From Chlamydiota bacterium (GTDB lineage: Bacteria; Chlamydiota; Chlamydiia; Chlamydiales; Criblamydiaceae): a stretch of DNA of 64,000 nt. Made by a program: the position numbers and the translations under genes. Under the pieces are notes generated by a model. The model saw only the letters and a program-made list of their open reading frames with translations, did no database searches and was not told the origin of the DNA. Shown piece after piece: positions 1 to 64,000 of the stretch. How positions within the stretch are numbered: position 1 is the stretch's first letter; each line of letters begins with the position of its first letter. The stretch is taken from contig JAYZJO010000065.1 of the NCBI GenBank assembly GCA_036164375.1, positions 3,810-67,809 of the forward strand, in the 5' to 3' direction.

Positions 1-729
1 ATATCGTTTAAGTAAGTAACCATATAAATTATAGGCTAAAAAATTTGAAATAATAATTAAAGCTAAGCCTGTTTCGACAAAAATAGTAAAATTTGACGTG
101 GGAATGGGATCCCAGCTCTCTGTTATCGCCGAATGAAAGAGAGCAAAACTTCCCCCAATTAACATACTATACCCGTTTGCTGTCAAAGCGGAATATCCAC
201 CATCGCGTACAACCTGACGAAGAATGATCCACCCGTAAACACTTGATATACAAGCAGCGAGCACAGCAATTTCAGCTAAGGAAAAGAAAAAAACATGGTT
301 TAATCCAGTTTCTGATGAGTCTTGAGCAATAAGAATAGGAAGAAACCCAACACATCCTACACTTAATCCTAACCATTTTTTTCGCGAAAGTTTTTCAGAA
401 AATACAAAATAGGAAATGATCGCAGCGGCAAAGGGAGAAAGGCTATAAATAAAGCACGCTTTAAAAGAACTTAAATATTGTAATCCCCAAAACTCAAATG
501 TATTGGTGAGGTAAATATTAAACGTTGCTAGTAGCAAAATTAACTTGAAATGTTTTTTTTGAATCTTAAGGTTTCCAGGGTTCTTAAAATATTCGTAAGT
601 TAGCAATATTGATCCGGCAAGGAGCATGCGAGATCCAACAAGAAAAAAAGGTTGAGTAAACTCAAGCGCTGTTTTCCCAACAGTAAATACGCTTGCAAAT
701 AAAGCAAAAAGGACAAATACGAGTGCCAT
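1..729 (-). CDS. EamA/DMT-family membrane transporter (start codon at 727-729; 3' end runs off the window)
   Basis: My own minus-strand translation from the ATG gives MALVFVLFALFASVFTVGKTALEFTQPFFLVGSRMLLAGS...GLQYLSSFKACFIYSLSPFAAAIISYFVFSEKLSRKKWLG. The frame is open for all 243 codons to base 1. It has multiple hydrophobic helices in an EamA-like pattern. It is missing from the ORF track because the window edge truncates it. Confidence 0.6.
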   Translation of the reverse strand, partial: MALVFVLFALFASVFTVGKTALEFTQPFFLVGSRMLLAGSILLTYEYFKNPGNLKIQKKHFKLILLLATFNIYLTNTFEFWGLQYLSSFKACFIYSLSPFAAAIISYFVFSEKLSRKKWLGLSVGCVGFLPILIAQDSSETGLNHVFFFSLAEIAVLAACISSVYGWIILRQVVRDGGYSALTANGYSMLIGGSFALFHSAITESWDPIPTSNFTIFVETGLALIIISNFLAYNLYGYLLKRY

Positions 730-1211
730 ACATCATTCTTTGATTATAATTTTAACCACACACAAACCGTGTCAAATTAATTTTTAAACTATTTACTTTT
801 TTGATTAAATAGTTTTTTTATGAATTTCCAATTATACTTTTTTTTGAGTAAAATTGAAAGTTCTATTTTTAGACGAACTGATGGTAGTGCTTTTAAAGCA
901 AGTCTGTGAGCAAATATCATACCTTTTCCTTATAACTCGGTTTGTCTCCCAATCTCTTACCTATGCACCACTTAAAACCCGGTTTGCGTCCAAATCCAGT
1001 AGCAAGGCTTTCGTAAAACAGCATTCTGCTGCTTCAGCCATAGCTTCGCTATACCTTTCACAATCTTCCCCCATCTTGCAAGTTCACTTTTTGTAATACC
1101 CCATTCGATTGAAAAAAAAATTTGATTGCGAGTAATTCTTATTAATGTTTTATATTCATATGATAGAGTGTTATTAACACTAGGAACTACCTGGGTTAAA
1201 CTAAACGACAT

Positions 1212-4085
1212 ATGTTACATATGAATAAGAACGCAGATTCTCGCAGATTAACTGCAACTCCAAAAGAATTTTTAAACACTTTCTTACCTCCATCCTTACT
1301 CATTTCTTTTTGCACTTTTGCCAGCATTACAGCAACTCCATTGCAAGTTGTAGCAATGAGTCCTTGTGAAGAGGAAATCCAACACGCAAAAAGAATCACA
1401 GAGCTATGGAAAGAGCAAGAAACAGACCTTGTCATTTCACAAATCGAATCACTTATCAAGAATTATCCCAACAGTGTTTTCAAAGAAAGTTTGCTCGTGA
1501 TTCTTGGAAACAGTCATTGGGTAAATAAAAATTATCAAGAAGCACTAGTTGTTTACAATCAAATCCAGAGTCCTGAATTTCAAGAACGCATCCTCAAGAA
1601 CAAGCTAGATGCCCTCATTAATACCGGGAACTATTCCCAAGCAATTAATGAACTTACCAGGCATGTTCCGCCTGAAGGGATAGCCCCCTCAACAGAGAAA
1701 GAGGAAATTTACACATATTATTATGCAGAAGCGCTCATGCAGACAGCGAAAAATCACCCTACCGCTAAAAAACGTGTAGAAATGTTTGAAGCTGCAGAAA
1801 ATCGATTTATTAGTTTATTTAATGGTACCTATGACATTAATGCCAGAGAAGGAACTGCAGCATTAGCGGCATACAGAGGGGATGCAGCCAAAGCAAGCGA
1901 AATTTATTACGAATTAGCAAAAAAATATCCAGACCAGAAACAAGTGCTCCTTTATAAAGGAGCAAAAATGTTAGCAAAGGTCGATCCTGAAGAAGCGTTA
2001 TTAACGCTTTCAGAAGCACAAAAGCTAAAGGGCCCTCATCAAAGTGAGCTAACTCTTCATAAAGCGCAACTAATGTATAACTTAGGCTATTATTCTCACG
2101 TCATTGAAGAATTTATCGATATGCGTGAAGCCCTTTCAGCTAAACATCTCCCTTTACTCACCTATTACGTTGGAAAAAGTCTCTACCAACAAAAACAGTA
2201 TCAAAAGTCCTTAGCAACTTTAGAGCCTCTCGCAAGAAATAATTTTTTGTATTTATCTGAAGATCAAACAAGGCAAGATGTTTATACTCATATCATCGCT
2301 TGCAGTTATCAACTCGACGATATAACAAGAGGCGACTACTGGTTAATTCAGTATGAAGAACGCTATCCTAACGACAATCAATTTGCTAAGGCTCTTTACC
2401 ATAAAGCTCACAGCCTAGTTAAACATGATCAATCCGAAGAAGCTCTTACGGTATTGGAAAAAATTGTATGGAAATATCCTAATTTTTCACTTATCGATAG
2501 AGTAAAACACCAACGCAATATGATTCAATTATCCCTAGAACAGTGGGAGGTTGCCCGCTCAAATTTTATATCCTACACGAAAACATATCCGGAAAGTCAA
2601 TTTACACCAATTGTCACAAAAAAAATCCCCTATTGCACACAAAAAATGATTCAAAAAGCGAAAAATCACGGGGAAGAAACAAAAGATCTATACCGCCTCC
2701 TACTTGATGATTTGAAATTGATATCTGACGATTCAAAAGTTGTCACAAAAAAAAGTAAACCTTTACTTGTACTTGCTGAATGCGAAGCTCTTTGTGAACT
2801 AGGGATGCACCGCAAAGCATTGCCTAAATTAACACTATTTACAAAAGCCTTTTCAAAACATCCCGAAGTCTACCGAGCCCACCTAATGCTCGCTCAATGC
2901 TTTTTAGAAGGTTTGAAGGATAATAGTAAATTTATTTTCCATGCTGAAGTTGCCATAGGCCTTAATAACAAAGCTGCCAATAATGGGGCTCTCCATTTAA
3001 AACTATTTAATGCCTATATTCGAGAACTTCAAAAAAATCCTTCTATAGAAATAGAGCAAAAACTTGCTAAATTAACACGGGCAACTGATCATTTAAAACA
3101 GGCTTTTCAAATATATCCCGAAGGTATCTCTATAGAAAATAGACTTTGGCTGGCAAATCAACTCATCAACAATTTGGAAAGAGAACAGATCGATTATGAA
3201 TTTGTTTCTTTAACAAAAAAAGAAGAAATCGAAGCGGTTTCAATCGCTATTGCTGCTTTTGAGACGTTATATGAATTTAACTACCTTCCTGAGCTAAAAC
3301 CTAAATATGTTAATAAATACAAACCCACTATTAACGACTATTTTCTAATGGGAAAATTATATGGTTGGATTGGTCAATCTGACAAAACAATAAGAGCATT
3401 AAATCATTATAAATTAAATATGTCTAACAGAAAAAATGACGCCAAATATGCCGAAACGCTATACATTTTAGGTCAGGTCTACGAACAAAACAATAATCAT
3501 GAAAAAGCTCTTTCTAATTACCAAGAGCTTCTTTCTGTCAAAAAAATCTCACCAAAGCTGGAGTTTGCAGCTAAACTACACCAAGCGAAGATCCAACTAC
3601 AAGATATCCCCATCTCTCAAAGAACTGCAGACAATAAAGCGGCTGCAGGACTCCTCAATGATCTTAAAAGATTACAGGTCCATAAAAACATTAAAACCGA
3701 ACCTATTCATCTAGAAGCAGCCATCGAACGCTCGTTATTTGAATCGCGATTCAGCACAGATGAAAAACAACAAATAACTCTACTTAAACTTCTTAAAGAG
3801 ACAAAAAAAGACTTTATCGGCATGGACAATATTAGTGCCAAGGATTACCACACAAGTAGAAAAAAAATTCCAAAAAAAGCAAAAATTTACCAAACATATA
3901 TGATGTTTCTTGACGGCTATATTTCTCACTTGGAATCTAAACTCGCGACATCACGAAAAGAAGTTAAATGGAAAAAAGAAGCTGCGAAAAGTATTTTCGA
4001 AAATATTATTAAATCTGATGATGGAAATACCTCCTACATCACAAAACATGTAAATGAAGCGTTACAATCCTTAAATAACGAATGA
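1212..4085 (+). CDS. Large TPR-repeat protein with an N-terminal hydrophobic/signal-like segment
   Basis: 957-aa ORF. Helical 34-aa-like repeats recur (e.g. NYQEALVVYNQI, NYSQAINEL, QYQKSLATLEPL, NHEKALSNYQELL). A hydrophobic stretch FLPPSLLISFCTFASITA lies near the N-terminus. Its stop is 10 nt before the next gene. Confidence 0.6.
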   Translation: MLHMNKNADSRRLTATPKEFLNTFLPPSLLISFCTFASITATPLQVVAMSPCEEEIQHAKRITELWKEQETDLVISQIESLIKNYPNSVFKESLLVILGNSHWVNKNYQEALVVYNQIQSPEFQERILKNKLDALINTGNYSQAINELTRHVPPEGIAPSTEKEEIYTYYYAEALMQTAKNHPTAKKRVEMFEAAENRFISLFNGTYDINAREGTAALAAYRGDAAKASEIYYELAKKYPDQKQVLLYKGAKMLAKVDPEEALLTLSEAQKLKGPHQSELTLHKAQLMYNLGYYSHVIEEFIDMREALSAKHLPLLTYYVGKSLYQQKQYQKSLATLEPLARNNFLYLSEDQTRQDVYTHIIACSYQLDDITRGDYWLIQYEERYPNDNQFAKALYHKAHSLVKHDQSEEALTVLEKIVWKYPNFSLIDRVKHQRNMIQLSLEQWEVARSNFISYTKTYPESQFTPIVTKKIPYCTQKMIQKAKNHGEETKDLYRLLLDDLKLISDDSKVVTKKSKPLLVLAECEALCELGMHRKALPKLTLFTKAFSKHPEVYRAHLMLAQCFLEGLKDNSKFIFHAEVAIGLNNKAANNGALHLKLFNAYIRELQKNPSIEIEQKLAKLTRATDHLKQAFQIYPEGISIENRLWLANQLINNLEREQIDYEFVSLTKKEEIEAVSIAIAAFETLYEFNYLPELKPKYVNKYKPTINDYFLMGKLYGWIGQSDKTIRALNHYKLNMSNRKNDAKYAETLYILGQVYEQNNNHEKALSNYQELLSVKKISPKLEFAAKLHQAKIQLQDIPISQRTADNKAAAGLLNDLKRLQVHKNIKTEPIHLEAAIERSLFESRFSTDEKQQITLLKLLKETKKDFIGMDNISAKDYHTSRKKIPKKAKIYQTYMMFLDGYISHLESKLATSRKEVKWKKEAAKSIFENIIKSDDGNTSYITKHVNEALQSLNNE

Positions 4086-4095
4086 GGGATCTAAG

Positions 4096-6012
4096 ATGAG
4101 AAACAGCCAGTCTATAGACCAAAAATTTCTGCTTATTGCAGTCATTAGCACCTTAGCACTCCATTTTGTTGCCCTATTTTCCCTTCAAGGTATGAAAATG
4201 AGCTTCGAAACAGCCAATCATGCCTACATGGAAAATCACTTAGCGAAAAATCAAGATAGACCTTCAGACAACGAAAGCAAACTCATCAAAGAGCGAAATA
4301 TCCAATTGAGCGAAGTGTTTGTTGAGCTAACAAAAGAAAAGTACGATATAGACACACCTGAATTCAATCTTCCCACAAGAACCGAAGACTTCCTTTGCAC
4401 AGAAATTTCTAGCGAAGATCCAACAGACCTAACTTTTATTGAAGAAAATAACCTAAATGATGGTGATGTACTCAACGAGGCTTTCGAAAACAGTCAAGAC
4501 TATGCTGCAAATGAAGAAGATGAATCGGGCGAAAATGACACAGATACCTACGCAGTTAATTTACCCGCCGAAATCTCCCAATTAGTTGCTGTTGAAGATG
4601 ACTTAGTAACGACAGAACTCTTGCAAGCAACCGAAGGCCTTCATGGAGAAGTTATCTCGGAAAATATTGACTCCATCACGGAAGCCCCTTGCCTAACAAT
4701 CGGTACAGTCGAAGGAGACGATTCAGAGGGAACTAGTATCGACACTCGATCAGGAATACTGGATGAGGGAGGCTTTGATAAATACCTTTGCAATGAATCG
4801 GATATGCTACCCCCAGATCTTAATGAACAGTACGATGATGCTGATCTTATCGCTTATACCAGTGAGAATGTCAGCCGCGCAAGGAGAATGGCCCCCATAG
4901 AATCGACAAGCACACGGACATACTCCCCTAACAATCCCATGTCCCTGAAAGACAACAATAACAGCGCAGGTCACATTGCAAGTAGTGAAGATTTCAACAT
5001 TAGCTTAGAGTACACCCCACGAAAAAATGAGGATGGCTACTTATTTAGAGTTATTCTTAGTTCTAAAGAAGGCATCGAATTTAGAAAAATCAAACAAAAT
5101 GTGATCTTTCTCATTGACAGGTCACACTCAATTACCAAGGCACGTTTTGAGGCAAGTAAAATAGCAGTCGCAAAAGCCTTAGAGGAGCTTTCTCCCGAAG
5201 ATACTTTTAATATATTGATTTTCGATAAAAATATTACACAATTATCGCCCTTTAACCTTCCCTATAAACCCGAAAACATTGCATTAGCGAATGAATTCCT
5301 TGAAAATGAAAAGCATGGCGGCATGTTTGCTTCTACAGAGCTATACACTTCTCTTGGAACGATCGTTCCCAAAGTCGTCGCTGAAAATGAGGTCAATACA
5401 GCAATACTCCTATCTGATGGAGATACCTACTTAGCGGCAAATAGACAAAGGTCGGCAATAAAAAAATGGACGAACGACAATAAAGGCAAGGTATCACTCT
5501 ATTGTTTAGCTACCGGCACAAACAACAATTTCCCCATGCTAGATGTCATTAGCGTCTTTAACAAAGGCTCTCTTTATGTGGCTAATAACAACCAGCACCT
5601 CGTAAAGGCTATTACTGAGTTAATGAGAGATATTAAACATCCGATAGGTAAAAATATTCTCACAACCGCCATTTCAAAAGATAAAAATGCTGACGTACAA
5701 ATAGGTCCACCGCAACGAAGATCTCCAAATTTATATGAAAATAAAAATTACACTTTATATGGATCTACATCTTCTTTAGAAGATTTTTATATCTTCTTCC
5801 AAGGACGCTACTATGATAAGCGCATTAATATCAAAAGCCTCGTATCCTTCGATCAAGGACGCAAAGTGACTAACACCGAAATCGAAAAATTGTGGTCTAT
5901 GCAAGAGGCATATCGACTATACGATCAATATATGGTCGACGGTGATATTGGCCATATACACGCTGCAAGAGAATTACTTGAAAAGTACGATATCCCTGTA
6001 GCTTTTAATTAA
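4096..6012 (+). CDS. Membrane-anchored von Willebrand factor type A (vWA) domain protein with an acidic linker
   Basis: 638-aa ORF. It has an N-terminal TM segment (FLLIAVISTLALHFVALFSL), a D/E-rich low-complexity region, and a vWA core. The core carries a MIDAS-like DRSHS motif (VIFLIDRSHSITKARFE...FNILIFD...AILLSDGDTY). Confidence 0.7.
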   Translation: MRNSQSIDQKFLLIAVISTLALHFVALFSLQGMKMSFETANHAYMENHLAKNQDRPSDNESKLIKERNIQLSEVFVELTKEKYDIDTPEFNLPTRTEDFLCTEISSEDPTDLTFIEENNLNDGDVLNEAFENSQDYAANEEDESGENDTDTYAVNLPAEISQLVAVEDDLVTTELLQATEGLHGEVISENIDSITEAPCLTIGTVEGDDSEGTSIDTRSGILDEGGFDKYLCNESDMLPPDLNEQYDDADLIAYTSENVSRARRMAPIESTSTRTYSPNNPMSLKDNNNSAGHIASSEDFNISLEYTPRKNEDGYLFRVILSSKEGIEFRKIKQNVIFLIDRSHSITKARFEASKIAVAKALEELSPEDTFNILIFDKNITQLSPFNLPYKPENIALANEFLENEKHGGMFASTELYTSLGTIVPKVVAENEVNTAILLSDGDTYLAANRQRSAIKKWTNDNKGKVSLYCLATGTNNNFPMLDVISVFNKGSLYVANNNQHLVKAITELMRDIKHPIGKNILTTAISKDKNADVQIGPPQRRSPNLYENKNYTLYGSTSSLEDFYIFFQGRYYDKRINIKSLVSFDQGRKVTNTEIEKLWSMQEAYRLYDQYMVDGDIGHIHAARELLEKYDIPVAFN

Positions 6013-6075
6013 TCGAAAGGATATGATCACCTCTACTCTATAACGTTTTAATTATTTTAAACTTAAAGCTTTCCT

Positions 6076-6672
6076 ATGATTATTATTGGCGGAAAATATA
6101 AAGGAAAACGTCTTTTCACCCCTCAAGGACACAACACTCGTCCTACGTCGAGCCGGCTTCGTGAAACCGTCTTCAATATCGTGCAAAATCGAATCGAAGG
6201 CGCATCTTTTCTCGACCTTTTTGCTGGATCGGGTGCTATGGGATTTGAAGCTCTTTCAAGAGGAGCTGCTCGCGCATCATTTGTCGATAGCGATAGAAAT
6301 AGCGCGACATCGATAAAAAAAAATGCCAATGCTATCGGAGTAAACAATCAAGTAAGTACTTTCAGCGAAGATGTCCTCCATTATATAGAAAAACTGGCCC
6401 GATCAAATCAACAATTCGACATTATTTACGTCGACCCACCTTACGAAAAAAACATTTTATACAGAGGGCATCGCGTGATGCTCAGCCTACTAATCCTTCA
6501 ACTAGTCGATACCGGCAACCTCCTTACCCCTAGTGGAATTTTATTTATCGAAGAAGGAACAAAGATAGAGAATGAGGTTCTTAACTTAAAAAACCTTAAA
6601 TTCAAAAGAACAAAAAAGTCTGGCCGCTCCTTTCTTCATGAATATACTACCCTAGAAAATGCAAGTAATTAA
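6076..6672 (+). CDS. rsmD: 16S rRNA (guanine966-N2)-methyltransferase RsmD
   Basis: 198 aa. It has RsmD hallmarks: RPTSSRLRETVFNI, the SAM motif FLDLFAGSGAMGFEALSRGA, and the DPPY motif (IIYVDPPYEK). Confidence 0.85.
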   Translation: MIIIGGKYKGKRLFTPQGHNTRPTSSRLRETVFNIVQNRIEGASFLDLFAGSGAMGFEALSRGAARASFVDSDRNSATSIKKNANAIGVNNQVSTFSEDVLHYIEKLARSNQQFDIIYVDPPYEKNILYRGHRVMLSLLILQLVDTGNLLTPSGILFIEEGTKIENEVLNLKNLKFKRTKKSGRSFLHEYTTLENASN

Positions 6673-7033
6673 CTGAAACAGAATACTCAATAAAGAGAAT
6701 ATACTGAATAAGTTAACTCATTTGTTAACATTCTCTTGCGCTATGATCTCTTTTAGGAATAATTTTCCAGAATATTCGAGATAATTTTTGAGCCCTTGAT
6801 ACTCCTGCTGCGAACCCGATTACTACCCAATAGCCCCTACGGTAATTCAGTATATCTAAATTTCACTCATGGTCTCGGTGACATCTTTGGTAAATCCATT
6901 ATTGATTTTATTCAACATATATCATCATATATAACAATTATTAAAAACAAACAAAATCTTTATACAAATTTAACATAAAAAAATTATAATATTTATTAAA
7001 AATTAAACAAATTAAAAAACAAGGATGTAAAAT

Positions 7034-7828
7034 ATGACAAATGAAGTAAGTGCCATTCCAAATCAAGATATGGTTCAGCTTAGACAACCAACGTACAATC
7101 GCGATGCAAGCCTACGTACCGCTCTTGGAATAAAACTCGTTCACCAAAATTCTCAACTTTTTATGATTTCCGCTACCGTAGCTGCGCTGATTCCAGAAGA
7201 ATGGGCACAATTTATCGAAAATTACTCGGATGAGCAAATCGCAAATGCTTTTGACAAAATGCCCGATTTACTAAAGAAAAATATAAAGGAACTTTACAAA
7301 GGACATACCCTATATAATCTCGCTGGAGCTGAAATTTTCCTAATTACTTCTACAATAAATAGAGGAGAGCAGATCTTAACAGCTAAACTTGCCTTTCAAG
7401 CCATTAATAGAAGCATGAGGCTTAGTAAGAAAACAGAGGAAAACAGCGACAACATCTCTAATGAAAATAAGGCAGTGAGAACTTTCGGCGATAGAATTAC
7501 GGCAGCAGCAAACACGATCGCTCTAGGACGCATGTCTAGCAAAACGATTAATACCTATGCTGCAAGTGCCGGGGCTGGACTAGCCGCTGTTTTTCCTAAA
7601 AAAGCAGAGCCTATTAACGATAAAATTCAAAGTATGATCAATACAGCCTATGAAAAAATGCCAGCAATCGTCAGCTCCTCTTTACCCTGGTTATATTTAA
7701 CTCACGAAGTGGCTTTAGAAGTTGGCTGTCCAATTGGCTACGGCATATCCACATCCATCAAAGGGTTAGAGCTCGGAGTTTCTGCGTATTTTGGTATGCA
7801 AATAATGATGCGCAATAGGAAGCGCTAA
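7034..7828 (+). CDS. Hypothetical protein
   Basis: 264-aa ORF in an otherwise empty interval. An AGGA lies about 7 nt upstream of the ATG. I recognise no domain. Confidence 0.4.
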   Translation: MTNEVSAIPNQDMVQLRQPTYNRDASLRTALGIKLVHQNSQLFMISATVAALIPEEWAQFIENYSDEQIANAFDKMPDLLKKNIKELYKGHTLYNLAGAEIFLITSTINRGEQILTAKLAFQAINRSMRLSKKTEENSDNISNENKAVRTFGDRITAAANTIALGRMSSKTINTYAASAGAGLAAVFPKKAEPINDKIQSMINTAYEKMPAIVSSSLPWLYLTHEVALEVGCPIGYGISTSIKGLELGVSAYFGMQIMMRNRKR

Positions 7829-7873
7829 ACAGAGCCTAATCAATAGAGAACGGTCTAAACGAGCACACTTCAA

Positions 7874-7903
7874 ACTTTGGGATAGCTTTAGCTATTCCAA
7901 AGT
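7874..7903. terminator. Stem-loop between convergent genes (possible bidirectional terminator)
   Basis: actttgggatagc / tt(t)a / gctattccaaagt forms a 13-bp stem with one G-U pair. It sits between the 3' ends of 7034..7828 (+) and 7931..8662 (-). Confidence 0.4.
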
Positions 7904-7930
7904 TCATTCTCCCTGTTGCTTTTTTAACAC

Positions 7931-8662
7931 TCATTTTTCAATAATTTTTTGCCCTACTGGACTTAAAGAAGCTACCCCCGTTAGTTTCTTTTCAATCGTA
8001 GGAGATCCCTTATATTTGATAGAGCTTGCCCCCGAGGCATTAACCGTCAGCTTGTCTTTAGTATTGACAATGACTCTAGCAGCTCCTTTAGCGTTGACAG
8101 TGGCAACGTTACTTATAAGCTCCAAACCTTGATATTGACCTGCACCAGCAACATCGATTGTCTGCCTTTCTATCGCCCCTTTAACATTTACCGTGGCTGA
8201 CCCTTGAATTTTTAATGTCACTTCATTTCCAAAAAGCTGATGAATATTTACGCGACTTGCCCCTGAAGCTTTAATATCTAGAGAATCAACTTTTAAAAGA
8301 TTTACGTTTGAAACCTTTGCAGAACCGCTGACAGATATAGCATTAACATCTTCGACTGCGAGGTAGTACTTTATAGGCTTTGCGGAACGAATAACTCCCT
8401 TCGTTTGAATGAGCAGCTCTCCATCGGTCACCGTAGTCTCGATTTGAGGTATGACTGACTTTTCTGCTTGAATTTTGATAATCTCCTGATTGATATCGCT
8501 AAAAATAAGCTCTCCAATTCCCTTTAAAGTAACCTTAGAAAAGCTAGGAATATTTCTAATATCGAAAGTGACAAAGTTGTTAGTGTTATTTTCTTCTGTA
8601 AATCCACATTTGCAACAAAGCAAGATAGATCCCAAAAAAAATAATTTAGGTACCAATTTCAT
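7931..8662 (-). CDS. DUF2807/GIN-domain (putative auto-transporter adhesin head-like) secreted or lipoprotein
   Basis: 243 aa. The signal/lipobox-like N-terminus is MKLVPKLFFLGSILLCCKCG. It is followed by repeated beta-strand units (VSGSAKV, IKASGASRV, IQGSATV, VAGAGQY, AKGAARV, ASGASSIKYKG) typical of DUF2807. Confidence 0.6.
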   Translation of the reverse strand: MKLVPKLFFLGSILLCCKCGFTEENNTNNFVTFDIRNIPSFSKVTLKGIGELIFSDINQEIIKIQAEKSVIPQIETTVTDGELLIQTKGVIRSAKPIKYYLAVEDVNAISVSGSAKVSNVNLLKVDSLDIKASGASRVNIHQLFGNEVTLKIQGSATVNVKGAIERQTIDVAGAGQYQGLELISNVATVNAKGAARVIVNTKDKLTVNASGASSIKYKGSPTIEKKLTGVASLSPVGQKIIEK

Positions 8663-8680
8663 TTGTTTCCTCGGATTATG

Positions 8681-9013
8681 TTAGTCACCAAAAAGTGAAT
8701 TAAAACGATCTTCAGGTCCTTTTTTATCTTTTACACTATCTTCTTCTGTTTCACCAAATAATTTTTTCGCAACGTCAGTAGCATTTATATTTTTCTCTTT
8801 AATTTCTTCGGTAGGTAAAAACTCTTCGCAGTAGTTAAAATTTTCTCTATCTCGTATGGGATCTGTATTAGGAACCATGCAACTGTTAGGTAATCCTGGT
8901 TTATAAAAACGACACCCGACGCAACAGTGGAGATAACTATCGCACTCTTGACATACAGCCCTAAATCCTACTTTTTTCTCTAGCAGGTTAGCCCCACATT
9001 TCCAACATTTCAT
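8681..9013 (-). CDS. Small Cys-rich zinc-ribbon-like protein with an acidic tail
   Basis: 110 aa. CxxC pairs occur at CWKCG...CQECD...CCVGC...C...C, followed by an E/D/K-rich C-terminus. Function is unknown. Confidence 0.5.
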   Translation of the reverse strand: MKCWKCGANLLEKKVGFRAVCQECDSYLHCCVGCRFYKPGLPNSCMVPNTDPIRDRENFNYCEEFLPTEEIKEKNINATDVAKKLFGETEEDSVKDKKGPEDRFNSLFGD

Positions 9014-9091
9014 TATTATCGCAATTTTTAATTTACTTTGATATCAGCTTCTTCACCGTAATAATAGTCCATTTCATAAATTAAATCACCA

Positions 9092-10258
9092 TCAGCATCC
9101 CATTTCATTTTTTCCATGGAGAACTCTATGATGATAGGTGATTTTCATTTTTACATTACTAGAAGGGAAGTAATCAACTTGTTCTCCCTCAAACTCGTCA
9201 TTATCGTAATGGTACTCTTTCTTTAACACTTCACCAGGATACCACTCCAATAATTCACCTTGGTACTCTCCTTCAACAAGATTGTATTCCGCTCTTTTAT
9301 TTCCTTCACTATCAAATTCTACAATTGGTTCTTTCAATTTACCTAACGAATCATAATTTGCAACGAGAGCATCTCCGCCATTTTCATGCTTACGATAATG
9401 TCTTCCCACTGGGGTTCCCTTAATATATCGTCCCTCGCCTTCAATGATCTCATTTTGAAAATAAAACGATTCTACGCCATTTTTATTTCCGAAAAAATAT
9501 GTGACACAATAACTCACAGTCCCATCGTCATAAAATTTCCTATGTAAACCATGAGCAAGACCATTGAGGTAATGTTTCTCTTCTTGAACTGTTTTATTAG
9601 AATAATATTGGATTGAAGCTGGACTATCATTATCGTCGTGCAACAAGCCGTTAACATAGTTATATTTAGCTTTTAACGTCCCATCTTCATTCCACTCTTC
9701 TTGTATGCCAAAAGGGTGATTTAAAACATAGGTAGCTCGTTCCTTTAACCTCCCATTTTGGTAAAACTGTTCAGCAAGCCCCTGCTTTAATCCATTTTCA
9801 TAATGTATCCTCGAACGAAGTACGCCATCGGAATAGTATTGTTTAGTTGGGCCTCGTAAAAGCCCTTTGTCATACATATAAATGCAATCAATAGATCCTG
9901 AAGAGGTAAACGATATGCAAGGGCCATGTGGCTGAATACGCTCCCCCGTTTCTTTAACAATAGGATCATTTTCGTCCAACAAGATAAGGTCTGTTTCGTA
10001 TGTCAACGCGCCACTGCAGTCATATTCCATTTTTTTTACGGGAATTTTTTGATCATTTGCACGTTCTGATTTATAGAAAATAACAACTTTAGGGGCACCA
10101 CTAGCATATTCTTCAGAAACTGTGAGTTCCCAATCTCCTTGCCGAGAATTTAATTTTATTAAATCTCTAATGCTAGGTAAATCTTTTGATGGCCGACAAC
10201 TAGCTGACGAACTAAAAACGATGAAGATGAAAAAAGACATCAATGTTAATGACTTCAT
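9092..10258 (-). CDS. MORN-repeat-variant (YwqK-like) repeat protein, secreted; 3' end apparently frameshifted
   Basis: 388 aa with a signal peptide (MKSLTLMSFFIFIVFSSSASC). It has many repeats of the Y-x-nG-x-l-x-G type (YYSDGVLRSRIHYENGLKQGLAEQFYQNGRLKE...). The repeat pattern continues in another frame beyond the stop (see findings). Confidence 0.7.
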   Translation of the reverse strand: MKSLTLMSFFIFIVFSSSASCRPSKDLPSIRDLIKLNSRQGDWELTVSEEYASGAPKVVIFYKSERANDQKIPVKKMEYDCSGALTYETDLILLDENDPIVKETGERIQPHGPCISFTSSGSIDCIYMYDKGLLRGPTKQYYSDGVLRSRIHYENGLKQGLAEQFYQNGRLKERATYVLNHPFGIQEEWNEDGTLKAKYNYVNGLLHDDNDSPASIQYYSNKTVQEEKHYLNGLAHGLHRKFYDDGTVSYCVTYFFGNKNGVESFYFQNEIIEGEGRYIKGTPVGRHYRKHENGGDALVANYDSLGKLKEPIVEFDSEGNKRAEYNLVEGEYQGELLEWYPGEVLKKEYHYDNDEFEGEQVDYFPSSNVKMKITYHHRVLHGKNEMGC

Positions 10259-10469
10259 ACAGAAATCTTAAACCTTCAATTATTATTATCAATAAAGATT
10301 TTAACTGAAGTTAAATGATTCTGTCCATCTTCTTTCCCTTAGACCCCAAACTGAAGCTAAACCTTTTTGAAAAAATGTTGTCGATCTATCGATAATTTGC
10401 TATAAAATGTAACAAAGAGAGAATATATAAATAAATTTCCTACTGCACATCTGTAATTAGAGCGCCCCA

Positions 10470-12119
10470 TTGTTAAGTAAAAATTTATTTTTTTATTTTT
10501 TTTTGTTTATTACTAACGGCTTTAGATGCTTCGGATCAACCTCTTTGCTAGAGTCGATGACTATAGAGGAAAAGGTTGGTCAAATCCTTATGGTACATTT
10601 CCACGGGGAACAAGCAAATAACGACGCAAAAATACTTATCTCACAAGCTCATGTCGGTGGTTTTATCTACTTTAACTGGTCTAACGGATTAAACACTCCT
10701 CAACAAGTGCAGAATCTCAGTAATGAATTGCAAGAAATCGCCAATCGAAATTTAAATCCTATCCCTCTTCTTATCGCTGTCGACCAAGAAGGAGGTGTAG
10801 TAGCTCGCCTCAAACAAGGTTTCACTGTATTTCCTGGTAATAGTGCAATTGCAAGGACAAATATCCCTTCTTTTGCTGAAAAATGTGCCTATGCTACATC
10901 AATTGAATTAAAAGCTGTTGGAATAAATATGATTCTTGGACCAGTTGTCGATGTGAATGTCAACCCTCTTAATCCTATAATAGGCGTTCGTTCATTTAGT
11001 AACTCACCAGAAACAGTCACTATCTTTGCAAAAGAAGCCTTAAAAGGTTATGAAAGAGCACGTATAATATCTGTCCTCAAACACTTTCCTGGCCATGGAG
11101 ATGTAACTCTTGACTCTCATGCAGATCTTCCGATTGTTGACAAATCCTTAAAAAAACTCAATGAAACAGAACTTTATCCATTTGCTTCTTTATCTAAATA
11201 TGCTAATGCCATAATGACAGCACATTTATTAGTTCCTGCGCTCGATCCTTTTCGCTGTGCAACCCTTTCAAAATACATTATTGAAAATATTCTTCGAAAA
11301 AATTTCAATTACAATGGAGTTGTTATCACAGACTCTTTGGTAATGAAAGGATTTTTGACTAACTGTCCAAATATAGAAGAGGCTGCCATCAGAGCATTTG
11401 AAGCTGGAAGTGATCTATTAATTTTAGGGGGAAAACAACTTCTCGATGAAGATCGATTTGAACTGACTACAAAAGATACGCTTCGTATATACCATCATCT
11501 TTTAGAAGCTGTATACTCAGGACGCATTTCAGAACAAAGACTCAATGCCTCAGTAAATAGAATATTATCTATGAAACAAAAATATAACCTATTTAATTAC
11601 TCTCCTTCAAAAAGCCAAGATATTGAAAGTAACATAAACACGGATTCACACAAAAAACTCGCAAGAGAAATTGCAAATCTTTCCCTAAACAACGATGCAA
11701 ACAACTGCACTCACCCTCAAAAATTTAATGAAATGCGCGTAGCCGTCTTTGCTCCGAAACTCACAGAATACGAAATTAATCACACAAATATCTCTAGAAT
11801 CGGTAAAGAAACAAAAACTATGTTCTTTGAACAACTTAACCCAACTGAAATAGAGTGCGCTATAGCACATAAACTTGTTAATTGGGCAGAAACAATTATC
11901 GTCTGCACCTACAATGCATGGAAAAATGATCGGCAAGTACAATTTATTAAATCGCTTAAAACACTAAACAAACCTATAACGATCATTGCATTGCGCGATC
12001 CACAAGACGGTAAAGTTTTACAAAATGATGTAAATTTTGTGATTTCTACTTTAAGTCCCGATTCATATTCCATACAATCAGCCATCGATATACTAACTGG
12101 AGTAACAAATGCTTTTTAA
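10470..12119 (+). CDS. Glycoside hydrolase family 3 beta-N-acetylhexosaminidase (NagZ-like), with signal peptide
   Basis: 549 aa with a TTG start in the track. GH3 N-terminal domain motifs are present: VGQILMVHF, IAVDQEGGVVARL, GINMILGPVVDV, KHFPGHGDVTLDSH, VITDSLVM. Confidence 0.8.
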   Translation: MLSKNLFFYFFLFITNGFRCFGSTSLLESMTIEEKVGQILMVHFHGEQANNDAKILISQAHVGGFIYFNWSNGLNTPQQVQNLSNELQEIANRNLNPIPLLIAVDQEGGVVARLKQGFTVFPGNSAIARTNIPSFAEKCAYATSIELKAVGINMILGPVVDVNVNPLNPIIGVRSFSNSPETVTIFAKEALKGYERARIISVLKHFPGHGDVTLDSHADLPIVDKSLKKLNETELYPFASLSKYANAIMTAHLLVPALDPFRCATLSKYIIENILRKNFNYNGVVITDSLVMKGFLTNCPNIEEAAIRAFEAGSDLLILGGKQLLDEDRFELTTKDTLRIYHHLLEAVYSGRISEQRLNASVNRILSMKQKYNLFNYSPSKSQDIESNINTDSHKKLAREIANLSLNNDANNCTHPQKFNEMRVAVFAPKLTEYEINHTNISRIGKETKTMFFEQLNPTEIECAIAHKLVNWAETIIVCTYNAWKNDRQVQFIKSLKTLNKPITIIALRDPQDGKVLQNDVNFVISTLSPDSYSIQSAIDILTGVTNAF

Positions 12120-12897
12120 ATTTTTATTACTTACACTTTCTGGGATTTTTCTTTTACAAGAAGCTCACTCAATCACCATCCCACAAGAAACAGCAAAAAA
12201 GATTGGGCTAAAAATATGGTACAACGAATGTGCTGGGACTCTTTCAGGTTTAAGCACATGGAACGATGGCGAAGAATTTGCTTCAATGGGAATAGGTCAT
12301 TTTATTTGGTACCCCAAAGGAAAAGCCGGTCTTTATAAAGAACAATTTCCAAGCCTCCTTAAGTTTCTAGAAGATAATCAAGTTACGCTACCTAAATGGC
12401 TAAATACGAATAAAGAGTGCCCATGGAAAAACAGAGAGGATTTTTTACAAGATACAGAAAGAGAAAAACTTGTAGAACTGCGCACTCTCCTTGTCTCTAC
12501 GGTAGATTTACAGGTTGTATTTATGACACAAAGGCTTGAGCAAGCACTTCCAAAAATGCTCAAGTCTGTTTCTGAAGAAAAAAAAACTCATATCAAGAGA
12601 CAATTTTACCGCGTATCAGAAAATCCCAATGGATTATACGCTCTTTTAGATTACATAAACTTCAAAGGAGAAGGGGCTTCTGAAAAAGAACGCTACAATA
12701 ATCAAGGTTGGGGGCTTCTTCAAGTATTGGAACAGATGCCTATTCATTCAAAAAGTAGTGCCATAGAGGATTTTATTAATTCAGCAAAAACCGTTCTAGC
12801 ACGTCGGGTTGCTAACTCGCCACAAGAACGTGGAGAAAAACGCTGGCTAAAAGGTTGGTTTAATAGATTAAACTCTTATAAAAATAAAAATTCGTAA
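12109..12897 (+). CDS. Secreted hypothetical protein, translationally linked to the GH3 gene
   Basis: 262 aa with signal peptide MLFKFLLLTLSGIFLLQEAHS. It overlaps the upstream GH3 gene by 11 nt. I can name no domain. Confidence 0.45.
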   Translation: MLFKFLLLTLSGIFLLQEAHSITIPQETAKKIGLKIWYNECAGTLSGLSTWNDGEEFASMGIGHFIWYPKGKAGLYKEQFPSLLKFLEDNQVTLPKWLNTNKECPWKNREDFLQDTEREKLVELRTLLVSTVDLQVVFMTQRLEQALPKMLKSVSEEKKTHIKRQFYRVSENPNGLYALLDYINFKGEGASEKERYNNQGWGLLQVLEQMPIHSKSSAIEDFINSAKTVLARRVANSPQERGEKRWLKGWFNRLNSYKNKNS

Positions 12898-13080
12898 ATT
12901 TCAATAAACTAAACCATCAAAAGATAGTAAAGAATTTAAAAGAAAAAAAAAGCAAATTTTATTGCATTATCTTCATTGATCTGATACATGTAAACGAAGA
13001 GAGGGTTACTAACACAGATACAATAATTTCAGTAGCACTTTCAAGGAAGAAAGAACTTAATCCAGGGAAAGGAGTAAGCT

Positions 13081-13647
13081 ATGAAAAAAATTGATCTTAA
13101 AAAACTGGCTGTGATGGGTATTGCAAGCGGTGCGCTTCTCGCATCTCAGTCAGGAGAAGCAGTAAATTACACTCAGTCATCAGGCCAAGGCACTTACCTC
13201 GCAGGAGGTCAAGGTTGCGGAGGATCCAGTGGCTGTGGTGGAAAAAGTCACGGAAGTGATATGAACAACAGAGCTAATGGCAATGGTAATGGTTCATACG
13301 ACTATAATAATGGAAGTAGAACCAACGACAGCGCTAATGGCACAAACTACTACGAAAATAAAGACAACAGCAACAGCGGAAGTCACTGTGGTGGAAAAAG
13401 CAGTTGCGGTGGAAAAAAAGGAAACATGGATGACAAAGACTCTATGAATGATACTGATCATATGAATGATCAGGATCAAAAAATGGATTCCCAGTCTCTT
13501 CCAAGACCTTCTTATCCAGAATCTTACTCTAGCCAATCTCGTTCAGAACACTTCTCACCACGCACAATCAAACACAACGATAACCCTAGTAAAGCGATGA
13601 ACAACTCATCGTATAATAATACTACGAGAAATCGTTACTATCGTTAA
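13081..13647 (+). CDS. Candidate RiPP precursor: Sec-signal, low-complexity N/G/S/D-rich protein with two CGG-x3-CGGK modules
   Basis: 188 aa. A strong SD (aaaggag) lies 7 nt upstream. The signal peptide is MKKIDLKKLAVMGIASGALLASQSGEA. There are only four Cys, in GQGCGGSSGCGGKSHG (C46, C52) and GSHCGGKSSCGGKKG (C103, C109). It sits immediately upstream of the DUF692/DUF2063 genes. Confidence 0.55.
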   Translation: MKKIDLKKLAVMGIASGALLASQSGEAVNYTQSSGQGTYLAGGQGCGGSSGCGGKSHGSDMNNRANGNGNGSYDYNNGSRTNDSANGTNYYENKDNSNSGSHCGGKSSCGGKKGNMDDKDSMNDTDHMNDQDQKMDSQSLPRPSYPESYSSQSRSEHFSPRTIKHNDNPSKAMNNSSYNNTTRNRYYR

Positions 13648-13654
13648 TATTTTT

Positions 13655-13680
13655 CAACAGAGTCCGAAAGGACTCTGTTG
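13655..13680 (+). terminator. Perfect 11-bp stem / GAAA-loop hairpin just after the precursor stop (terminator or attenuator)
   Basis: caacagagtcc-gaaa-ggactctgttg starts 8 nt after the TAA. There is no clean U-run, so it may be a partial terminator or a stability element. Confidence 0.5.
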
Positions 13681-13839
13681 ACCTATCATTTATCTTTCCT
13701 TCCTAACGAACAGCAAAGAACTATACTGATTATTTAACGAAAACCTTGCTGCTGGATTTGGACACAAACCGAATTTAAATTAACTTGACACTCGAGACTC
13801 TTTTTGAAACATTAGAATTAATCACCAAATTGAGGGCAT

Positions 13840-14721
13840 ATGACAGAAAAAAACCTACCTAATTTAGGCATCGGCATAGGGCTACGCCCCATTCATTATG
13901 AAGCCATTTTTAATAATGAACCTGATATCGACTGGTTTGAAATCATCAGCGAAAATTTTATGGTAGATGGAGGAAAGCCACTATACAACCTAAATAAAAT
14001 CCTCGAAAGATATCCGGTCGTTCAACATGGCGTTTCTCTAGCTATTGGTAGCCCCGATCCTCTCGATTTTGACTATTTAAAGAAATTAAAAGCCCTTACT
14101 AAAATAACCAAAACTCCTTGGGTATCAGATCATTTATGCTGGGGCCACCGTCCTGGATCCCACTACCACGACCTTTTACCTCTTCCCTACACGAAAGAAG
14201 TCATCAAATATGTCGTCGAAAGGGCGCGTATCGTACAAGATTATTTAGAACTCCCTTTTGCACTCGAAAATTTATCCTCATATGTCGGTTTTAAAGCCGA
14301 TGAAATGCCCGAATGGGAATTCTATGGAACAATAGTCGAAGAAGCTAACATTTCAATGATGCTCGATATCAACAACATCTATGTTTCAAGTAGAAATCAT
14401 GGATTCGACCCAAATGACTATATCACCAATATTCCCATTAACCGCGTTATTCAAATCCACCTAGCCGGTCATAGTGATTATGGTAAATATGTTCTTGATA
14501 CCCACGATAACCATGTCTGCGACGAAGTATGGCAGCTCTACGCTGAAATTTATCCAAAAACCGGGGGAGTGTCGACTTTGCTCGAATGGGACGACAATTT
14601 TATTAGCTTCGAAGACACGTGGAAAGAAGCCCTGAAAGCAAAACAATTTCAGGAAAATATTGAATCTAAAATTGATAAGAAGATTCATCTCAACAAACCA
14701 AAAAAAACTGTGAGTCAATGA
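13840..14721 (+). CDS. DUF692-family multinuclear non-haem iron oxidase (MNIO; MbnB/HvfB/BufB-like)
   Basis: 293 aa. Family hallmarks are LGIGIGLRPIHYEAIF...IDWFEIISENFMVDGGKPL...YPVVQHGVSLAIGS...PWVSDHLCW...FALENLSSY...LDINNIYVS...IQIHLAGH...LDTHD. Confidence 0.85.
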   Translation: MTEKNLPNLGIGIGLRPIHYEAIFNNEPDIDWFEIISENFMVDGGKPLYNLNKILERYPVVQHGVSLAIGSPDPLDFDYLKKLKALTKITKTPWVSDHLCWGHRPGSHYHDLLPLPYTKEVIKYVVERARIVQDYLELPFALENLSSYVGFKADEMPEWEFYGTIVEEANISMMLDINNIYVSSRNHGFDPNDYITNIPINRVIQIHLAGHSDYGKYVLDTHDNHVCDEVWQLYAEIYPKTGGVSTLLEWDDNFISFEDTWKEALKAKQFQENIESKIDKKIHLNKPKKTVSQ

Positions 14722-15596
14722 ACAAATACGACGAAAAAGTTCCACAATCTCTAAAAAATCTTCAAGACTGGTTTGCTAGTATCATAACTATGCCTATTGA
14801 TGACGACAGTCAAATGAACGCTATATCTCCTTTTGGAACCCCAATGACAAACGAAGCTGCCAAATACATCACCCCTAGCCCCACATTAACACCCGAAAAA
14901 AGAATTCAACTCTACAACCAGCAATATTGGTGGAGGCTTCTCGCAACCTTACACGAAAATTTTCCGACCGCAACTAGCCTTCTTGGTTATCATAATTTTA
15001 ACGATTGGATTGCTGTCCCCTTCTTAAAAGATAACCCACCAGACAATTGGTCACTAAGCTTGCTCGGAGCCAAACTACCGTTGTGGGTACAGGAAAATTA
15101 TCGTAAAGAAGACCGATTGCTAATACTAGAAACAATCTCTATTGACTGGGCTTATGTCTACAGTTTTTATGCGAGTCAATTGCCTACGTTACAAATTACT
15201 GAAGATGGTGATGTTTCTTTTACAAAACTACACCTTCAACCACACTTACAATTATTCACATTACACCACAACCTGCTTCCTTTTAGAGAAAAAATTCTCC
15301 AAAAAAATCCTGAATATTGGTCTACTCATGATATTCCTCCGTTAGAGTGTAAAAACAAATACAGCTTTGTAATTTATCGCAACCATGAGTATAATGTAGG
15401 CTGGTTACAAATTGATAATTATGAATATTCCCTTCTCTCCCAATTTACTAAAGGCCTCACTATTGAGGAGGCATGCCATTGGATAGAAACAAGGGATCTA
15501 GAAACAAAAAAAACCGCTACCCACAATTTGAAAGACTGGTTTCAAAAATGGACAACATGCGGTTGGCTCGGAATAAAAAATGAAAAAACAAAATAA
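14718..15596 (+). CDS. DUF2063-family protein (HvfC/BufC/MbnC-type MNIO partner)
   Basis: 292 aa. Its start overlaps the DUF692 stop by 4 nt (ATGA). The N-terminal pattern matches DUF2063: LKNLQDWFASII...RIQLYNQQYWWRLLATLHENFPTATSLLGYHNFNDWIAVPFLKDNPP. Confidence 0.7.
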   Translation: MNKYDEKVPQSLKNLQDWFASIITMPIDDDSQMNAISPFGTPMTNEAAKYITPSPTLTPEKRIQLYNQQYWWRLLATLHENFPTATSLLGYHNFNDWIAVPFLKDNPPDNWSLSLLGAKLPLWVQENYRKEDRLLILETISIDWAYVYSFYASQLPTLQITEDGDVSFTKLHLQPHLQLFTLHHNLLPFREKILQKNPEYWSTHDIPPLECKNKYSFVIYRNHEYNVGWLQIDNYEYSLLSQFTKGLTIEEACHWIETRDLETKKTATHNLKDWFQKWTTCGWLGIKNEKTK

Positions 15597-16821
15597 AAAA
15601 ATATCCTGCCGAGAAGCAGCTTATCTAGCATACCTCAACTCTCAAAGAGCTGAATCTTTTATTAGCGACTCTCTAATACAGTGGAAAAATTCTACGGAAG
15701 TCCTTGAAAAAGATTATCGTCTCGCACAAGAAATTGCATTTGGAACCTGCAGAATGGCTGCTGCATTAGAATTTTATGCAAAACAACTTACCGATAAAAA
15801 ATTAACTCTTAAAAGAAAAGAGCGCTGTCTTCTCCACACAGCACTATATCAATTTTTTTTCTTAGATAAAATACCTCTATATGCCATTACAAATGAAAGC
15901 ATCTCAATCTCAAAAAAATACTGTCATAACACTTTCACTAAATTTTTAAATGCTGTTCTTCGTAAACTTCCTTCTACTAAATTAACGCTCCCTTCTAACG
16001 ATTCCATAAACTCTTTAGCAATCAGAAATTCTTACCCTACGTTTTTTGTGGAACAACTTATCAAAAGCTATGGGTTAGAACAAGCAAAAGATATATTACA
16101 CTCAGGTAACCTTCCTGGAAAAGTTTTAGCAAGAGTACGCTGCAAAGAACCAACCCTCGAAAAATTTGAAAATAACCAAGTTAATATGGTTCATGTTGAA
16201 AATTCTATAGACCTCCACAAAATAGCCAATACTCCAGACTATTATATTCAAAATATCACTCCTGTTTTACTCCTTAATACTCTAGCACAAAACTTAAATC
16301 CCCCCTCTTCAATCCTAGACCTCTGTTCGTCACCCGGAGGCAAACTTATTGCCTGCCACGATCTATACCCAAATAGTAAGCTGTTTGCGAATGATATATC
16401 CCCACATAAACTCGAAATACTCAAAAAAAATCTACACACATATTCGATAAAAGCAACAGTCACAGAAGGGCCTGGACAAGACTACTCGACTCATGAAAAA
16501 TTTGATTTAATCATTCTTGATGTCCCCTGTTCAAACTCTGGCGTTCTCAATAAACGTCCTGAAGCGCGGTGGCGACTAAGTACAGAAAGCTTAAAAGATC
16601 TCAATACAACACAAGTAAAACTTCTCAACAAAGCCAAAGACCTCCTTAGCGAAAAAGGTGAAATATGGTTTATGACCTGTAGTATCCTTCCCGAAGAAAA
16701 TGAAAAACTCATCGAAACTTTTGCAAAGGAAAACCAATTCAACATACGTACATCAAAGATGATTCTACCAAGTAGCGACGGTTACGATGGAGGATTTGCC
16801 TGCGCTCTCTCGCGTTCTTAG
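15580..16821 (+). CDS. rsmB: 16S rRNA (cytosine967-C5)-methyltransferase RsmB/Sun
   Basis: 413 aa. A NusB-like N-terminal domain is followed by a methyltransferase core with DLCSSPGGK, ILDVPCSNSGV and a TCS motif (FMTCSILPEENE). Confidence 0.8.
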   Translation: MKKQNKKISCREAAYLAYLNSQRAESFISDSLIQWKNSTEVLEKDYRLAQEIAFGTCRMAAALEFYAKQLTDKKLTLKRKERCLLHTALYQFFFLDKIPLYAITNESISISKKYCHNTFTKFLNAVLRKLPSTKLTLPSNDSINSLAIRNSYPTFFVEQLIKSYGLEQAKDILHSGNLPGKVLARVRCKEPTLEKFENNQVNMVHVENSIDLHKIANTPDYYIQNITPVLLLNTLAQNLNPPSSILDLCSSPGGKLIACHDLYPNSKLFANDISPHKLEILKKNLHTYSIKATVTEGPGQDYSTHEKFDLIILDVPCSNSGVLNKRPEARWRLSTESLKDLNTTQVKLLNKAKDLLSEKGEIWFMTCSILPEENEKLIETFAKENQFNIRTSKMILPSSDGYDGGFACALSRS

Positions 16822-16988
16822 GTAGATTTTATACCCGGCAGGCTCTTGCATAAATAGGAAATTTTCATCGAGATCACAAGTTTTAACTTTTCTCTCTAAA
16901 ATTTATTGGGATTGGTATTATTGTTTGTTAAGATTGTAGTTTTTCGGTATTCTCATTAGAACTTTAAACCTCTGAATAGGATAATCTA

Positions 16989-17729
16989 ATGAATGTCGAC
17001 GCCACAAAATCAGAAAACTTTCCCTTAATTGTCATTTTGTCTAAAGAAACCGATTTTAATGAAGAGTTTTACTCTTTTTGTACTGAAACCTTCAAAAACA
17101 AAGCTGAAACAAACGAAGATTGTCTTTGGGATAAACTTGCTGATAAATATTCTATATTACCATGTCCCGACAATGAATTATTCCCCACCGTTTTATCCTT
17201 TCTCGAAAACTGGGATTCAAATACGCTAACATCGATCGAAAAAAAACAAGAACGAAAACTCTACGACTGTTTTTTTATGAGTCAGCACAATCCCGACTAC
17301 AAAACTAAATGTATCTCATGGATAAAAAAGGATAAGACCATAAAATATAACCTACGTCTACGAGGGACAAATCAGTATGAGTTCGTTCAAGAACAGTTCG
17401 CTGAGCTATTAAATTGGCCTCTAACTCCTAAAGAAGCTGAAAAGCAATTTGCATTGGAAAAACAACTACTAATTCAAAGGAAATATCCACTAAACTCAAA
17501 AGTTACTGTGAGCTCAGAAACCTATTTTTCTGGTGAACATCACGAAAAAATTGAATTCAATACCGATACCTCTATCAGTCGTATTTATACGGATTTTCAA
17601 AAACTCAAAGACTCGACACTCCCCAGCCCAATAACATTGAAGAGATTTAGCTTAACCCCCTCAATTTCTCAAATAACAAAAACAATAATCACTAAAGAAA
17701 AAGTAAAAGTTATACAAACGCTTACTTAA
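16989..17729 (+). CDS. Hypothetical protein
   Basis: 246-aa ORF in AT-rich DNA with no recognisable domain. Confidence 0.35.
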   Translation: MNVDATKSENFPLIVILSKETDFNEEFYSFCTETFKNKAETNEDCLWDKLADKYSILPCPDNELFPTVLSFLENWDSNTLTSIEKKQERKLYDCFFMSQHNPDYKTKCISWIKKDKTIKYNLRLRGTNQYEFVQEQFAELLNWPLTPKEAEKQFALEKQLLIQRKYPLNSKVTVSSETYFSGEHHEKIEFNTDTSISRIYTDFQKLKDSTLPSPITLKRFSLTPSISQITKTIITKEKVKVIQTLT

Positions 17730-17760
17730 CTCTCAGTAAAAACTGATAAAACCTCTTCTC

Positions 17761-18441
17761 TCACAATTTGTCTTGCCTCTTCATAGGTGTACTCATACAA
17801 ATAAGCCCCGTTCCCATTCTGCGTTCACACTTTTTAGGGGTATCGATAAATTGGTGCATATTCAAATCCACTTTCACCTGATTAACTCTTGGATCTGTCA
17901 TTAATTGATACCTAATAGCATCAATAGCGGGATGGTTAATTTCACGTGTCACCAATGCTCGATAGTGGGTGTATAACATCGAAATTCGAATGTCACTATC
18001 TTTATGATATTGACAAAACCCTTGATAACCAATTAAATAAGAAATGATATAAAATCCAGGGGAATGCTGAGTGCGAAAATTAATAAAATTTTTACTTGTT
18101 TTATCGTCAATAATTCCCGGAGTTAAAATGTTTTTATGTTTATTAGGATCGAACTTCTCTAGCACTGTTCCCTTGTATATTTTATTTTTGGCAAATTAAG
18201 AAGCAACGATACCAAATTGTTCGTCATCGTCAATTAAAAAATCGAAATACTCCGTCCAATAGTTATGTCTATGTAAAATAAATATTTTTTCAGTCATAAT
18301 TTTCACAGTTCTCCAAAAAAACATATAACATAGTGCGTAAATAGATAAAATACCTTGTCTCAAAGTTAATTTTTCTTCATAATTAGGGGCGTATGAGTTA
18401 GATATAGTATGACATAAGTAAAACATAATTAATAACAACAA
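17761..18441 (-). pseudogene. Single reading frame interrupted by one in-frame TAA (track ORFs 18196..18441 and 17761..18165)
   Basis: Both track ORFs share the same frame. The junction reads ...FGIVAS-TAA-FAKNKIYKGTV(GTG)LEKFDP..., so the only interruption is the TAA at 18196-18198. Function is unknown. Confidence 0.4.
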
Positions 18442-18462
18442 TAAATAATAATAAGAGAAGCT

Positions 18463-20220
18463 TTGATATTAAATACCCCCGAAAAACGCATACACGCAAG
18501 AGGATATAAAAAACTTTCCTCATTTACGTATCTGAACGTCACCCAATTTCTTGGAGCGCTCAATGACAATATTTTCAAGCTTCTGCTTGTCTTCTATTTT
18601 ATACAAATTGAAGGAATAGAAAACAGTCATAAAATATTAGCTGCTTCAGGAGCTACTTTTGTAGCCCCCTTTTTATTATTCTCGACATCATCCGGAATAC
18701 TTGCCGACAGATTTAGCAAGCGTAATATCATTATTCTTACTAAAGTCATGGAACTTATCATTATGATATTGGGGGTTGCTGCTTTCTACTACCAAAGTAA
18801 GCTGGGATCCTTTTCAATATTGTTTCTACTTGCTACTCAAAGTGCTATTTTTGGACCCTCTAAATATGGAATCATCCCTGAAATTGTCCAGGAAAATAAA
18901 ATCTCCAAAGCAAATGGCTTAATGACTTCATTCACATTTCTTGCGATTATTCTTGGAACATTTTTAGCTTCTTTTATTCTAGATATTACAGATAAAAACT
19001 TCATTCTCGCTGCATCGATGTGCTCATTTTTTTCCTTAATTGGCCTAGTAACAAGCCTTTGCATCGAATACACACCCCCTTCAGGTTCTTCAAAAAAACT
19101 TACTTTGCTGTTTATTAAAGAAATTGGGGAGTCGCTAAACATTGCACGGCAAGAACCCTCACTTTTATTAGCGATTGCCGGCTCGGCATTTTTCCTTTTC
19201 CTCGGAGCATTTACTCAGCTAAATATGATTCCCTTCGCAGTACAATCGCTGCACCTCACAGACATTCAAGGAGGATACCTCTTTCTTCTCACAGCAGTAG
19301 GTATAGGTACGGGATCGATGATTGCAGGAAAACTTTCTGGTCACAATGTCGAATTAGGACTTGTTCCTTTAGCAACTATTGGAATTACCATCTCTCTTTA
19401 TCTGCTCGATTTTTTCTCTGATACCTTAATCGTAATCATTCCAATGGTAGTCATCGTGGGCCTTTTAGGAGGTATCTACCAGGTGCCATTAGATTCATAC
19501 ATTCAAGTTGCAAGTCCCAATAAACACAGAGGACAAATCGTTGCTGTTACCAACGTATTTAGCTTCTTAGGAGTATTGGCCGCATCGGTAATTGTATACA
19601 TGGTTACTGAAGTGTTTGGACTACACGCTGACAAAGGGTTTTCTCTCGTTGGAAGCATATCACTTTGTGTCAGCGTTGTATTTATGTTTCAGTTTTTTGA
19701 TTATCTGACACGCTATATATGCATGATACTTTCAAAACTACACTTTCAATCGACAATTACGGGGCTCGAAAATATTCCTGCAAAATCTGCTGTCTATGTA
19801 TGTCAACATACAGCATGGAACGACACCCTGTTGATGCTCGGCGCGCAAAATCGTCGCGTCCGTTTCTTTATCGAACAAGAGCAACATCACCATAAGTTCT
19901 TTAGTCGACTTTACAAGCTTCTTAGAGTTTATATGCTGCCATCTATCGAACCTCTTGAAAACAACGAGTCAACTCTAAAAGCTATCAAAAAAACCCTCAA
20001 CAAAGGGATTTCAGTCTGCATCTTTTTTGAAAATGAAGATATTGCCGATGAAATAGCAAAGCTCGAAAAATCTTACCATTTTAGAGAGATTCTCGAAGAA
20101 ACAAATACAGAAATGGTTCCTGTCACGATTGAAAAAGGAACAAAAGATAAACAATCTCGTTTCTTCACGAAACTCATGCAGAAAATTCGCGTACCGGCAG
20201 CGATCAATTTTGGCGAGTAG
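18463..20220 (+). CDS. MFS lysophospholipid-transporter-like domain fused to a PlsC-type acyltransferase domain
   Basis: 585 aa. About 12 TM segments form an MFS-type N-terminal ~400 aa. The C-terminal domain has an HX4D acyltransferase motif (CQHTAWNDTLLM). A non-ATG start (TTG) is assumed by the track. Confidence 0.65.
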   Translation: MILNTPEKRIHARGYKKLSSFTYLNVTQFLGALNDNIFKLLLVFYFIQIEGIENSHKILAASGATFVAPFLLFSTSSGILADRFSKRNIIILTKVMELIIMILGVAAFYYQSKLGSFSILFLLATQSAIFGPSKYGIIPEIVQENKISKANGLMTSFTFLAIILGTFLASFILDITDKNFILAASMCSFFSLIGLVTSLCIEYTPPSGSSKKLTLLFIKEIGESLNIARQEPSLLLAIAGSAFFLFLGAFTQLNMIPFAVQSLHLTDIQGGYLFLLTAVGIGTGSMIAGKLSGHNVELGLVPLATIGITISLYLLDFFSDTLIVIIPMVVIVGLLGGIYQVPLDSYIQVASPNKHRGQIVAVTNVFSFLGVLAASVIVYMVTEVFGLHADKGFSLVGSISLCVSVVFMFQFFDYLTRYICMILSKLHFQSTITGLENIPAKSAVYVCQHTAWNDTLLMLGAQNRRVRFFIEQEQHHHKFFSRLYKLLRVYMLPSIEPLENNESTLKAIKKTLNKGISVCIFFENEDIADEIAKLEKSYHFREILEETNTEMVPVTIEKGTKDKQSRFFTKLMQKIRVPAAINFGE

Positions 20221-20336
20221 CGCCTTTTGAACGCTGTCAGTATCCAAATCGAGCAGTAAGGTAATCTTCGGTCCCCACACACAAAAAACATGCACCCGCG
20301 AAAATACTCTTAGCCATAATTTTTTTGACAGAAAAT

Positions 20337-20663
20337 ATGAGAAAATGAAACGCAAAGACGCAAAGAAATTTTATAATCAGTGATCACTCTACTCAATTAT
20401 GTCTCATACTCTTACGAAAGGAATAATTCTCCTTATCGTTATATCGTTATATCGTTATATCGTTATATCGTTGAGAACTATTTAAGTTTGCCATTACACT
20501 CAAGTACATTTTTATTAAAAATAAATATCCTTTGTAGACAAGCTATCACAACCACATCAGAACTTTAGCTACGTAAGGTGAGTTAGTCAGAAAGCATAAC
20601 TTATTATTGGTCACGAGTTAGGCTTGATTTATTTCTTTGCGTCTTTGCGTTTCATTTTCTCAT
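20337..20663. repeat. 33-bp perfect inverted repeat pair (20337-20369 / 20631-20663) enclosing 261 bp
   Basis: The left arm is atgagaaaatgaaacgcaaagacgcaaagaaat. The right arm is its exact reverse complement. Imperfect arm similarity extends outward to about 20291 and 20712. Confidence 0.85.
20433..20472. repeat. 8-bp tandem repeat (ATATCGTT) x5
   Basis: ttatcgtt atatcgtt atatcgtt atatcgtt atatcgtt is read directly from the sequence. It lies inside the inverted-repeat-bounded segment. Confidence 0.9.
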
Positions 20664-20966
20664 GATTTCTGTTAAAAAAGTTATGGGTAAAAGTATGCCC
20701 GCGAAGAGGGTGCCGGAATAATATCTCAGTGCCTAAACATTTAAACGATACTCATTTTCTAAAAACTCCACAGCCTTTTTACCATTGAAAAACTCACACT
20801 TGTGGAGTTGAAATTACCATCTATTTACATGAACTTTTTTTATAGTCGATTAAATCTAAAATTACGTACTTTATCTTGCATATTAAAGAAAAGCATGGTC
20901 GATTGTCTATGAAAGATTTTTAAGATATACAGAAGTAAAAAAATTAAATAGTCAAAATTATAGGAT

Positions 20967-20998
20967 AAAAAAAACCTCTCACAAGAGTTTGTGAGAGG
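20967..20998 (-). terminator. Rho-independent terminator of the porin-like gene
   Basis: On the minus strand, cctctcacaa-actc-ttgtgagagg is followed by an 8-nt U-run. It lies 16 nt downstream of the stop at 21014. Confidence 0.7.
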
Positions 20999-21013
20999 TA
21001 TAAATATAATAAA

Positions 21014-22312
21014 TTAGAATGCGTAGATAACTTCGCACTTAACTTGTGAAAAAGAGTGCTTGCCACCGAAATCTTTATCGATCTGACGTGACCAGGCAGC
21101 TTTTACATCCATTGTAATATTATCTGTGAAAGCATACAGAGCTTCAAGTCTAAATCCTTTGAAGTTTGTATTGCCTTTTCCACCATTTGTGAAACTATTG
21201 TGCTGAACATTTCCGTTACCGATACCAGAAACATCATCATCTGGAATAGACTTAGCTTCTACCCACTGGTACTGAGCTTTAAATGCATAGTCACCACGGC
21301 GAACAACTTCACCCACAGTAAATCCAGCAAACCATGCACAATTAGCTTTTGAGTCTATATTTCCTTCAGAACTCACGGTCTCTTTTGAAGCGTCGTGATT
21401 AATAAGGAATGCTCCAAAAACGTTTGCTGGTACGCAAAGGTAGTCAGGTTCAAAATTATAAACGAGAGAAACCTGTGAGTTCATGAAATCTGCGCCAACA
21501 GGATTTTTTACTCCACAACGATTTGTTCCATTTTTTCTCCAGTCAATGAAACTATATTTAACATCAATAGATGTATCCATTACATCGTTAAGGCCACCTT
21601 CAATAACCCAAGCGTAGTGGTTACAAGTGTAGTCAACAATAAATCCACCAAGACGTACATAGTAATCACCTACACAGTCAAAACAGCTATCATACTTCAG
21701 TAAAGCACCATCAAAGCGACTTAGGAACTGAACTTCGGAATAAAATACTTGGTAAAGACGTCTACGGCCAACTTCGAGATCAAAACGAGTACATCCATCA
21801 CAAAGTAGATTATAACCTAAGTATGCTTTCTTTAAATCTACATCGCACCCTGAACCACTACCATGAAGACCTTCAGGATCATTTTTACAGCTATGATCAT
21901 TAGCAACACCAGCACCATTGTCAAATGCTAGATGTGCTACAGACCATGCTCTATCGCAAACATAGTCAAAACGCAAGTTAAACTCTGCATCAAAATCATT
22001 ACGGCCAACAGCTTTGCCCGCTGCATTGACAGCATTACCACCGCGAAGTCTTCTACCGTTATCTTTTTCACATCTATGACGCCAGTCAACACGAACGTCA
22101 CCACTTAGAGTCAAATTGCATGATTTTTCGTTAACGTTAATTGTTCTTTTCGTATTGATATAGTCGTATAAAGCATCCCAATCTCTTTCATTAAGGTCTT
22201 GATCGTATTGTGAGATATCACTAGCATCGCATCGAACATCGTCTGCATGTACTACAGGCTGCGCAAAATTCATTATCGCTACTAAGGGCAGAATAAATTT
22301 CAATAATTTCAT
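21014..22312 (-). CDS. Cys-rich outer-membrane beta-barrel porin (chlamydial MOMP-like family, tentative)
   Basis: 432 aa with signal peptide MKLLKFILPLVAIMNFAQPVVHA. It has about 16 Cys, alternating beta-strand patterns and a C-terminal aromatic residue (..VIYAF). Confidence 0.55.
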   Translation of the reverse strand: MKLLKFILPLVAIMNFAQPVVHADDVRCDASDISQYDQDLNERDWDALYDYINTKRTINVNEKSCNLTLSGDVRVDWRHRCEKDNGRRLRGGNAVNAAGKAVGRNDFDAEFNLRFDYVCDRAWSVAHLAFDNGAGVANDHSCKNDPEGLHGSGSGCDVDLKKAYLGYNLLCDGCTRFDLEVGRRRLYQVFYSEVQFLSRFDGALLKYDSCFDCVGDYYVRLGGFIVDYTCNHYAWVIEGGLNDVMDTSIDVKYSFIDWRKNGTNRCGVKNPVGADFMNSQVSLVYNFEPDYLCVPANVFGAFLINHDASKETVSSEGNIDSKANCAWFAGFTVGEVVRRGDYAFKAQYQWVEAKSIPDDDVSGIGNGNVQHNSFTNGGKGNTNFKGFRLEALYAFTDNITMDVKAAWSRQIDKDFGGKHSFSQVKCEVIYAF

Positions 22313-22463
22313 TGTTTTCTCCGATTTTATATTTTTTACTCATTGAAAAATCATTTTTTCAGTTAATGAGTTTTTTTGTCGTAAACATGAAATCTTTTGT
22401 ACATCAAATTTTGAAAAAAGTCAACGAAAAACTAGACACAGGAGTAACTTAAGAAATATAAGA

Positions 22464-22490
22464 ACCTAAAAAAAGCATGTTTTTTTAGGT
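22464..22490 (-). terminator. Hairpin immediately after the stop of 22491..23432
   Basis: acctaaaaaaa-gcatg-tttttttaggt forms an 11-bp A/T-rich stem. Confidence 0.4.
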
Positions 22491-23432
22491 TTAGAAATCC
22501 AATCTAAGACCTATGGTTAGCTGAAGAGAGTTCCATTTAAAGTCATCAATATCGAAGATTTCGTTATCGATGTTTTTACCTCTACCACACTCTAGCTCCC
22601 ACATTTGGTAGGTTCCATGAATAAATCCATTCCATCCACGGCATAGCTCTACATCCATACCAGCATTAAAAACAAGTCCATATCCCCATCCACAATCATT
22701 CCTTTTCCTCTCATCGAAAGTAACGTTATTGATAGTGATTCCTTTGCTTTTAAACTCGCCTTCATAACCAGACCAATGAAGTTCGACACCGAAAAATAAA
22801 TCCCACCCTCTATAGTAGTCAAAATACGTATCGAAACCTATCCATGGACCATACCACCAACCACAATACTCCTCTTCAAGTCCGGTAATACAAAGACCAC
22901 TTGTCAAGTCAGTAAAAGTATCAATTTTGATATGTTGATTTTGAGAGACAATATCTTGATAATGCCAAGAATACCCGACCAAAGGAGTGATTCTATACCC
23001 ACAATAATCCACAGAAGATATCGCGCCAAAGCCGAGAGTAGCGTCCCAAACATTACATCCATCAATACACCCCTTTCTTGTTATAGTGAGGTCATCGATA
23101 TTTGTAGTTGTCTTTGAATCACCATCTACAAGCCAACCGTAATTAAACCGCCCCTTGACCAGCATATTGTCGAAAGTAATAAAATTACCAAAAGCTGAAA
23201 TTTGATGAATTGTCATCTTATCAAAACAGTCTTGAATATCTTCTTTAATAGCCCAACAGGTTTGTTCAAGCTCATAATCAATTTTGTCACACCGATACGT
23301 ATATCCCACTCGAAAATCAGCGTTTGCAAAAAAGGTGTCACAACACCCCGCTGCTGAAAGAGAACTATTCGTTGATATCACTGTTGTGACAAAAAAGAAG
23401 ATGTATTTAAAGTAATGATTCATAGCTACCAT
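22491..23432 (-). CDS. Cys- and Trp-rich outer-membrane beta-barrel protein
   Basis: 313 aa with a signal peptide (..TNSSLSAAGCC), about 14 Cys and many G/W/Y strand motifs. The C-terminal Phe (..GLRLDF) is typical of OMP beta-barrels. Confidence 0.5.
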   Translation of the reverse strand: MVAMNHYFKYIFFFVTTVISTNSSLSAAGCCDTFFANADFRVGYTYRCDKIDYELEQTCWAIKEDIQDCFDKMTIHQISAFGNFITFDNMLVKGRFNYGWLVDGDSKTTTNIDDLTITRKGCIDGCNVWDATLGFGAISSVDYCGYRITPLVGYSWHYQDIVSQNQHIKIDTFTDLTSGLCITGLEEEYCGWWYGPWIGFDTYFDYYRGWDLFFGVELHWSGYEGEFKSKGITINNVTFDERKRNDCGWGYGLVFNAGMDVELCRGWNGFIHGTYQMWELECGRGKNIDNEIFDIDDFKWNSLQLTIGLRLDF

Positions 23433-23488
23433 TCCAATAGACGTAAAAACTAAAACTTTAAATTATACAACTTTTACCATCAACCTTT

Positions 23489-26458
23489 TTATTTACCTAC
23501 ATACTCCCGAGGCTGTGTAAAAACTCCCCAGTCTGGTTTCTTTCTCGAGCCATCAAGCCAATGTTTCCAAGAAACCATTGGCACGCCATCGACACCTAGA
23601 GGGTCAACTCGCCAAAATTCTACAGCTCCCGTTCCTGGATTGACGACGAAAGCAAAATCATCTTTCACCCAATTGGTATCGGCAAAAACAATAGGTCGAG
23701 GCATTGAAAATTTTTCTTTTTCACAAATTTGTTTTACCAAAGCATGATAGTCATGTGGAAAAGACGTTTGTTCTGTTACCAAGCAAATAAAAGCCTTACA
23801 AACTTCTTGAAACTGTTTAGCCCCCATAACAGTTTCCCCTAAAACTTTAGCTGTAAACTCATCAAAACATTGAGTAGCCTCGTTAATACTCTTCTCTGAG
23901 AGATCCGGAAGCTGCTTGAGTACAATTTCCATTCGCTCTTTTACTTTATAAACAGGAATGATGGGTAAACAAGCGTAAAGTTCGCTGTCGATAACATGAC
24001 TAGAGAGGACCGGATTTCTTCGATATTGTAAACCAGGATTAGACTCCATTCCATACACCAAGTAGTCGCGAAAAACTTGAGGCGACATAGACCCTTTTAA
24101 ACCCCCAAAACTTTGATGAAAGTAGTGTTGATAATCAATAGGCACTTTGGGAAGCAAACGTTTGACAATATACTGCATAGCATCCGCATTCAAAATTTGA
24201 TCGTCGATAAAACGTTCCATAGGAAAAATCATCTTATCGCGAATAAACGTATAAGAGTATTCGTCGTTATCCCACGCTTCAAGAAAAGGGCTGTCTCCAG
24301 GTTTTAGTAAAAATGCATGTGTAGGTGAATGCATAAGCATCGATTTTTTAGGGTTTTCTTTGTACTCATCAGCAAGAGTATAGGGAACTTCTTTTAGTGT
24401 ATCGACCAAAAACACAAGTAGCTCCTGAGGGTTTTCCACCCAACGCGAAATTGATTTTGGCTGATGTTCTCTGTGGAAATAGACACTAACGAGGGTGTTG
24501 AGATTTCCTCCAGAAGTATAAATCCACGGTTTTTTTGTCACCTTCTCTAAATTTTGTAACGGATTTTCCACTTTTGGCTGGTTATGCGCTGCTGCCATCC
24601 GATGAAAGGTTGACTCCAAAAATTCCTCTGTACGTATATGACTTACAATTTCAGTCGTTATCTCAGTCAGAGCTTTGTCTAACCCTTTAAACCTTTCCTT
24701 TCCATCCATTTGCCTTTCGGCTGCAATAAAAAAACTTACGAGAGCTTCAATAAATTCTTGAGGAGAATTAATAACTGTCCATTGGGATGTGTTTGATCGG
24801 CCATGCTTACATAAAAGCCTAAAACCGGCTGGCGTGTCATCATAAGGACCTACTTCGACATCGACAAGTTCAGGATCATAAACCTCCTGAAAAAATTCGG
24901 GAAACAGGTTTATATAAAAATCTATTAACACGTCAAAAAAATTGGCAATCCTTTGGGCATTTGCGTGAGCATCATCGCGCAACCCTTGAAGGATTCCAAG
25001 CTCCGTAGCTTTTGCTCTGTAGTCAATCTTCAACCAACGCGCCTCATCCTCCGAAGATGCATTTTTAAGGCGCCGCTCGAGTATTTTCACTTGAGCGAAC
25101 ATTTGCTCATATTGAAATTGATAATCTTCGACTTTCGAATTAAACTCTTCTAATTTTTTTTTGAGTATTTCAAAAAGGCAAGAACCTATTCCTCCGACAT
25201 CGTCATGCCGAAGTCCAAGGCTAGAATATAAGTTCCACTTCGAAAACTCACCTTTAGTTTCTGCAAAAGATGCCAGAGTGTACTCCCAACAACGAAGCAA
25301 AGCATTGTCACTAAATTTTTTATATGATTCCTTAACAGATTTATAAGCCTCTTTATACTGAGGGACCAATAACCCTTTACCCGTAGGGCGCTTTCCTGCT
25401 TTGGGAGCTTGCATCATCAAGTTACCGTGAGACATCCCCGGTATGCGACTGTCGTACTCTAAGATATCATCTGCCGTAAGAGAAAAGTGATTTAATAAAA
25501 TTCCCTTAAAAATCTCTTCTGCAGTGATAATAAACTGGGTCCCTATTGGACGTTTTTCTATTAAAAATTCTTTAATCAGAGCTTGAAGTTGTAATATTTT
25601 ATTTTTTATGGGTGCTTCAGGAGATATAACCCCTTCATTTTCCAAAGCTGTAATTAAACCGGGTTGACTACAAATCTCTAGGGATCCTTTAACTGGATCT
25701 GTCGACATAATAAAAGGGCGTTTTAAATCCCCCGCACCGGTACTCGCACTAAAAGGAACTGAATATTCTACCCCTCCAAACACTCTCTTTAATTGCCCTG
25801 AACTAAACAGCTGACTAATATCTGACAAAAATTGCAGGGGTTGCTCGTCGTGAACAATGATAGCCGGTGCTGTTGCAAAGCACGACCCGAGAGCTTGCCT
25901 CAGATAGCACATGAGCGCACAAAGGGCAGCTCGACGTGCATGAGCATTATTAACGGCATGTTTTGGAGGTAAATCTAAAGTTTCTCTAATAATTTCATCG
26001 GCAACAGGATGCATATAAGGTTTTTGGATAGCCTGTAATGCATGATTTAACTCTTTACTCTCCGCAAGCATTTCTAACACTTTCAAAATATGTTCTTGGC
26101 GACGAGTATCGTGCTGGCGATCGGGCCCTAAAAAGTAAAGGTGTTCTTTAAGCCTTTCAATAAGGATCTCTAGTGTGTTTTTATCAACACTCCCGTTTTC
26201 GTTAATAACGAGGTTAGCAATCCTTCTAGTTCGCTGATTATTTCGTACAGCAGAACTATCTTGCAAGCTATTACTATCAATACGTACACTGAGGCCATCG
26301 TACTCTTCAGAACAAACACGTTTCAGGTTATCTGAGTCGAGCTTCTGCTCTATTTTCCGTTGCCTTACCACATAGGAATATATTTTTGAATAAAACTCCG
26401 GAGCTTCAACAGTACACTTGATAAAAGACTTTATTTTATTAATTGCATCGATTAGCAC
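23489..26458 (-). CDS. Large (989 aa) conserved-looking hypothetical protein, cytoplasmic or secreted effector-like
   Basis: It is one long uninterrupted ORF with no TM segments. A Cys-centred motif RQALGSCFATAPAII occurs at C193. I identify no domain securely. Confidence 0.5.
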   Translation of the reverse strand: MLIDAINKIKSFIKCTVEAPEFYSKIYSYVVRQRKIEQKLDSDNLKRVCSEEYDGLSVRIDSNSLQDSSAVRNNQRTRRIANLVINENGSVDKNTLEILIERLKEHLYFLGPDRQHDTRRQEHILKVLEMLAESKELNHALQAIQKPYMHPVADEIIRETLDLPPKHAVNNAHARRAALCALMCYLRQALGSCFATAPAIIVHDEQPLQFLSDISQLFSSGQLKRVFGGVEYSVPFSASTGAGDLKRPFIMSTDPVKGSLEICSQPGLITALENEGVISPEAPIKNKILQLQALIKEFLIEKRPIGTQFIITAEEIFKGILLNHFSLTADDILEYDSRIPGMSHGNLMMQAPKAGKRPTGKGLLVPQYKEAYKSVKESYKKFSDNALLRCWEYTLASFAETKGEFSKWNLYSSLGLRHDDVGGIGSCLFEILKKKLEEFNSKVEDYQFQYEQMFAQVKILERRLKNASSEDEARWLKIDYRAKATELGILQGLRDDAHANAQRIANFFDVLIDFYINLFPEFFQEVYDPELVDVEVGPYDDTPAGFRLLCKHGRSNTSQWTVINSPQEFIEALVSFFIAAERQMDGKERFKGLDKALTEITTEIVSHIRTEEFLESTFHRMAAAHNQPKVENPLQNLEKVTKKPWIYTSGGNLNTLVSVYFHREHQPKSISRWVENPQELLVFLVDTLKEVPYTLADEYKENPKKSMLMHSPTHAFLLKPGDSPFLEAWDNDEYSYTFIRDKMIFPMERFIDDQILNADAMQYIVKRLLPKVPIDYQHYFHQSFGGLKGSMSPQVFRDYLVYGMESNPGLQYRRNPVLSSHVIDSELYACLPIIPVYKVKERMEIVLKQLPDLSEKSINEATQCFDEFTAKVLGETVMGAKQFQEVCKAFICLVTEQTSFPHDYHALVKQICEKEKFSMPRPIVFADTNWVKDDFAFVVNPGTGAVEFWRVDPLGVDGVPMVSWKHWLDGSRKKPDWGVFTQPREYVGK

Positions 26459-26708
26459 AAAATTTCCTTATTATCTCTATAGGGTTCCTACTTTATTTTA
26501 AAGAAATTCGCTATAAAGGAAAACCCTAGATATTACTAACTTATATTTTCAGTTAAGATATAGCTTTCCATGCGCAATATTTTATTCTTTAACAGAAATG
26601 TGTCGAAAAGCGCAAAATCTCCAATATACTGAATGAAATTTCTATTACCCCCGTCTTTCCAAAAAAAAATTTATTGAAACATCCTTCATTTATTCTTTTT
26701 GAAAAGTA

Positions 26709-26736
26709 GTGACAAATCCCAAAATTAATGTATAAT
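26709..26736 (+). promoter_or_regulatory. Putative sigma70-type promoter of thrS with extended -10
   Basis: gtgaca, a 16-nt spacer, then tg-t-ataat (TGnTATAAT). The -10 lies about 48 nt upstream of the thrS ATG. Prediction is by eye only. Confidence 0.35.
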
Positions 26737-26783
26737 ACCAGCATAAATTAAAATCACTAGTATCTCAAGGAAGGCAATTTTCC

Positions 26784-28706
26784 ATGTTCATTAAACTAAA
26801 AGATGGATCATCCATAGAGCTACCCGATGGTAGTACAGCTCAAGACCTCGCTAATCAATTAAATCTCAAGGGTCCAGAACAAGCCCTCGCTGCATGCATC
26901 AACGGCACAACGCGCGACCTCGCAACCCCCCTCAGTGACGGCGACGAAGTCATCATTTGGAATTTTGACGACAAAGAAGGTCAAGAAATTTTTTGGCACA
27001 CTTCCGCTCACGTTCTCGCTCAAGCAATTCTTCGCATATGGCCCGATGCTAAACCAACAATTGGTCCACCTATTGAAAGTGGATTTTACTACGACTTTGC
27101 TAACTTACAAGTCTCTGAAGACGACTTTCCTCGCATAGAAAAAGAAATGCAAAAAATCGTCAAAGAAAACCACAAATCGAAACGCGAAACCTTTTGCTCA
27201 AAAGAAGAAGCTATCGAAGCTTTCAAAGATAATGAGTACAAAATAGAGCTTATCAACAGTTTCGAAGACGATTCTGAACTCAGTGGCTATCGCCAAGGAG
27301 AATTTTTCGATCTCTGCCGTGGGCCACACCTTCCCAATCTCGGAAAAATAAAAGCCCTTAAGGTTCTCAAAACATCGGGAGCCTACTGGCGTGGAGACTC
27401 TGAAAATGAAATGCTCACTAGAATCTACGCAATCACCTACCCAGACAAAAAACTATTAAAAGACTATCTATTCTTCTTGGAAGAATCAAAAAAGCGCGAC
27501 CACAAAATACTAGGTCCAAAACTCGATCTTTTTTCTCTCAAAGAAGAAGCGCCAGGTATGCCCTTCATTCATCCGCACGGAATGATGATTTGGACAGAAC
27601 TGACAAGATATATCACCTCTCTCCTTGTCAAACACAACTACCACGAAATCAAAACGCCAGCCATGATGGCGCGCGAGCTGTGGGAAAAGTCGGGACACTG
27701 GCAAAACTATCGCGAAAACATGTTCACTTCCGAAATTGAAAAACGCGATTACGCCATTAAACCGATGAACTGCCCAGGAGGCATGCTATTCTTTAAATCG
27801 AGTGTTCACAGCTATCGAGAGCTCCCTCTTCGCGTAGGAGAAATTGGTAATGTACACAGAAACGAACCCTCAGGAGCCCTTTCCGGTCTGTTCCGCTGCA
27901 GAAGCTTTCACCAAGACGATGCCCACATTTTTATGCAGCCCAAAGATATCAAAAGTGAAATTATCGGCATCCTCGAACTTGCCGACGAAATATACACAAC
28001 CTTTGGGTTAACCTACCGCCTAGAACTGTCAACCCGCCCGGAAAAAGATACGATCGGTACCGATGAAGACTGGGAAGTCGCAACAAAAGGACTTCAAAGC
28101 GCACTTGACGAGTACGGCAAGGAATACCGTATCAACGAAGGCGATGGCGCTTTCTATGGCCCGAAAATTGACTTCCACATCCAAGATGCCCTCAAAAGAA
28201 CATGGCAATGCGGAACAGTACAGCTCGACATGGCTTTACCTGAACGTTTCGAACTAGAATACACTGCCGACGATGGGACTCGCAAACGTCCGGTCATGCT
28301 ACACCGCGCTATTTTTGGATCCATAGAAAGATTTTTCGGTATCGTCATCGAACATTACGGCGGAAAATTCCCGCTATGGATCAGCCCACGACAAATCCGC
28401 ATACTCACCGTTGCCGACAGACACCTTCCTTACGGTCAAGAGATCGCAAAGCAACTAAAAGATGAAGGATTCCATGTTACTGTTGATGACAGTAGCGAGT
28501 CAGTTGGTAAAAAAGTGCGTACAGCGCAATTAGATCAAGTCAACTACATGATCACCCTTGGTGATAAAGAAGTTGAGAACAAAACGATCAACCTAAGGAC
28601 ACGCGACAACGTGGTTCATGGAGAATTAAATTTTGTCGATTTCCTACAGAATATCAACGACGAACGGAAACAACGACTAGAAAGGTCACCTTATTCTTCC
28701 AAATAA
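26784..28706 (+). CDS. thrS: Threonine--tRNA ligase
   Basis: 640 aa. It has a TGS domain N-terminus, the editing-domain HTSAHVLA motif, a class II core (MNCPGGMLFF, FRCRSFHQDDAHIF, GAFYGPKIDF) and an anticodon-binding C-terminus. Confidence 0.95.
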   Translation: MFIKLKDGSSIELPDGSTAQDLANQLNLKGPEQALAACINGTTRDLATPLSDGDEVIIWNFDDKEGQEIFWHTSAHVLAQAILRIWPDAKPTIGPPIESGFYYDFANLQVSEDDFPRIEKEMQKIVKENHKSKRETFCSKEEAIEAFKDNEYKIELINSFEDDSELSGYRQGEFFDLCRGPHLPNLGKIKALKVLKTSGAYWRGDSENEMLTRIYAITYPDKKLLKDYLFFLEESKKRDHKILGPKLDLFSLKEEAPGMPFIHPHGMMIWTELTRYITSLLVKHNYHEIKTPAMMARELWEKSGHWQNYRENMFTSEIEKRDYAIKPMNCPGGMLFFKSSVHSYRELPLRVGEIGNVHRNEPSGALSGLFRCRSFHQDDAHIFMQPKDIKSEIIGILELADEIYTTFGLTYRLELSTRPEKDTIGTDEDWEVATKGLQSALDEYGKEYRINEGDGAFYGPKIDFHIQDALKRTWQCGTVQLDMALPERFELEYTADDGTRKRPVMLHRAIFGSIERFFGIVIEHYGGKFPLWISPRQIRILTVADRHLPYGQEIAKQLKDEGFHVTVDDSSESVGKKVRTAQLDQVNYMITLGDKEVENKTINLRTRDNVVHGELNFVDFLQNINDERKQRLERSPYSSK

Positions 28707-28708
28707 TA

Positions 28709-28774
28709 GTGTGAATAGAGTAAATTTGTAATGCATTTGGGTATCCAAATGCATTTTACTCACACTGTTTTTTG
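28709..28774 (+). terminator. Rho-independent terminator after thrS
   Basis: The structure is nested. The inner stem is aatgcatttgg-gtat-ccaaatgcatt. The outer stem is agtgtga/tcacact. It is followed by gtttttt. Confidence 0.65.
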
Positions 28775-28782
28775 AGGAATAA

Positions 28783-29559
28783 ATGGGAAAAACACAAATC
28801 ATTTCTATCAGCAGCTTTAAGGGCGGGACAGCAAAAACTTCGTCAGTGATCCACTTAGGTGCCGCTCTAGCTCGATTTCATAAGAAAAAAGTACTGCTCA
28901 TCGACTTCGATGCACAAGCAAATTTAACAACCGGACTCGGATTCGACCCGGATGAAAACGACAGTATGGCGCCGGTTTTACAAAACAAAAAAAAACTCGA
29001 CGACGTCATCATCAAGACCGAATACAAAAATTTAGACCTCGTCCCAGCAGACACGTGGCTCGAACGCGTAGAGGTTTCCGAAAACCTTGCAAGCGACCGT
29101 TACTCCCACGAGCGCCTGCGTGATATCATCAAAGACACCGCCTACGACTTTATTATCATCGACACTCCTCCATCCCTCTGCTGGCTGACAGAGTCTGCGC
29201 TTATTGCCGCTCACCACACTCTTGTTTGTGCTACACCCGAATTTTATAGCGTCAAAGGACTAGAGCGCCTATCGCAGTTTATCGACAGTATCGATCAGCG
29301 TCACCCCTTAAACATACTCGGAGTGCTCCTCTCTTTTTGGAATGCTCGCGGGAAAAACAACTCGGCTTTTTTAGAGGTTATCGAATCAAGCTTTCCAAAA
29401 AAAGCTTTCGACACAAATGTTCGCAGAGACAGCAAAGTTGCTGAAGCCTCCATTTACGGAAAACCCGTCTTCGACACCTCGCCGAAAACACGCGCTGCCG
29501 AAGACTACAAAAGTGTGACAAAACAAATCATAAAAAGACTAAAACTATTGCAGGTGTAA
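28783..29559 (+). CDS. ParA/Soj-family ATPase
   Basis: 258 aa with a deviant Walker A (SSFKGGTAKTSS), LIDFDAQANLT and IIIDTPPSL. Confidence 0.85.
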   Translation: MGKTQIISISSFKGGTAKTSSVIHLGAALARFHKKKVLLIDFDAQANLTTGLGFDPDENDSMAPVLQNKKKLDDVIIKTEYKNLDLVPADTWLERVEVSENLASDRYSHERLRDIIKDTAYDFIIIDTPPSLCWLTESALIAAHHTLVCATPEFYSVKGLERLSQFIDSIDQRHPLNILGVLLSFWNARGKNNSAFLEVIESSFPKKAFDTNVRRDSKVAEASIYGKPVFDTSPKTRAAEDYKSVTKQIIKRLKLLQV

Positions 29560-29584
29560 AGCTGGTTTACATCAGGGGAGATCT

Positions 29585-30322
29585 ATGGGAAAAATACAAA
29601 ACCTATTGACTGAACGCTTAAAGAAAAAAGATAAGTCTAACAAAATGGAAAAAATGTCAAAGCAGTCCGCAAGTGGTAATTTGACAAGTTTTTCAGGAGT
29701 TTTCAATATTGCAGAGCTCAGTTCTCACGAAAAAGACGCTCTACAGAACATTCTTTTAGAGTACAGCAGGGAAACTGAAAGCATCTCCACAGACTTAAAC
29801 ACCTTAATATCAATAACATCTGAAGTTAAAGCAATCACCAACCAAGCAATTCTCCTTCACGGTGAACGCATCAAAAAAGCGCAAACAATCCTCAAAAACT
29901 ATCAAGAAGGGGCCTTTACCGCGTGGTTAATAACCACTTATGGTAACAGGCAAACTCCCTACAACTTCCTTCAGTACTTTGAATTTTTTAACGCCATCCC
30001 CCAAACGCTGCGTCCCCAACTAGAAAAAATGCCGCGGCAAGCGATCTACACTCTTGCAAGCAGGGAAGGCGAGCTCACAAAAAAACAGCAACTGATCGAA
30101 AATTACAGCGGCGAAACAAAGTCCGAATTACTCACAATCATTCGCGACCTATTTCCACTATCGGAAGACGACAAACGAAGACAAAATTTTGGTGAAACGA
30201 CAATTACGACACTAAAACGATTGTCAACAACACTCACAAAACGCACTGGCAAGCTAAACAAGAAGCAAAAAGGTGAAATTGCCGAACTTCTAGACAACAT
30301 CTATGAAATGCTAAAAACATAA
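29585..30322 (+). CDS. Putative ParA partner; pGP6-D-like (chlamydial plasmid partition-associated family), tentative
   Basis: 245 aa, directly downstream of parA. From memory, the thrS-parA(minD)-pGP6-D-related order is conserved in Chlamydiaceae chromosomes. No search was run. Confidence 0.45.
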
Positions 30323-30333
30323 AAAGGGGTTTT

Positions 30334-31776
30334 ATGAACAACCATGAACAATACCAAAGCCCACTCACTGCTCGCTACTCCAGTAAAGCAATGTCAAAAC
30401 TTTTCTCCGCGCAGCACAAGTCAACCCTCTGGCGAAAACTTTGGATCGCTCTCGCCGAAGCTGAAAAGCAGCTAGGACTCCCCATCACCGACCAGCAAAT
30501 TGCTGAGCTAAAAAAACATAGCGACTCTATCGACTTTGAAAAAATTGCTGATTATGAAAAAGATCTCCGCCACGATGTCATGGCACATATTCACGCCTAC
30601 GGCGACCTCTGCCCATCAGCGCGCCCTATTATTCACTTGGGAGCAACCTCATGCTACGTTACAGACAACGGCGACCTCCTGCAAATCCGCGACGGCTTAT
30701 ATCTGATAGACAAAAAACTTAGCCTAGTTATCGAACAACTTTCCACATTTGCTAGCAAGTATGCCGCACAAGCAACGCTCGGTTTCACACACTTCCAACC
30801 CGCTCAGCTGACGACAGTTGGAAAGCGCGCGTGCTTGTGGATTCAAGACCTCATTATCGATCTCCAAGAAATAAGGCTACGCGCAGAAAAACTCCGTTTC
30901 CTCGGAGTTAAAGGAACAACAGGTACCCAAGCGTCATTTCTCGCCCTGTTTGAAGGAAATCACGAAAAAGTCAAACACCTAGACGCGCTCGTTTCCGAAA
31001 AAATGGACTTCTCCGACAAGCTCTCCATTTCAGGGCAAACATACACGCGAAAGCAAGACACGATGGTTATCAACGCTCTTGCAGGCATCGGCGAATCCGC
31101 ACATAAATTTGCAACCGACTTGCGCCTTCTTGCAAACTTAAAAGAAGTGGAAGAGCCGTTTGAAAAAAATCAGGTGGGCTCTTCCGCAATGCCCTATAAA
31201 CGCAATCCCATGCTCTCTGAACGCATTTGCTCCCTAGCGAGATACCTAATGGCATTATCAGAAAACGCGGGATACACGCACGCTACGCAGTGGTTTGAGA
31301 GGACACTGGACGACTCTGCAAATCGACGCTTATGCATTGCCGAAGCATTTTTAACCTGCGATGCCGTCATCAATTTGCTCCTCAGAGTGACCAACGGCCT
31401 TGTTGTTTATCCAAAAGTGATCGAAAAACGCGTCGAACAAGAGCTTCCCTTTATGGCAACAGAAAACATTCTAATGGCTTGTGTCAAAAAAGGGGGCGAC
31501 AGACAAGACCTTCACGAACTAATTAGAGCACACAGCATCGCGGCATCCAAAAGAGTTAAAGAAGAGGGACTCGATAACGACCTCATCAAACGGATCGCTA
31601 AAGACACTCACTTTGACCTCACACCCGAAGAGTTACACAACCTATTAAAAGTGGAAGAGTTTGTTGGGCGCGCTCCCGAGCAGGTTTTAGAGTTTATCGA
31701 CAACGAAGTGAACGTTATTATCGACGCTAACAAAAACGACGCATTAACAGAACTGTTAGATGCTCCCGTTGTATAA
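30334..31776 (+). CDS. purB: Adenylosuccinate lyase
   Basis: 480 aa with the fumarate-lyase signature [23 protein letters not shown] at the N-terminus, and [12 protein letters not shown]. Confidence 0.9.
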
Positions 31777-31868
31777 TCCTATAAAATTTACGGCAGCGCC
31801 CTTCGTTTTAACAAACAAAGTAGTTGCCAATTTACCCATCCTAAGCAATACTTGGATAAAGACTAAAC

Positions 31869-32075
31869 ATGGAGACTCACATGCTAGGAACAGCAGAAAT
31901 CCTCGTCATCCTCTGCATCGTCCTTCTCCTTTTTGGAGGGAAAAAGCTTCCTGAACTTGCACGGAGCCTAGGTAAAGGTATTCGCGAGTTCAAACATGCC
32001 TGTCAAGGTGTCTCCGACGAACCAGAACCCCCAGAAAGCAAGCGCCCCCCTTCCGAACATGAAGAGCCATCCTAG
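31869..32075 (+). CDS. tatA: Twin-arginine translocase subunit TatA/E
   Basis: The sequence [38 protein letters not shown] is followed by an acidic/Pro tail. The true start may be the ATG at 31881. Confidence 0.8.
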
Positions 32076-32943
32076 CCACGCTTCATTTTGGGATCATGTC
32101 GACGCCTTAAGAGACACTTTTATCAAAATCCTCATCACCATCTCTGTTGGCTCTTTCGTCGCTTTTATTTGTTCCCCCATCATTTACAGTAGCCTCATAG
32201 ATCCTTCCCTTGAAAAAAGTCTCACCCCCCTTTCAGAAATAAAACTCGAGCGCGTGCGCATCACCAACAACAGCAAAAGCACCCAAACAGTAAATATCTC
32301 CTCGAATCAAATAAAAAAACTCCCTCCAGGCGCATCCGTAGATGTATGGAAAGAACAGAAAAAAAACCTGCAAATTCTTTCGCCGACAGAAGGAATGATA
32401 ACAACTTTTAAACTGGCTCTTTGGATCGGCATCGTTGCCACCTCTCCAATTTGGCTATACCAACTTCTCTCTTTTATTTTGCCCGCCCTACACTCCGATG
32501 AAAAACGGGTCGTCTTCCCTATATTTACCTCATCTATTCTCTTATTTAGCTTGGGACTCCTCTTTTGCCACTCTGTTACTCTTCCCATCGCCAATGAGTA
32601 CCTTGCAAACTTCAACGAACAGATTGGATTAAACACGTGGTCATTAGATAACTATGTAAACTACTCTATTATTTTAATGTTGGGAAACGGACTAGCTTTC
32701 GAAGGAATCGCCATCTTATTTTGCCTAGTCCACTGGCGCATCATCGGCTCACAAGGGATGAAAGAAAAGCGAAAACACTTCGCCGTTGGCGCCTTTATCT
32801 TAGCAGCTATCGTTACCCCACCCGACATTTTCACCCAAGCCATGCTGGCTATTCCACTTATCTTACTTTACGAACTGTCTATTTACTATGCCATGATCCG
32901 CGAAGGATTTAAAACAAAATTGCACAATAAATTAATTAAGTGA
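32059..32943 (+). CDS. tatC: Twin-arginine translocase subunit TatC (start chosen at MKSHPSH; the track start 31996 overlaps tatA by 80 nt)
   Basis: It has the [16 protein letters not shown] (HL-ELR-like) N-terminus, six hydrophobic helices, and [17 protein letters not shown] after the first loop. Confidence 0.75.
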
Positions 32944-33044
32944 ACTTTTATTCTATTTATAATATAATAATAAATAGAGGATAAACCTCATAATAATTAA
33001 TGCTTTTATTAATTTTTCATTAACTATCACATTATAGGTATGTT

Positions 33045-33449
33045 ATGTTAGTTGAAAGGGAGTTACAAAAAATTTTTCAAGAACTTATGGCCAACGATTC
33101 AGTCCAGATTTTTCTAGACGGTTACGACGTCTCGGTGCAAGTTTTTGACGACTCCTCCAAACTAGCAATAACGACGCCCGTCTATTTTGGGGGAAACTAC
33201 ATCCCAAAAAGTGTTCGTGCGGGGATCAAAAAATCTCCCCCCTTCGATAGAAGCCAAACAATTAAAACGACACTGAATATCAACGAAGAAACCTATCGCA
33301 TTTTTTTAAATTACCTTGGATCCACCGAAACGTTCAACAACAACAAGTTCAGCCAACTTCTCGACGATTTTTGTCATTTAGCAGAAGAGTGGCGCATTTA
33401 CCTCGACGAACAAGACAAAAACGACAGAGTCTACGTCAATGCAATCTAA
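33045..33449 (+). CDS. Small acidic hypothetical protein (size and charge resemble a type III secretion chaperone; speculative)
   Basis: 134-aa ORF. There is no motif support beyond size and composition. Confidence 0.3.
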   Translation: MLVERELQKIFQELMANDSVQIFLDGYDVSVQVFDDSSKLAITTPVYFGGNYIPKSVRAGIKKSPPFDRSQTIKTTLNINEETYRIFLNYLGSTETFNNNKFSQLLDDFCHLAEEWRIYLDEQDKNDRVYVNAI

Positions 33450-33478
33450 GGTATTGCCGGACTAAATGCATATAGAGA

Positions 33479-34195
33479 CTATAAACTCCAGTCGATAGGT
33501 TCTTTATCCATCTGCTCGAGCAACGCGTTAATCTTGGAAAAATGTTGACAACCGAAAAATCCACGGTAGCAAGAGAGCGGCGAGGGGTGCGGGGCTGTTA
33601 GAATAGGATGTTTTTTGTTGCCGCCTTCGGCGTTCAAAATTTGACCGCATTTTTTTTGGGCATTGCTCCCCCACAACACAAAAATGACAGGATCTTCTCG
33701 CAAAGAAAGAGCCCGAACAATCGCATCCGTAAAGAGCTCCCACCCTTTGCCATGGTGCGCCATAGGACTCTTCTCTACGACCGTTAAAGTTGCATTTAAA
33801 AGAAGAACTCCCTGTTCCGCCCAAGGAATCAAACACCCATGGTTGGGGATCTCAAAACCGAAATCGTCGCTCATCTCTTTATAAATATTTCGCAGCGACG
33901 GAGGGATAGCTACCCCCTTATTTACACTGAAGCTAAGACCGTGAGCTTGACCAGGGCCATGGTAAGGGTCTTGCCCCATGATGACAACTTTCACACTGGG
34001 AAAGGGAGTTTTCCACAATGCTGTGAACATTTGTTCGCTAGGTGGATAAACAGGGACTCCAAGCGAGCGCTCTTGCTCAACAAAGCGAGCGAGCTCGCAA
34101 ATATATGGCTTTTCGAGCTCTCCTTTCAAAACCTGAGCCCAGCTCTCTTCAAAATTAAAGGGATATTTAACTTTTTTTTCTTGATTTATCATCAT
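33479..34195 (-). CDS. ung: Uracil-DNA glycosylase (family 1)
   Basis: 238 aa with GQDPYHGPGQAHGLSFSV, VLLLNATLTV and HPSPLS motifs. Confidence 0.9.
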   Translation of the reverse strand: MMINQEKKVKYPFNFEESWAQVLKGELEKPYICELARFVEQERSLGVPVYPPSEQMFTALWKTPFPSVKVVIMGQDPYHGPGQAHGLSFSVNKGVAIPPSLRNIYKEMSDDFGFEIPNHGCLIPWAEQGVLLLNATLTVVEKSPMAHHGKGWELFTDAIVRALSLREDPVIFVLWGSNAQKKCGQILNAEGGNKKHPILTAPHPSPLSCYRGFFGCQHFSKINALLEQMDKEPIDWSL

Positions 34196-34329
34196 TAATC
34201 TCTAAAAAATTTTATAAATTACTACACAGCTTACCGAAAAACATAAAAAATTCACAAACAGAAAATTGACGAGAAACGCTAAGATTGTGTATATTATCAT
34301 TCTCGAAACTACTTTAACGGAAGTGCATC

Positions 34330-34584
34330 ATGAAAAATATTTCTGAAAATAACCTGATCCGATTCAAAAATATTCAAAAAAAGAAAAACGGTGTCTTTGC
34401 CAACTTCCTTGTCACTGGTGTTCGTGGGGGAACGACAATTCGCGCGTCCATCGCCATTGACATCGCCGCTGCTGAAGTCGATCTCGCCGATCCAATGGAA
34501 AAAATCATCGAGGAATGTGCTCGCATTGCAGCAAAAGAAGTCAAAAGCACAAATTATGAATTCGAAGGGCTACAAGCTCTCTAA
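34330..34584 (+). CDS. Small hypothetical protein
   Basis: 84-aa ORF ending 12 nt before tRNA-Pro. No domain is recognised. Confidence 0.3.
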   Translation: MKNISENNLIRFKNIQKKKNGVFANFLVTGVRGGTTIRASIAIDIAAAEVDLADPMEKIIEECARIAAKEVKSTNYEFEGLQAL

Positions 34585-34596
34585 AAAATCTCATAT

Positions 34597-34671
34597 CTGG
34601 GTGTAGCGCAGCTTGGCCAGCGCACTTGCATGGGGTGCAAGGGGTCGGAGGTTCGAATCCTCTCACCCAGA
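34597..34671 (+). tRNA. tRNA-Pro (anticodon GGG)
   Basis: A manual cloverleaf fits. Acceptor is CTGGGTG/CACCCAG. D arm is GCGC-AGCTTGGCCA-GCGC. Anticodon arm is CTTGC-AT GGG GT-GCAAG. Variable loop is GGGTC. T arm is GGAGG-TTCGAAT-CCTCT. The discriminator is A and no CCA is encoded. Confidence 0.85.
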
Positions 34672-34761
34672 TATTTTTAACCAAACCACTTATTCTCATT
34701 TTTTTTTATTCTCTAAAGTATCTAGAACATAAACGTAATAAAAACACCAAAACGATTTTTT

Positions 34762-36159
34762 ATGACAAGCCCGAATGTAACAAATCGACCTCCAATAAAC
34801 ACATATACAAGCCAACACTTATCTTTAATTAAAAAAAACGATCCTGTTATTTTTTCTGAATTAAGGGGGATCGAATGGGTAAAAATATGTACTCAACAGT
34901 ACCCTGAAATTCTCTGGTTGGCTGATACCGAAGTACGCGAAACACAAGAGGGGCAAGCAACTGAAAACAGTCCTTACTCAGAACAACTTTTTCACAATAA
35001 ATTCATTGAATTCGACAGAACGATTATGACACTTCGCTGTTTGCAGTTGATCCTTGATGGAGGCGAAAATGCTTATCAAGAATTTACAGCCGCTCAACAA
35101 AGTGGGGTAAAACTATCAAGAACGAGCTTTGAAAGTCTACACGCACAAGGCACTTGTTTAATAAAGTCTAATTATATGGGCATGTCTGAACTAGAAATGA
35201 TTCAAGCCATGGAAGCTTCTCTTATACTTGGAGATATGGGCAAGAGCACCAAAGCAAGGGAAACCTTTAATTTTTATGGCGCTACAGCCCCTGATCACGA
35301 CGATTTTCATGAAGAAGCTATGAAAATTTTGGAAATCTACCCCAACCTTTGCCCCACATTTGATAAACTGACTCCATTAACTAAAAAGCTACTTACTCAA
35401 ACGGCAAACCTTGCTCACTATGGTCATGTGACACACCTTGAAGGTGGGCCCAACATGTTTTTTAAGCTGAAACAAAGTTCCTTTCTTTCTTCTTCTCCTA
35501 TAGCGTTCAGATTTGATTTTTTTGTACATACCTGTGATGTTGCTGGAGCTCTAGGGCATGTAAACAATCAATCTTCTTTAGTCTATACAGAGTCTTCTCA
35601 TCAAGCCATGCAAGCCGTTATGGCTGCGTGCAAGACTCTTGCTGATTCAGAAAAAACAGAAATCGACGCCTATAACACCTACTTAAAAATTAGAGCTGAC
35701 TTCCTTGGTCTCAATGATCAGATTAGAATTGATCGAGCCTTAACGCGCTTGGGAGCAATGCTTCGATTATTTACCCCTGAAGACGGCATGCTTTTAAAGA
35801 AGGCTGTTCTCGAACTGGACTCAAAAATACAAACCAATATATTCACGCAGTTAGACATAAAAGAAGATAACAAACTCGAACGTACACCAACATACATGCC
35901 TGCTGTTCTAGTGAACCTTTCTAACAACCTTGAACTAGGAGCTACCCGAGAGGATAGAATTTCTAAAGCTGTTATTTTAGGGCTTCCATTTCTTGCAAAA
36001 GTTTTAGAAAAACATAGGCAAACTATTTTCAAAAGCAAGATAACCCCAGACATCCCCTTGAACTTTAATCTTGCTGCAGGAGTCGCAAAAAATACACCTT
36101 ACGCCCTTCTTAATGAGTTTACTATTGATCAAGAGGGAAATGTGTGTATTAAAATATGA
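34762..36159 (+). CDS. Orphan hypothetical protein (465 aa) between tRNA-Pro and its partial copy
   Basis: It is a long clean ORF with no TM segments. His-rich local motifs occur (APDHDDFHEE, HYGHVTHLEGG, HTCDVAGALGHV). No family is recognised. Confidence 0.45.
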   Translation: MTSPNVTNRPPINTYTSQHLSLIKKNDPVIFSELRGIEWVKICTQQYPEILWLADTEVRETQEGQATENSPYSEQLFHNKFIEFDRTIMTLRCLQLILDGGENAYQEFTAAQQSGVKLSRTSFESLHAQGTCLIKSNYMGMSELEMIQAMEASLILGDMGKSTKARETFNFYGATAPDHDDFHEEAMKILEIYPNLCPTFDKLTPLTKKLLTQTANLAHYGHVTHLEGGPNMFFKLKQSSFLSSSPIAFRFDFFVHTCDVAGALGHVNNQSSLVYTESSHQAMQAVMAACKTLADSEKTEIDAYNTYLKIRADFLGLNDQIRIDRALTRLGAMLRLFTPEDGMLLKKAVLELDSKIQTNIFTQLDIKEDNKLERTPTYMPAVLVNLSNNLELGATREDRISKAVILGLPFLAKVLEKHRQTIFKSKITPDIPLNFNLAAGVAKNTPYALLNEFTIDQEGNVCIKI

Positions 36160-36290
36160 ATAACGACTCAGCCTAGCTGCTGAATAAGGCCATACAAACT
36201 TTCTCACATCAAAGTAAAACAACTAGGGCTAAGAATCAATAATATAAAACTCTATTTTAAGAAAAAACAAGGACATTTTTACCCCAAAAA

Positions 36291-36352
36291 AGCTAGCGTG
36301 GAGTGCAAGGGATCAAAAGCCCAAGCCCTCTCACCCAGATGTCTTTTTGACC
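36291..36352 (+). repeat. Degenerate direct copy of the 3' half of tRNA-Pro (anticodon arm to 3' end plus flank)
   Basis: The segment agctagcgtggaGTGCAAGGGaTCaaaagcccaagccCTCTCACCCAGATgtcTTTTTgACC is compared with tRNA 34625-34682, cttgcatgggGTGCAAGGGgTCggaggttcgaatcCTCTCACCCAGATatTTTTaACC. The blocks of 9 and 12 nt are identical. Confidence 0.6.
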
Positions 36353-36411
36353 TACAATACTACGATAAAAATTGCAGAAGGCCTGCGATCGCAGGCCTTA
36401 CTGAAAGCTGC

Positions 36412-38025
36412 TTATCTACTTTTTCCTACAGTAACGGTTGTTCCGTCAAACTTTGTGAGCGTGAACCCGTTAAATGCTTCGTTATATAGAAACCCCTCGT
36501 TGTTTAACACATCGATAGCTATCTGCTCACCAAGCAGCATGCCGTCTGATCCGTCGCAGCGATAGTGAACGCCTGCGTGATCCCTACCGAGGCAGATATT
36601 TGAAGCTAACTTGTTAAGCTCTCCACCGACTGTTAAATCTCCACCTGTGTAAGCTTCCAAAGAGGTATTGGTGACATCCGGCTGCAGAGGATTAGGAATC
36701 ACAAAGTCCTCGTTGAAAAAAGCTTTTAGCACGGTAACAGCAGCGCCAATCGCAACAGCGTGCCCTGCGGGATAAGAGGGGTGAGTTGGCGATCCCTCCG
36801 GGTAAGCTTGAGGAAGGAAATATGATCCATAAGTCGAAAAGATATTAGAAACGGCGGTAGAGCTTGTTAGCTCAGAAGAAATGCCCAGACTTTCGCCGTC
36901 AGCAATTTGCTTTTGGACATAAAATCCATATTCTTCGGGACGCAACCTACGGTTTACTTGCCACTTGTGATACCAAGCCCCCTTTAACCCTTCGTTTACA
37001 GCTTTTGCAAGCACATCAAAAAATTGATCTGTTCCAAAGGTCACAAACCCCTGCTGAGTTGGATTGTTTAAATAGGGGTTGTTTGGGTCTAAGGCATCAT
37101 TACCATAGGAGAGAAGTTGAAGAAGAGCGTTTACAGCTCCCTGACCTGGATAGTCTCGATGCACCCAAGCCGCTAAATCCCTCGCAGTGCGAAGAAACCT
37201 GGCCACCGGATCTACCGTGGTAGATTTTCCAGTTGAGCCCCCACTAACCACCTCAAACCAGTCCGTAAATGTCGTCATGAAATCATTTGTTGTTCCTTGT
37301 GTGGGAACAGAGATCTCGGGAGCAACAGTAGCTGGACCGTAAGGAACCGTTTGGTATAAAAACTGAGAAATATAGGGGCCAACCAAGTCACCTGGAGTCA
37401 ATCCCCTTAAAAAGGTTCCACGTGTGACCACTCCCCCCACTTTGGGTCCTCTAAAATCAGAAAGCGTGTTTAGCTCCGCAACAGCGCTTCCGACAATCGC
37501 GTTGGCGTCGTACTCATTAAAGGGCACGTCGCGGGCAAGCGCAGTCCAATAAAGCTCAACCATTTCACCGGCAGCTTGTGCCGAAGAAAACTTGGGAGCT
37601 GGGGGAATAGCATTAATCCAAGAATCGTTTCCCGAAAGAGAAAAAGCTAAACTCGCCTGTGGATTTACAAGCTTCCTTACTGTAGAACCCATGAGGATTT
37701 TATCAAAGTCGGAAGGTTTTCCTGAAAGCAAGGCAAAAACCAGCTGGTTAAATGCTACGGTATCAATAAACCCATTGGACTTATGTAGTAAAGATTTTCC
37801 AAAACTCCCGCGCTTATCGGCATATAAAGCTTCGTCACCGTTTTGTGTTTGATTTGGAAGTTTTGTTTTCTGATCAAAGCGTGCAACAGCTGTTTTTACT
37901 GCATGCGAGTCCACCTGCCTTTGGGAGCGGATCAACTTAAAAAAAGCTTTATCACTTATAGCTTCACTCTGATAAGGATTAAGCAGGCATACGCCCATTG
38001 CTAAGGCTACGATATAATGTTTCAT
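36412..38025 (-). CDS. PAP2-superfamily vanadium-dependent haloperoxidase-like protein, secreted
   Basis: It carries the signature PTHPSYPAGHAVAIGAAVTVLKAFF plus LGRDHAGVHYRCDGSDGMLLGEQIA (acid phosphatase/vanadium haloperoxidase active-site motifs). The signal peptide is MKHYIVALAMGVCLLNPYQSEA. I chose the start at the second Met, because the track start 38049 overlaps the upstream gene. Confidence 0.65.
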   Translation of the reverse strand: MKHYIVALAMGVCLLNPYQSEAISDKAFFKLIRSQRQVDSHAVKTAVARFDQKTKLPNQTQNGDEALYADKRGSFGKSLLHKSNGFIDTVAFNQLVFALLSGKPSDFDKILMGSTVRKLVNPQASLAFSLSGNDSWINAIPPAPKFSSAQAAGEMVELYWTALARDVPFNEYDANAIVGSAVAELNTLSDFRGPKVGGVVTRGTFLRGLTPGDLVGPYISQFLYQTVPYGPATVAPEISVPTQGTTNDFMTTFTDWFEVVSGGSTGKSTTVDPVARFLRTARDLAAWVHRDYPGQGAVNALLQLLSYGNDALDPNNPYLNNPTQQGFVTFGTDQFFDVLAKAVNEGLKGAWYHKWQVNRRLRPEEYGFYVQKQIADGESLGISSELTSSTAVSNIFSTYGSYFLPQAYPEGSPTHPSYPAGHAVAIGAAVTVLKAFFNEDFVIPNPLQPDVTNTSLEAYTGGDLTVGGELNKLASNICLGRDHAGVHYRCDGSDGMLLGEQIAIDVLNNEGFLYNEAFNGFTLTKFDGTTVTVGKSR

Positions 38026-38038
38026 TGATTGATTTCTC

Positions 38039-38803
38039 CTAATACACAAAGCTTGCTAAAATTTGAAGTCCGACACTCCAGTGAGAATACTGGGGTATAT
38101 TCACTGGTACACCTAGAGAATTTGTATCGCTCCCTCTTCCAAAAACATTAATTTCATAAAAAGGGTTAATATGTAACCGCACAGCTTTTTGACAAACCGG
38201 CACACAAATTTCGTTTAACAGCTCGGCTCTAAAAGCGTATTTAGACTTGATGTTGACGCCCGTTGAGTTGACGTCTAAGCAAGAGTAAACATCCGGTTTA
38301 ACTTCCAGCTGGAGCCCATATCTGTATCGAGGACCGTAGGTGTTTTTAACAATAACCCCTACAGGTACAAAGACCTTCTTATATTTATATTTCAAATTAG
38401 CAAGCCCCGGACTTTGCTTGTCTTCAAAATATTGACCTCCGACCCCAACATAGGGGATAACCTCTTGTAAACAACACAAGCTACCGCGTGAGTTGTTCTC
38501 AAAAGCGTAGCCTACTTTCCAATCGAGCGTATAATCGGAAAGCGAGCTTTCTCGACAGGTAGAACCTGTTATTGAAGTAATATTCCACGCTCCGGAAAAC
38601 CGAACGTCGGTGTATATACACCTTTTTGAATAAGACGCGCCAGCGACAACTCCCCCCATAAAGCCATCTAAACTTGAGGAGCCGCTCTCTCGAGTCGACG
38701 TATAATAAAACTGGGGACCTATATAAGGTTCTATCGATGAGTAAACATCCGATCCGACTAGCACACATATATAGGACAATAAACACAAAATTTTCTTAAA
38801 CAT
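38039..38803 (-). CDS. Small Cys-containing outer-membrane beta-barrel protein
   Basis: 254 aa with a signal peptide (MFKKILCLLSYICVLVGSDVYS), alternating strand pattern, about 10 Cys and a C-terminal aromatic (..ASFVY). Confidence 0.45.
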   Translation of the reverse strand: MFKKILCLLSYICVLVGSDVYSSIEPYIGPQFYYTSTRESGSSSLDGFMGGVVAGASYSKRCIYTDVRFSGAWNITSITGSTCRESSLSDYTLDWKVGYAFENNSRGSLCCLQEVIPYVGVGGQYFEDKQSPGLANLKYKYKKVFVPVGVIVKNTYGPRYRYGLQLEVKPDVYSCLDVNSTGVNIKSKYAFRAELLNEICVPVCQKAVRLHINPFYEINVFGRGSDTNSLGVPVNIPQYSHWSVGLQILASFVY

Positions 38804-39003
38804 CTTTACACCTACCTAAAAAAAACACTTTAACAAAGTGCAAACCTAAATTTCAAAAAAAAAACACTTTTGTATAAATATTTTAGATAAAACCAGATTT
38901 CACCAAAGATCTCACACGCGAAAAAAGTAAAAAAGTTCGGCAAAAAACGGCTACACTATAAAAGCAGACTTGCGTTGATTATAACCCGTTCACCGACGCT
39001 ATT

Positions 39004-39195
39004 TTTTTTGTCGACAAAGACCCACATTTCGTTCATATGTTCAAAAGTCGCAACTTACCAACAACCCTTCAACAAATTATAAACATCACAATCTCTCAGG
39101 TAAAACCCCGCACTTATAAACATTTCCACACCGCCTTATAAAGAAGAGATATTATATACATACTTTATAGTACTCTTAATGGGCAGTGGAAAGTT
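39004..39195. repeat. Intergenic modular repeat, copy 1
   Basis: It contains the perfect palindrome TTTGTCGACAAA (39006-39017), CATTTCCACA (39120-39129), taaagaagag, an AT-rich spacer, and inverted CAGTGGAAAG (39183-39192). Confidence 0.7.
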
Positions 39196-39234
39196 TAACA
39201 AACAAGCTCTAATCTGAAAATCTAAAAATGTTGA

Positions 39235-39462
39235 AAGTTTGTCGACACTCCTAGGGATGCAATGTTCATAAAAATAGACGACAACATTGTTAATAACTCA
39301 AACTCGTCGATAACCCCTCACTTACAAACAGCCCGTTAACAAAAGATACACAACCATTTCCCCTTGGGTTTCCCTAGAAGGCTATCGACATTTCCACAGC
39401 GCCCTAAGAGTAGGAAGTAAAATATACTTATTATTTATTTCTAATAGAAAGGTGTTGAAAAT
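39235..39462. repeat. Intergenic modular repeat, copy 2 (more diverged)
   Basis: It contains TTTGTCGACA (39237-39246), CATTTCCACA (39388-39397), ctaagagtaggaag, an AT-rich spacer and gtgttgaaaa (39451-39460). Confidence 0.6.
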
Positions 39463-39513
39463 ATCTACTTTCCTAGAGACACTTGGCTGTAACAGATTTA
39501 GATAGGAGATCTC

Positions 39514-40146
39514 ATGTCCGCACTACACCCCAATAATTTTTTTGCATTAGAACATTACGACCATGCCGAACTGTTCAAAGATTGTGAATATGTATGGCAA
39601 GCCCTTCCTAAAATCGAAACTTATCTACAGTCTCACGACTTTCATATCGATATTGAAATTCCCAACGGCGTACACTTAAAAAATAAACACCAAATCACCA
39701 TCGGCAAAGGAACCGTTCTTGAGCCGGGCGCTTATATCGTAGGCCCTTGCATCATCGGTAAAAACTGCGAAATTCGCAAAAATGCCTACATCCGAGGGAA
39801 ATTTATTTGTGGAGACGGGTGTGTTGTTGGTTGTGAGGTCAAAGGGGCCATCTTCCTCAACGAAGCCAAAGCTGCCCACTACAACTACATCGGCGATTCT
39901 ATTCTCGGTAATAAAGTCAACCTCGGAGCGGGAACCAAGACGGCAAACTTGCGCTTCGATAAAAGGCCTGTACGGGTTCGTTGCGGCGATGGGTATGTCG
40001 ACACAGAGCTCAAGAAGTTTGGAGCCATTTTCGGCGATCTCTCGCAGTCTGGATGCAATTCAGTGACGAATCCGGGAACCCTCTTGGCAAAGGGCGCCAC
40101 AATTTTATCTTGCGCCAGTGCAAATGGATTCATTGACGCTCAGTAA
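39514..40146 (+). CDS. Left-handed beta-helix (hexapeptide-repeat) transferase-like protein
   Basis: 210 aa. It has a run of hexapeptide units (IGKGTVLEPGAYIVGPCIIGKNCEIRKNAYIRG...IGDSILGNKVNLGAGT), resembling the LbH domains of GlmU and sugar-nucleotidyltransferases. Confidence 0.6.
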   Translation: MSALHPNNFFALEHYDHAELFKDCEYVWQALPKIETYLQSHDFHIDIEIPNGVHLKNKHQITIGKGTVLEPGAYIVGPCIIGKNCEIRKNAYIRGKFICGDGCVVGCEVKGAIFLNEAKAAHYNYIGDSILGNKVNLGAGTKTANLRFDKRPVRVRCGDGYVDTELKKFGAIFGDLSQSGCNSVTNPGTLLAKGATILSCASANGFIDAQ

Positions 40147-40185
40147 ACTAGCTTATAAAATTTTGAAAATTTAATGGGAGTTGTT

Positions 40186-40965
40186 ATGAAAATTGCAGTT
40201 ATCGGAACGGGCGTTATGGGAAGTGGGCTTGCTCGCGTCTTGGCAAAAAACAATGAAATCATACTCTTTAACCGAACTTCAGATAAAGCAAAAGCGTTAG
40301 CAAAGGAAATTAACGGTCAAGTCGCCACCTCTTTAGAGGACGCTATTGAAAGCGCTGATCTTATTTTGCTGACGGTTAAACCTAAAGATTTAAAAAATGT
40401 ATCTAATCACCTCAAAGGAAAAATAGGGCCTGACCAAGTTATTGTTAGCGCACTATCTGCAACTCCCCGAGATGTTCTAGTGGCCCACTTAGGAACAAAC
40501 CATGTTTTGAGAATGATGCCAAACACGCCTTGTTTTTATGGAGCCGGCGTTGTGGTTTTGGGGGAAAGCAAGAGTATTTCCAAAGATCAGTGCGTTAGAT
40601 TTGAAGAGCTGTTTAGCGTTCTCGGAAAAGTGCACTGGGTGAAGGAGTCTCTTTTTAACGCTGCAACAGCGCTTGCTGGATCGGGCCCCGCTTTTATATT
40701 TGTCATTTTAGAGTCCCTAGTGGACGCGGGAGTTAACATGGGGCTCCCACTTCAAAAAGCAAAAGAAATGGCAATACAGGTCATTTTTGGGGCCATGACA
40801 AGCGTTGAGCAAAGCGGCAAGCACCCCGGCGAACTGAAGTGGGAGGTTACTTCACCGGGAGGATGTACGATAGCGGGGCTTACTTGTATGGAGGATGAAG
40901 CAGTTCGTTCGGGCCTTATCAACACCCTTTTAACAACATATGATCACCTTTGCAGTTGTCAATAA
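40186..40965 (+). CDS. proC: Pyrroline-5-carboxylate reductase
   Basis: It has MKIAVIGTGVMGSGLA (Rossmann fold), ILLTVKPKD, RMMPNTP, and the C-terminal PGELKWEVTSPGGCTIAGL signature. A GGGAG SD precedes the ATG at 40186. The track start is 40174. Confidence 0.85.
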   Translation: MKIAVIGTGVMGSGLARVLAKNNEIILFNRTSDKAKALAKEINGQVATSLEDAIESADLILLTVKPKDLKNVSNHLKGKIGPDQVIVSALSATPRDVLVAHLGTNHVLRMMPNTPCFYGAGVVVLGESKSISKDQCVRFEELFSVLGKVHWVKESLFNAATALAGSGPAFIFVILESLVDAGVNMGLPLQKAKEMAIQVIFGAMTSVEQSGKHPGELKWEVTSPGGCTIAGLTCMEDEAVRSGLINTLLTTYDHLCSCQ

Positions 40966-41014
40966 GTGCTATGAAAACCCCAGTTTTTTTGTTTATTGCT
41001 TTGACGATAACTTC

Positions 41015-41180
41015 ATTTTGTCGACAAGTGACGACTTATGATCGATGTATAGACAGATTATTAACAAGGAAGTTGCCCTCGAAGAATGGGTCAGTTATAC
41101 ACATTTCCACAGCACATTAATAAGAAGAACAAACATAAGTATATATATATTATTAGTTATAAGAGACAGTGGAAAACTTG
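41015..41180. repeat. Intergenic modular repeat, copy 3
   Basis: It contains TTTGTCGACA (41017-41026), CATTTCCACA (41102-41111), taataagaagaac, an (at)n spacer, and inverted CAGTGGAAAA (41167-41176). Confidence 0.7.
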
Positions 41181-41292
41181 ATGATATCGTCGATAAGTGC
41201 AAGAAACTATAGATTTATTTCGACGATCACAGTAGAAAAATATTGAATTGAGTAACAGAAGAGCTATAAAAAAAATATAGGGAAGCAGGAGA

Positions 41293-42012
41293 ATGAACGA
41301 TTGGTTAGCTATTTTTATTTTAATGTTGTCAACGGGGTTATCTATGGTTTTAGGTGCAGCCATAGCTTCTGTAGAGCATATAAGCAATCGCTGGTTAGAA
41401 AGCGAGTTTCGTCATACTGTAATCGCTTTTGGAGGAGGCGTTCTTGTTTCAGCTATTTCGTTACTTCTTGTTGAAGAAGGAATGAAAAACCTTTCTGTGT
41501 TTTCTGCAGTTTTGTGTTTTGGTGCCGGAGGTCTTTTTTTTATGGGAGTTGATGTTTTGCTCGACCTATGTCACGAATCTGCTTCACAGTTGATTGCCAT
41601 GCTTGCTGATTTTGTGCCCGAAGCTATTGCTGTGGGCGCTTTATACATTTTAGATAAACCACATGCTATACTTTTATCTTTTCTGATCGCTCTTCAGAAT
41701 ATCCCTGAGGGGTTTAATTCATATCTTGAGTTGTGTAAAAGCGGTAAACATACTGGAAAAAGTATTTTGAAACTGTTTTTAATGATGTCATTTGTTGGTC
41801 CTGTTTCCGGCCTTTCGGGATATTATTTTTTGACAGACTATCCTGGGATTGTTTCTGGGATTATGATGTTTGCTTCGGGAGGGATTCTTTACCTCGTTTT
41901 TCAAGATATTGCTCCGCAATCTAAAATGCAAAACCAAAAAATACCCGCTCTTGGTGCTGTAGGTGGGTTTTTGATAGGTATTATTGGAAAAATGTTTGTC
42001 GAAAATATTTAA
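41293..42012 (+). CDS. ZIP-family divalent metal (zinc) transporter
   Basis: 239 aa and multi-TM. It has the ZIP signature region LIALQNIPEGFNSY and a Gly-rich C-terminal helix. Confidence 0.8.
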   Translation: MNDWLAIFILMLSTGLSMVLGAAIASVEHISNRWLESEFRHTVIAFGGGVLVSAISLLLVEEGMKNLSVFSAVLCFGAGGLFFMGVDVLLDLCHESASQLIAMLADFVPEAIAVGALYILDKPHAILLSFLIALQNIPEGFNSYLELCKSGKHTGKSILKLFLMMSFVGPVSGLSGYYFLTDYPGIVSGIMMFASGGILYLVFQDIAPQSKMQNQKIPALGAVGGFLIGIIGKMFVENI

Positions 42013-43035
42013 GATTTCTATTTTCTATTAAGACAATAAGGTTGTTTTAGATGTTTTTAGAAAATATATAATGTTGAGTTTTTGCAAAAAGAGGAACTCG
42101 TTCAAAACTGCTTCTCAAATAATCTAGGAGGCTTTTTATCTCTGTTAAATGTTCGATGAAGGTCCAAGTATAACCCCTTGGTAGTTAATATAGGTGTTGA
42201 TTAATTTTTTTAGGGGGTAGTAATAAATGTGCTTAGACACCGTTTAAGGTGGAAATATGTCTATATAATATCTTTTCGAATCAGAACGAGAGAGTATTAT
42301 GAACGACTATCCTGCACTGGTTTATGATATTAGTGATGGTAAAACAATTGATTTCGGATTCAGGGTATGTTCTGAGTGATTTGAGCGTTATAAGGGAAAT
42401 GGAATTAAGTGTTCCGTTAAGATCTAAACTTTTTTCTGGTGGTGTGTATAATTGCTTTGAACTTGGAGATCTTTTTGGAAATCATAATATTCAATTTCAT
42501 CTCAAAAGAGGTTTTAAATCTCAAAATCAAAAGTATTCTGTAAACGAAGAAAAAGAAATAAGTAGCATATGAAAAATAGTTGAAACTTCCTTTAGATATG
42601 TTTTGGAGGGGTAATCGAAGTTTTAGAAGGTTTTGTAAATTTTTTTAAGGTGAAAAATGAAATTAAAGAAAAAAGTTCTAAGCATAGTTTTAGATAAAGA
42701 AACACCTTGAAAGATAGATAAGAAGGTCTTTAATTAAAATGAGCGCGGTAAAAATGGTTCATTAAAAGCTCGTTGAACGCCCTATAAGACGTTTTTGCAT
42801 TATTGTTGATGGTTTATCTTCTCTAACCAGGCATCAACTTAGCTAAGCGGTCCTGGGGTGGTCTGGTGGATTGTTTTATTCGCCCTTTCGCCTGAGGACT
42901 ATTAGCGATTATCAACCTTATATTCAGCTCAGACTATGGTTTTGAGACTTGGGGCTTTCCTGATTTAACACTTTTTCTATAGGTGAATTTCTAATCCGTT
43001 CAGCCCACAAGAATTCTTTTTGGATAGGGGACTAT

Positions 43036-43284
43036 TTACTTTGCTGTATCTTCGTTTACATAGGGGGTGGTGGTATTTGCTGCTTTTTGCAGCTCTCCCC
43101 AATATCCTCTGTCGAGCCAACCAGAGCTGCCATTCCAATAAAGGAAAAACCAGATAATCCCCCAGATTGGCATAACGATATATACCCATTTTAGCCATGT
43201 GGGCACTTTTGCGTCGGCGGAGGTGATTGATCCGTCAGCATAAACATCTAAATCTTCGTTTTTGTGGTCTTCACTTTTTGTCAT
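43036..43284 (-). CDS. Stand-alone CcoP/FixP N-terminal membrane-anchor domain protein (no haem motif)
   Basis: MTKSEDHKNEDLDVYADGSITSADAKVPTWLKWVYIVMPIWGIIWFFLYWNG matches the FixP_N pattern (D-DG...P-WW-w-f). There is no CxxCH. I chose the start at the internal Met, which overlaps the upstream gene by 14 nt. Confidence 0.5.
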   Translation of the reverse strand: MTKSEDHKNEDLDVYADGSITSADAKVPTWLKWVYIVMPIWGIIWFFLYWNGSSGWLDRGYWGELQKAANTTTPYVNEDTAK

Positions 43285-43474
43285 TATTACCTTCTTGATC
43301 GTCTGTATCATCTTCTAGCATACGCTTGGCTGGGGTTTCGTCCATATCGAGCCGCCCTTTTCTCCATAGATAAATAAAGATTAATAGAGCTCCACCAAAA
43401 AAAGCTGCGGCAAATGCAAAATGTAAAAGCCCTCCATAAACACCTATACCATCTAAAGTCTTTGCAATCATCAT
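43271..43474 (-). CDS. Small membrane protein, FixS/CcoS-like (or CcoQ-like)
   Basis: 67 aa with one TM segment, then YLWRKGRLDMDETPAKRMLEDD, which resembles the FixS/CcoS W-x3-GQ-DD..R.L.DD tail. It has a 4-nt ATGA overlap with the ccoO stop. Confidence 0.45.
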   Translation of the reverse strand: MMIAKTLDGIGVYGGLLHFAFAAAFFGGALLIFIYLWRKGRLDMDETPAKRMLEDDTDDQEGNNDKK

Positions 43475-44739
43475 GGAAGTTTTCTTTTTCCTTCAATAAT
43501 TTCTTTTGTGTTTATTGGATCTTTTCCTAGCCACCACGCTTGTGTGGGAGGGGTTATTCGCGTGCCCTTAGTCATTAAATATTGATATATCGCTTCGAAG
43601 CGGTAATTTGGGATTCCTATTTTGGAACTACCAGTACCTCTAGGGTCATCGTCGAAGAAATGATAGAACGCTGGCATGATAGAACCTTTACTTGCTGTTT
43701 TTGGTGACCAAAAATGGCTCTTATGCCAGTCTCGGCTAGGTCTTTTGATTCCTACGCGAGAAAGGTCGGGGCCAATTCTTCGCGTTGCAGGAAAGGTGAT
43801 TTCTTGGTAGATGTATTCGTTTGCCGAAGAGGGAGGGGCTGGATAATCTTCGTTTCCGTTTAAAACGACATCCTGAACGAGGGTTCGTGTTTGATCTGAG
43901 TGACAGTACCAACAACCTTCAATTGCATATATGTGTTCACCTTCAAAAATAAGCTCGTGGCGCGATCTAAAACCTAATTCGTGGCTTTTAAGTTCTTCTA
44001 CATTGGCAATTATTTCGCCTTCAGGGTCATATGTCCATCCTTCTTCTGGCCCAAATTTATACCTTGAGACTCTATACTCAAGAGGGTTTAAGACGTAAAT
44101 GACGCCGGGGTCTTTATGATAGTCTTGACGCGTGCTTTCATCTAAAATGGTGTAATTTGTGTCGACCCAATTTTCTAAAACTCCTTCCGATGAACCAAGA
44201 GAAAACCCTTCGTCACTACTTGGCTTGAATAATTCCCAGATGATAAAACTAGGCTTTCGAGAGTCCTTGTTGTCTGTTTTTTCCCATTCAGACTGTAAGT
44301 TTTTTACAAGTTTTTCAGCTTCAGCTTTAGCGTTAAACGCTCCGTCGGCCTCTTTTGGTTCGCGTAGCAGGAGTAAGTCTGAAGTAAGTTTTAATGTAGG
44401 ATCATCTTCTTTTGTAATATATTTTTGTAGATTTTCGGGGGCAACAAAACGTACTGAAGGGGATTCTTGAAAAGCTAAAAGAGTGTACTTGTCTTTGATA
44501 TGATAGACAAACTGTAGCTCGGAGCCTCCTTTGCTTGTATTGCTACTAATGTAGAGATTGGGGTCAGCGACTTCATACATTTGTTTTTGGTAAGCGCTAC
44601 TGGGATTGATCCAGCTTGGATCTAAGTAGGTGGGAGCAACTATAGTGATACTGACAGCTATTGTGAAGAGAATTAAGATGCCAATGACTGTAACTACTGC
44701 TGACCACTCTAGTTTGTAAAAAACATTTTTTCCACTCAT
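43471..44739 (-). CDS. ccoO: cbb3-type cytochrome c oxidase subunit II (CcoO) with a large N-terminal insertion
   Basis: 422 aa with an N-terminal TM segment. The CcoO core is EGCWYCHSDQTRTL...RRIGPDLSRVGIKRPSRDWHKSHFWSPKTASKGSIMPAF. CxxCH sits at residue 276, whereas I recall about 60-70 in canonical CcoO. Confidence 0.7.
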   Translation of the reverse strand: MSGKNVFYKLEWSAVVTVIGILILFTIAVSITIVAPTYLDPSWINPSSAYQKQMYEVADPNLYISSNTSKGGSELQFVYHIKDKYTLLAFQESPSVRFVAPENLQKYITKEDDPTLKLTSDLLLLREPKEADGAFNAKAEAEKLVKNLQSEWEKTDNKDSRKPSFIIWELFKPSSDEGFSLGSSEGVLENWVDTNYTILDESTRQDYHKDPGVIYVLNPLEYRVSRYKFGPEEGWTYDPEGEIIANVEELKSHELGFRSRHELIFEGEHIYAIEGCWYCHSDQTRTLVQDVVLNGNEDYPAPPSSANEYIYQEITFPATRRIGPDLSRVGIKRPSRDWHKSHFWSPKTASKGSIMPAFYHFFDDDPRGTGSSKIGIPNYRFEAIYQYLMTKGTRITPPTQAWWLGKDPINTKEIIEGKRKLP

Positions 44740-46175
44740 GATTCACCCTCGGACTCAACAATTCTTGGTTTTAGAACGATCGTATTAAATATATTGATCA
44801 CGAACAAGATGTTAGCAATAAGAATAATGCTTCCGCCTATTGCTCTTAAAGTCCACCATGGTCGCATTTCGGCAACTGTTTCTAGGAATGGCATCATCGT
44901 TAAATTGTTATGAAATTGTGCATAACTTGTTCCATCAGCCCAGGTTGCCCATAACATTCCTTGAAAGAACCCGCCAACCCATAAAGCGGTAATAAACGGA
45001 AGGCTCCCCAGCAAATTTAGGGAGAAATGCCAGTCGGCTAGTCGCTTAGACCAAAGTGGCTTTCCTGTCATACCCGGGAGAGCTTGATAGATGCCGGCAA
45101 TTGCAAAGTAGGTAAAACTTCCGTATAGGGCAATATGTGCATGACCAATAATCCAGTCAGTTTTTGAGGTAATTTCGTTGATGTTTCTTAAAGCTTGAAC
45201 GGGTCCTTGTATGCACGTTAAAAGATAAAAGACAGTACCGATCATGATAAAGCGAACGGGGGCACTTTGAGTATATTTACTCCACTCTCCTCGCATCGTT
45301 AAAAAGAGGTTGGTAATAACTGAAAACACGGGAATGAATAGCCATAAAGAAAAGACGATCGATGTCGTTTGAAGCCATTGTGTCATTGGGCCGTGAATAA
45401 TGTGGTGAGCTCCGACCCAAGCATAGACAAAAGCAATCGACCAGAACCCGATCATCGAAAGCCTATGACTGTAAATTGGAGTGTTTACTAGCTTAGGTAA
45501 GGAATAATAAGCAGAGGCTAGCCCCATAGGTGTAAAAATAAGACCGACTAAATTATGAACATAGAAAAAACTGAGGTTTACCCGAGATATTCCCCCGGGA
45601 AGAAGATACATTGCCCAGCTACCAGCAACAAATGTGAATGTTGTCCAAATTGCTGTACCCATTGTGTACCAAAGGGAAACATACATTTGCTTGTACTTTC
45701 TGTTGGCGATTGTCATGAAGATGTTGACGACGACTAAAAGCCAGGCAAGGGTTACCATCGTTTTAACGGGAATAATCCATACAAAGTTGGGAAGCTCAGC
45801 ATATTCCCATCCATAGTTTGTGCCCCAGGGGTATGAAAATTCCCCTAATATTAGACCCGGCCACCAAAGGGCAGCGCTGAGATAGGCGAGTTTTGGGCTC
45901 CAAAGTCCCACACCACACAGTCTTTGTATAAAGTAGTAGATTAAGCCGATATCGGCAGAAAGCAGCCACAGCAGTGTCACAGTACCTACGTGTGTAGGTC
46001 TTACGCGCCCAAAGTGTACGTATTCTCCTTGAAAGTAGTCGGGAAACACAAAGCCATTAAAAGCGATGAATACCCCCACAGACATGCCCACAACCATAAA
46101 AAGTACGGCTGGAAATATCATTAATTTACTTGGTAAGTCGTTGTATGTTGTTGTCATATCCCAATCCTCAGTCAC
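44736..46175 (-). CDS. ccoN: cbb3-type cytochrome c oxidase subunit I (CcoN)
   Basis: 479 aa with about 12 TM segments. Haem-copper oxidase His motifs are present (GAHHIIHGPMTQWLQT, GHAHIALYGSFTYF). Its stop overlaps the ccoO start (ATGA). Confidence 0.85.
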   Translation of the reverse strand: MTEDWDMTTTYNDLPSKLMIFPAVLFMVVGMSVGVFIAFNGFVFPDYFQGEYVHFGRVRPTHVGTVTLLWLLSADIGLIYYFIQRLCGVGLWSPKLAYLSAALWWPGLILGEFSYPWGTNYGWEYAELPNFVWIIPVKTMVTLAWLLVVVNIFMTIANRKYKQMYVSLWYTMGTAIWTTFTFVAGSWAMYLLPGGISRVNLSFFYVHNLVGLIFTPMGLASAYYSLPKLVNTPIYSHRLSMIGFWSIAFVYAWVGAHHIIHGPMTQWLQTTSIVFSLWLFIPVFSVITNLFLTMRGEWSKYTQSAPVRFIMIGTVFYLLTCIQGPVQALRNINEITSKTDWIIGHAHIALYGSFTYFAIAGIYQALPGMTGKPLWSKRLADWHFSLNLLGSLPFITALWVGGFFQGMLWATWADGTSYAQFHNNLTMMPFLETVAEMRPWWTLRAIGGSIILIANILFVINIFNTIVLKPRIVESEGES

Positions 46176-46323
46176 ACAGTAATTTTAAGATATTTCTTGA
46201 TGCAAGACAAGGTGTTTTTTGGATTTATCGCAATCTCATTAAAAATCTATCTATTAAAACTCGGTTCGAGCAATCGTTTAGAAACTTTTTTTGTAAGATC
46301 TTTAGTATTGTTTTCAAGCGCCG

Positions 46324-49300
46324 CTACTGTTTGTTGCTTTCAAACCTTTTAACCAGTTCAGCCTGACGCTGCTCCGATCTTACAGAGGCGCCTATCGATG
46401 AGATCGTTTTGATTTTTAACTTTTGTAGAGAGTCTGTTTTACTTTTAATCTCATCTATTTTTTCTTGAACCTCTGGGGATTGTATTTTTCCCTGTTCTTG
46501 TGTTTTTTGTTTTTCAAGTGACTCTATTTTCCTGTCGATGTTTTCGATCATGCTGTTCTTTATCTCAGCGATTTTTTCTTCGGGTAGTGTTTTTATTCCT
46601 AGGTTGCCGTCGATATATTGAAACTGTTCGTTTTCAAGGTCAACTAGTCGATAGAAGTCTTGAGTGATCTCATCGGCGTTTTGCTGTGAAATTACAGCTA
46701 ATCCGAGATCCATCATAATCGCTTTTTCATTTTTTATTTCTTCAATCAATTCCTGAAGAGTTTGGTCGATAACTTCAAGCTTTTTGAGTTGTAGTATCAA
46801 TGCGAGTTCTTTTTGATACGCTGCTAAGGCTTCAGAGCTTTCAGCACTACCCGTTTTCACTTGAGAGTGTAGGGCTACTTGATTTTCTTTTGTTTCATCA
46901 AGTTCTTTTTGAACTTTAGATAGTTTGGGGTACTCCTGAATGCGGATATTTTCAATAAGAATTTCTGATTCATTGAACGCTTTGTAGAGCGATGTTAACA
47001 ACGCCCCGCGTTTTTTTGCTTCTGAACTCAATGTGCGTATATACATCACCAGTTGCATCCGTTGCAGGGAGCTTGTTTGGTCGCCCCAAGGCGTCATAGA
47101 GGTTCCTTGAACGCCGTATTTAATTGAACGTAGAAGTCTTAAGTCATCTCTCGTATCGAGCCAGTCTAGGTTAGTAAGCATTCGAGGTTTGGCGTCGACC
47201 ATAGCTCCGGCTCTATCTCCCGTACCATCGGCTTCTCGACCGTGGCACACCGCACAGTTTAACTCAAAAAGGTACTGCCCTCTTTCTAGATTTTCTGGAG
47301 TGTAGAAGCGTTTTTTTATATAGTATCCATCTTCAGTTTTGTTGACGGGGTGCGGGATGATATCAAAGTACTCTTGTACCCCACTGTTTTGGTATACTTT
47401 TGGGTTAACATCGACGAAATAGTCCTCTTTTAGTTTGAGGCACGATAGTTCGGGGGATGGTGATTTCGACTTTTTATTATCGCTATCACTTTCGAGCTTG
47501 GTGCCTTCTTTTTTCATTTCGTTAATGACGTCTTCTGCTGTGTATTTCCACTTTGGTACATCTTCAGAGGTTCTGATGACTTTTGCCCCTGGCAATGATG
47601 AGTAAATCCAATCGACAAGTTGTTCGGTTTCATCGTTGCTGAGTACTGGTATACCGTCGGCCATCGGTTTGTCTTTACCAACTTCTCCCCAAGGAGGCAT
47701 AGGAGTTCCTTTGACTCCATGAACAATTGATTCGTAGACTTTTTCACGTGTTAGATTGCGTAGGAAGTCTGCATTTCTGAGGCTCTTTGGTATTGGATAA
47801 ATCCACTCTGATACCGGACCATTTCCTTGAAGAAATTCTCCATGGCACTGTGCGCAGTGGATGTCGTATGCTTGTTTTGGGTTGAATCCTTTGTTTTCCC
47901 AAATTTGTCGCACTTCGTCGCGGTTTCTTACTCCAAGCACGTCGAGCATATAGGTTAATGCATAGAATTTATTGTTGCTAAAGGGGAGTACAGGCATAAT
48001 TGAGCGTGCAACGTGTGAGCTAGGATTTTTAAAGTGTTCCATTAGCCATTCGTCGGTTCTGTAGACACCTGCCCAATTGGGGCGTGGGCCTATGAGCCTT
48101 CCAAGCCCGTATTCTTGTACATACATCATGAGAATGCGGTGAACTCGCTCTTTCCACACCTTTTTTGCTTCTTCATCGTTTTCGAGCTCTGTGTTTTTAG
48201 CTCTTGAGGCAAATCTAAAGTTGGAGTAAAGGGAATCTATACTTTCGGGGTGCTTTTCTTTAATTTTTTCTAAGATAGAGTTTTCACGGACACCGTCGAC
48301 AATGCGCGCATCGATTTCATCTTTATGCTTTTCAATCGTGTGTACAATTTGCGATCCAGCAATTTCTTCGGGGAAGAGCTTTTGGAACCACTCTCTTTCG
48401 CTATATAGCGTTTCAAAGTCTACATCGGTATTTTTTTCTATTGCATAACCTACATCAGAGGTGTAGCCTTTTAGTCGATGACACGCAGCGCATCCCTCTA
48501 CAGCAAAAACCTCCATTGCATAGTCGAGATCGTGCATTTGAGCGGGCGAAGTGGGCTGCTCCCAGCTCATCAGCTTACCTGCTTCCCACTGTTGAATGGC
48601 GACTTTGTGGCCTGTATCGGACTCCATCTTTCTTTGCCCTTTTTGAGCCAACAGAAACGTCATTAAAGCTTCGAGCTCTTCGTGGTCGAGGTGAAAGTTG
48701 GGCATTGTCGAAGTTTTAAGGTCTGCTTGGGGCCAAGTCATCGATTCTTTAATAAACCAAGGATATTTATTGCCCTCTTCTGTCAGTTCGGGGCCAATCC
48801 CACCTCTAGAAAATCCAGCTATCCGATGACATGCGTAGCAGGCTTGAGAAATGTACAGTTTCTTTCCCCGCTGGTACGTTTTAGTTAAAAGATCGACATC
48901 AGAAACCATCGCAGAGATTGCTTTACGATCAGATGCGGCCTTTTGAAAGGATTGATCCGTATCCTGAACATGTTGAATTATCATTTTTTCTAAATTGATG
49001 GCCTCAGCTTTTTCAAAAAGAGAGCCTGTGGCACCTTCGCTTTCTTTGTTTGTGGCGATAAAGTTCTCTATTTCTTCGTCTGTAGTTACTCTCGACTTGA
49101 TCAATTTTTCAGCAAGAAGTTTTGACCCTAAGATATGAACAATGTCGTTGTTGATTTTGTCGATAAACTCTTTGGGGTTGCCTTGGTTTCTTCGCATGAT
49201 CTTGACTTGAGCTGCGATCTCTTCGAGTTCTTTCTCAGGAAGCGTATAGTCTTTTTCTTTGGAGCGTAGTTCACTGAAGGTCGTTGCAAAACCCTTATCA

Positions 49301-50298
49301 CTAATAGCTCTTTGCAATGTGATTAAAGATTGTAGCGAGTTAATTTCTGTCGTGTACGACTTTTTGATCGCATTAAATTTTGCAAGCCTTTGGTTGGCCG
49401 TGATGTTTGCGATATCGTACGCGCTTTGTAGCGCTCCGGCGCTGGTGTTGTGGCACTGTACACACTTTGACTCAATCAGCGATCCTACAAGAATAGGTGT
49501 TGTTTGAAAGAGGAGTTCGTGTCCGGGTTTATGATTAAAAACAGTTGAAAAAGTAGGATCGTTTTTAGGATCTTCCTCGAGAAATTGAGGCTCCGGTCCC
49601 ATAAACTCTTCGTGGTATTGACCATCAAATACTGGCCCGTGAGCTTTCGGGGTCGTAAGACCTCGGCCGTTTCCTCCGTGGCAGGAGGTACATCCGTATT
49701 CTTCGATGGGGTGTAAGTCAAATGGGCGCGTTTCTCTTCCTATGAGAGGGTGCATTGCTAGCACTTTCGTAACGTCGTAGGTTTGATCGCCAACAGTAAC
49801 AGTTTTTAGAGATTCATATTGATCGGCTTGTTTTAGGCGGCTATTAACTTCGCTTTGTTTTCCCTCTGCAATTAGCTGTTCGTTGGTTTGTTGATCTCTG
49901 AGATTGCTGATCGCTTGATCAAGTTTTCCCCATACATAATTTTCATTGGGAATCAGTATTGGAAAACCATCCGAGTCGAGGCGCATGTTGCCGTTAATAT
50001 CATAGTCGATTTTTGTTGGAGAAAAATGTTGAAACTTTAAGGCGACATGACAAGAAGTGCAGCGATCAATTTCTACAGGTCCATTATTTTTACTTTCCAG
50101 AACAATTTGCTTAACACCTTTAGCAAAAGGAGGAGGCGCTTCACCGGTGTATGTGGAGCGAAACGCCTCGAGGGCGACGTAATCGTTTTGGTATTCGCGG
50201 TATTCAGGGTAAATCTCTCGAAATAAAAACACGCCAAAAAGAGCGGCACAAATGACCCCCAAACTTATCAAAACAATCTGGTAGAGTTCTCCCCGCAT
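46324..50298 (-). CDS. Membrane-anchored heptahaem c-type cytochrome with a C-terminal coiled-coil tail
   Basis: 1324 aa with N-terminal TM segment LYQIVLISLGVICAALFGVFLF. There are seven CxxCH motifs (CTSCH x2, CVQCH, CYACH, CAACH, CAQCH, CAVCH). The last two domains resemble the CcoP dihaem module. The final ~234 aa are heptad-like and E/K/Q/L-rich. Confidence 0.8.
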   Translation of the reverse strand: MRGELYQIVLISLGVICAALFGVFLFREIYPEYREYQNDYVALEAFRSTYTGEAPPPFAKGVKQIVLESKNNGPVEIDRCTSCHVALKFQHFSPTKIDYDINGNMRLDSDGFPILIPNENYVWGKLDQAISNLRDQQTNEQLIAEGKQSEVNSRLKQADQYESLKTVTVGDQTYDVTKVLAMHPLIGRETRPFDLHPIEEYGCTSCHGGNGRGLTTPKAHGPVFDGQYHEEFMGPEPQFLEEDPKNDPTFSTVFNHKPGHELLFQTTPILVGSLIESKCVQCHNTSAGALQSAYDIANITANQRLAKFNAIKKSYTTEINSLQSLITLQRAISDKGFATTFSELRSKEKDYTLPEKELEEIAAQVKIMRRNQGNPKEFIDKINNDIVHILGSKLLAEKLIKSRVTTDEEIENFIATNKESEGATGSLFEKAEAINLEKMIIQHVQDTDQSFQKAASDRKAISAMVSDVDLLTKTYQRGKKLYISQACYACHRIAGFSRGGIGPELTEEGNKYPWFIKESMTWPQADLKTSTMPNFHLDHEELEALMTFLLAQKGQRKMESDTGHKVAIQQWEAGKLMSWEQPTSPAQMHDLDYAMEVFAVEGCAACHRLKGYTSDVGYAIEKNTDVDFETLYSEREWFQKLFPEEIAGSQIVHTIEKHKDEIDARIVDGVRENSILEKIKEKHPESIDSLYSNFRFASRAKNTELENDEEAKKVWKERVHRILMMYVQEYGLGRLIGPRPNWAGVYRTDEWLMEHFKNPSSHVARSIMPVLPFSNNKFYALTYMLDVLGVRNRDEVRQIWENKGFNPKQAYDIHCAQCHGEFLQGNGPVSEWIYPIPKSLRNADFLRNLTREKVYESIVHGVKGTPMPPWGEVGKDKPMADGIPVLSNDETEQLVDWIYSSLPGAKVIRTSEDVPKWKYTAEDVINEMKKEGTKLESDSDNKKSKSPSPELSCLKLKEDYFVDVNPKVYQNSGVQEYFDIIPHPVNKTEDGYYIKKRFYTPENLERGQYLFELNCAVCHGREADGTGDRAGAMVDAKPRMLTNLDWLDTRDDLRLLRSIKYGVQGTSMTPWGDQTSSLQRMQLVMYIRTLSSEAKKRGALLTSLYKAFNESEILIENIRIQEYPKLSKVQKELDETKENQVALHSQVKTGSAESSEALAAYQKELALILQLKKLEVIDQTLQELIEEIKNEKAIMMDLGLAVISQQNADEITQDFYRLVDLENEQFQYIDGNLGIKTLPEEKIAEIKNSMIENIDRKIESLEKQKTQEQGKIQSPEVQEKIDEIKSKTDSLQKLKIKTISSIGASVRSEQRQAELVKRFESNKQ

Positions 50299-50314
50299 AC
50301 AATCACCTACTTAT

Positions 50315-51640
50315 TTAATGCCTTGCAAATGTTTCGGTCCATGGCCATATCCAACCCCAGTTAGCACCGCGGAAAAATGTACCTACAATAATTAAAAGCC
50401 CTTGAAAAGTCATAAATGCCGTATATAAAAATATCGCTAAGTAGCGGCTTCGGTGAAACCACACCCCTTCCCCCTTGGGATTTCGATCTAGGTAGGGGAT
50501 TGCCATCAATCCAACGACTATTATTGCAGGAATTGCAACACCTCCCCAAAAAGCGTTGTAGGCGACCAGTTCTTGAAGGCCTAAAAAGTACCAAGGAGCT
50601 TTAGATGGATTCGGTGGGTTACTTGGGTTTGCCGGCTCTTCAAGAGGAGCATTTATAAATGCTAATACGAGAACAAGGGCTAGTGTTGCCATAAAAGCGA
50701 CGAGTTCAGCGCGGATGAGGTGTGGCCAAGTGAACACAAAATTATAGGGCCCTTTATCGACTGTCGGGCAAGTGCCGCGAACAAGCTCCATTAACCCGTA
50801 GGTGCGTTTGACGCCGGGGGCAAAAGATTCTTTGGTATCAGATCGCTGTATGACGCGGTAGGGGTCAGGGCGTAAGCGGTCGGGAGGACGCGATAACCCT
50901 CCATCTTTGCGGATGCGCCAAAAGTGCACACCGATAAGCGTTCCAGTAACGAGAGGTAAGAGCGCCACATGAAGGACGTAGAAACGAATGAGCGCATCCT
51001 GTCCAACCTCTGTCGAAGCGAGTAGCATGACTCTGTTGATATTATGTTCAAAACCCGGAATGTTAGGAGCGTATCCGGCAATGTTTGATCCGACGGTGAT
51101 CGCCCAAAAAGCTAGCTGGTCCCACGGAAGAAGGTAGCCTGTAAATGAAAGGAGCAGTGTCATCACCATAAGGATAACACCAATTACCCAATTAAACCTG
51201 CGTTCGCCTTTGTACGATCCGGTATAGAAGACGCGCGACATATGTAGAAACACAAAGAGCACCATCATATGCGCGCTCCAACGGTGCATATTTCGATACA
51301 TCATTGCAAAAGGAGTCGTGTCTTGCCAGTCTTTCATGATCTGATAGGCGCGGTCTTCAGCAGGTACGTAGTAGAACATCAAAAGGATGCCTGTGAAGAC
51401 AAGAATTAAAAAAAGGCTCGTCGTAATCGCTCCAAGGCCGAGAGTGTAGAATGGATCGAGAGAATTTTTATGGCACTTTACCGGGTGAAAATGGAGAAAG
51501 AAATTCTTAAAAACAATTTCAGATCTATCGACATCGTTATTTGGGTAGTTGTGACGAAAAATCGACCTAACGATAAGTTTGGGTAGGTTGGCGATATATT
51601 CAGGCCACGTTTCGCGGCGCTTCCCTTGAAAGACTGCCAT
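50315..51640 (-). CDS. Cytochrome b (fused b6-like N-terminal part plus subunit IV-like C-terminal part)
   Basis: 441 aa. Motifs are [44 protein letters not shown], and a PEWY-region analogue ([14 protein letters not shown]). Confidence 0.85.
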
Positions 51641-51667
51641 ATTGTTGAGCTCCAGTTTTCTATTATC

Positions 51668-52180
51668 TTATGCTGTTGGCGTATACCACGCCGCTTCCCA
51701 GTCTAGTGTTGTTTTTGCTTTGTCCACAATCAAGTCGCCAGAGGCCCCTTGGTAAACCGTATAAAAGTTGAGGTCTTGAGGGGCCGGACCCCCTGTAACT
51801 CTTCCCCATCGGTCGTAGGTCGATCCATGACAAGGACATGAGTATCCTGTTTCTACTGCATTAATTGTGCATCCTAGATGTGTACAAACAGCAGTTTGTA
51901 CGCGAACCTTTCCAGCTTTTGTTTCGACAAAAACTTTTTGTTTTGGATCAAAAACTTTTCCATCTTTTGCAAGAACCTCTTCGGGGCGTCCCAAAGAAAA
52001 AGAGCTTGGAGGCACTTTCATTGCATTTGGGTAAAGAAATCCAAGCATCGAAGCGCCAAACATTTGTCCAGCACCAACGAGGCAGGCCCCCACGCCCATA
52101 AGTGCGAGGAATGAACGTCTAGAGATTTTTGGATCCTTATCATCGGAATCAACATTGAGTGAGTTTCTATGTTTTGGCAC
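51668..52180 (-). CDS. Rieske [2Fe-2S] protein with a twin-arginine signal
   Basis: 170 aa with the Tat motif ISRRSFLALMG (coded at about 52106-52123). The cluster boxes are CTHLGCT and CPCHGS. Confidence 0.9.
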   Translation of the reverse strand: MPKHRNSLNVDSDDKDPKISRRSFLALMGVGACLVGAGQMFGASMLGFLYPNAMKVPPSSFSLGRPEEVLAKDGKVFDPKQKVFVETKAGKVRVQTAVCTHLGCTINAVETGYSCPCHGSTYDRWGRVTGGPAPQDLNFYTVYQGASGDLIVDKAKTTLDWEAAWYTPTA

Positions 52181-52189
52181 TACGTCTAC

Positions 52190-52327
52190 CTATTTGTTTT
52201 CTTCTTCTCGGAATAGTTGATATTTTACGTCTTCATTGTCATCAAACTGCCCTTGTCGCAGGTAGTAGATGTATGTTGCTATTCCCGCCAACCCCATCGC
52301 TATGGATATTGCAATATATACGATCAT
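52190..52327 (-). CDS. Unannotated 45-aa FixS/CcoS-like cbb3 maturation mini-protein
   Basis: My own translation is MIVYIAISIAMGLAGIATYIYYLRQGQFDDNEDVKYQLFREEENK. One TM segment is followed by the characteristic R-x-GQFDD motif. It is too short for the ORF track and sits 10 nt upstream of the Rieske gene. Confidence 0.6.
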   Translation of the reverse strand: MIVYIAISIAMGLAGIATYIYYLRQGQFDDNEDVKYQLFREEENK

Positions 52328-52389
52328 CGTTGTTATTTCTATTAAAATTTTAATTTTTGGTTTCTAACATCCATATTTACAAAAACCTC

Positions 52390-54264
52390 CTAGCCGATCC
52401 ATCGGAATGAGTAGTTCATCGCATCCATTGTCACTGCCTGGGTAGGACATTTTTCAGCACATAGCCCGCAGCGGATGCACAAGTCTTCATCTTTGAGCAT
52501 AGCCGACCCCATTACAGCGAGTTGCTCTTCTGTCATTTCTGAGCTATCGACACCATAAAAATTATCTGTTGCTCTTCGTAGGTTCCCTTCGCCGGCGTCT
52601 AAGTTAAGTTTGCTGATCGGAACGAGTTTTAGGCAATTACAAGGACATACATCGACACAACCGTTGCATTTGATACAGAGCTCTCCATTGAAGACGGGGC
52701 TTACGTGACACTGTAAGCAGCGGTTGGATTGCTCGTGTGCTTCCTCGTCGGTATAGTTGTTTTCAACCATATTATTATTGAGGACGCGTAGTTTTTCTGG
52801 CTGGTTACTCGGAAGTTGCCACTTTGTTCGTAAGTATGTTTTGTCTCGATGAGGAGATAACTCAGTAAACTCTCCGACAAACTCTTTGTAGGGACGTGTC
52901 CCTTGTAAGTCCGAATCGATAGCGCGCGCAGCTTCTTGACCATGACGTATTGCGGTAATAAATAGGGCGGCACCAAAAGCGGCGTCGCCACCCGCATATA
53001 CTTTATCGACAGTTGTTCGACCTGAGCCGATTTCGGTTTTGATAATGCCGCGATCGACAACTAGTTGGTCGCGTTTACTCCATCCCTTGAGAAAGCTCAT
53101 ATCCATTCCTTGACCGATAGCAAGAGCTATTGTGTCGCAAGGAATGACGTATTCGGCGTTTGGAACCATCTGCGGAGAAAATCGGCCGTTGTGGTCAAAC
53201 AGGGAGGTGATCTCTTGAACTTTCAGTCCGACAACTTTACCACTTTCATCGCGCATAACTTCTTTGGGGGCGAGACGATTGATCGTTTTGATTCCCTCTT
53301 CCATGCCATCTTCAATTTCAAATTCATCGGCAGTTTGTTCATCGCGGGTTTCTAAGCAGACCATGGTGACCGTTTTGGCTCCATTTCGTACAGAAGAGCG
53401 AGCGACGTCGTAAGCGACGTTACCGCCGCCGACAACAATAACATTGTCGCCAATTTTCCATTTCTGCTCAGCGCAACGGACGCGTAAGTATTCTATTCCT
53501 CTAATAATATCGGGCTGGTCGGCCCCTGGTATCGGTAGGTCTCGGGATTTCCATAATCCCACTCCAATAAAGATGGCGTCATATTTTTCGTCGAGCTCTT
53601 CCATGGTGATGTCGCGCCCGACTTTCATGTTGTAGTAGATTTTTGCACCGAGATGTTCGATGGCGCCACACTCAGCGATAGCGATATCATTTTTTAGGCG
53701 GTAGTTGGGAACGCCGTAGGTGAGCATGCCGCCGGGCATCCGCATCATTTCGTAGATATCGACTTCATAGCCAAGGCGTAGAAGGTCGTGCGCGCAGGTC
53801 ATCGATGCACATCCCGCTCCGATACAGGCAACTTTTAGTCCATTGGGTTTTGGTGTCGTTGTTCCGCGAGCATAGCTATATTCGAGCGATTTGATATGCG
53901 CCTCTTTGCTGAGTCCAAACCATTCGTCTAGATAGCGTTTTTGAGCGCGAATTGTGAGCGTTTTGTCGACGCGATCGCGGCGACAAGCCATTTCGCAAGG
54001 GGCCCCACAAATCATTCCACAGATCGATGCGAAAGGGTTGGGACCGCGCGCAATTTTATAACCTTCGAGTAGATCGCCGCGATGCAACGCTAGCATATAG
54101 CCTCTTGGGTCGGTATTTACCGGACAACCATCTCTACAGTCGATCTGCCGAAGATAGTAGTCTAAATCGGGAATGACGACGTCGTAGAGCTCTTTATATG
54201 TTTTTATTATTTCTTCATTATCGTCTGACATGTATCCACTCCAAGTCACAGGACTTATTCCCAA
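52390..54264 (-). CDS. GltD-like NAD(P)H-dependent flavin oxidoreductase fused to a 2x[4Fe-4S] ferredoxin domain
   Basis: 624 aa. The N-terminal Cys clusters are CRDGCPVNTDP and CGMICGAPCEMAC. Two dinucleotide folds are present (VACIGAGCASM, VIVVGGGNVAYDVA). The C-terminal part has CIKCNGCVDVCP and CIRCGLCAEKCP. Confidence 0.7.
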   Translation of the reverse strand: MGISPVTWSGYMSDDNEEIIKTYKELYDVVIPDLDYYLRQIDCRDGCPVNTDPRGYMLALHRGDLLEGYKIARGPNPFASICGMICGAPCEMACRRDRVDKTLTIRAQKRYLDEWFGLSKEAHIKSLEYSYARGTTTPKPNGLKVACIGAGCASMTCAHDLLRLGYEVDIYEMMRMPGGMLTYGVPNYRLKNDIAIAECGAIEHLGAKIYYNMKVGRDITMEELDEKYDAIFIGVGLWKSRDLPIPGADQPDIIRGIEYLRVRCAEQKWKIGDNVIVVGGGNVAYDVARSSVRNGAKTVTMVCLETRDEQTADEFEIEDGMEEGIKTINRLAPKEVMRDESGKVVGLKVQEITSLFDHNGRFSPQMVPNAEYVIPCDTIALAIGQGMDMSFLKGWSKRDQLVVDRGIIKTEIGSGRTTVDKVYAGGDAAFGAALFITAIRHGQEAARAIDSDLQGTRPYKEFVGEFTELSPHRDKTYLRTKWQLPSNQPEKLRVLNNNMVENNYTDEEAHEQSNRCLQCHVSPVFNGELCIKCNGCVDVCPCNCLKLVPISKLNLDAGEGNLRRATDNFYGVDSSEMTEEQLAVMGSAMLKDEDLCIRCGLCAEKCPTQAVTMDAMNYSFRWIG

Positions 54265-54356
54265 AGTATCAAAGCTTTTGTTTTAATGCAATTCTCTGAG
54301 TTGATCAAAAAATGGTCGGATACATTTCTTAACTTGTTTTTAGGAAAGATAATTTA

Positions 54357-54647
54357 TCAGTAGATGATGCGAAAACCTTCGAATTTTTTTTCTTCGTTTA
54401 AAAATTCGATGTCGATGTGTGAAACAGACCCCTTTCCTGGTTCTGCTTTTAGTTTCTCAATAAGTTTTTCTAAAGTTTTAAGCGGGCCGTTCGCACAAAG
54501 TTCTACGGTCCCATCTGCAAGGTTTTTAACAGTGCCATTAAGGTTGAGTGTGTTGGCGTGAGTGCGCGTCGTGGCACGAAAAAAAACGCCTTGCACGTGC
54601 CCATGTATGACGGCGTGTAGGGTAATGTCTCTATCTTCTTTCATCAA
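54357..54647 (-). CDS. Acylphosphatase
   Basis: 96 aa with the VHGHVQGVFFR signature and an NLADGTVE motif. Confidence 0.8.
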   Translation of the reverse strand: MMKEDRDITLHAVIHGHVQGVFFRATTRTHANTLNLNGTVKNLADGTVELCANGPLKTLEKLIEKLKAEPGKGSVSHIDIEFLNEEKKFEGFRIIY

Positions 54648-54740
54648 TAACCCATGATTTTTTTCTAACTTATAACTGTATAGGTAATGTCGTCAATAGA
54701 GATATAAATGTGACACTGATTTTATTTACTACGACTCGTA

Positions 54741-55763
54741 TTAGTCCTCTTCGCCAATAGGGAACTCTTCGATGAGTTTGCGGATTTCGTCGGGATGACT
54801 TGCTTTGCTGATCAGTCCACGGAACGAGCGCGTTCCTGCCGATTTTTTGATATACCAACATCCAACGCGGCGCATGTCGATGGCAACGCGTCGTTCGTTT
54901 TGGTAGGCTAAAGTGTGTAAAAAATGTTCCATTAGCGCTTCGCGAAGCTCTTTGATTCCACGTTCGATGGGTGGTAAACCTTCGCGGTGCCGTAAAATAT
55001 CTTCAGCGATCCATGGTTGTCCCATCGTTCCACGTGAAACAAGTACAGCGTCGCATCCCGTGTGGTCGAGCATCCCTTGAGCCGCTTCCGGACTAAACAC
55101 GTCGCCATTGCCGATGACTTTTATTGTGTTAGCAGCTTCGACACAAGCTTTAATGTAGTCCCAATTTGCAGGTCCGCGATAGGCTTGTTTCCTTGTTCTT
55201 CCGTGAACAGCGATTGCCGATGCACCAGCAGCTTCGGCTATTTCGGTGATTTCGTGAGCGTTGATGCTATTTTCGTCCCATCCGGCTCGTACTTTTACAG
55301 TAATAGGGATATCGACAGCAGCTACCATGTTGGCAATGATGTCGCCGATGACTTTGGGATTTTTCATTAGGCCCGATCCGCTGCCATCTTTTGTTACCTT
55401 ATCGACAGGACATCCACAGTTGAGGTCGATGACATCGAAACCGAGGTCGCGAGCGATTTTTGCCGACTGTCCAGCGAGTTCGGGTTTGCTACCGACGATT
55501 TGTGCGCCGATCGGGTGCATGGACTTGTCGAAATCGAGGATTCGGTAAGTGTTGGGGTCATTGCGGACGAGAGCGTCCATTTTGACCATTTCGCAGTAGA
55601 TGATACCTGGATTATACTTCGCTGCCATCATGCGAAAAGGGTAGTCAGAGCATCCAGCTAGGGGAGAGTAAAGGACATTATTAGGGAGGGTAACGTTTCC
55701 GAGTTGGAAAGGTTTTGGATTAAGTTGAGCTGTATTTTTTTCTTTATTATTAGTCATAATCAT
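54741..55763 (-). CDS. tRNA-dihydrouridine synthase (DusB-like)
   Basis: 340 aa with LAGCSDYPFRMM, IDLNCGCPVDKV and AIAVHGRTR motifs. Confidence 0.85.
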   Translation of the reverse strand: MIMTNNKEKNTAQLNPKPFQLGNVTLPNNVLYSPLAGCSDYPFRMMAAKYNPGIIYCEMVKMDALVRNDPNTYRILDFDKSMHPIGAQIVGSKPELAGQSAKIARDLGFDVIDLNCGCPVDKVTKDGSGSGLMKNPKVIGDIIANMVAAVDIPITVKVRAGWDENSINAHEITEIAEAAGASAIAVHGRTRKQAYRGPANWDYIKACVEAANTIKVIGNGDVFSPEAAQGMLDHTGCDAVLVSRGTMGQPWIAEDILRHREGLPPIERGIKELREALMEHFLHTLAYQNERRVAIDMRRVGCWYIKKSAGTRSFRGLISKASHPDEIRKLIEEFPIGEED

Positions 55764-55831
55764 CTGATGGGTTTATCCAATTATACTATAAAAGAAGGAT
55801 TTAACAAAAGTGATAAATGGGTAAATGATAA

Positions 55832-56104
55832 TTAGAATATTTGAAATATATAGATAACGATGGTTTTGATGATTCGCTCGATAATTCCAAGGCAGAGAAA
55901 AGCGATAATGGGGCTTAAATCGAGCATTCCAATAGGGGGAATGATGCGGCGAAAGAGGTTGAGGTAGGGGTCTGTGTAAAAGGAAATAAACTGTAGCAGT
56001 TTTGTGCCTTGAAGTTCTTGTATCCACGAAGCGAGAATTCTTCCGAAGAGCATGATCGTATAGGTCATAAACAGGATATCTATAAATTTAAGGACAACGA
56101 TCAT
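55832..56104 (-). CDS. YggT-family membrane protein
   Basis: 90 aa. The YggT pattern is FGRILASWI...DPYLNLFRRIIPPIGMLDLSPIIAFL. Confidence 0.7.
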   Translation of the reverse strand: MIVVLKFIDILFMTYTIMLFGRILASWIQELQGTKLLQFISFYTDPYLNLFRRIIPPIGMLDLSPIIAFLCLGIIERIIKTIVIYIFQIF

Positions 56105-56257
56105 TACTTACTCTACATTCGCTAATTTTCAATATCCGCATGTTAATCGAAGTCAAACATTTATTTCAAGGTTCATTTATTTGTTACCATTGAACTAATA
56201 AACAAAAAGCGTTAATCTAGCTATGACTATAGTAAAGCAAACAACCAAAGTGTAAAG

Positions 56258-57712
56258 ATGAGTGAACCTAAAGAAGTCAAAGTAAAAATAGCGCCAAATT
56301 CCAAAGAGTCAGAGATGATGGTACTTGGGTGCATGCTCACAAGTGTCAATTCTCTCAATGTCGGAGCGGATTCACTTGAAGACACTGAATTTTACTATAC
56401 GGAACACAAGGCCATTTTTGGTGTTTTGAAGGCGGCATATAAGCAAGATAAGCCGGCGGATGTGCACCTTGTTTGTGAAGAGTTGAAGCGTATCGACAAA
56501 TTAGACGCTGTCGGGGGTCCTGGGTATATTACAACACTGGCTCAGTATGCCGGTACATCGGCGCATATCGAGGAGTACTGTCGCCTTATTCGCGATAAAG
56601 CAGTCTTAAGAAGTATGATTAATGCTGCTCAAGTTGTTGAAAAAGAAGCGTTAGAAGAACCGCAAGATGTTTATGAAACACTCGATAATGCTCAACAAGC
56701 CTTTTTTAAAATTAGTCAAAGCGCAAACCAAGAGACCGGAAAGCTCGTCACCGAAATTTTGAGTGGTGTTAGATCGGAGTCACAAAAACCCTATCTAAAA
56801 GAACTTCAAGAGCGGCAAGAAGAGTATCAAATTAAGGGGCCCGAAGAGGCGGGGGTTTCTGGGATTCGTACGCAATTTCATGATATGGATAAGATGCTCA
56901 ACGGCATGAATAATTCCAACATGATGATTTTAGCTGCTAGACCTGCTATGGGTAAAACGGCTCTTGCTTTAAATATAGCGCAAAATATTTGTTTTAGATC
57001 AAACATCCCTATTGGTGTCTTTTCACTAGAGATGAGCGCAGAACAACTTGTTCATAGAATTATTTGTTCTGAAGCAGAAGTTGAATCCGACAAAATAAAA
57101 ACCGGCGCTATCAATGGTGTCGAATACCAACGTGTTGTTGCGGCCGTCAATGAGATGCAAAACCACACGATGATCATCGACGATCAGCCCGGACTAAAAA
57201 TTACAGACCTTAGAGCTCGCGCAAGGCGGATGAAAGAGGCTCATGGGATTGGATTTTTGGTGATCGACTACTTGCAGTTGATCTCAGGTTCAGGGTCAGG
57301 TCGAGGGAACGAAAGTCGTCAGGTAGAAATTTCTGAAATTTCGCGTATGCTAAAAAACTTAGCGAGGGAGTTAGATGTTCCCCTGCTTGTTTTATCACAG
57401 CTTTCGCGTAAGGTAGAAGAAAGGCAGGGACACCGCCCTATGATGAGTGACCTTCGGGAAAGTGGTAGTATCGAGCAGGACTCAGATATTGTTATGTTCT
57501 TGTTGCGTCGCGAGTACTATGATCCCATGGATAAACCGGGAATGGCAGAACTTATTGTTGGAAAAAACAGGCACGGCCCTGTCGGCAGTGTTAACTTTAC
57601 TTACCGTAAGGAGTTTGCCCTATTCCAAAACTACACTCCGCTCGACTATGAAAATATGGCAATTCCAAGCCCAGAGGCTGATGAAGCTTTTAGTCAGTTT
57701 ACTCCCGCTTAA
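56258..57712 (+). CDS. dnaB: Replicative DNA helicase DnaB
   Basis: 484 aa. It has Walker A ARPAMGKTALALN, LEMSAEQL, LVIDYLQL, QLSR and DLRESGSIEQDSD. Confidence 0.95.
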   Translation: MSEPKEVKVKIAPNSKESEMMVLGCMLTSVNSLNVGADSLEDTEFYYTEHKAIFGVLKAAYKQDKPADVHLVCEELKRIDKLDAVGGPGYITTLAQYAGTSAHIEEYCRLIRDKAVLRSMINAAQVVEKEALEEPQDVYETLDNAQQAFFKISQSANQETGKLVTEILSGVRSESQKPYLKELQERQEEYQIKGPEEAGVSGIRTQFHDMDKMLNGMNNSNMMILAARPAMGKTALALNIAQNICFRSNIPIGVFSLEMSAEQLVHRIICSEAEVESDKIKTGAINGVEYQRVVAAVNEMQNHTMIIDDQPGLKITDLRARARRMKEAHGIGFLVIDYLQLISGSGSGRGNESRQVEISEISRMLKNLARELDVPLLVLSQLSRKVEERQGHRPMMSDLRESGSIEQDSDIVMFLLRREYYDPMDKPGMAELIVGKNRHGPVGSVNFTYRKEFALFQNYTPLDYENMAIPSPEADEAFSQFTPA

Positions 57713-57887
57713 TACAATTACTTTTTTTATTTTCTAAATGTTTAGTTTAATTGATTTTTAATTGTTTTTTTTTGTAAAATCAGACATTGCTAAAAAAATA
57801 AAATCCTTGAGTTAGTTAAGGTAGAGTTAGATATAATTTTTTATCGCTTTATCTTTTGCAAGAGGTAATCACTATAGGTGTAAGTTA

Positions 57888-58433
57888 ATGTCTCAAACGA
57901 TACAATTGTTAAATCAGTCTGGCTCAATTCTGTGGCAAACAGAAATCTCCGATGACGAAGCTCAAGAATTAAAGAAATGTTTTTCTGGTGAAACTAGAGT
58001 AAAAGATGTAGGATTTCTGACCTCGTTGTGTATGCCTGTGAGAACTTATAATATTAAATATTTTGCCAAAGACTTTTTTCTTCCTATAACCCTGAATACA
58101 GCGATTAAAGTTAAATCTGTTATACTGAGGTTATTTGCTGTTTTAATTTTAGGCGCGGTAGATTTAATAACCTTTCCTTTGAGGTTGGTTACGTGTATCC
58201 CACGCGTTATTTATAATTCACAAAAAAAAGAACATCCGCTATTGAAATTTTTGAGAGAAAAAAATGTTAACTTGAACTTTAAGATGCACTATGTATTTGT
58301 AAAGATTGTTTGTGACACAGATCCCAGAAATTCAGGTAGTTCCACCTACAAACAGGGTTTTGTCAGTTTTGTTGACTATCCTAGGTTAGATCTGCAAATA
58401 CAAGCGGTGAATGTTTTTTCGAGTGGAAGTTGA
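57888..58433 (+). CDS. Hypothetical membrane protein in AT-rich DNA (Inc-like hydrophobic hairpin is possible)
   Basis: 181 aa with a central ~30-aa hydrophobic block, VILRLFAVLILGAVDLITFPLRLVTCIP. There is no other support. Confidence 0.3.
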   Translation: MSQTIQLLNQSGSILWQTEISDDEAQELKKCFSGETRVKDVGFLTSLCMPVRTYNIKYFAKDFFLPITLNTAIKVKSVILRLFAVLILGAVDLITFPLRLVTCIPRVIYNSQKKEHPLLKFLREKNVNLNFKMHYVFVKIVCDTDPRNSGSSTYKQGFVSFVDYPRLDLQIQAVNVFSSGS

Positions 58434-58679
58434 TAACATAAGGTTTTCTATTGTTTGATGCTTTTCGGGGGTTGGGGAAGATGTGGTTTTACCGCTCTCT
58501 GCCCCTTTATTCTTTATTTTTCGAAAAGTTAATTGTCTACGAGTTTTTCTGTGGCAAAATTTTCACTTCCAACTTTAACTTATTCAAAAAAAATAGCAAC
58601 AGCCCTTTACTTTTTATTGTTAATCGATTAAGATCACTTAGTACTATACAGATATTTACAACACTTTTGGAGATTCGTA

Positions 58680-58772
58680 ATGTCCTCAGTTAAAAAGAAA
58701 CGCCGTTATAAGATCGCTAAACACAAACGTAAAAAGCGTAGCCGTAGAGATAGGCACAAAACAAAAAAATAA
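58680..58772 (+). CDS. Unannotated 30-aa extremely basic peptide, bS22/AURKAIP1-COX24-like (candidate small ribosomal protein)
   Basis: My own translation is MSSVKKKRRYKIAKHKRKKRSRRDRHKTKK. A GGAG lies 7 nt upstream. It sits 46 nt upstream of mnmG and is too short for the ORF track. Confidence 0.4.
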   Translation: MSSVKKKRRYKIAKHKRKKRSRRDRHKTKK

Positions 58773-58818
58773 TTAACTAGTTATTGCCTAAGGTAGTAAT
58801 AAAATTTAAGTTTAATCG

Positions 58819-60642
58819 ATGTGGAAGTATCCTGAAATATACGATGTTATCGTTATGGGTGGTGGACACGCTGGATGTGAAGCAGCTTTAGCAGCTGCGC
58901 GCATGGGCGTACGTACCCTCTTGCTCACGATGAACCTCGATACAATTGCTAAAATGAGCTGTAATCCCGCTGTCGGCGGTATCGGTAAAGGCCATATGGT
59001 TAGAGAAATCGATGCTATCGGCGGTGAAATGGCTAAAGTAATCGATTGTACAGGAATCCAATACCGCATGCTCAATGCTACCAAGGGGCCAGCTGTTTGG
59101 GCACCACGTGCCCAAGCAGACAAAGTTGCTTATCAATTTGAGATGAAAAGCAGGCTCGAACGCACCCCAAACCTCGAAATCAAACAAGGTACTATCGAAG
59201 ACCTTATCGTCGAAGAGGGAAGCATCAAGGGAGTCATCACAAAAGAGGGAATTATCTACAGCTGCAAAACGCTGATTATTTCATCGGGAACTTTCATGCG
59301 CGGCCTTCTTCATATTGGAGAGCAAAATTATTCGGGCGGTAGGGCTGGCGATCAGCCTGCTGTTGGAATTTCTGGTTCTCTAGAGAGGTTAGGTTTTAAG
59401 CTTGGACGCCTTAAAACAGGAACTCCAGCGCGTATTCATGCTCGCTCCATCGATTTCAGTTTATGTGAAGAACAACCCGGTGATGAAGGCGTGCGATTTT
59501 CTTTTGATTCAGAAGAGAGCAAGCGTTTAAAGCAGGTTTCTTGTTACATCACGTACACGACACAAGAAACGAAAGAAGTCATTCTCAAAAATCTCCACCG
59601 GTCCCCCATGTATTCGGGGACTATCGAAAGCGTTGGTCCAAGGTACTGTCCGTCGATTGAAGATAAAGTCGTGCGCTTTGCCGATAAAGAGCGTCATCAG
59701 ATTTTTTTAGAGCCAGAAGGCCTTAATACAGAAGAGGTCTATGCGAACGGAATCTCATCTTCGCTCCCTCTAGATGTGCAGTATGATTTCATGAGAAGTA
59801 TTCCTGCGTTGAGAAATGCTGAAATCATGCGTCCCGCTTATGCAATTGAGTACGACTATGTCGAGAGCGGCCAATTCAAGCCCTCATTAGAGACAAAGCT
59901 CGTGGAAGGACTGTTTCTTGCTGGACAGATTAATGGAACCACTGGATATGAAGAAGCGGCTGCTCAAGGGCTTATGGCAGGTATTAATGCGGTAAAAAAA
60001 GTCAGAGGGGAAGAAGCTTTTATTCTAAAACGTTCTGAAGCTTATATTGGAGTCATGATTGACGACTTGGTGACCAAAGGTTTGACAGAGCCTTATCGCA
60101 TGTTTACAAGTCGCGCTGAACATCGCCTCCTTCTTCGTCAAGACAATGCAGACTTGCGTTTGCGTCGCTATGGTTACGAGCTTGGACTCATCGACGAGGA
60201 ACGGTATCAAAAGCTTCTTAAGAAAGAAGAAGCTCTCGAGACTGAAGGGAAGCGGTTAGCTAAAATTTATAAGCAAATGAACGGCAAAGGGTTTTCCCTA
60301 GCGCAGATCCTCAGTCGACCGGAAACAACCTATTGTCAGCTTTTGGAACTTTATCCTGGTGACGTGGTCGATTATGGAGAGGATATCAATTTTCAAATAG
60401 AGCTTAATCTGAAGTATGCAGGATACATCCAAAGGCAGAATGCAGAAATTGAAAAACTGTCGAACATGGAAAATATGAAGATTCCTGACTGGTTTGATTT
60501 TTCTAATGTAAAGGGCCTTCGCAACGAAGCAAAAGAGAAGCTTTCTCATCATGGACCTAAAAATTTAGGTCAAGCCTCTCGAATTTCAGGAGTATCGCCC
60601 GCCGATGTCTCTGTTCTAATGATTGCTTTAAACAGCCGATAG
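58819..60642 (+). CDS. mnmG: tRNA uridine-5-carboxymethylaminomethyl synthesis enzyme MnmG (GidA)
   Basis: 607 aa. Motifs are [73 protein letters not shown] and [14 protein letters not shown]. Confidence 0.95.
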
Positions 60643-60704
60643 GTCTATCCAAACTTTGCAAAAAGAAACATAATAAGTTTTAAACCGGGTCTGAAATATT
60701 TTTG

Positions 60705-60752
60705 AAGAGACCTTGCGTTTTATTTATATTTTGGTAACTGACAAGGTCTCTT
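60705..60752. terminator. 11-bp stem / 26-nt loop hairpin between convergent genes
   Basis: aagagaccttg ... caaggtctctt is followed by tttg. It lies between the mnmG stop and the stop of 60769..62022. Confidence 0.4.
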
Positions 60753-60768
60753 TTGAAGAATTTAAATG

Positions 60769-62022
60769 TTAATAACTAATCGCGAAGTTGTGATTGTCAG
60801 TTGCGGTCCAGTTTTTGATTTGACGATTGGCAACAAGAGCGTCAAGAATCGTTGGTATCCATTCTTTTTTAAGGTTCTTAATAGTGTTTCTAGTGGGAAG
60901 GACAAAGTAAGTTTTGTCTAATGTATTATCGGAGATATCAATCTCAATACCTTCGTAATTGTAGATATTGGCATCATATTGAATCTGATCCGTCCCCTCT
61001 GGTTGGTCAGCAATAGCCATGTTTAGCCTGTCGATAAGTTGAGTAGCAACTTCAGTAGGATAAATACGCACAGAGTCAAAATTTTCAGTGTCGATAGTAC
61101 CATCCTCATTTGTTATTGGAACTTGGAGTATCGCGCTTTTCTTTGAGAGGCTTTGTTCTAGATTTAGTTTTGTTATGATTTCTATCTCGATACGATGGCT
61201 ACTTAAATTATCGTCAGAACTCTCGTCATTATTTGGAAGCTCTATTTTAAAATAGAATTTGTAGTTCGGGGAAGTATCATCGAGAACAAATTTGTCTTTA
61301 AATAGATCGATTGCAGCCTCTGTCCATTCTTTTTTCATTTGTTTAAGAGACTCTATAGTTGTGGTAAGAAAATTAGTTGCCACGTTACTATCCGATATAT
61401 CGAGTACATTTTCATTGAGATGAAGAATATTGGCGTCAAATTCGATATAACAAGGTTCGTTTGAAGGAGCGTCCGCATTTTCCTTAACAGCATCTTTAAC
61501 AGCATCGTTAACCCTTTCGATGAATTGAGTTAAATATGCTTCAGGGGTGATTTCTTTATAGTCACTCAAAGAAGGGGGGTGTTGTCCTGGAATTAAAATT
61601 TCCGGTTTTATATCTGACAGTTTACTTTTGTATTCATCTATATTGACATCATCGACGTTGATAAAACATTCATTTTTGTTTTTTTCTTTTGAGCCTTTAG
61701 CTTCTGCAGTAACAGAGCGAATACCAAAGCGAATGACTTTTGTGTTTTTAAAATAACCTCTTACTTTTTCAGAAAAGAGTGCTGCTCCAAGTGATATAAT
61801 CGTTAATACAACACCTAAAAATCTTCTACCGAACTTTTCTTTTGTAGTATACTTTCGCTCTCTTACAGCTACCAATCTATATAGGCGGCCATTGTACTCG
61901 GCTTTTGGAGTTTCTCCACAATTATTGACAATATTTTCAGCGGACTCAAAGCCTTTTACCTCGTTCCACTTATTTGAGAGGTTGATTTCATCTATACTAT
62001 TTATTATTTTAAATTCTGTCAT
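60769..62022 (-). CDS. Hypothetical single-TM protein with an internal tandem domain duplication
   Basis: 417 aa with TM segment FLGVVLTIISLGAALF. There are two ~90-aa homologous modules (see findings). It lies in AT-rich DNA. Confidence 0.45.
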   Translation of the reverse strand: MTEFKIINSIDEINLSNKWNEVKGFESAENIVNNCGETPKAEYNGRLYRLVAVRERKYTTKEKFGRRFLGVVLTIISLGAALFSEKVRGYFKNTKVIRFGIRSVTAEAKGSKEKNKNECFINVDDVNIDEYKSKLSDIKPEILIPGQHPPSLSDYKEITPEAYLTQFIERVNDAVKDAVKENADAPSNEPCYIEFDANILHLNENVLDISDSNVATNFLTTTIESLKQMKKEWTEAAIDLFKDKFVLDDTSPNYKFYFKIELPNNDESSDDNLSSHRIEIEIITKLNLEQSLSKKSAILQVPITNEDGTIDTENFDSVRIYPTEVATQLIDRLNMAIADQPEGTDQIQYDANIYNYEGIEIDISDNTLDKTYFVLPTRNTIKNLKKEWIPTILDALVANRQIKNWTATDNHNFAISY

Positions 62023-62236
62023 TTATTTTCCTTTGTGGGATTGATTATTTTAAGGTATTTTAAAGAATAATAAAATTGTTGTCAATTTTGTTTATAAAAC
62101 ACATTGTTTTTTTTATATTAAGTACGGTTTTTAAGAAATGAAATTGATTAGATGTTTTAAATTAGGGATAGAATTTAAAACAACAAGCAGTATACTGAGA
62201 GAGTTTTATAGATGTAATTGAAAGGGGAAAAGACTT

Positions 62237-62944
62237 TTGGATTTCCATATACTCGAACTACATAAGACTCCTATTTGGGAGCAGTTACAAATTGAAGAGG
62301 CTCTCTTACGATCAGACAACAGAAATTGGTGTGTCATTAATAGAGGCTCACCGCCAGCAATTGTGATGGGAATTTCTGGAAAGCCAGAGGTTTTACTTAA
62401 TGCGTCTCTCGTTGAACAATATCAAATTCCTGTATGGAAACGATTTAGTGGTGGTGGAACCGTCGTTATCGATGAAAACACACTATTTGTTACGTTTATC
62501 TGTAATACAGAGGATGTAGGGGTCCATGAAAGACAGGATAAAATTCACTCTTGGGCTGAGAGTGTTTATCGCGAAATTTTTCCGTCCAATCAATTTCGTC
62601 AGCGGGAAAACGACTATGTTTTAGGCGATAGAAAGTTTGGTGGCAACGCGCAATACTTAAGAAGGGGGCGTTGGTTGCATCACACATCTTTTTTGTGGGA
62701 TTTTGATATCGATAAGATGCAATGTTTGTTAATGCCCCCCACAGCTCCCGATTATCGAGTTAATCGCTCTCACGACGATTTTTTGTGTCGATTGAATGGG
62801 GTTATGCGAAGTTCTGATGAGCTATTTGATCGTTTAAAAGGGACACTTGCCTCTAGGTATACTCTTTCTGAAAGCAAAGTGGAAAATGTTTTTAAATTGT
62901 TAGATAAAGATCATCGAAAAGCCACAAAGCAAGTAGAATTATAA
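62237..62944 (+). CDS. Lipoate-protein ligase A / octanoyltransferase-family protein (catalytic domain only)
   Basis: 235 aa with a TTG start in the track. Motifs are KRFSGGGTVVIDENTLFVTF and RKFGGNAQYLRRGRWLHHTSFLWDFD (lipoyl/biotinyl protein ligase fold). Confidence 0.7.
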   Translation: MDFHILELHKTPIWEQLQIEEALLRSDNRNWCVINRGSPPAIVMGISGKPEVLLNASLVEQYQIPVWKRFSGGGTVVIDENTLFVTFICNTEDVGVHERQDKIHSWAESVYREIFPSNQFRQRENDYVLGDRKFGGNAQYLRRGRWLHHTSFLWDFDIDKMQCLLMPPTAPDYRVNRSHDDFLCRLNGVMRSSDELFDRLKGTLASRYTLSESKVENVFKLLDKDHRKATKQVEL

Positions 62945-63198
62945 GAAAAGACACCGCTAAAAGGGTGATGAGATGTGCACATCAACACACGTTTGTGCAA
63001 GTGGGTCCGCTTCCCAAAGTTCGAAACTCTCCCTTTGGCGTTACGATCCCCTAAAATATAATATCGTCGATAGGCTTAATCGTCTCACCTGCCCCAAAAG
63101 CAGTGCCATTACCTTTATTGTATCAGAAATACCCTTTCTTTTCATGTAAAATAGTAATTATAACTATTTTACAACAAAAAGAGGGGGCAAAGGAAATA

Positions 63199-64000
63199 TT
63201 AGTATAAAACAAAATTTTTAGGCTCTTTTCCATTATAATTTTTACACTTGAAAAGTAAAGCAGCTTTACAAGGTTCCCCATAGCAATCGAATATTGGATA
63301 ATAGCCTAGGTAATCTATGCGTTCAAAGTAAGGAGATAGCTTTACAATAAGATTGGGCACTTGTAGGCGCAGTTTTTGGAGATGAGGAGCGTTATCGGTG
63401 ACTACGTATATACCGGTTTTACCTATCTGTTCCTCTGCCATTGGTGGCCAAAATGAGAATTGATTCTTTCTAACGCCGTGAATATTTAAAAAATAGGTGC
63501 GATTTTGCTCTGGGCCATAGAAGTTGAGAATGCTGCTCATCTGATACTTACTGCTGAAAAGAAACTCCTCATTAGGGTTATATCCTACAATTTTCAAAGC
63601 TTTTCGAAGGTTTTTCCATCCAACATTGTGTCGAAAGGGATTAAGTTTATAAGGAATTTTAAGTGTTGGATATAAATTTAAAGCCTGTGCATGAGGGATC
63701 GTAACTGCAAAAAGGCAGAGAAGTATTGATAATGCGACTCCTATTTCCATTAGGCGCTGTTTCCATTTTATTTCATCACAAGCAAACCAGGCGATCACGA
63801 CAAAAGCTGTTGGGTAGGCATAATCCACCCAGTTGCCCTGTACTTTTTTGAAAAGGGAAAGAGCGGTTACGAAGGTAAGTAAAGTCGCAGTTGTAAATGC
63901 GCAAAATAGAAGGGATCGCTGCGTCTGGTTTTTATGTTTGTAGATGGAGTAAAGTGCCATTAGTAATAAGATAAAAAGTATGGGAGAAACAAGAGCAAAT
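63199..64000 (-). CDS. Polytopic membrane protein, C-terminal part; possibly a GT-C (ArnT/PMT, GT39-like) glycosyltransferase; 5' end outside the window
   Basis: The frame stays open upstream of the track Met (FALVSPILFILLL-MALYSIY...), so the gene continues past base 64000. TM helices are followed by a ~150-aa soluble C-terminal domain. The family call is weak. Confidence 0.35.
   Translation of the reverse strand, partial: FALVSPILFILLLMALYSIYKHKNQTQRSLLFCAFTTATLLTFVTALSLFKKVQGNWVDYAYPTAFVVIAWFACDEIKWKQRLMEIGVALSILLCLFAVTIPHAQALNLYPTLKIPYKLNPFRHNVGWKNLRKALKIVGYNPNEEFLFSSKYQMSSILNFYGPEQNRTYFLNIHGVRKNQFSFWPPMAEEQIGKTGIYVVTDNAPHLQKLRLQVPNLIVKLSPYFERIDYLGYYPIFDCYGEPCKAALLFKCKNYNGKEPKNFVLY

Follow-up and report, generated by a model that had tools for sequence, protein, structure and literature searches.

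A block of nine co-oriented minus-strand genes, at positions 43036-54264 of the 64-kb stretch of DNA analysed here (the window, taken from a Chlamydiota MAG), encodes the parts of what appear to be two connected redox machines. Judging from the sequence, it is rather probable that an anammox-type Rieske/cytochrome b complex equipped with an NAD(P)-binding flavoprotein is joined here to a minimal cbb3 oxidase, with quinol bifurcation towards NAD(P)+ as the favoured mode. The first machine would comprise a TAT-exported Rieske protein, a cytochrome b in which b6 and subunit IV are fused, and a heptahaem cytochrome instead of c1 or f, with an NfnB/GltD-like, NAD(P)(H)-binding flavoprotein carrying four FeS clusters at its cytoplasmic face. 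The second would be a minimal, high-affinity cbb3-type O2 reductase in which CcoN and a long CcoO are accompanied by two small membrane proteins and a dihaem CcoP is lacking. The operon points to a respiratory chain that is complete in itself and linked to NAD(P)H.

Organization of the gene block

An ORF check of the window located all nine reading frames at the coordinates in Table 1. The recomputed spacings are -4 nt for both the CcoN/CcoO and the CcoO/67-aa junctions, 16 nt between the cytochrome b and heptahaem genes and 27 nt between the Rieske and cytochrome b genes, which confirms the gene order and tight junctions of the preliminary description; the widest gap lies between the heptahaem gene and ccoN. 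Within this spacer no terminator-like site was found, and a single promoter-like match (9/12) is present, with site counts not above the shuffled expectation. Neither a cytochrome c1 nor a canonical CcoP is encoded in the block, as had been stated, and apart from the cytoplasmic CLQCH of the flavoprotein no further ORF of at least 100 aa with a CxxCH motif occurs in the 64-kb window. Since none of 117 homologues departs from the seven CxxCH motifs of the heptahaem cytochrome, and dozens of species-level genomes keep the gene order, the block is far beyond chance.

Table 1. Features of the respiratory gene block, in window coordinates.
Feature	Coordinates	Strand	Basis
GltD/NfnB-like NAD(P)-binding FeS flavoprotein	52390..54264	-	Pfam and NCBIfam matches
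45-aa single-TM protein, CcoS/FixS family, motif GQFDD	52190..52327	-	PF03597, TIGR00847
TAT-exported Rieske [2Fe-2S] protein, compact soluble domain	51668..52180	-	PF00355 and TIGR01409 TAT signal
Cytochrome b, 441 aa, b6-like four-helix part fused to subunit IV-like part	50315..51640	-	Pfam/NCBIfam/PDB
Membrane-anchored periplasmic heptahaem cytochrome c, 1324 aa	46324..50298	-	seven CxxCH and Pfam
Spacer, bc half to cbb3 half	46176..46323	.	148 nt
CcoN, catalytic subunit, C-family (cbb3) haem-copper oxidase	44736..46175	-	COX1/ccoN
Long CcoO, 422 aa	43471..44739	-	FixO 81.6 bits over residues 258-365
67-aa single-TM protein	43271..43474	-	weak FixS; same place as ccoQ in ccoNOQP
82-aa single-TM protein	43036..43284	-	sub-threshold FixP_N

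Subunits of the Rieske/cytochrome b half

The flavoprotein (624 aa from a TTG start, 613 aa according to gene callers) begins with a 2x[4Fe-4S] domain, continues with an FAD/NAD(P) domain and ends in a 2x[4Fe-4S] ferredoxin domain (Pfam Fer4_20, Pyr_redox_2 and two Fer4). Its top NCBIfam model is PRK12771 (387 bits), in the PDB it comes closest to the NfnB-like modules found in bifurcating enzymes, and its cysteine clusters are kept in 60 of 61 sequences. As no TM helix was found in it, the protein is predicted to be cytoplasmic. The neighbouring 45-aa protein matches FixS with 28.9 bits (GA 23.1) and TIGR00847 with 28.7 bits; it also scores above GA in three of three other genomes tested, and nearly all loci with a contig extending this far (70 loci) show a tblastn match between the flavoprotein gene and the Rieske gene. 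Its role is that of a cbb3 maturation factor or, alternatively, of a small structural subunit.

The Rieske protein aligns over its full length with 9RK3 and 9RK4, structures of Kuenenia Rieske proteins. Its box II, CPCHGSTY, is of the 'SY' type, and the pair CTHLGC/CPCHGSTY is found in 66 of 67 sequences. A passage of Baymann 2012 correlates this type with about +300 mV, so the chlamydial protein is probably high-potential.

Cytochrome b matches Cytochrome_B and, weakly, Cytochrom_B_C in Pfam; ExtP and ExtQ are its top NCBIfam models and b6 is its top PDB match. The four haem histidine ligands are present and a cysteine for haem cN is absent. Its motifs, including the N-terminal LH(F/I)HP and the Qo motif APWY, are kept in 68-69 of 69 sequences, with His50 invariant (69/69).

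The heptahaem cytochrome carries one N-terminal TM helix as an anchor, and its CxxCH motifs number exactly seven (residues 80, 203, 279, 487, 603, 815 and 1015). Three haems lie in a multihaem-type region, and four class-I domains follow, among which haem domain 5 is FixO-like. Met532, Met768, Met867 and Met1068 are conserved. Two long helical regions (about 300-450 and 1100-1324) are poorly conserved, and a variable, low-confidence linker of ~100 residues precedes the last haem domain. More than 600 homologues exist, and all top matches with a source name belong to Chlamydiota.

Relationship to the Kuenenia complexes

All four components of this half are homologous to those of the Rieske/cytochrome b complexes of the anammox bacterium Kuenenia, which include a cytoplasmic NAD(P) oxidoreductase; the comparison was made with a cluster of the Kustd1480-85 type (locus L005). 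The N-terminal half of cytochrome b is 50% identical to Kuenenia cytochrome b (206 bits) and the subunit IV-like part 50% identical to the SUIV-like protein (132 bits), and haems 1-5 of the heptahaem cytochrome are collinear with the 945-aa multihaem subunit. The flavoprotein shares 31% identity with the Kuenenia oxidoreductase end to end (27-619 versus 3-564), the ferredoxin domain at the C-terminus included. It is, however, no closer to that subunit (276 bits) than to the NfnB-like modules in the PDB (290 bits), so that its orthology rests on architecture and synteny. Both sets have the top NCBIfam models PRK12771, ExtP, ExtQ and ExtS in common. This homology to Kuenenia and 'group A2' complexes, whose c subunit is multihaem, supports the earlier proposal that a multihaem cytochrome replaces c1; a grouping of Parachlamydia and Waddlia cytochrome b with Kuenenia 1 and 2 is likewise given in a passage of Baymann 2012.

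His50 of cytochrome b aligns with His62 of Kustd1481, and the adjacent RK motif is conserved. For His62, a role in binding an additional haem b between the monomers has been proposed, this haem being known from an AlphaFold3 prediction only. The chlamydial cytochrome b differs from that of Kuenenia in lacking haem cN, and the n-side chemistry may differ.

The same module occurs elsewhere. In Ca. Solibacter, flavoprotein, Rieske, cytochrome b and multihaem genes stand in identical order and are followed by a type II molybdoenzyme, so that in these acidobacterial relatives the bc module is joined to a molybdoenzyme rather than to a cbb3 oxidase; the four genes also occur in this order on two other metagenome contigs, and some cytochrome b relatives are found without a flavoprotein. 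From these gene orders it follows that the module docks different high-potential terminal enzymes, cbb3 being one of several.

The oxidase half and the question of CcoP

CcoN matches P. stutzeri CcoN (3MK7_A) with E=1.3e-60. The equivalents of His60, His207, His257, His258, His345, His347 and Tyr251 are present and invariant in 59 of 59 chlamydial orthologues, and most K-channel-analogue residues (T215, Y223, S240, Y317) are kept. Three substitutions, E323Q, H243G and W204F, run through the whole family; E323 is the glutamate near the proximal histidine of haem b3 in the P. stutzeri structure. Cbb3 oxidases are known to have a side activity as NO reductases. That activity, the invariance of the three substitutions and the suggestion that one role is the protection of O2-sensitive enzymes (Dharamshi 2023) would fit a CcoNO that is not mainly energy-conserving and serves the bc module as an O2 scavenger or NO-detoxifying electron sink. 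We regard this as very improbable: the three CuB histidines and the cross-linked tyrosine that define O2-reducing haem-copper oxidases are invariant, and the K-channel analogue is largely retained.

CcoO is composed of a TM anchor, an insertion of ~210 residues without a known domain and a monohaem FixO domain, in which residues 256-364 align with residues 45-146 of solved CcoO chains. Its CxxCH and the methionine of MP(A/S)F are conserved, and family members are 340-433 aa long.

The 67-aa protein had been described as FixS/CcoS-like. It does align with the 45-aa CcoS-like protein as its paralogue, with a common Y..RKG..D..E motif, while the FixS match itself is limited to the window copy (23.2 bits, GA 23.1) and is missing in orthologues from three other genomes; a tblastn match is found at the corresponding position in 54 of 80 loci. 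The 82-aa protein, 91 aa if read from an upstream ATG at 43311, carries the invariant motif WNGSxGWxDRGxWxELQxAANTTxP. It has 543 homologues; the best 120 listed are 79-161 aa long, lack Pfam annotation and are called 'hypothetical' or 'uncharacterized' wherever the source names them.

This arrangement bears on the proposal that CcoP is dismembered, i.e. that the block encodes a plain obligate bc-cbb3 supercomplex with the 82-aa protein as FixP_N-only anchor and the two CcoP haem domains now closing the heptahaem cytochrome, and that the GltD-like gene is unrelated to it. The order ccoN-ccoO-small TM-small TM mirrors ccoNOQP, Pfam ranks FixP_N first for the 82-aa protein, and among NCBIfam models TIGR00782 ccoP fits residues 999-1092 of the heptahaem cytochrome best. 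The FixP_N match is nevertheless below threshold (24.2-24.5 bits, GA 24.9), only 6 of 40 family members match at E<=1, and a search of the PDB with the family profile found no CcoP chain; the protein and the N-terminal anchor of CcoP may be remotely related. For haem domains 6 and 7, in which only the class-I domains PF13442/PF00034 are detected by Pfam, a relationship to CcoP is not supported. In profile and fold searches the Kuenenia dihaem cytochrome, ACIII ActE and actinobacterial QcrC rank at or above CcoP, the first two being closest, and the CcoP matches span just ~28 residues around the CxxCH. Moreover, these two domains are separated by ~200 residues with a variable linker, unlike in CcoP, the flavoprotein gene always accompanies the block and its product has a homologue among the subunits of a known complex, and linkage to ccoNO is not universal. 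Dismemberment of CcoP is thus weak, and the reading built on it improbable. In the terminal haem domains the resemblance is to ActE and QcrC, through which electrons leave other hard-wired III-IV assemblies.

Proposed electron path and direction of NAD(P) chemistry

In the preferred reading, menaquinol would be oxidised at the Qo site and the high-potential electron would pass from the Rieske protein through the heptahaem chain to the CcoO haem, the CcoN haem b, haem b3/CuB and O2. Because every carrier is membrane-anchored and co-encoded, soluble cytochrome c would not be required. The low-potential electron could run via the b haems and a His50-ligated site to the FeS chain and the FAD of the flavoprotein, which would couple the chain to NAD(P)(H). 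The direction tentatively favoured is quinol bifurcation that reduces NAD(P)+ while O2 acts as the pulling acceptor. The idea is taken from the Kartal/Hauser model for Kuenenia and is unproven there too. Hauser 2025 argues that menaquinone together with a high-potential Rieske protein fits NAD(P)+ reduction; classical menaquinone synthesis is encoded by non-Chlamydiaceae chlamydiae (Pillonel 2018), which with the SY Rieske gives the same combination here. Against this direction stands the heterotrophic, endosymbiotic lifestyle, with no obvious need for NAD(P)H from quinol.

Conversely, the flavoprotein may serve as an input, with electrons flowing from NAD(P)H via FAD and FeS clusters to the n-side haem(s) b and to quinone at or near Qn. 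Electrons would then travel the whole way from NAD(P)H to O2 around complex I/Nqr, in a chain that combines a built-in NAD(P)H dehydrogenase, a Q-cycle and an oxidase. Anatomy and synteny fit it equally well, all steps are thermodynamically downhill, NADPH is bound by GltD/NfnB-type modules in all solved relatives, and heterotrophs (chlamydiae, Solibacter) more obviously need reoxidation of NAD(P)H than its production. An SY-type Rieske protein with a menaquinone pool, however, predicts very low-potential b haems, which would be poor acceptors for NAD(P)H electrons bound for quinone, and the sole studied homologues have been interpreted in the opposite direction. Input is a possible but distinctly less probable alternative to bifurcation.

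Distribution and coupling of the two halves

A relative of the heptahaem cytochrome is present in 108 species-level genomes, nearly all Chlamydiota. Synteny was counted in the best 80 loci, with informative loci as denominators. Upstream, 50 of 50 have both the flavoprotein gene and the Rieske gene, and together with the homology to a Kuenenia complex subunit this argues against the earlier treatment of the GltD-like gene as a mere neighbour; as a predicted subunit of the complex, the flavoprotein changes the probable role of the system. Downstream of the heptahaem gene ccoNO is found in 67 of 74 (91% adjacency), with a 4-nt heptahaem/ccoN overlap in some genomes, e.g. at locus L002. In seven genomes the bc half is followed by unrelated genes without an adjacent ccoNO, and three have inserts of 1.8-5.6 kb. 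At the gene level the link is thus not obligatory, and 'obligate', as the supercomplex had been called, goes too far.

Two complexes that are merely co-transcribed would accommodate these ten genomes: the Rieske/cytochrome b/heptahaem complex and CcoNO would diffuse independently, and the tethered last haem domain would shuttle electrons by collision in the manner of cytochrome cy. The variable linker ahead of haem domain 7 and the 148-nt gap in the window are compatible with such an arrangement, and the bc1-cbb3 assembly of R. capsulatus uses a tethered cytochrome cy (PDB 6XKX names a CcoP-cy fusion). The frequent adjacency and the overlapping stop and start codons in some genomes speak against it, as do the conserved CcoO insertion and the two small subunits, which could be docking elements; we consider independent complexes unlikely. 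A bc-cbb3 supercomplex is plausible, and a hard-wired path from quinol to O2 appears to be a reasonable reading of an operon of such wide conservation.

Among environmental chlamydiae (Parachlamydiaceae, Waddliaceae and relatives) the block forms a conserved operon. Chlamydiaceae lack such a chain, as previously noted, and its loss in that family agrees with Dharamshi 2023.

Anatomy of the operon

The nine co-oriented open reading frames on the minus strand between positions 43036 and 54264 are exactly those listed in the preliminary description, with domains assigned by Pfam and NCBIfam models. Upon recomputation the close junctions reported there are reproduced as well, with lengths of -4 nt (ccoN/ccoO), -4 nt (ccoO/67-residue frame), 16 nt (cytochrome b/heptahaem cytochrome) and 27 nt (Rieske protein/cytochrome b). 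The heptahaem gene and ccoN are separated by 148 nt; a scan for promoters and terminators from 42.5 to 56.5 kb detects no terminator in this gap and yields site counts no higher than those of shuffled sequences. The further statement that the block lacks both cytochrome c1 and a canonical CcoP is borne out; no gene for a dihaem CcoP is found in the block or in the 64-kb window. Apart from a cytoplasmic CLQCH motif in the flavoprotein, the window holds no other CxxCH-containing frame of at least 100 residues.

The 45-residue protein is a CcoS/FixS protein with a single transmembrane helix and the family motif, scoring above the Pfam gathering cut-off (GA) in four out of four genomes (orthologues 30.5, 28.1 and 24.9 bits). 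The 67-residue frame matches FixS with 23.2 bits in the window copy only, and its paralogy to the 45-residue protein is derived from their alignment.

Genes of the respiratory operon, from the flavoprotein gene to the last gene
Feature	Size	Position	Strand	Characteristics
Flavoprotein	624 aa		minus	Fer4_20/Pyr_redox_2/2xFer4; best model PRK12771
FixS/CcoS protein	45 aa		minus	28.9 bits vs GA 23.1
Rieske protein	170 aa		minus	TAT signal
Cytochrome b	441 aa		minus	best models ExtP (N-terminal part) and ExtQ (C-terminal part)
Heptahaem cytochrome c	1324 aa		minus	one N-terminal TM helix; exactly seven CxxCH
CcoN		44736-46175	minus	C-family oxidase catalytic subunit
CcoO	422 aa	43471-44739	minus	FixO 81.6 bits
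67-aa ORF	67 aa	ccoQ position, after ccoO	minus	paralogue of the 45-aa CcoS-like protein
82/91-aa ORF	82/91 aa	last gene of the operon	minus	FixP_N 24.2-24.5 bits, below GA 24.9

The bc half resembles the anammox Rieske/cytochrome b complexes

Judged by the homology of its subunits, the bc half is an anammox-type (Kuenenia-type) Rieske/cytochrome b complex, and it is on this point that the analysis departs most from the first reading. The Kuenenia complexes combine a Rieske protein of more than +300 mV with a b6-like cytochrome b and an SUIV-like protein, a multihaem cytochrome c in the place of c1 or f, and a cytoplasmic NAD(P) oxidoreductase (Hauser 2025, PMC12954380); their proposed role is the reduction of NAD(P)+ by quinol bifurcation (Kartal 2013; Hauser 2025, PMC12954380). 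Baymann 2012 had already grouped the cytochromes b of Parachlamydia and Waddlia with Kuenenia complexes 1 and 2.

For comparison, a Kuenenia locus was located via the sequence of its solved Rieske domain; its gene order is Rieske-cytochrome b-NAD(P) oxidoreductase-SUIV-multihaem cytochrome. The N-terminal half of the window cytochrome b shares 50% identity with Kuenenia cytochrome b (206 bits, versus 134 bits for b6), and the C-terminal part shares 50% identity with the SUIV-like protein (132 bits). The flavoprotein and the Kuenenia NAD(P) oxidoreductase can be aligned from end to end (residues 27-619 versus 3-564) at 31% identity, the C-terminal ferredoxin domain included, and in the heptahaem protein haems 1-5 follow the linear order of the Kuenenia multihaem subunit. 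The window and Kuenenia protein sets also have their top NCBIfam models in common, the two flavoproteins sharing the same best model. The Rieske protein carries the boxes CTHLGC and CPCHGS and is encoded next to cytochrome b.

His50 of cytochrome b, within the motif LH(F/I)HP, is invariant in 69 of 69 orthologues. Its counterpart in Kustd1481 is His62, which has been proposed to bind an additional haem b between the monomers, a haem that is itself only a prediction (Hauser 2025, PMC12954380). A b6f-type complex with a covalently bound haem cN was ruled out, because the required cysteine before helix A is absent in all 69 orthologues (FYTLGLG versus FTWCMGG).

With the two Kuenenia gene clusters (Kustd1480-1485 and Kuste4569-4574) the chlamydial operon shares a compact Rieske protein with high-potential-type motifs and, on the cytoplasmic side, a GltD/NfnB-like NAD(P) oxidoreductase that contains four FeS clusters. 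Differences are found in the remaining architecture. Cytochrome b and SUIV, separate proteins in Kuenenia, are fused, and two extra SUIV helices are missing; the cysteine for haem cN is lacking; the Qo motif is APWY, unlike that of Kuenenia; the operon opens with the flavoprotein gene and continues with the CcoS-like mini-gene, in contrast to the Kuenenia order; and the multihaem subunit carries seven haems, its C-terminal half being unlike its Kuenenia counterpart. As partner enzyme chlamydiae have a cbb3 O2 reductase instead of an HAO-like protein or unknown partner, and the host lives as a heterotrophic endosymbiont under aerobic or microaerobic conditions instead of being an anammox bacterium.

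The oxidase half

Along its entire length CcoN can be aligned with its P. stutzeri counterpart (3MK7_A), and it keeps most of the K-channel-analogue residues. The six histidine ligands of haem b, haem b3 and CuB are present and invariant in 59 of 59 chlamydial orthologues, as is the cross-linking tyrosine of helix VII (P. stutzeri Y251). Since the CuB histidines and this tyrosine are present, a NOR-type enzyme was ruled out. By subunits and ligands, CcoN and CcoO constitute a C-family (cbb3-type) oxidase, which would reduce O2 with high affinity and pump protons. Relative to P. stutzeri, the substitutions E323Q, H243G and W204F are likewise found in every one of the 59 orthologues (among loci L006-L085), while W203 is replaced by phenylalanine in 41 and kept in 18.

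CcoO, whose gene is translationally coupled to ccoN through the 4-nt overlap, is a monohaem protein with conserved CxxCH motif and methionine ligand. Its residues 256-364 align with residues 45-146 of the solved CcoO chains, and therefore about 210 residues are inserted between the transmembrane anchor and the haem domain. This insertion (residues ~40-255) has no Pfam match and occurs family-wide (proteins of 340-433 residues), but no other part of CcoO is so poorly conserved; it might serve to dock the heptahaem cytochrome.

The canonical ccoNOQP enzyme (P. stutzeri 3MK7/5DJQ) thus has the CcoN ligands, Tyr251 and the CcoO monohaem domain in common with the chlamydial one, and in both cases two genes for small membrane proteins follow ccoO at the ccoQ and ccoP positions, the former being occupied by a CcoS-like paralogue in chlamydiae. 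Unlike the canonical operon, the chlamydial one combines the lack of a dihaem CcoP with the CcoO insertion and the three invariant CcoN substitutions. A dihaem CcoP is reportedly typical of canonical proteobacterial cbb3 oxidases and not universal.

Elsewhere in the window (13081-15596, plus strand) a 188-residue frame with a signal peptide and two CGGxSxCGGK motifs is followed by MbnB/TglH/ChrH (DUF692) and DUF2063 genes, a layout which we take to resemble bufferin-type, copper-related RiPP clusters. A link of this cluster to the copper supply of the oxidase is pure speculation.

Origin of the last two haem domains and of the 82-residue protein

The preliminary description regarded the operon as encoding a dismembered CcoP, with the membrane anchor retained as the 82-residue protein and the two haem domains placed at the end of the heptahaem cytochrome (haem domains 6 and 7). 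In their positions the genes do echo ccoNOQP; the evidence does not establish that the pieces are homologous to CcoP. In single-sequence and profile searches of the haem-6/7 region against the PDB, a Kuenenia dihaem cytochrome (6H5L_B, 2e-12, whole domain) and ActE of alternative complex III (ACIII; 1e-7) rank above CcoP (4e-7 to 6e-6), whose matches cover only ~28 residues around the CxxCH motif; actinobacterial QcrC ranks next. The two domains, separated by 200 residues with a variable linker, show no specific relation to CcoP, their best relatives being Kustc0457, ActE, c552 and QcrC. An AlphaFold2 model of the region (17 sequences) is of low confidence (mean pLDDT 56.6, pTM 0.40), and a Foldseek search with this model retrieves the same set of relatives with no CcoP among the top 50.

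For the last haem domain, ActE (6F0K_E, 6LOD_E, 8K9E_E) is one of the closest relatives of solved structure. In ACIII this subunit carries the electron-exit haem towards the oxidase; ACIII is unrelated to Rieske/cytochrome b complexes, and the likeness is limited to one class-I domain.

For the 82-residue protein, the sub-threshold FixP_N match recurs in 6 of 40 family members. The 120 best of its 543 homologues are short proteins without Pfam annotation, and the family profile retrieves no CcoP chain from the PDB at E<=10, only noise.

Conservation across Chlamydiota

The heptahaem protein matches a protein from a Chlamydiota MAG with 100% identity. It has more than 600 homologues, and every source-named one among the top matches belongs to Chlamydiota (Parachlamydiaceae, Parachlamydia, Protochlamydia phocaeensis and others); none of its seven CxxCH motifs varies among 117 full-length homologues. 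Three other genomes keep the same nine genes, flavoprotein gene first, within different flanks, and one of these genomes has a 4-nt overlap between the heptahaem gene and ccoN.

A species-level scan with one genome per species revealed 108 genomes with a relative, of which the best 80 loci (+/-10 kb), virtually all from Chlamydiota, were compared by tblastn of the nine window proteins. The flavoprotein and Rieske genes lie upstream in 50 of the 50 loci that extend far enough. Six loci truncated downstream of the bc half were left out, and in 67 of the 74 informative ones ccoN is found downstream, adjacent in 64 and behind inserts of 1.8-5.6 kb in three (L041, L061, L082). The other seven (L012, L018, L033, L035, L036, L039, L064) provide at least 3.8 kb of downstream sequence with unrelated genes in place of ccoNO. 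The linkage of the bc and cbb3 genes is strong but not universal.

Two of the loci bear labels from outside the phylum, L058 (Verrucomicrobia) and L073 (Gammaproteobacteria), which could indicate a wider spread. Their cytochromes b share 86% and 76% identity with that of the window, and because their proteins resemble those of the window as closely as the proteins of labelled chlamydiae do, these contigs are probably mis-binned chlamydial ones; spread outside the phylum was thus rejected.

A related module with other terminal enzymes

The closest non-chlamydial cytochromes b (44-56% identity) are from Acidobacteria (Ca. Solibacter, Acidoferrales) and Planctomycetota. On a Ca. Solibacter-type contig (L086:7611-18397) the chlamydial four-gene order of flavoprotein, Rieske protein, fused cytochrome b and multihaem cytochrome precedes a type II molybdoenzyme set comprising a molybdopterin oxidoreductase, a 4Fe-4S subunit, an EB_dh haem subunit and a NarJ-like chaperone. 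The arrangement suggests that an NAD(P)-linked Rieske/cytochrome b complex is connected there to a reductase of the nitrate, selenate or chlorate type, or else to a nitrite oxidoreductase. The order flavoprotein-Rieske-cytochrome b is repeated on two further contigs, one with additional multihaem genes, and the flavoprotein is missing beside cytochrome b in three relatives. The Geobacter Ext module (ExtP/ExtQ/ExtS models) belongs to the same cytochrome b clade. Whereas the terminal module of the Geobacter and Solibacter systems is a molybdoenzyme or a selenite/tellurite system, that of chlamydiae is an oxidase, and the cbb3 version occurs only in Chlamydiota within the limited sample examined. 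As different terminal enzymes follow the same gene order, the module appears to dock various high-potential terminal enzymes.

On another contig (L089:3711-4988) a cytochrome bd subunit I-like protein also matches the Cytochrome_CBB3 (class-I haem c) domain; its gene lies a few genes upstream of another flavoprotein-Rieske-cytochrome b cluster.

Proposed electron route and its direction

Quinol would be oxidized at the Qo site, from where the high-potential electron would pass via the Rieske protein, the heptahaem cytochrome and CcoO to CcoN and O2. All carriers of this branch, encoded together, would be membrane-bound, and transfer from the bc to the cbb3 half may proceed within a stable supercomplex or by a collisional shuttle of tethered domains. 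The b-haem branch would exchange electrons with the NAD(P)(H) pool via the flavoprotein.

Box II of the Rieske protein is of the SY type in 66 of 67 orthologues, a type which correlates with about +300 mV (Baymann 2012), and classical menaquinone synthesis is encoded in chlamydiae other than Chlamydiaceae (Pillonel 2018). Menaquinone together with a high-potential Rieske protein has been argued to permit NAD(P)+ reduction (Hauser 2025, PMC12954380). Since this is the combination expected here, we lean, by analogy, towards bifurcation pulled by O2. The opposite direction, with NAD(P)H as electron donor, is nearly as likely and fits the heterotrophic host.

O2-pulled bifurcation within a single megacomplex would send one electron to O2 via Rieske protein, heptahaem cytochrome and cbb3 oxidase, while the other, uphill, would reach NAD(P)+ via the low-potential b haems, the extra inter-monomer haem and the four FeS clusters; as a whole we consider this picture rather unlikely. 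If it were true, the assembly would be a respiratory 'transhydrogenase' generating NAD(P)H from the quinol pool without spending membrane potential, and the first of the enigmatic NAD(P)-linked Rieske/cytochrome b complexes to be genetically tied to an identified high-potential acceptor.

Comparison with solved supercomplexes and earlier descriptions

In the proteobacterial bc1-cbb3 supercomplexes of R. capsulatus (6XKW/6XKX) and P. aeruginosa (8SMR/8SNH; PMC10556555), a Rieske/cytochrome b complex feeds a C-family oxidase through membrane-attached c haems, as proposed here, and CcoN and CcoO are homologous to the chlamydial ones. Those systems are encoded in separate operons, possess canonical c1, CcoP and CcoQ subunits as well as further cytochromes, soluble or tethered, and lack a flavoprotein, in contrast to the single chlamydial operon without c1 or CcoP. 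The actinobacterial bcc-aa3 supercomplex (QcrCAB-CtaCDEF; 7QHM, 6ADQ) follows the wiring logic proposed here: a class-I cytochrome subunit with several domains connects complex III to the oxidase, which makes a soluble cytochrome c unnecessary. QcrC is also among the sequence and fold matches of chlamydial haem domains 6 and 7, the fold match being based on the low-confidence model. The bcc-aa3 system differs in its A-family oxidase, its dihaem instead of heptahaem cytochrome, a cytochrome b of another clade and the lack of an NAD(P) module.

CcoNO and PetBD have been assigned to chlamydial ancestors at the KEGG level (Dharamshi 2023); the terms ccoP, ccoN and petB are absent from the supplementary files of that study. 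Protochlamydia is known to express its respiratory-chain genes, taken as a class, at late developmental times and in the infectious stage. Literature searches combining chlamydiae with cbb3 and Rieske, or with Kuenenia, returned no description of the chlamydial operon, its heptahaem subunit or its flavoprotein link, nor, except for a label in a tree, of its relationship to the anammox complexes. The KEGG-level picture of 'PetBD + CcoNO' is corrected to an encoded nine-subunit system with a heptahaem wire and neither c1 nor CcoP, which by homology would be linked directly to the NAD(P)(H) pool.

For Rieske/cytochrome b complexes with an NAD(P) oxidoreductase, formation of NAD(P)H by quinol bifurcation was proposed in 2013 and is still unproven, and nearly all known examples came from anammox bacteria, which are hard to grow. 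In environmental chlamydiae this module belongs firmly to a respiratory operon of at least ~100 species-level genomes, and different lineages attach it to an O2 reductase (chlamydiae), a molybdoenzyme (Acidobacteria) or an HAO-like enzyme (Kuenenia). What looked like a peculiarity of anammox bacteria is thereby a widespread modular design whose acceptor is identified. Parachlamydia, Protochlamydia and Waddlia, relatives that carry the operon, can be grown in amoebae.

Genomic surroundings

Chlamydial marker genes in the window comprise a member of the Protochlamydia Pom outer-membrane protein family (22491-23432) and a UPF0137 gene with a ParA-like gene (28783-30322). A TatC gene (31996-32943, plus strand) is located 19 kb from the gene of the TAT-dependent Rieske protein. 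Between about 38000 and 42000 the GC skew of the plus strand changes from negative to positive at ~40 kb, where the cumulative skew has its minimum. The predominant coding strand also switches from plus to minus at ~40 kb, so that transcription converges there, whereas a replication origin would combine this sign of skew with the opposite gene orientation.
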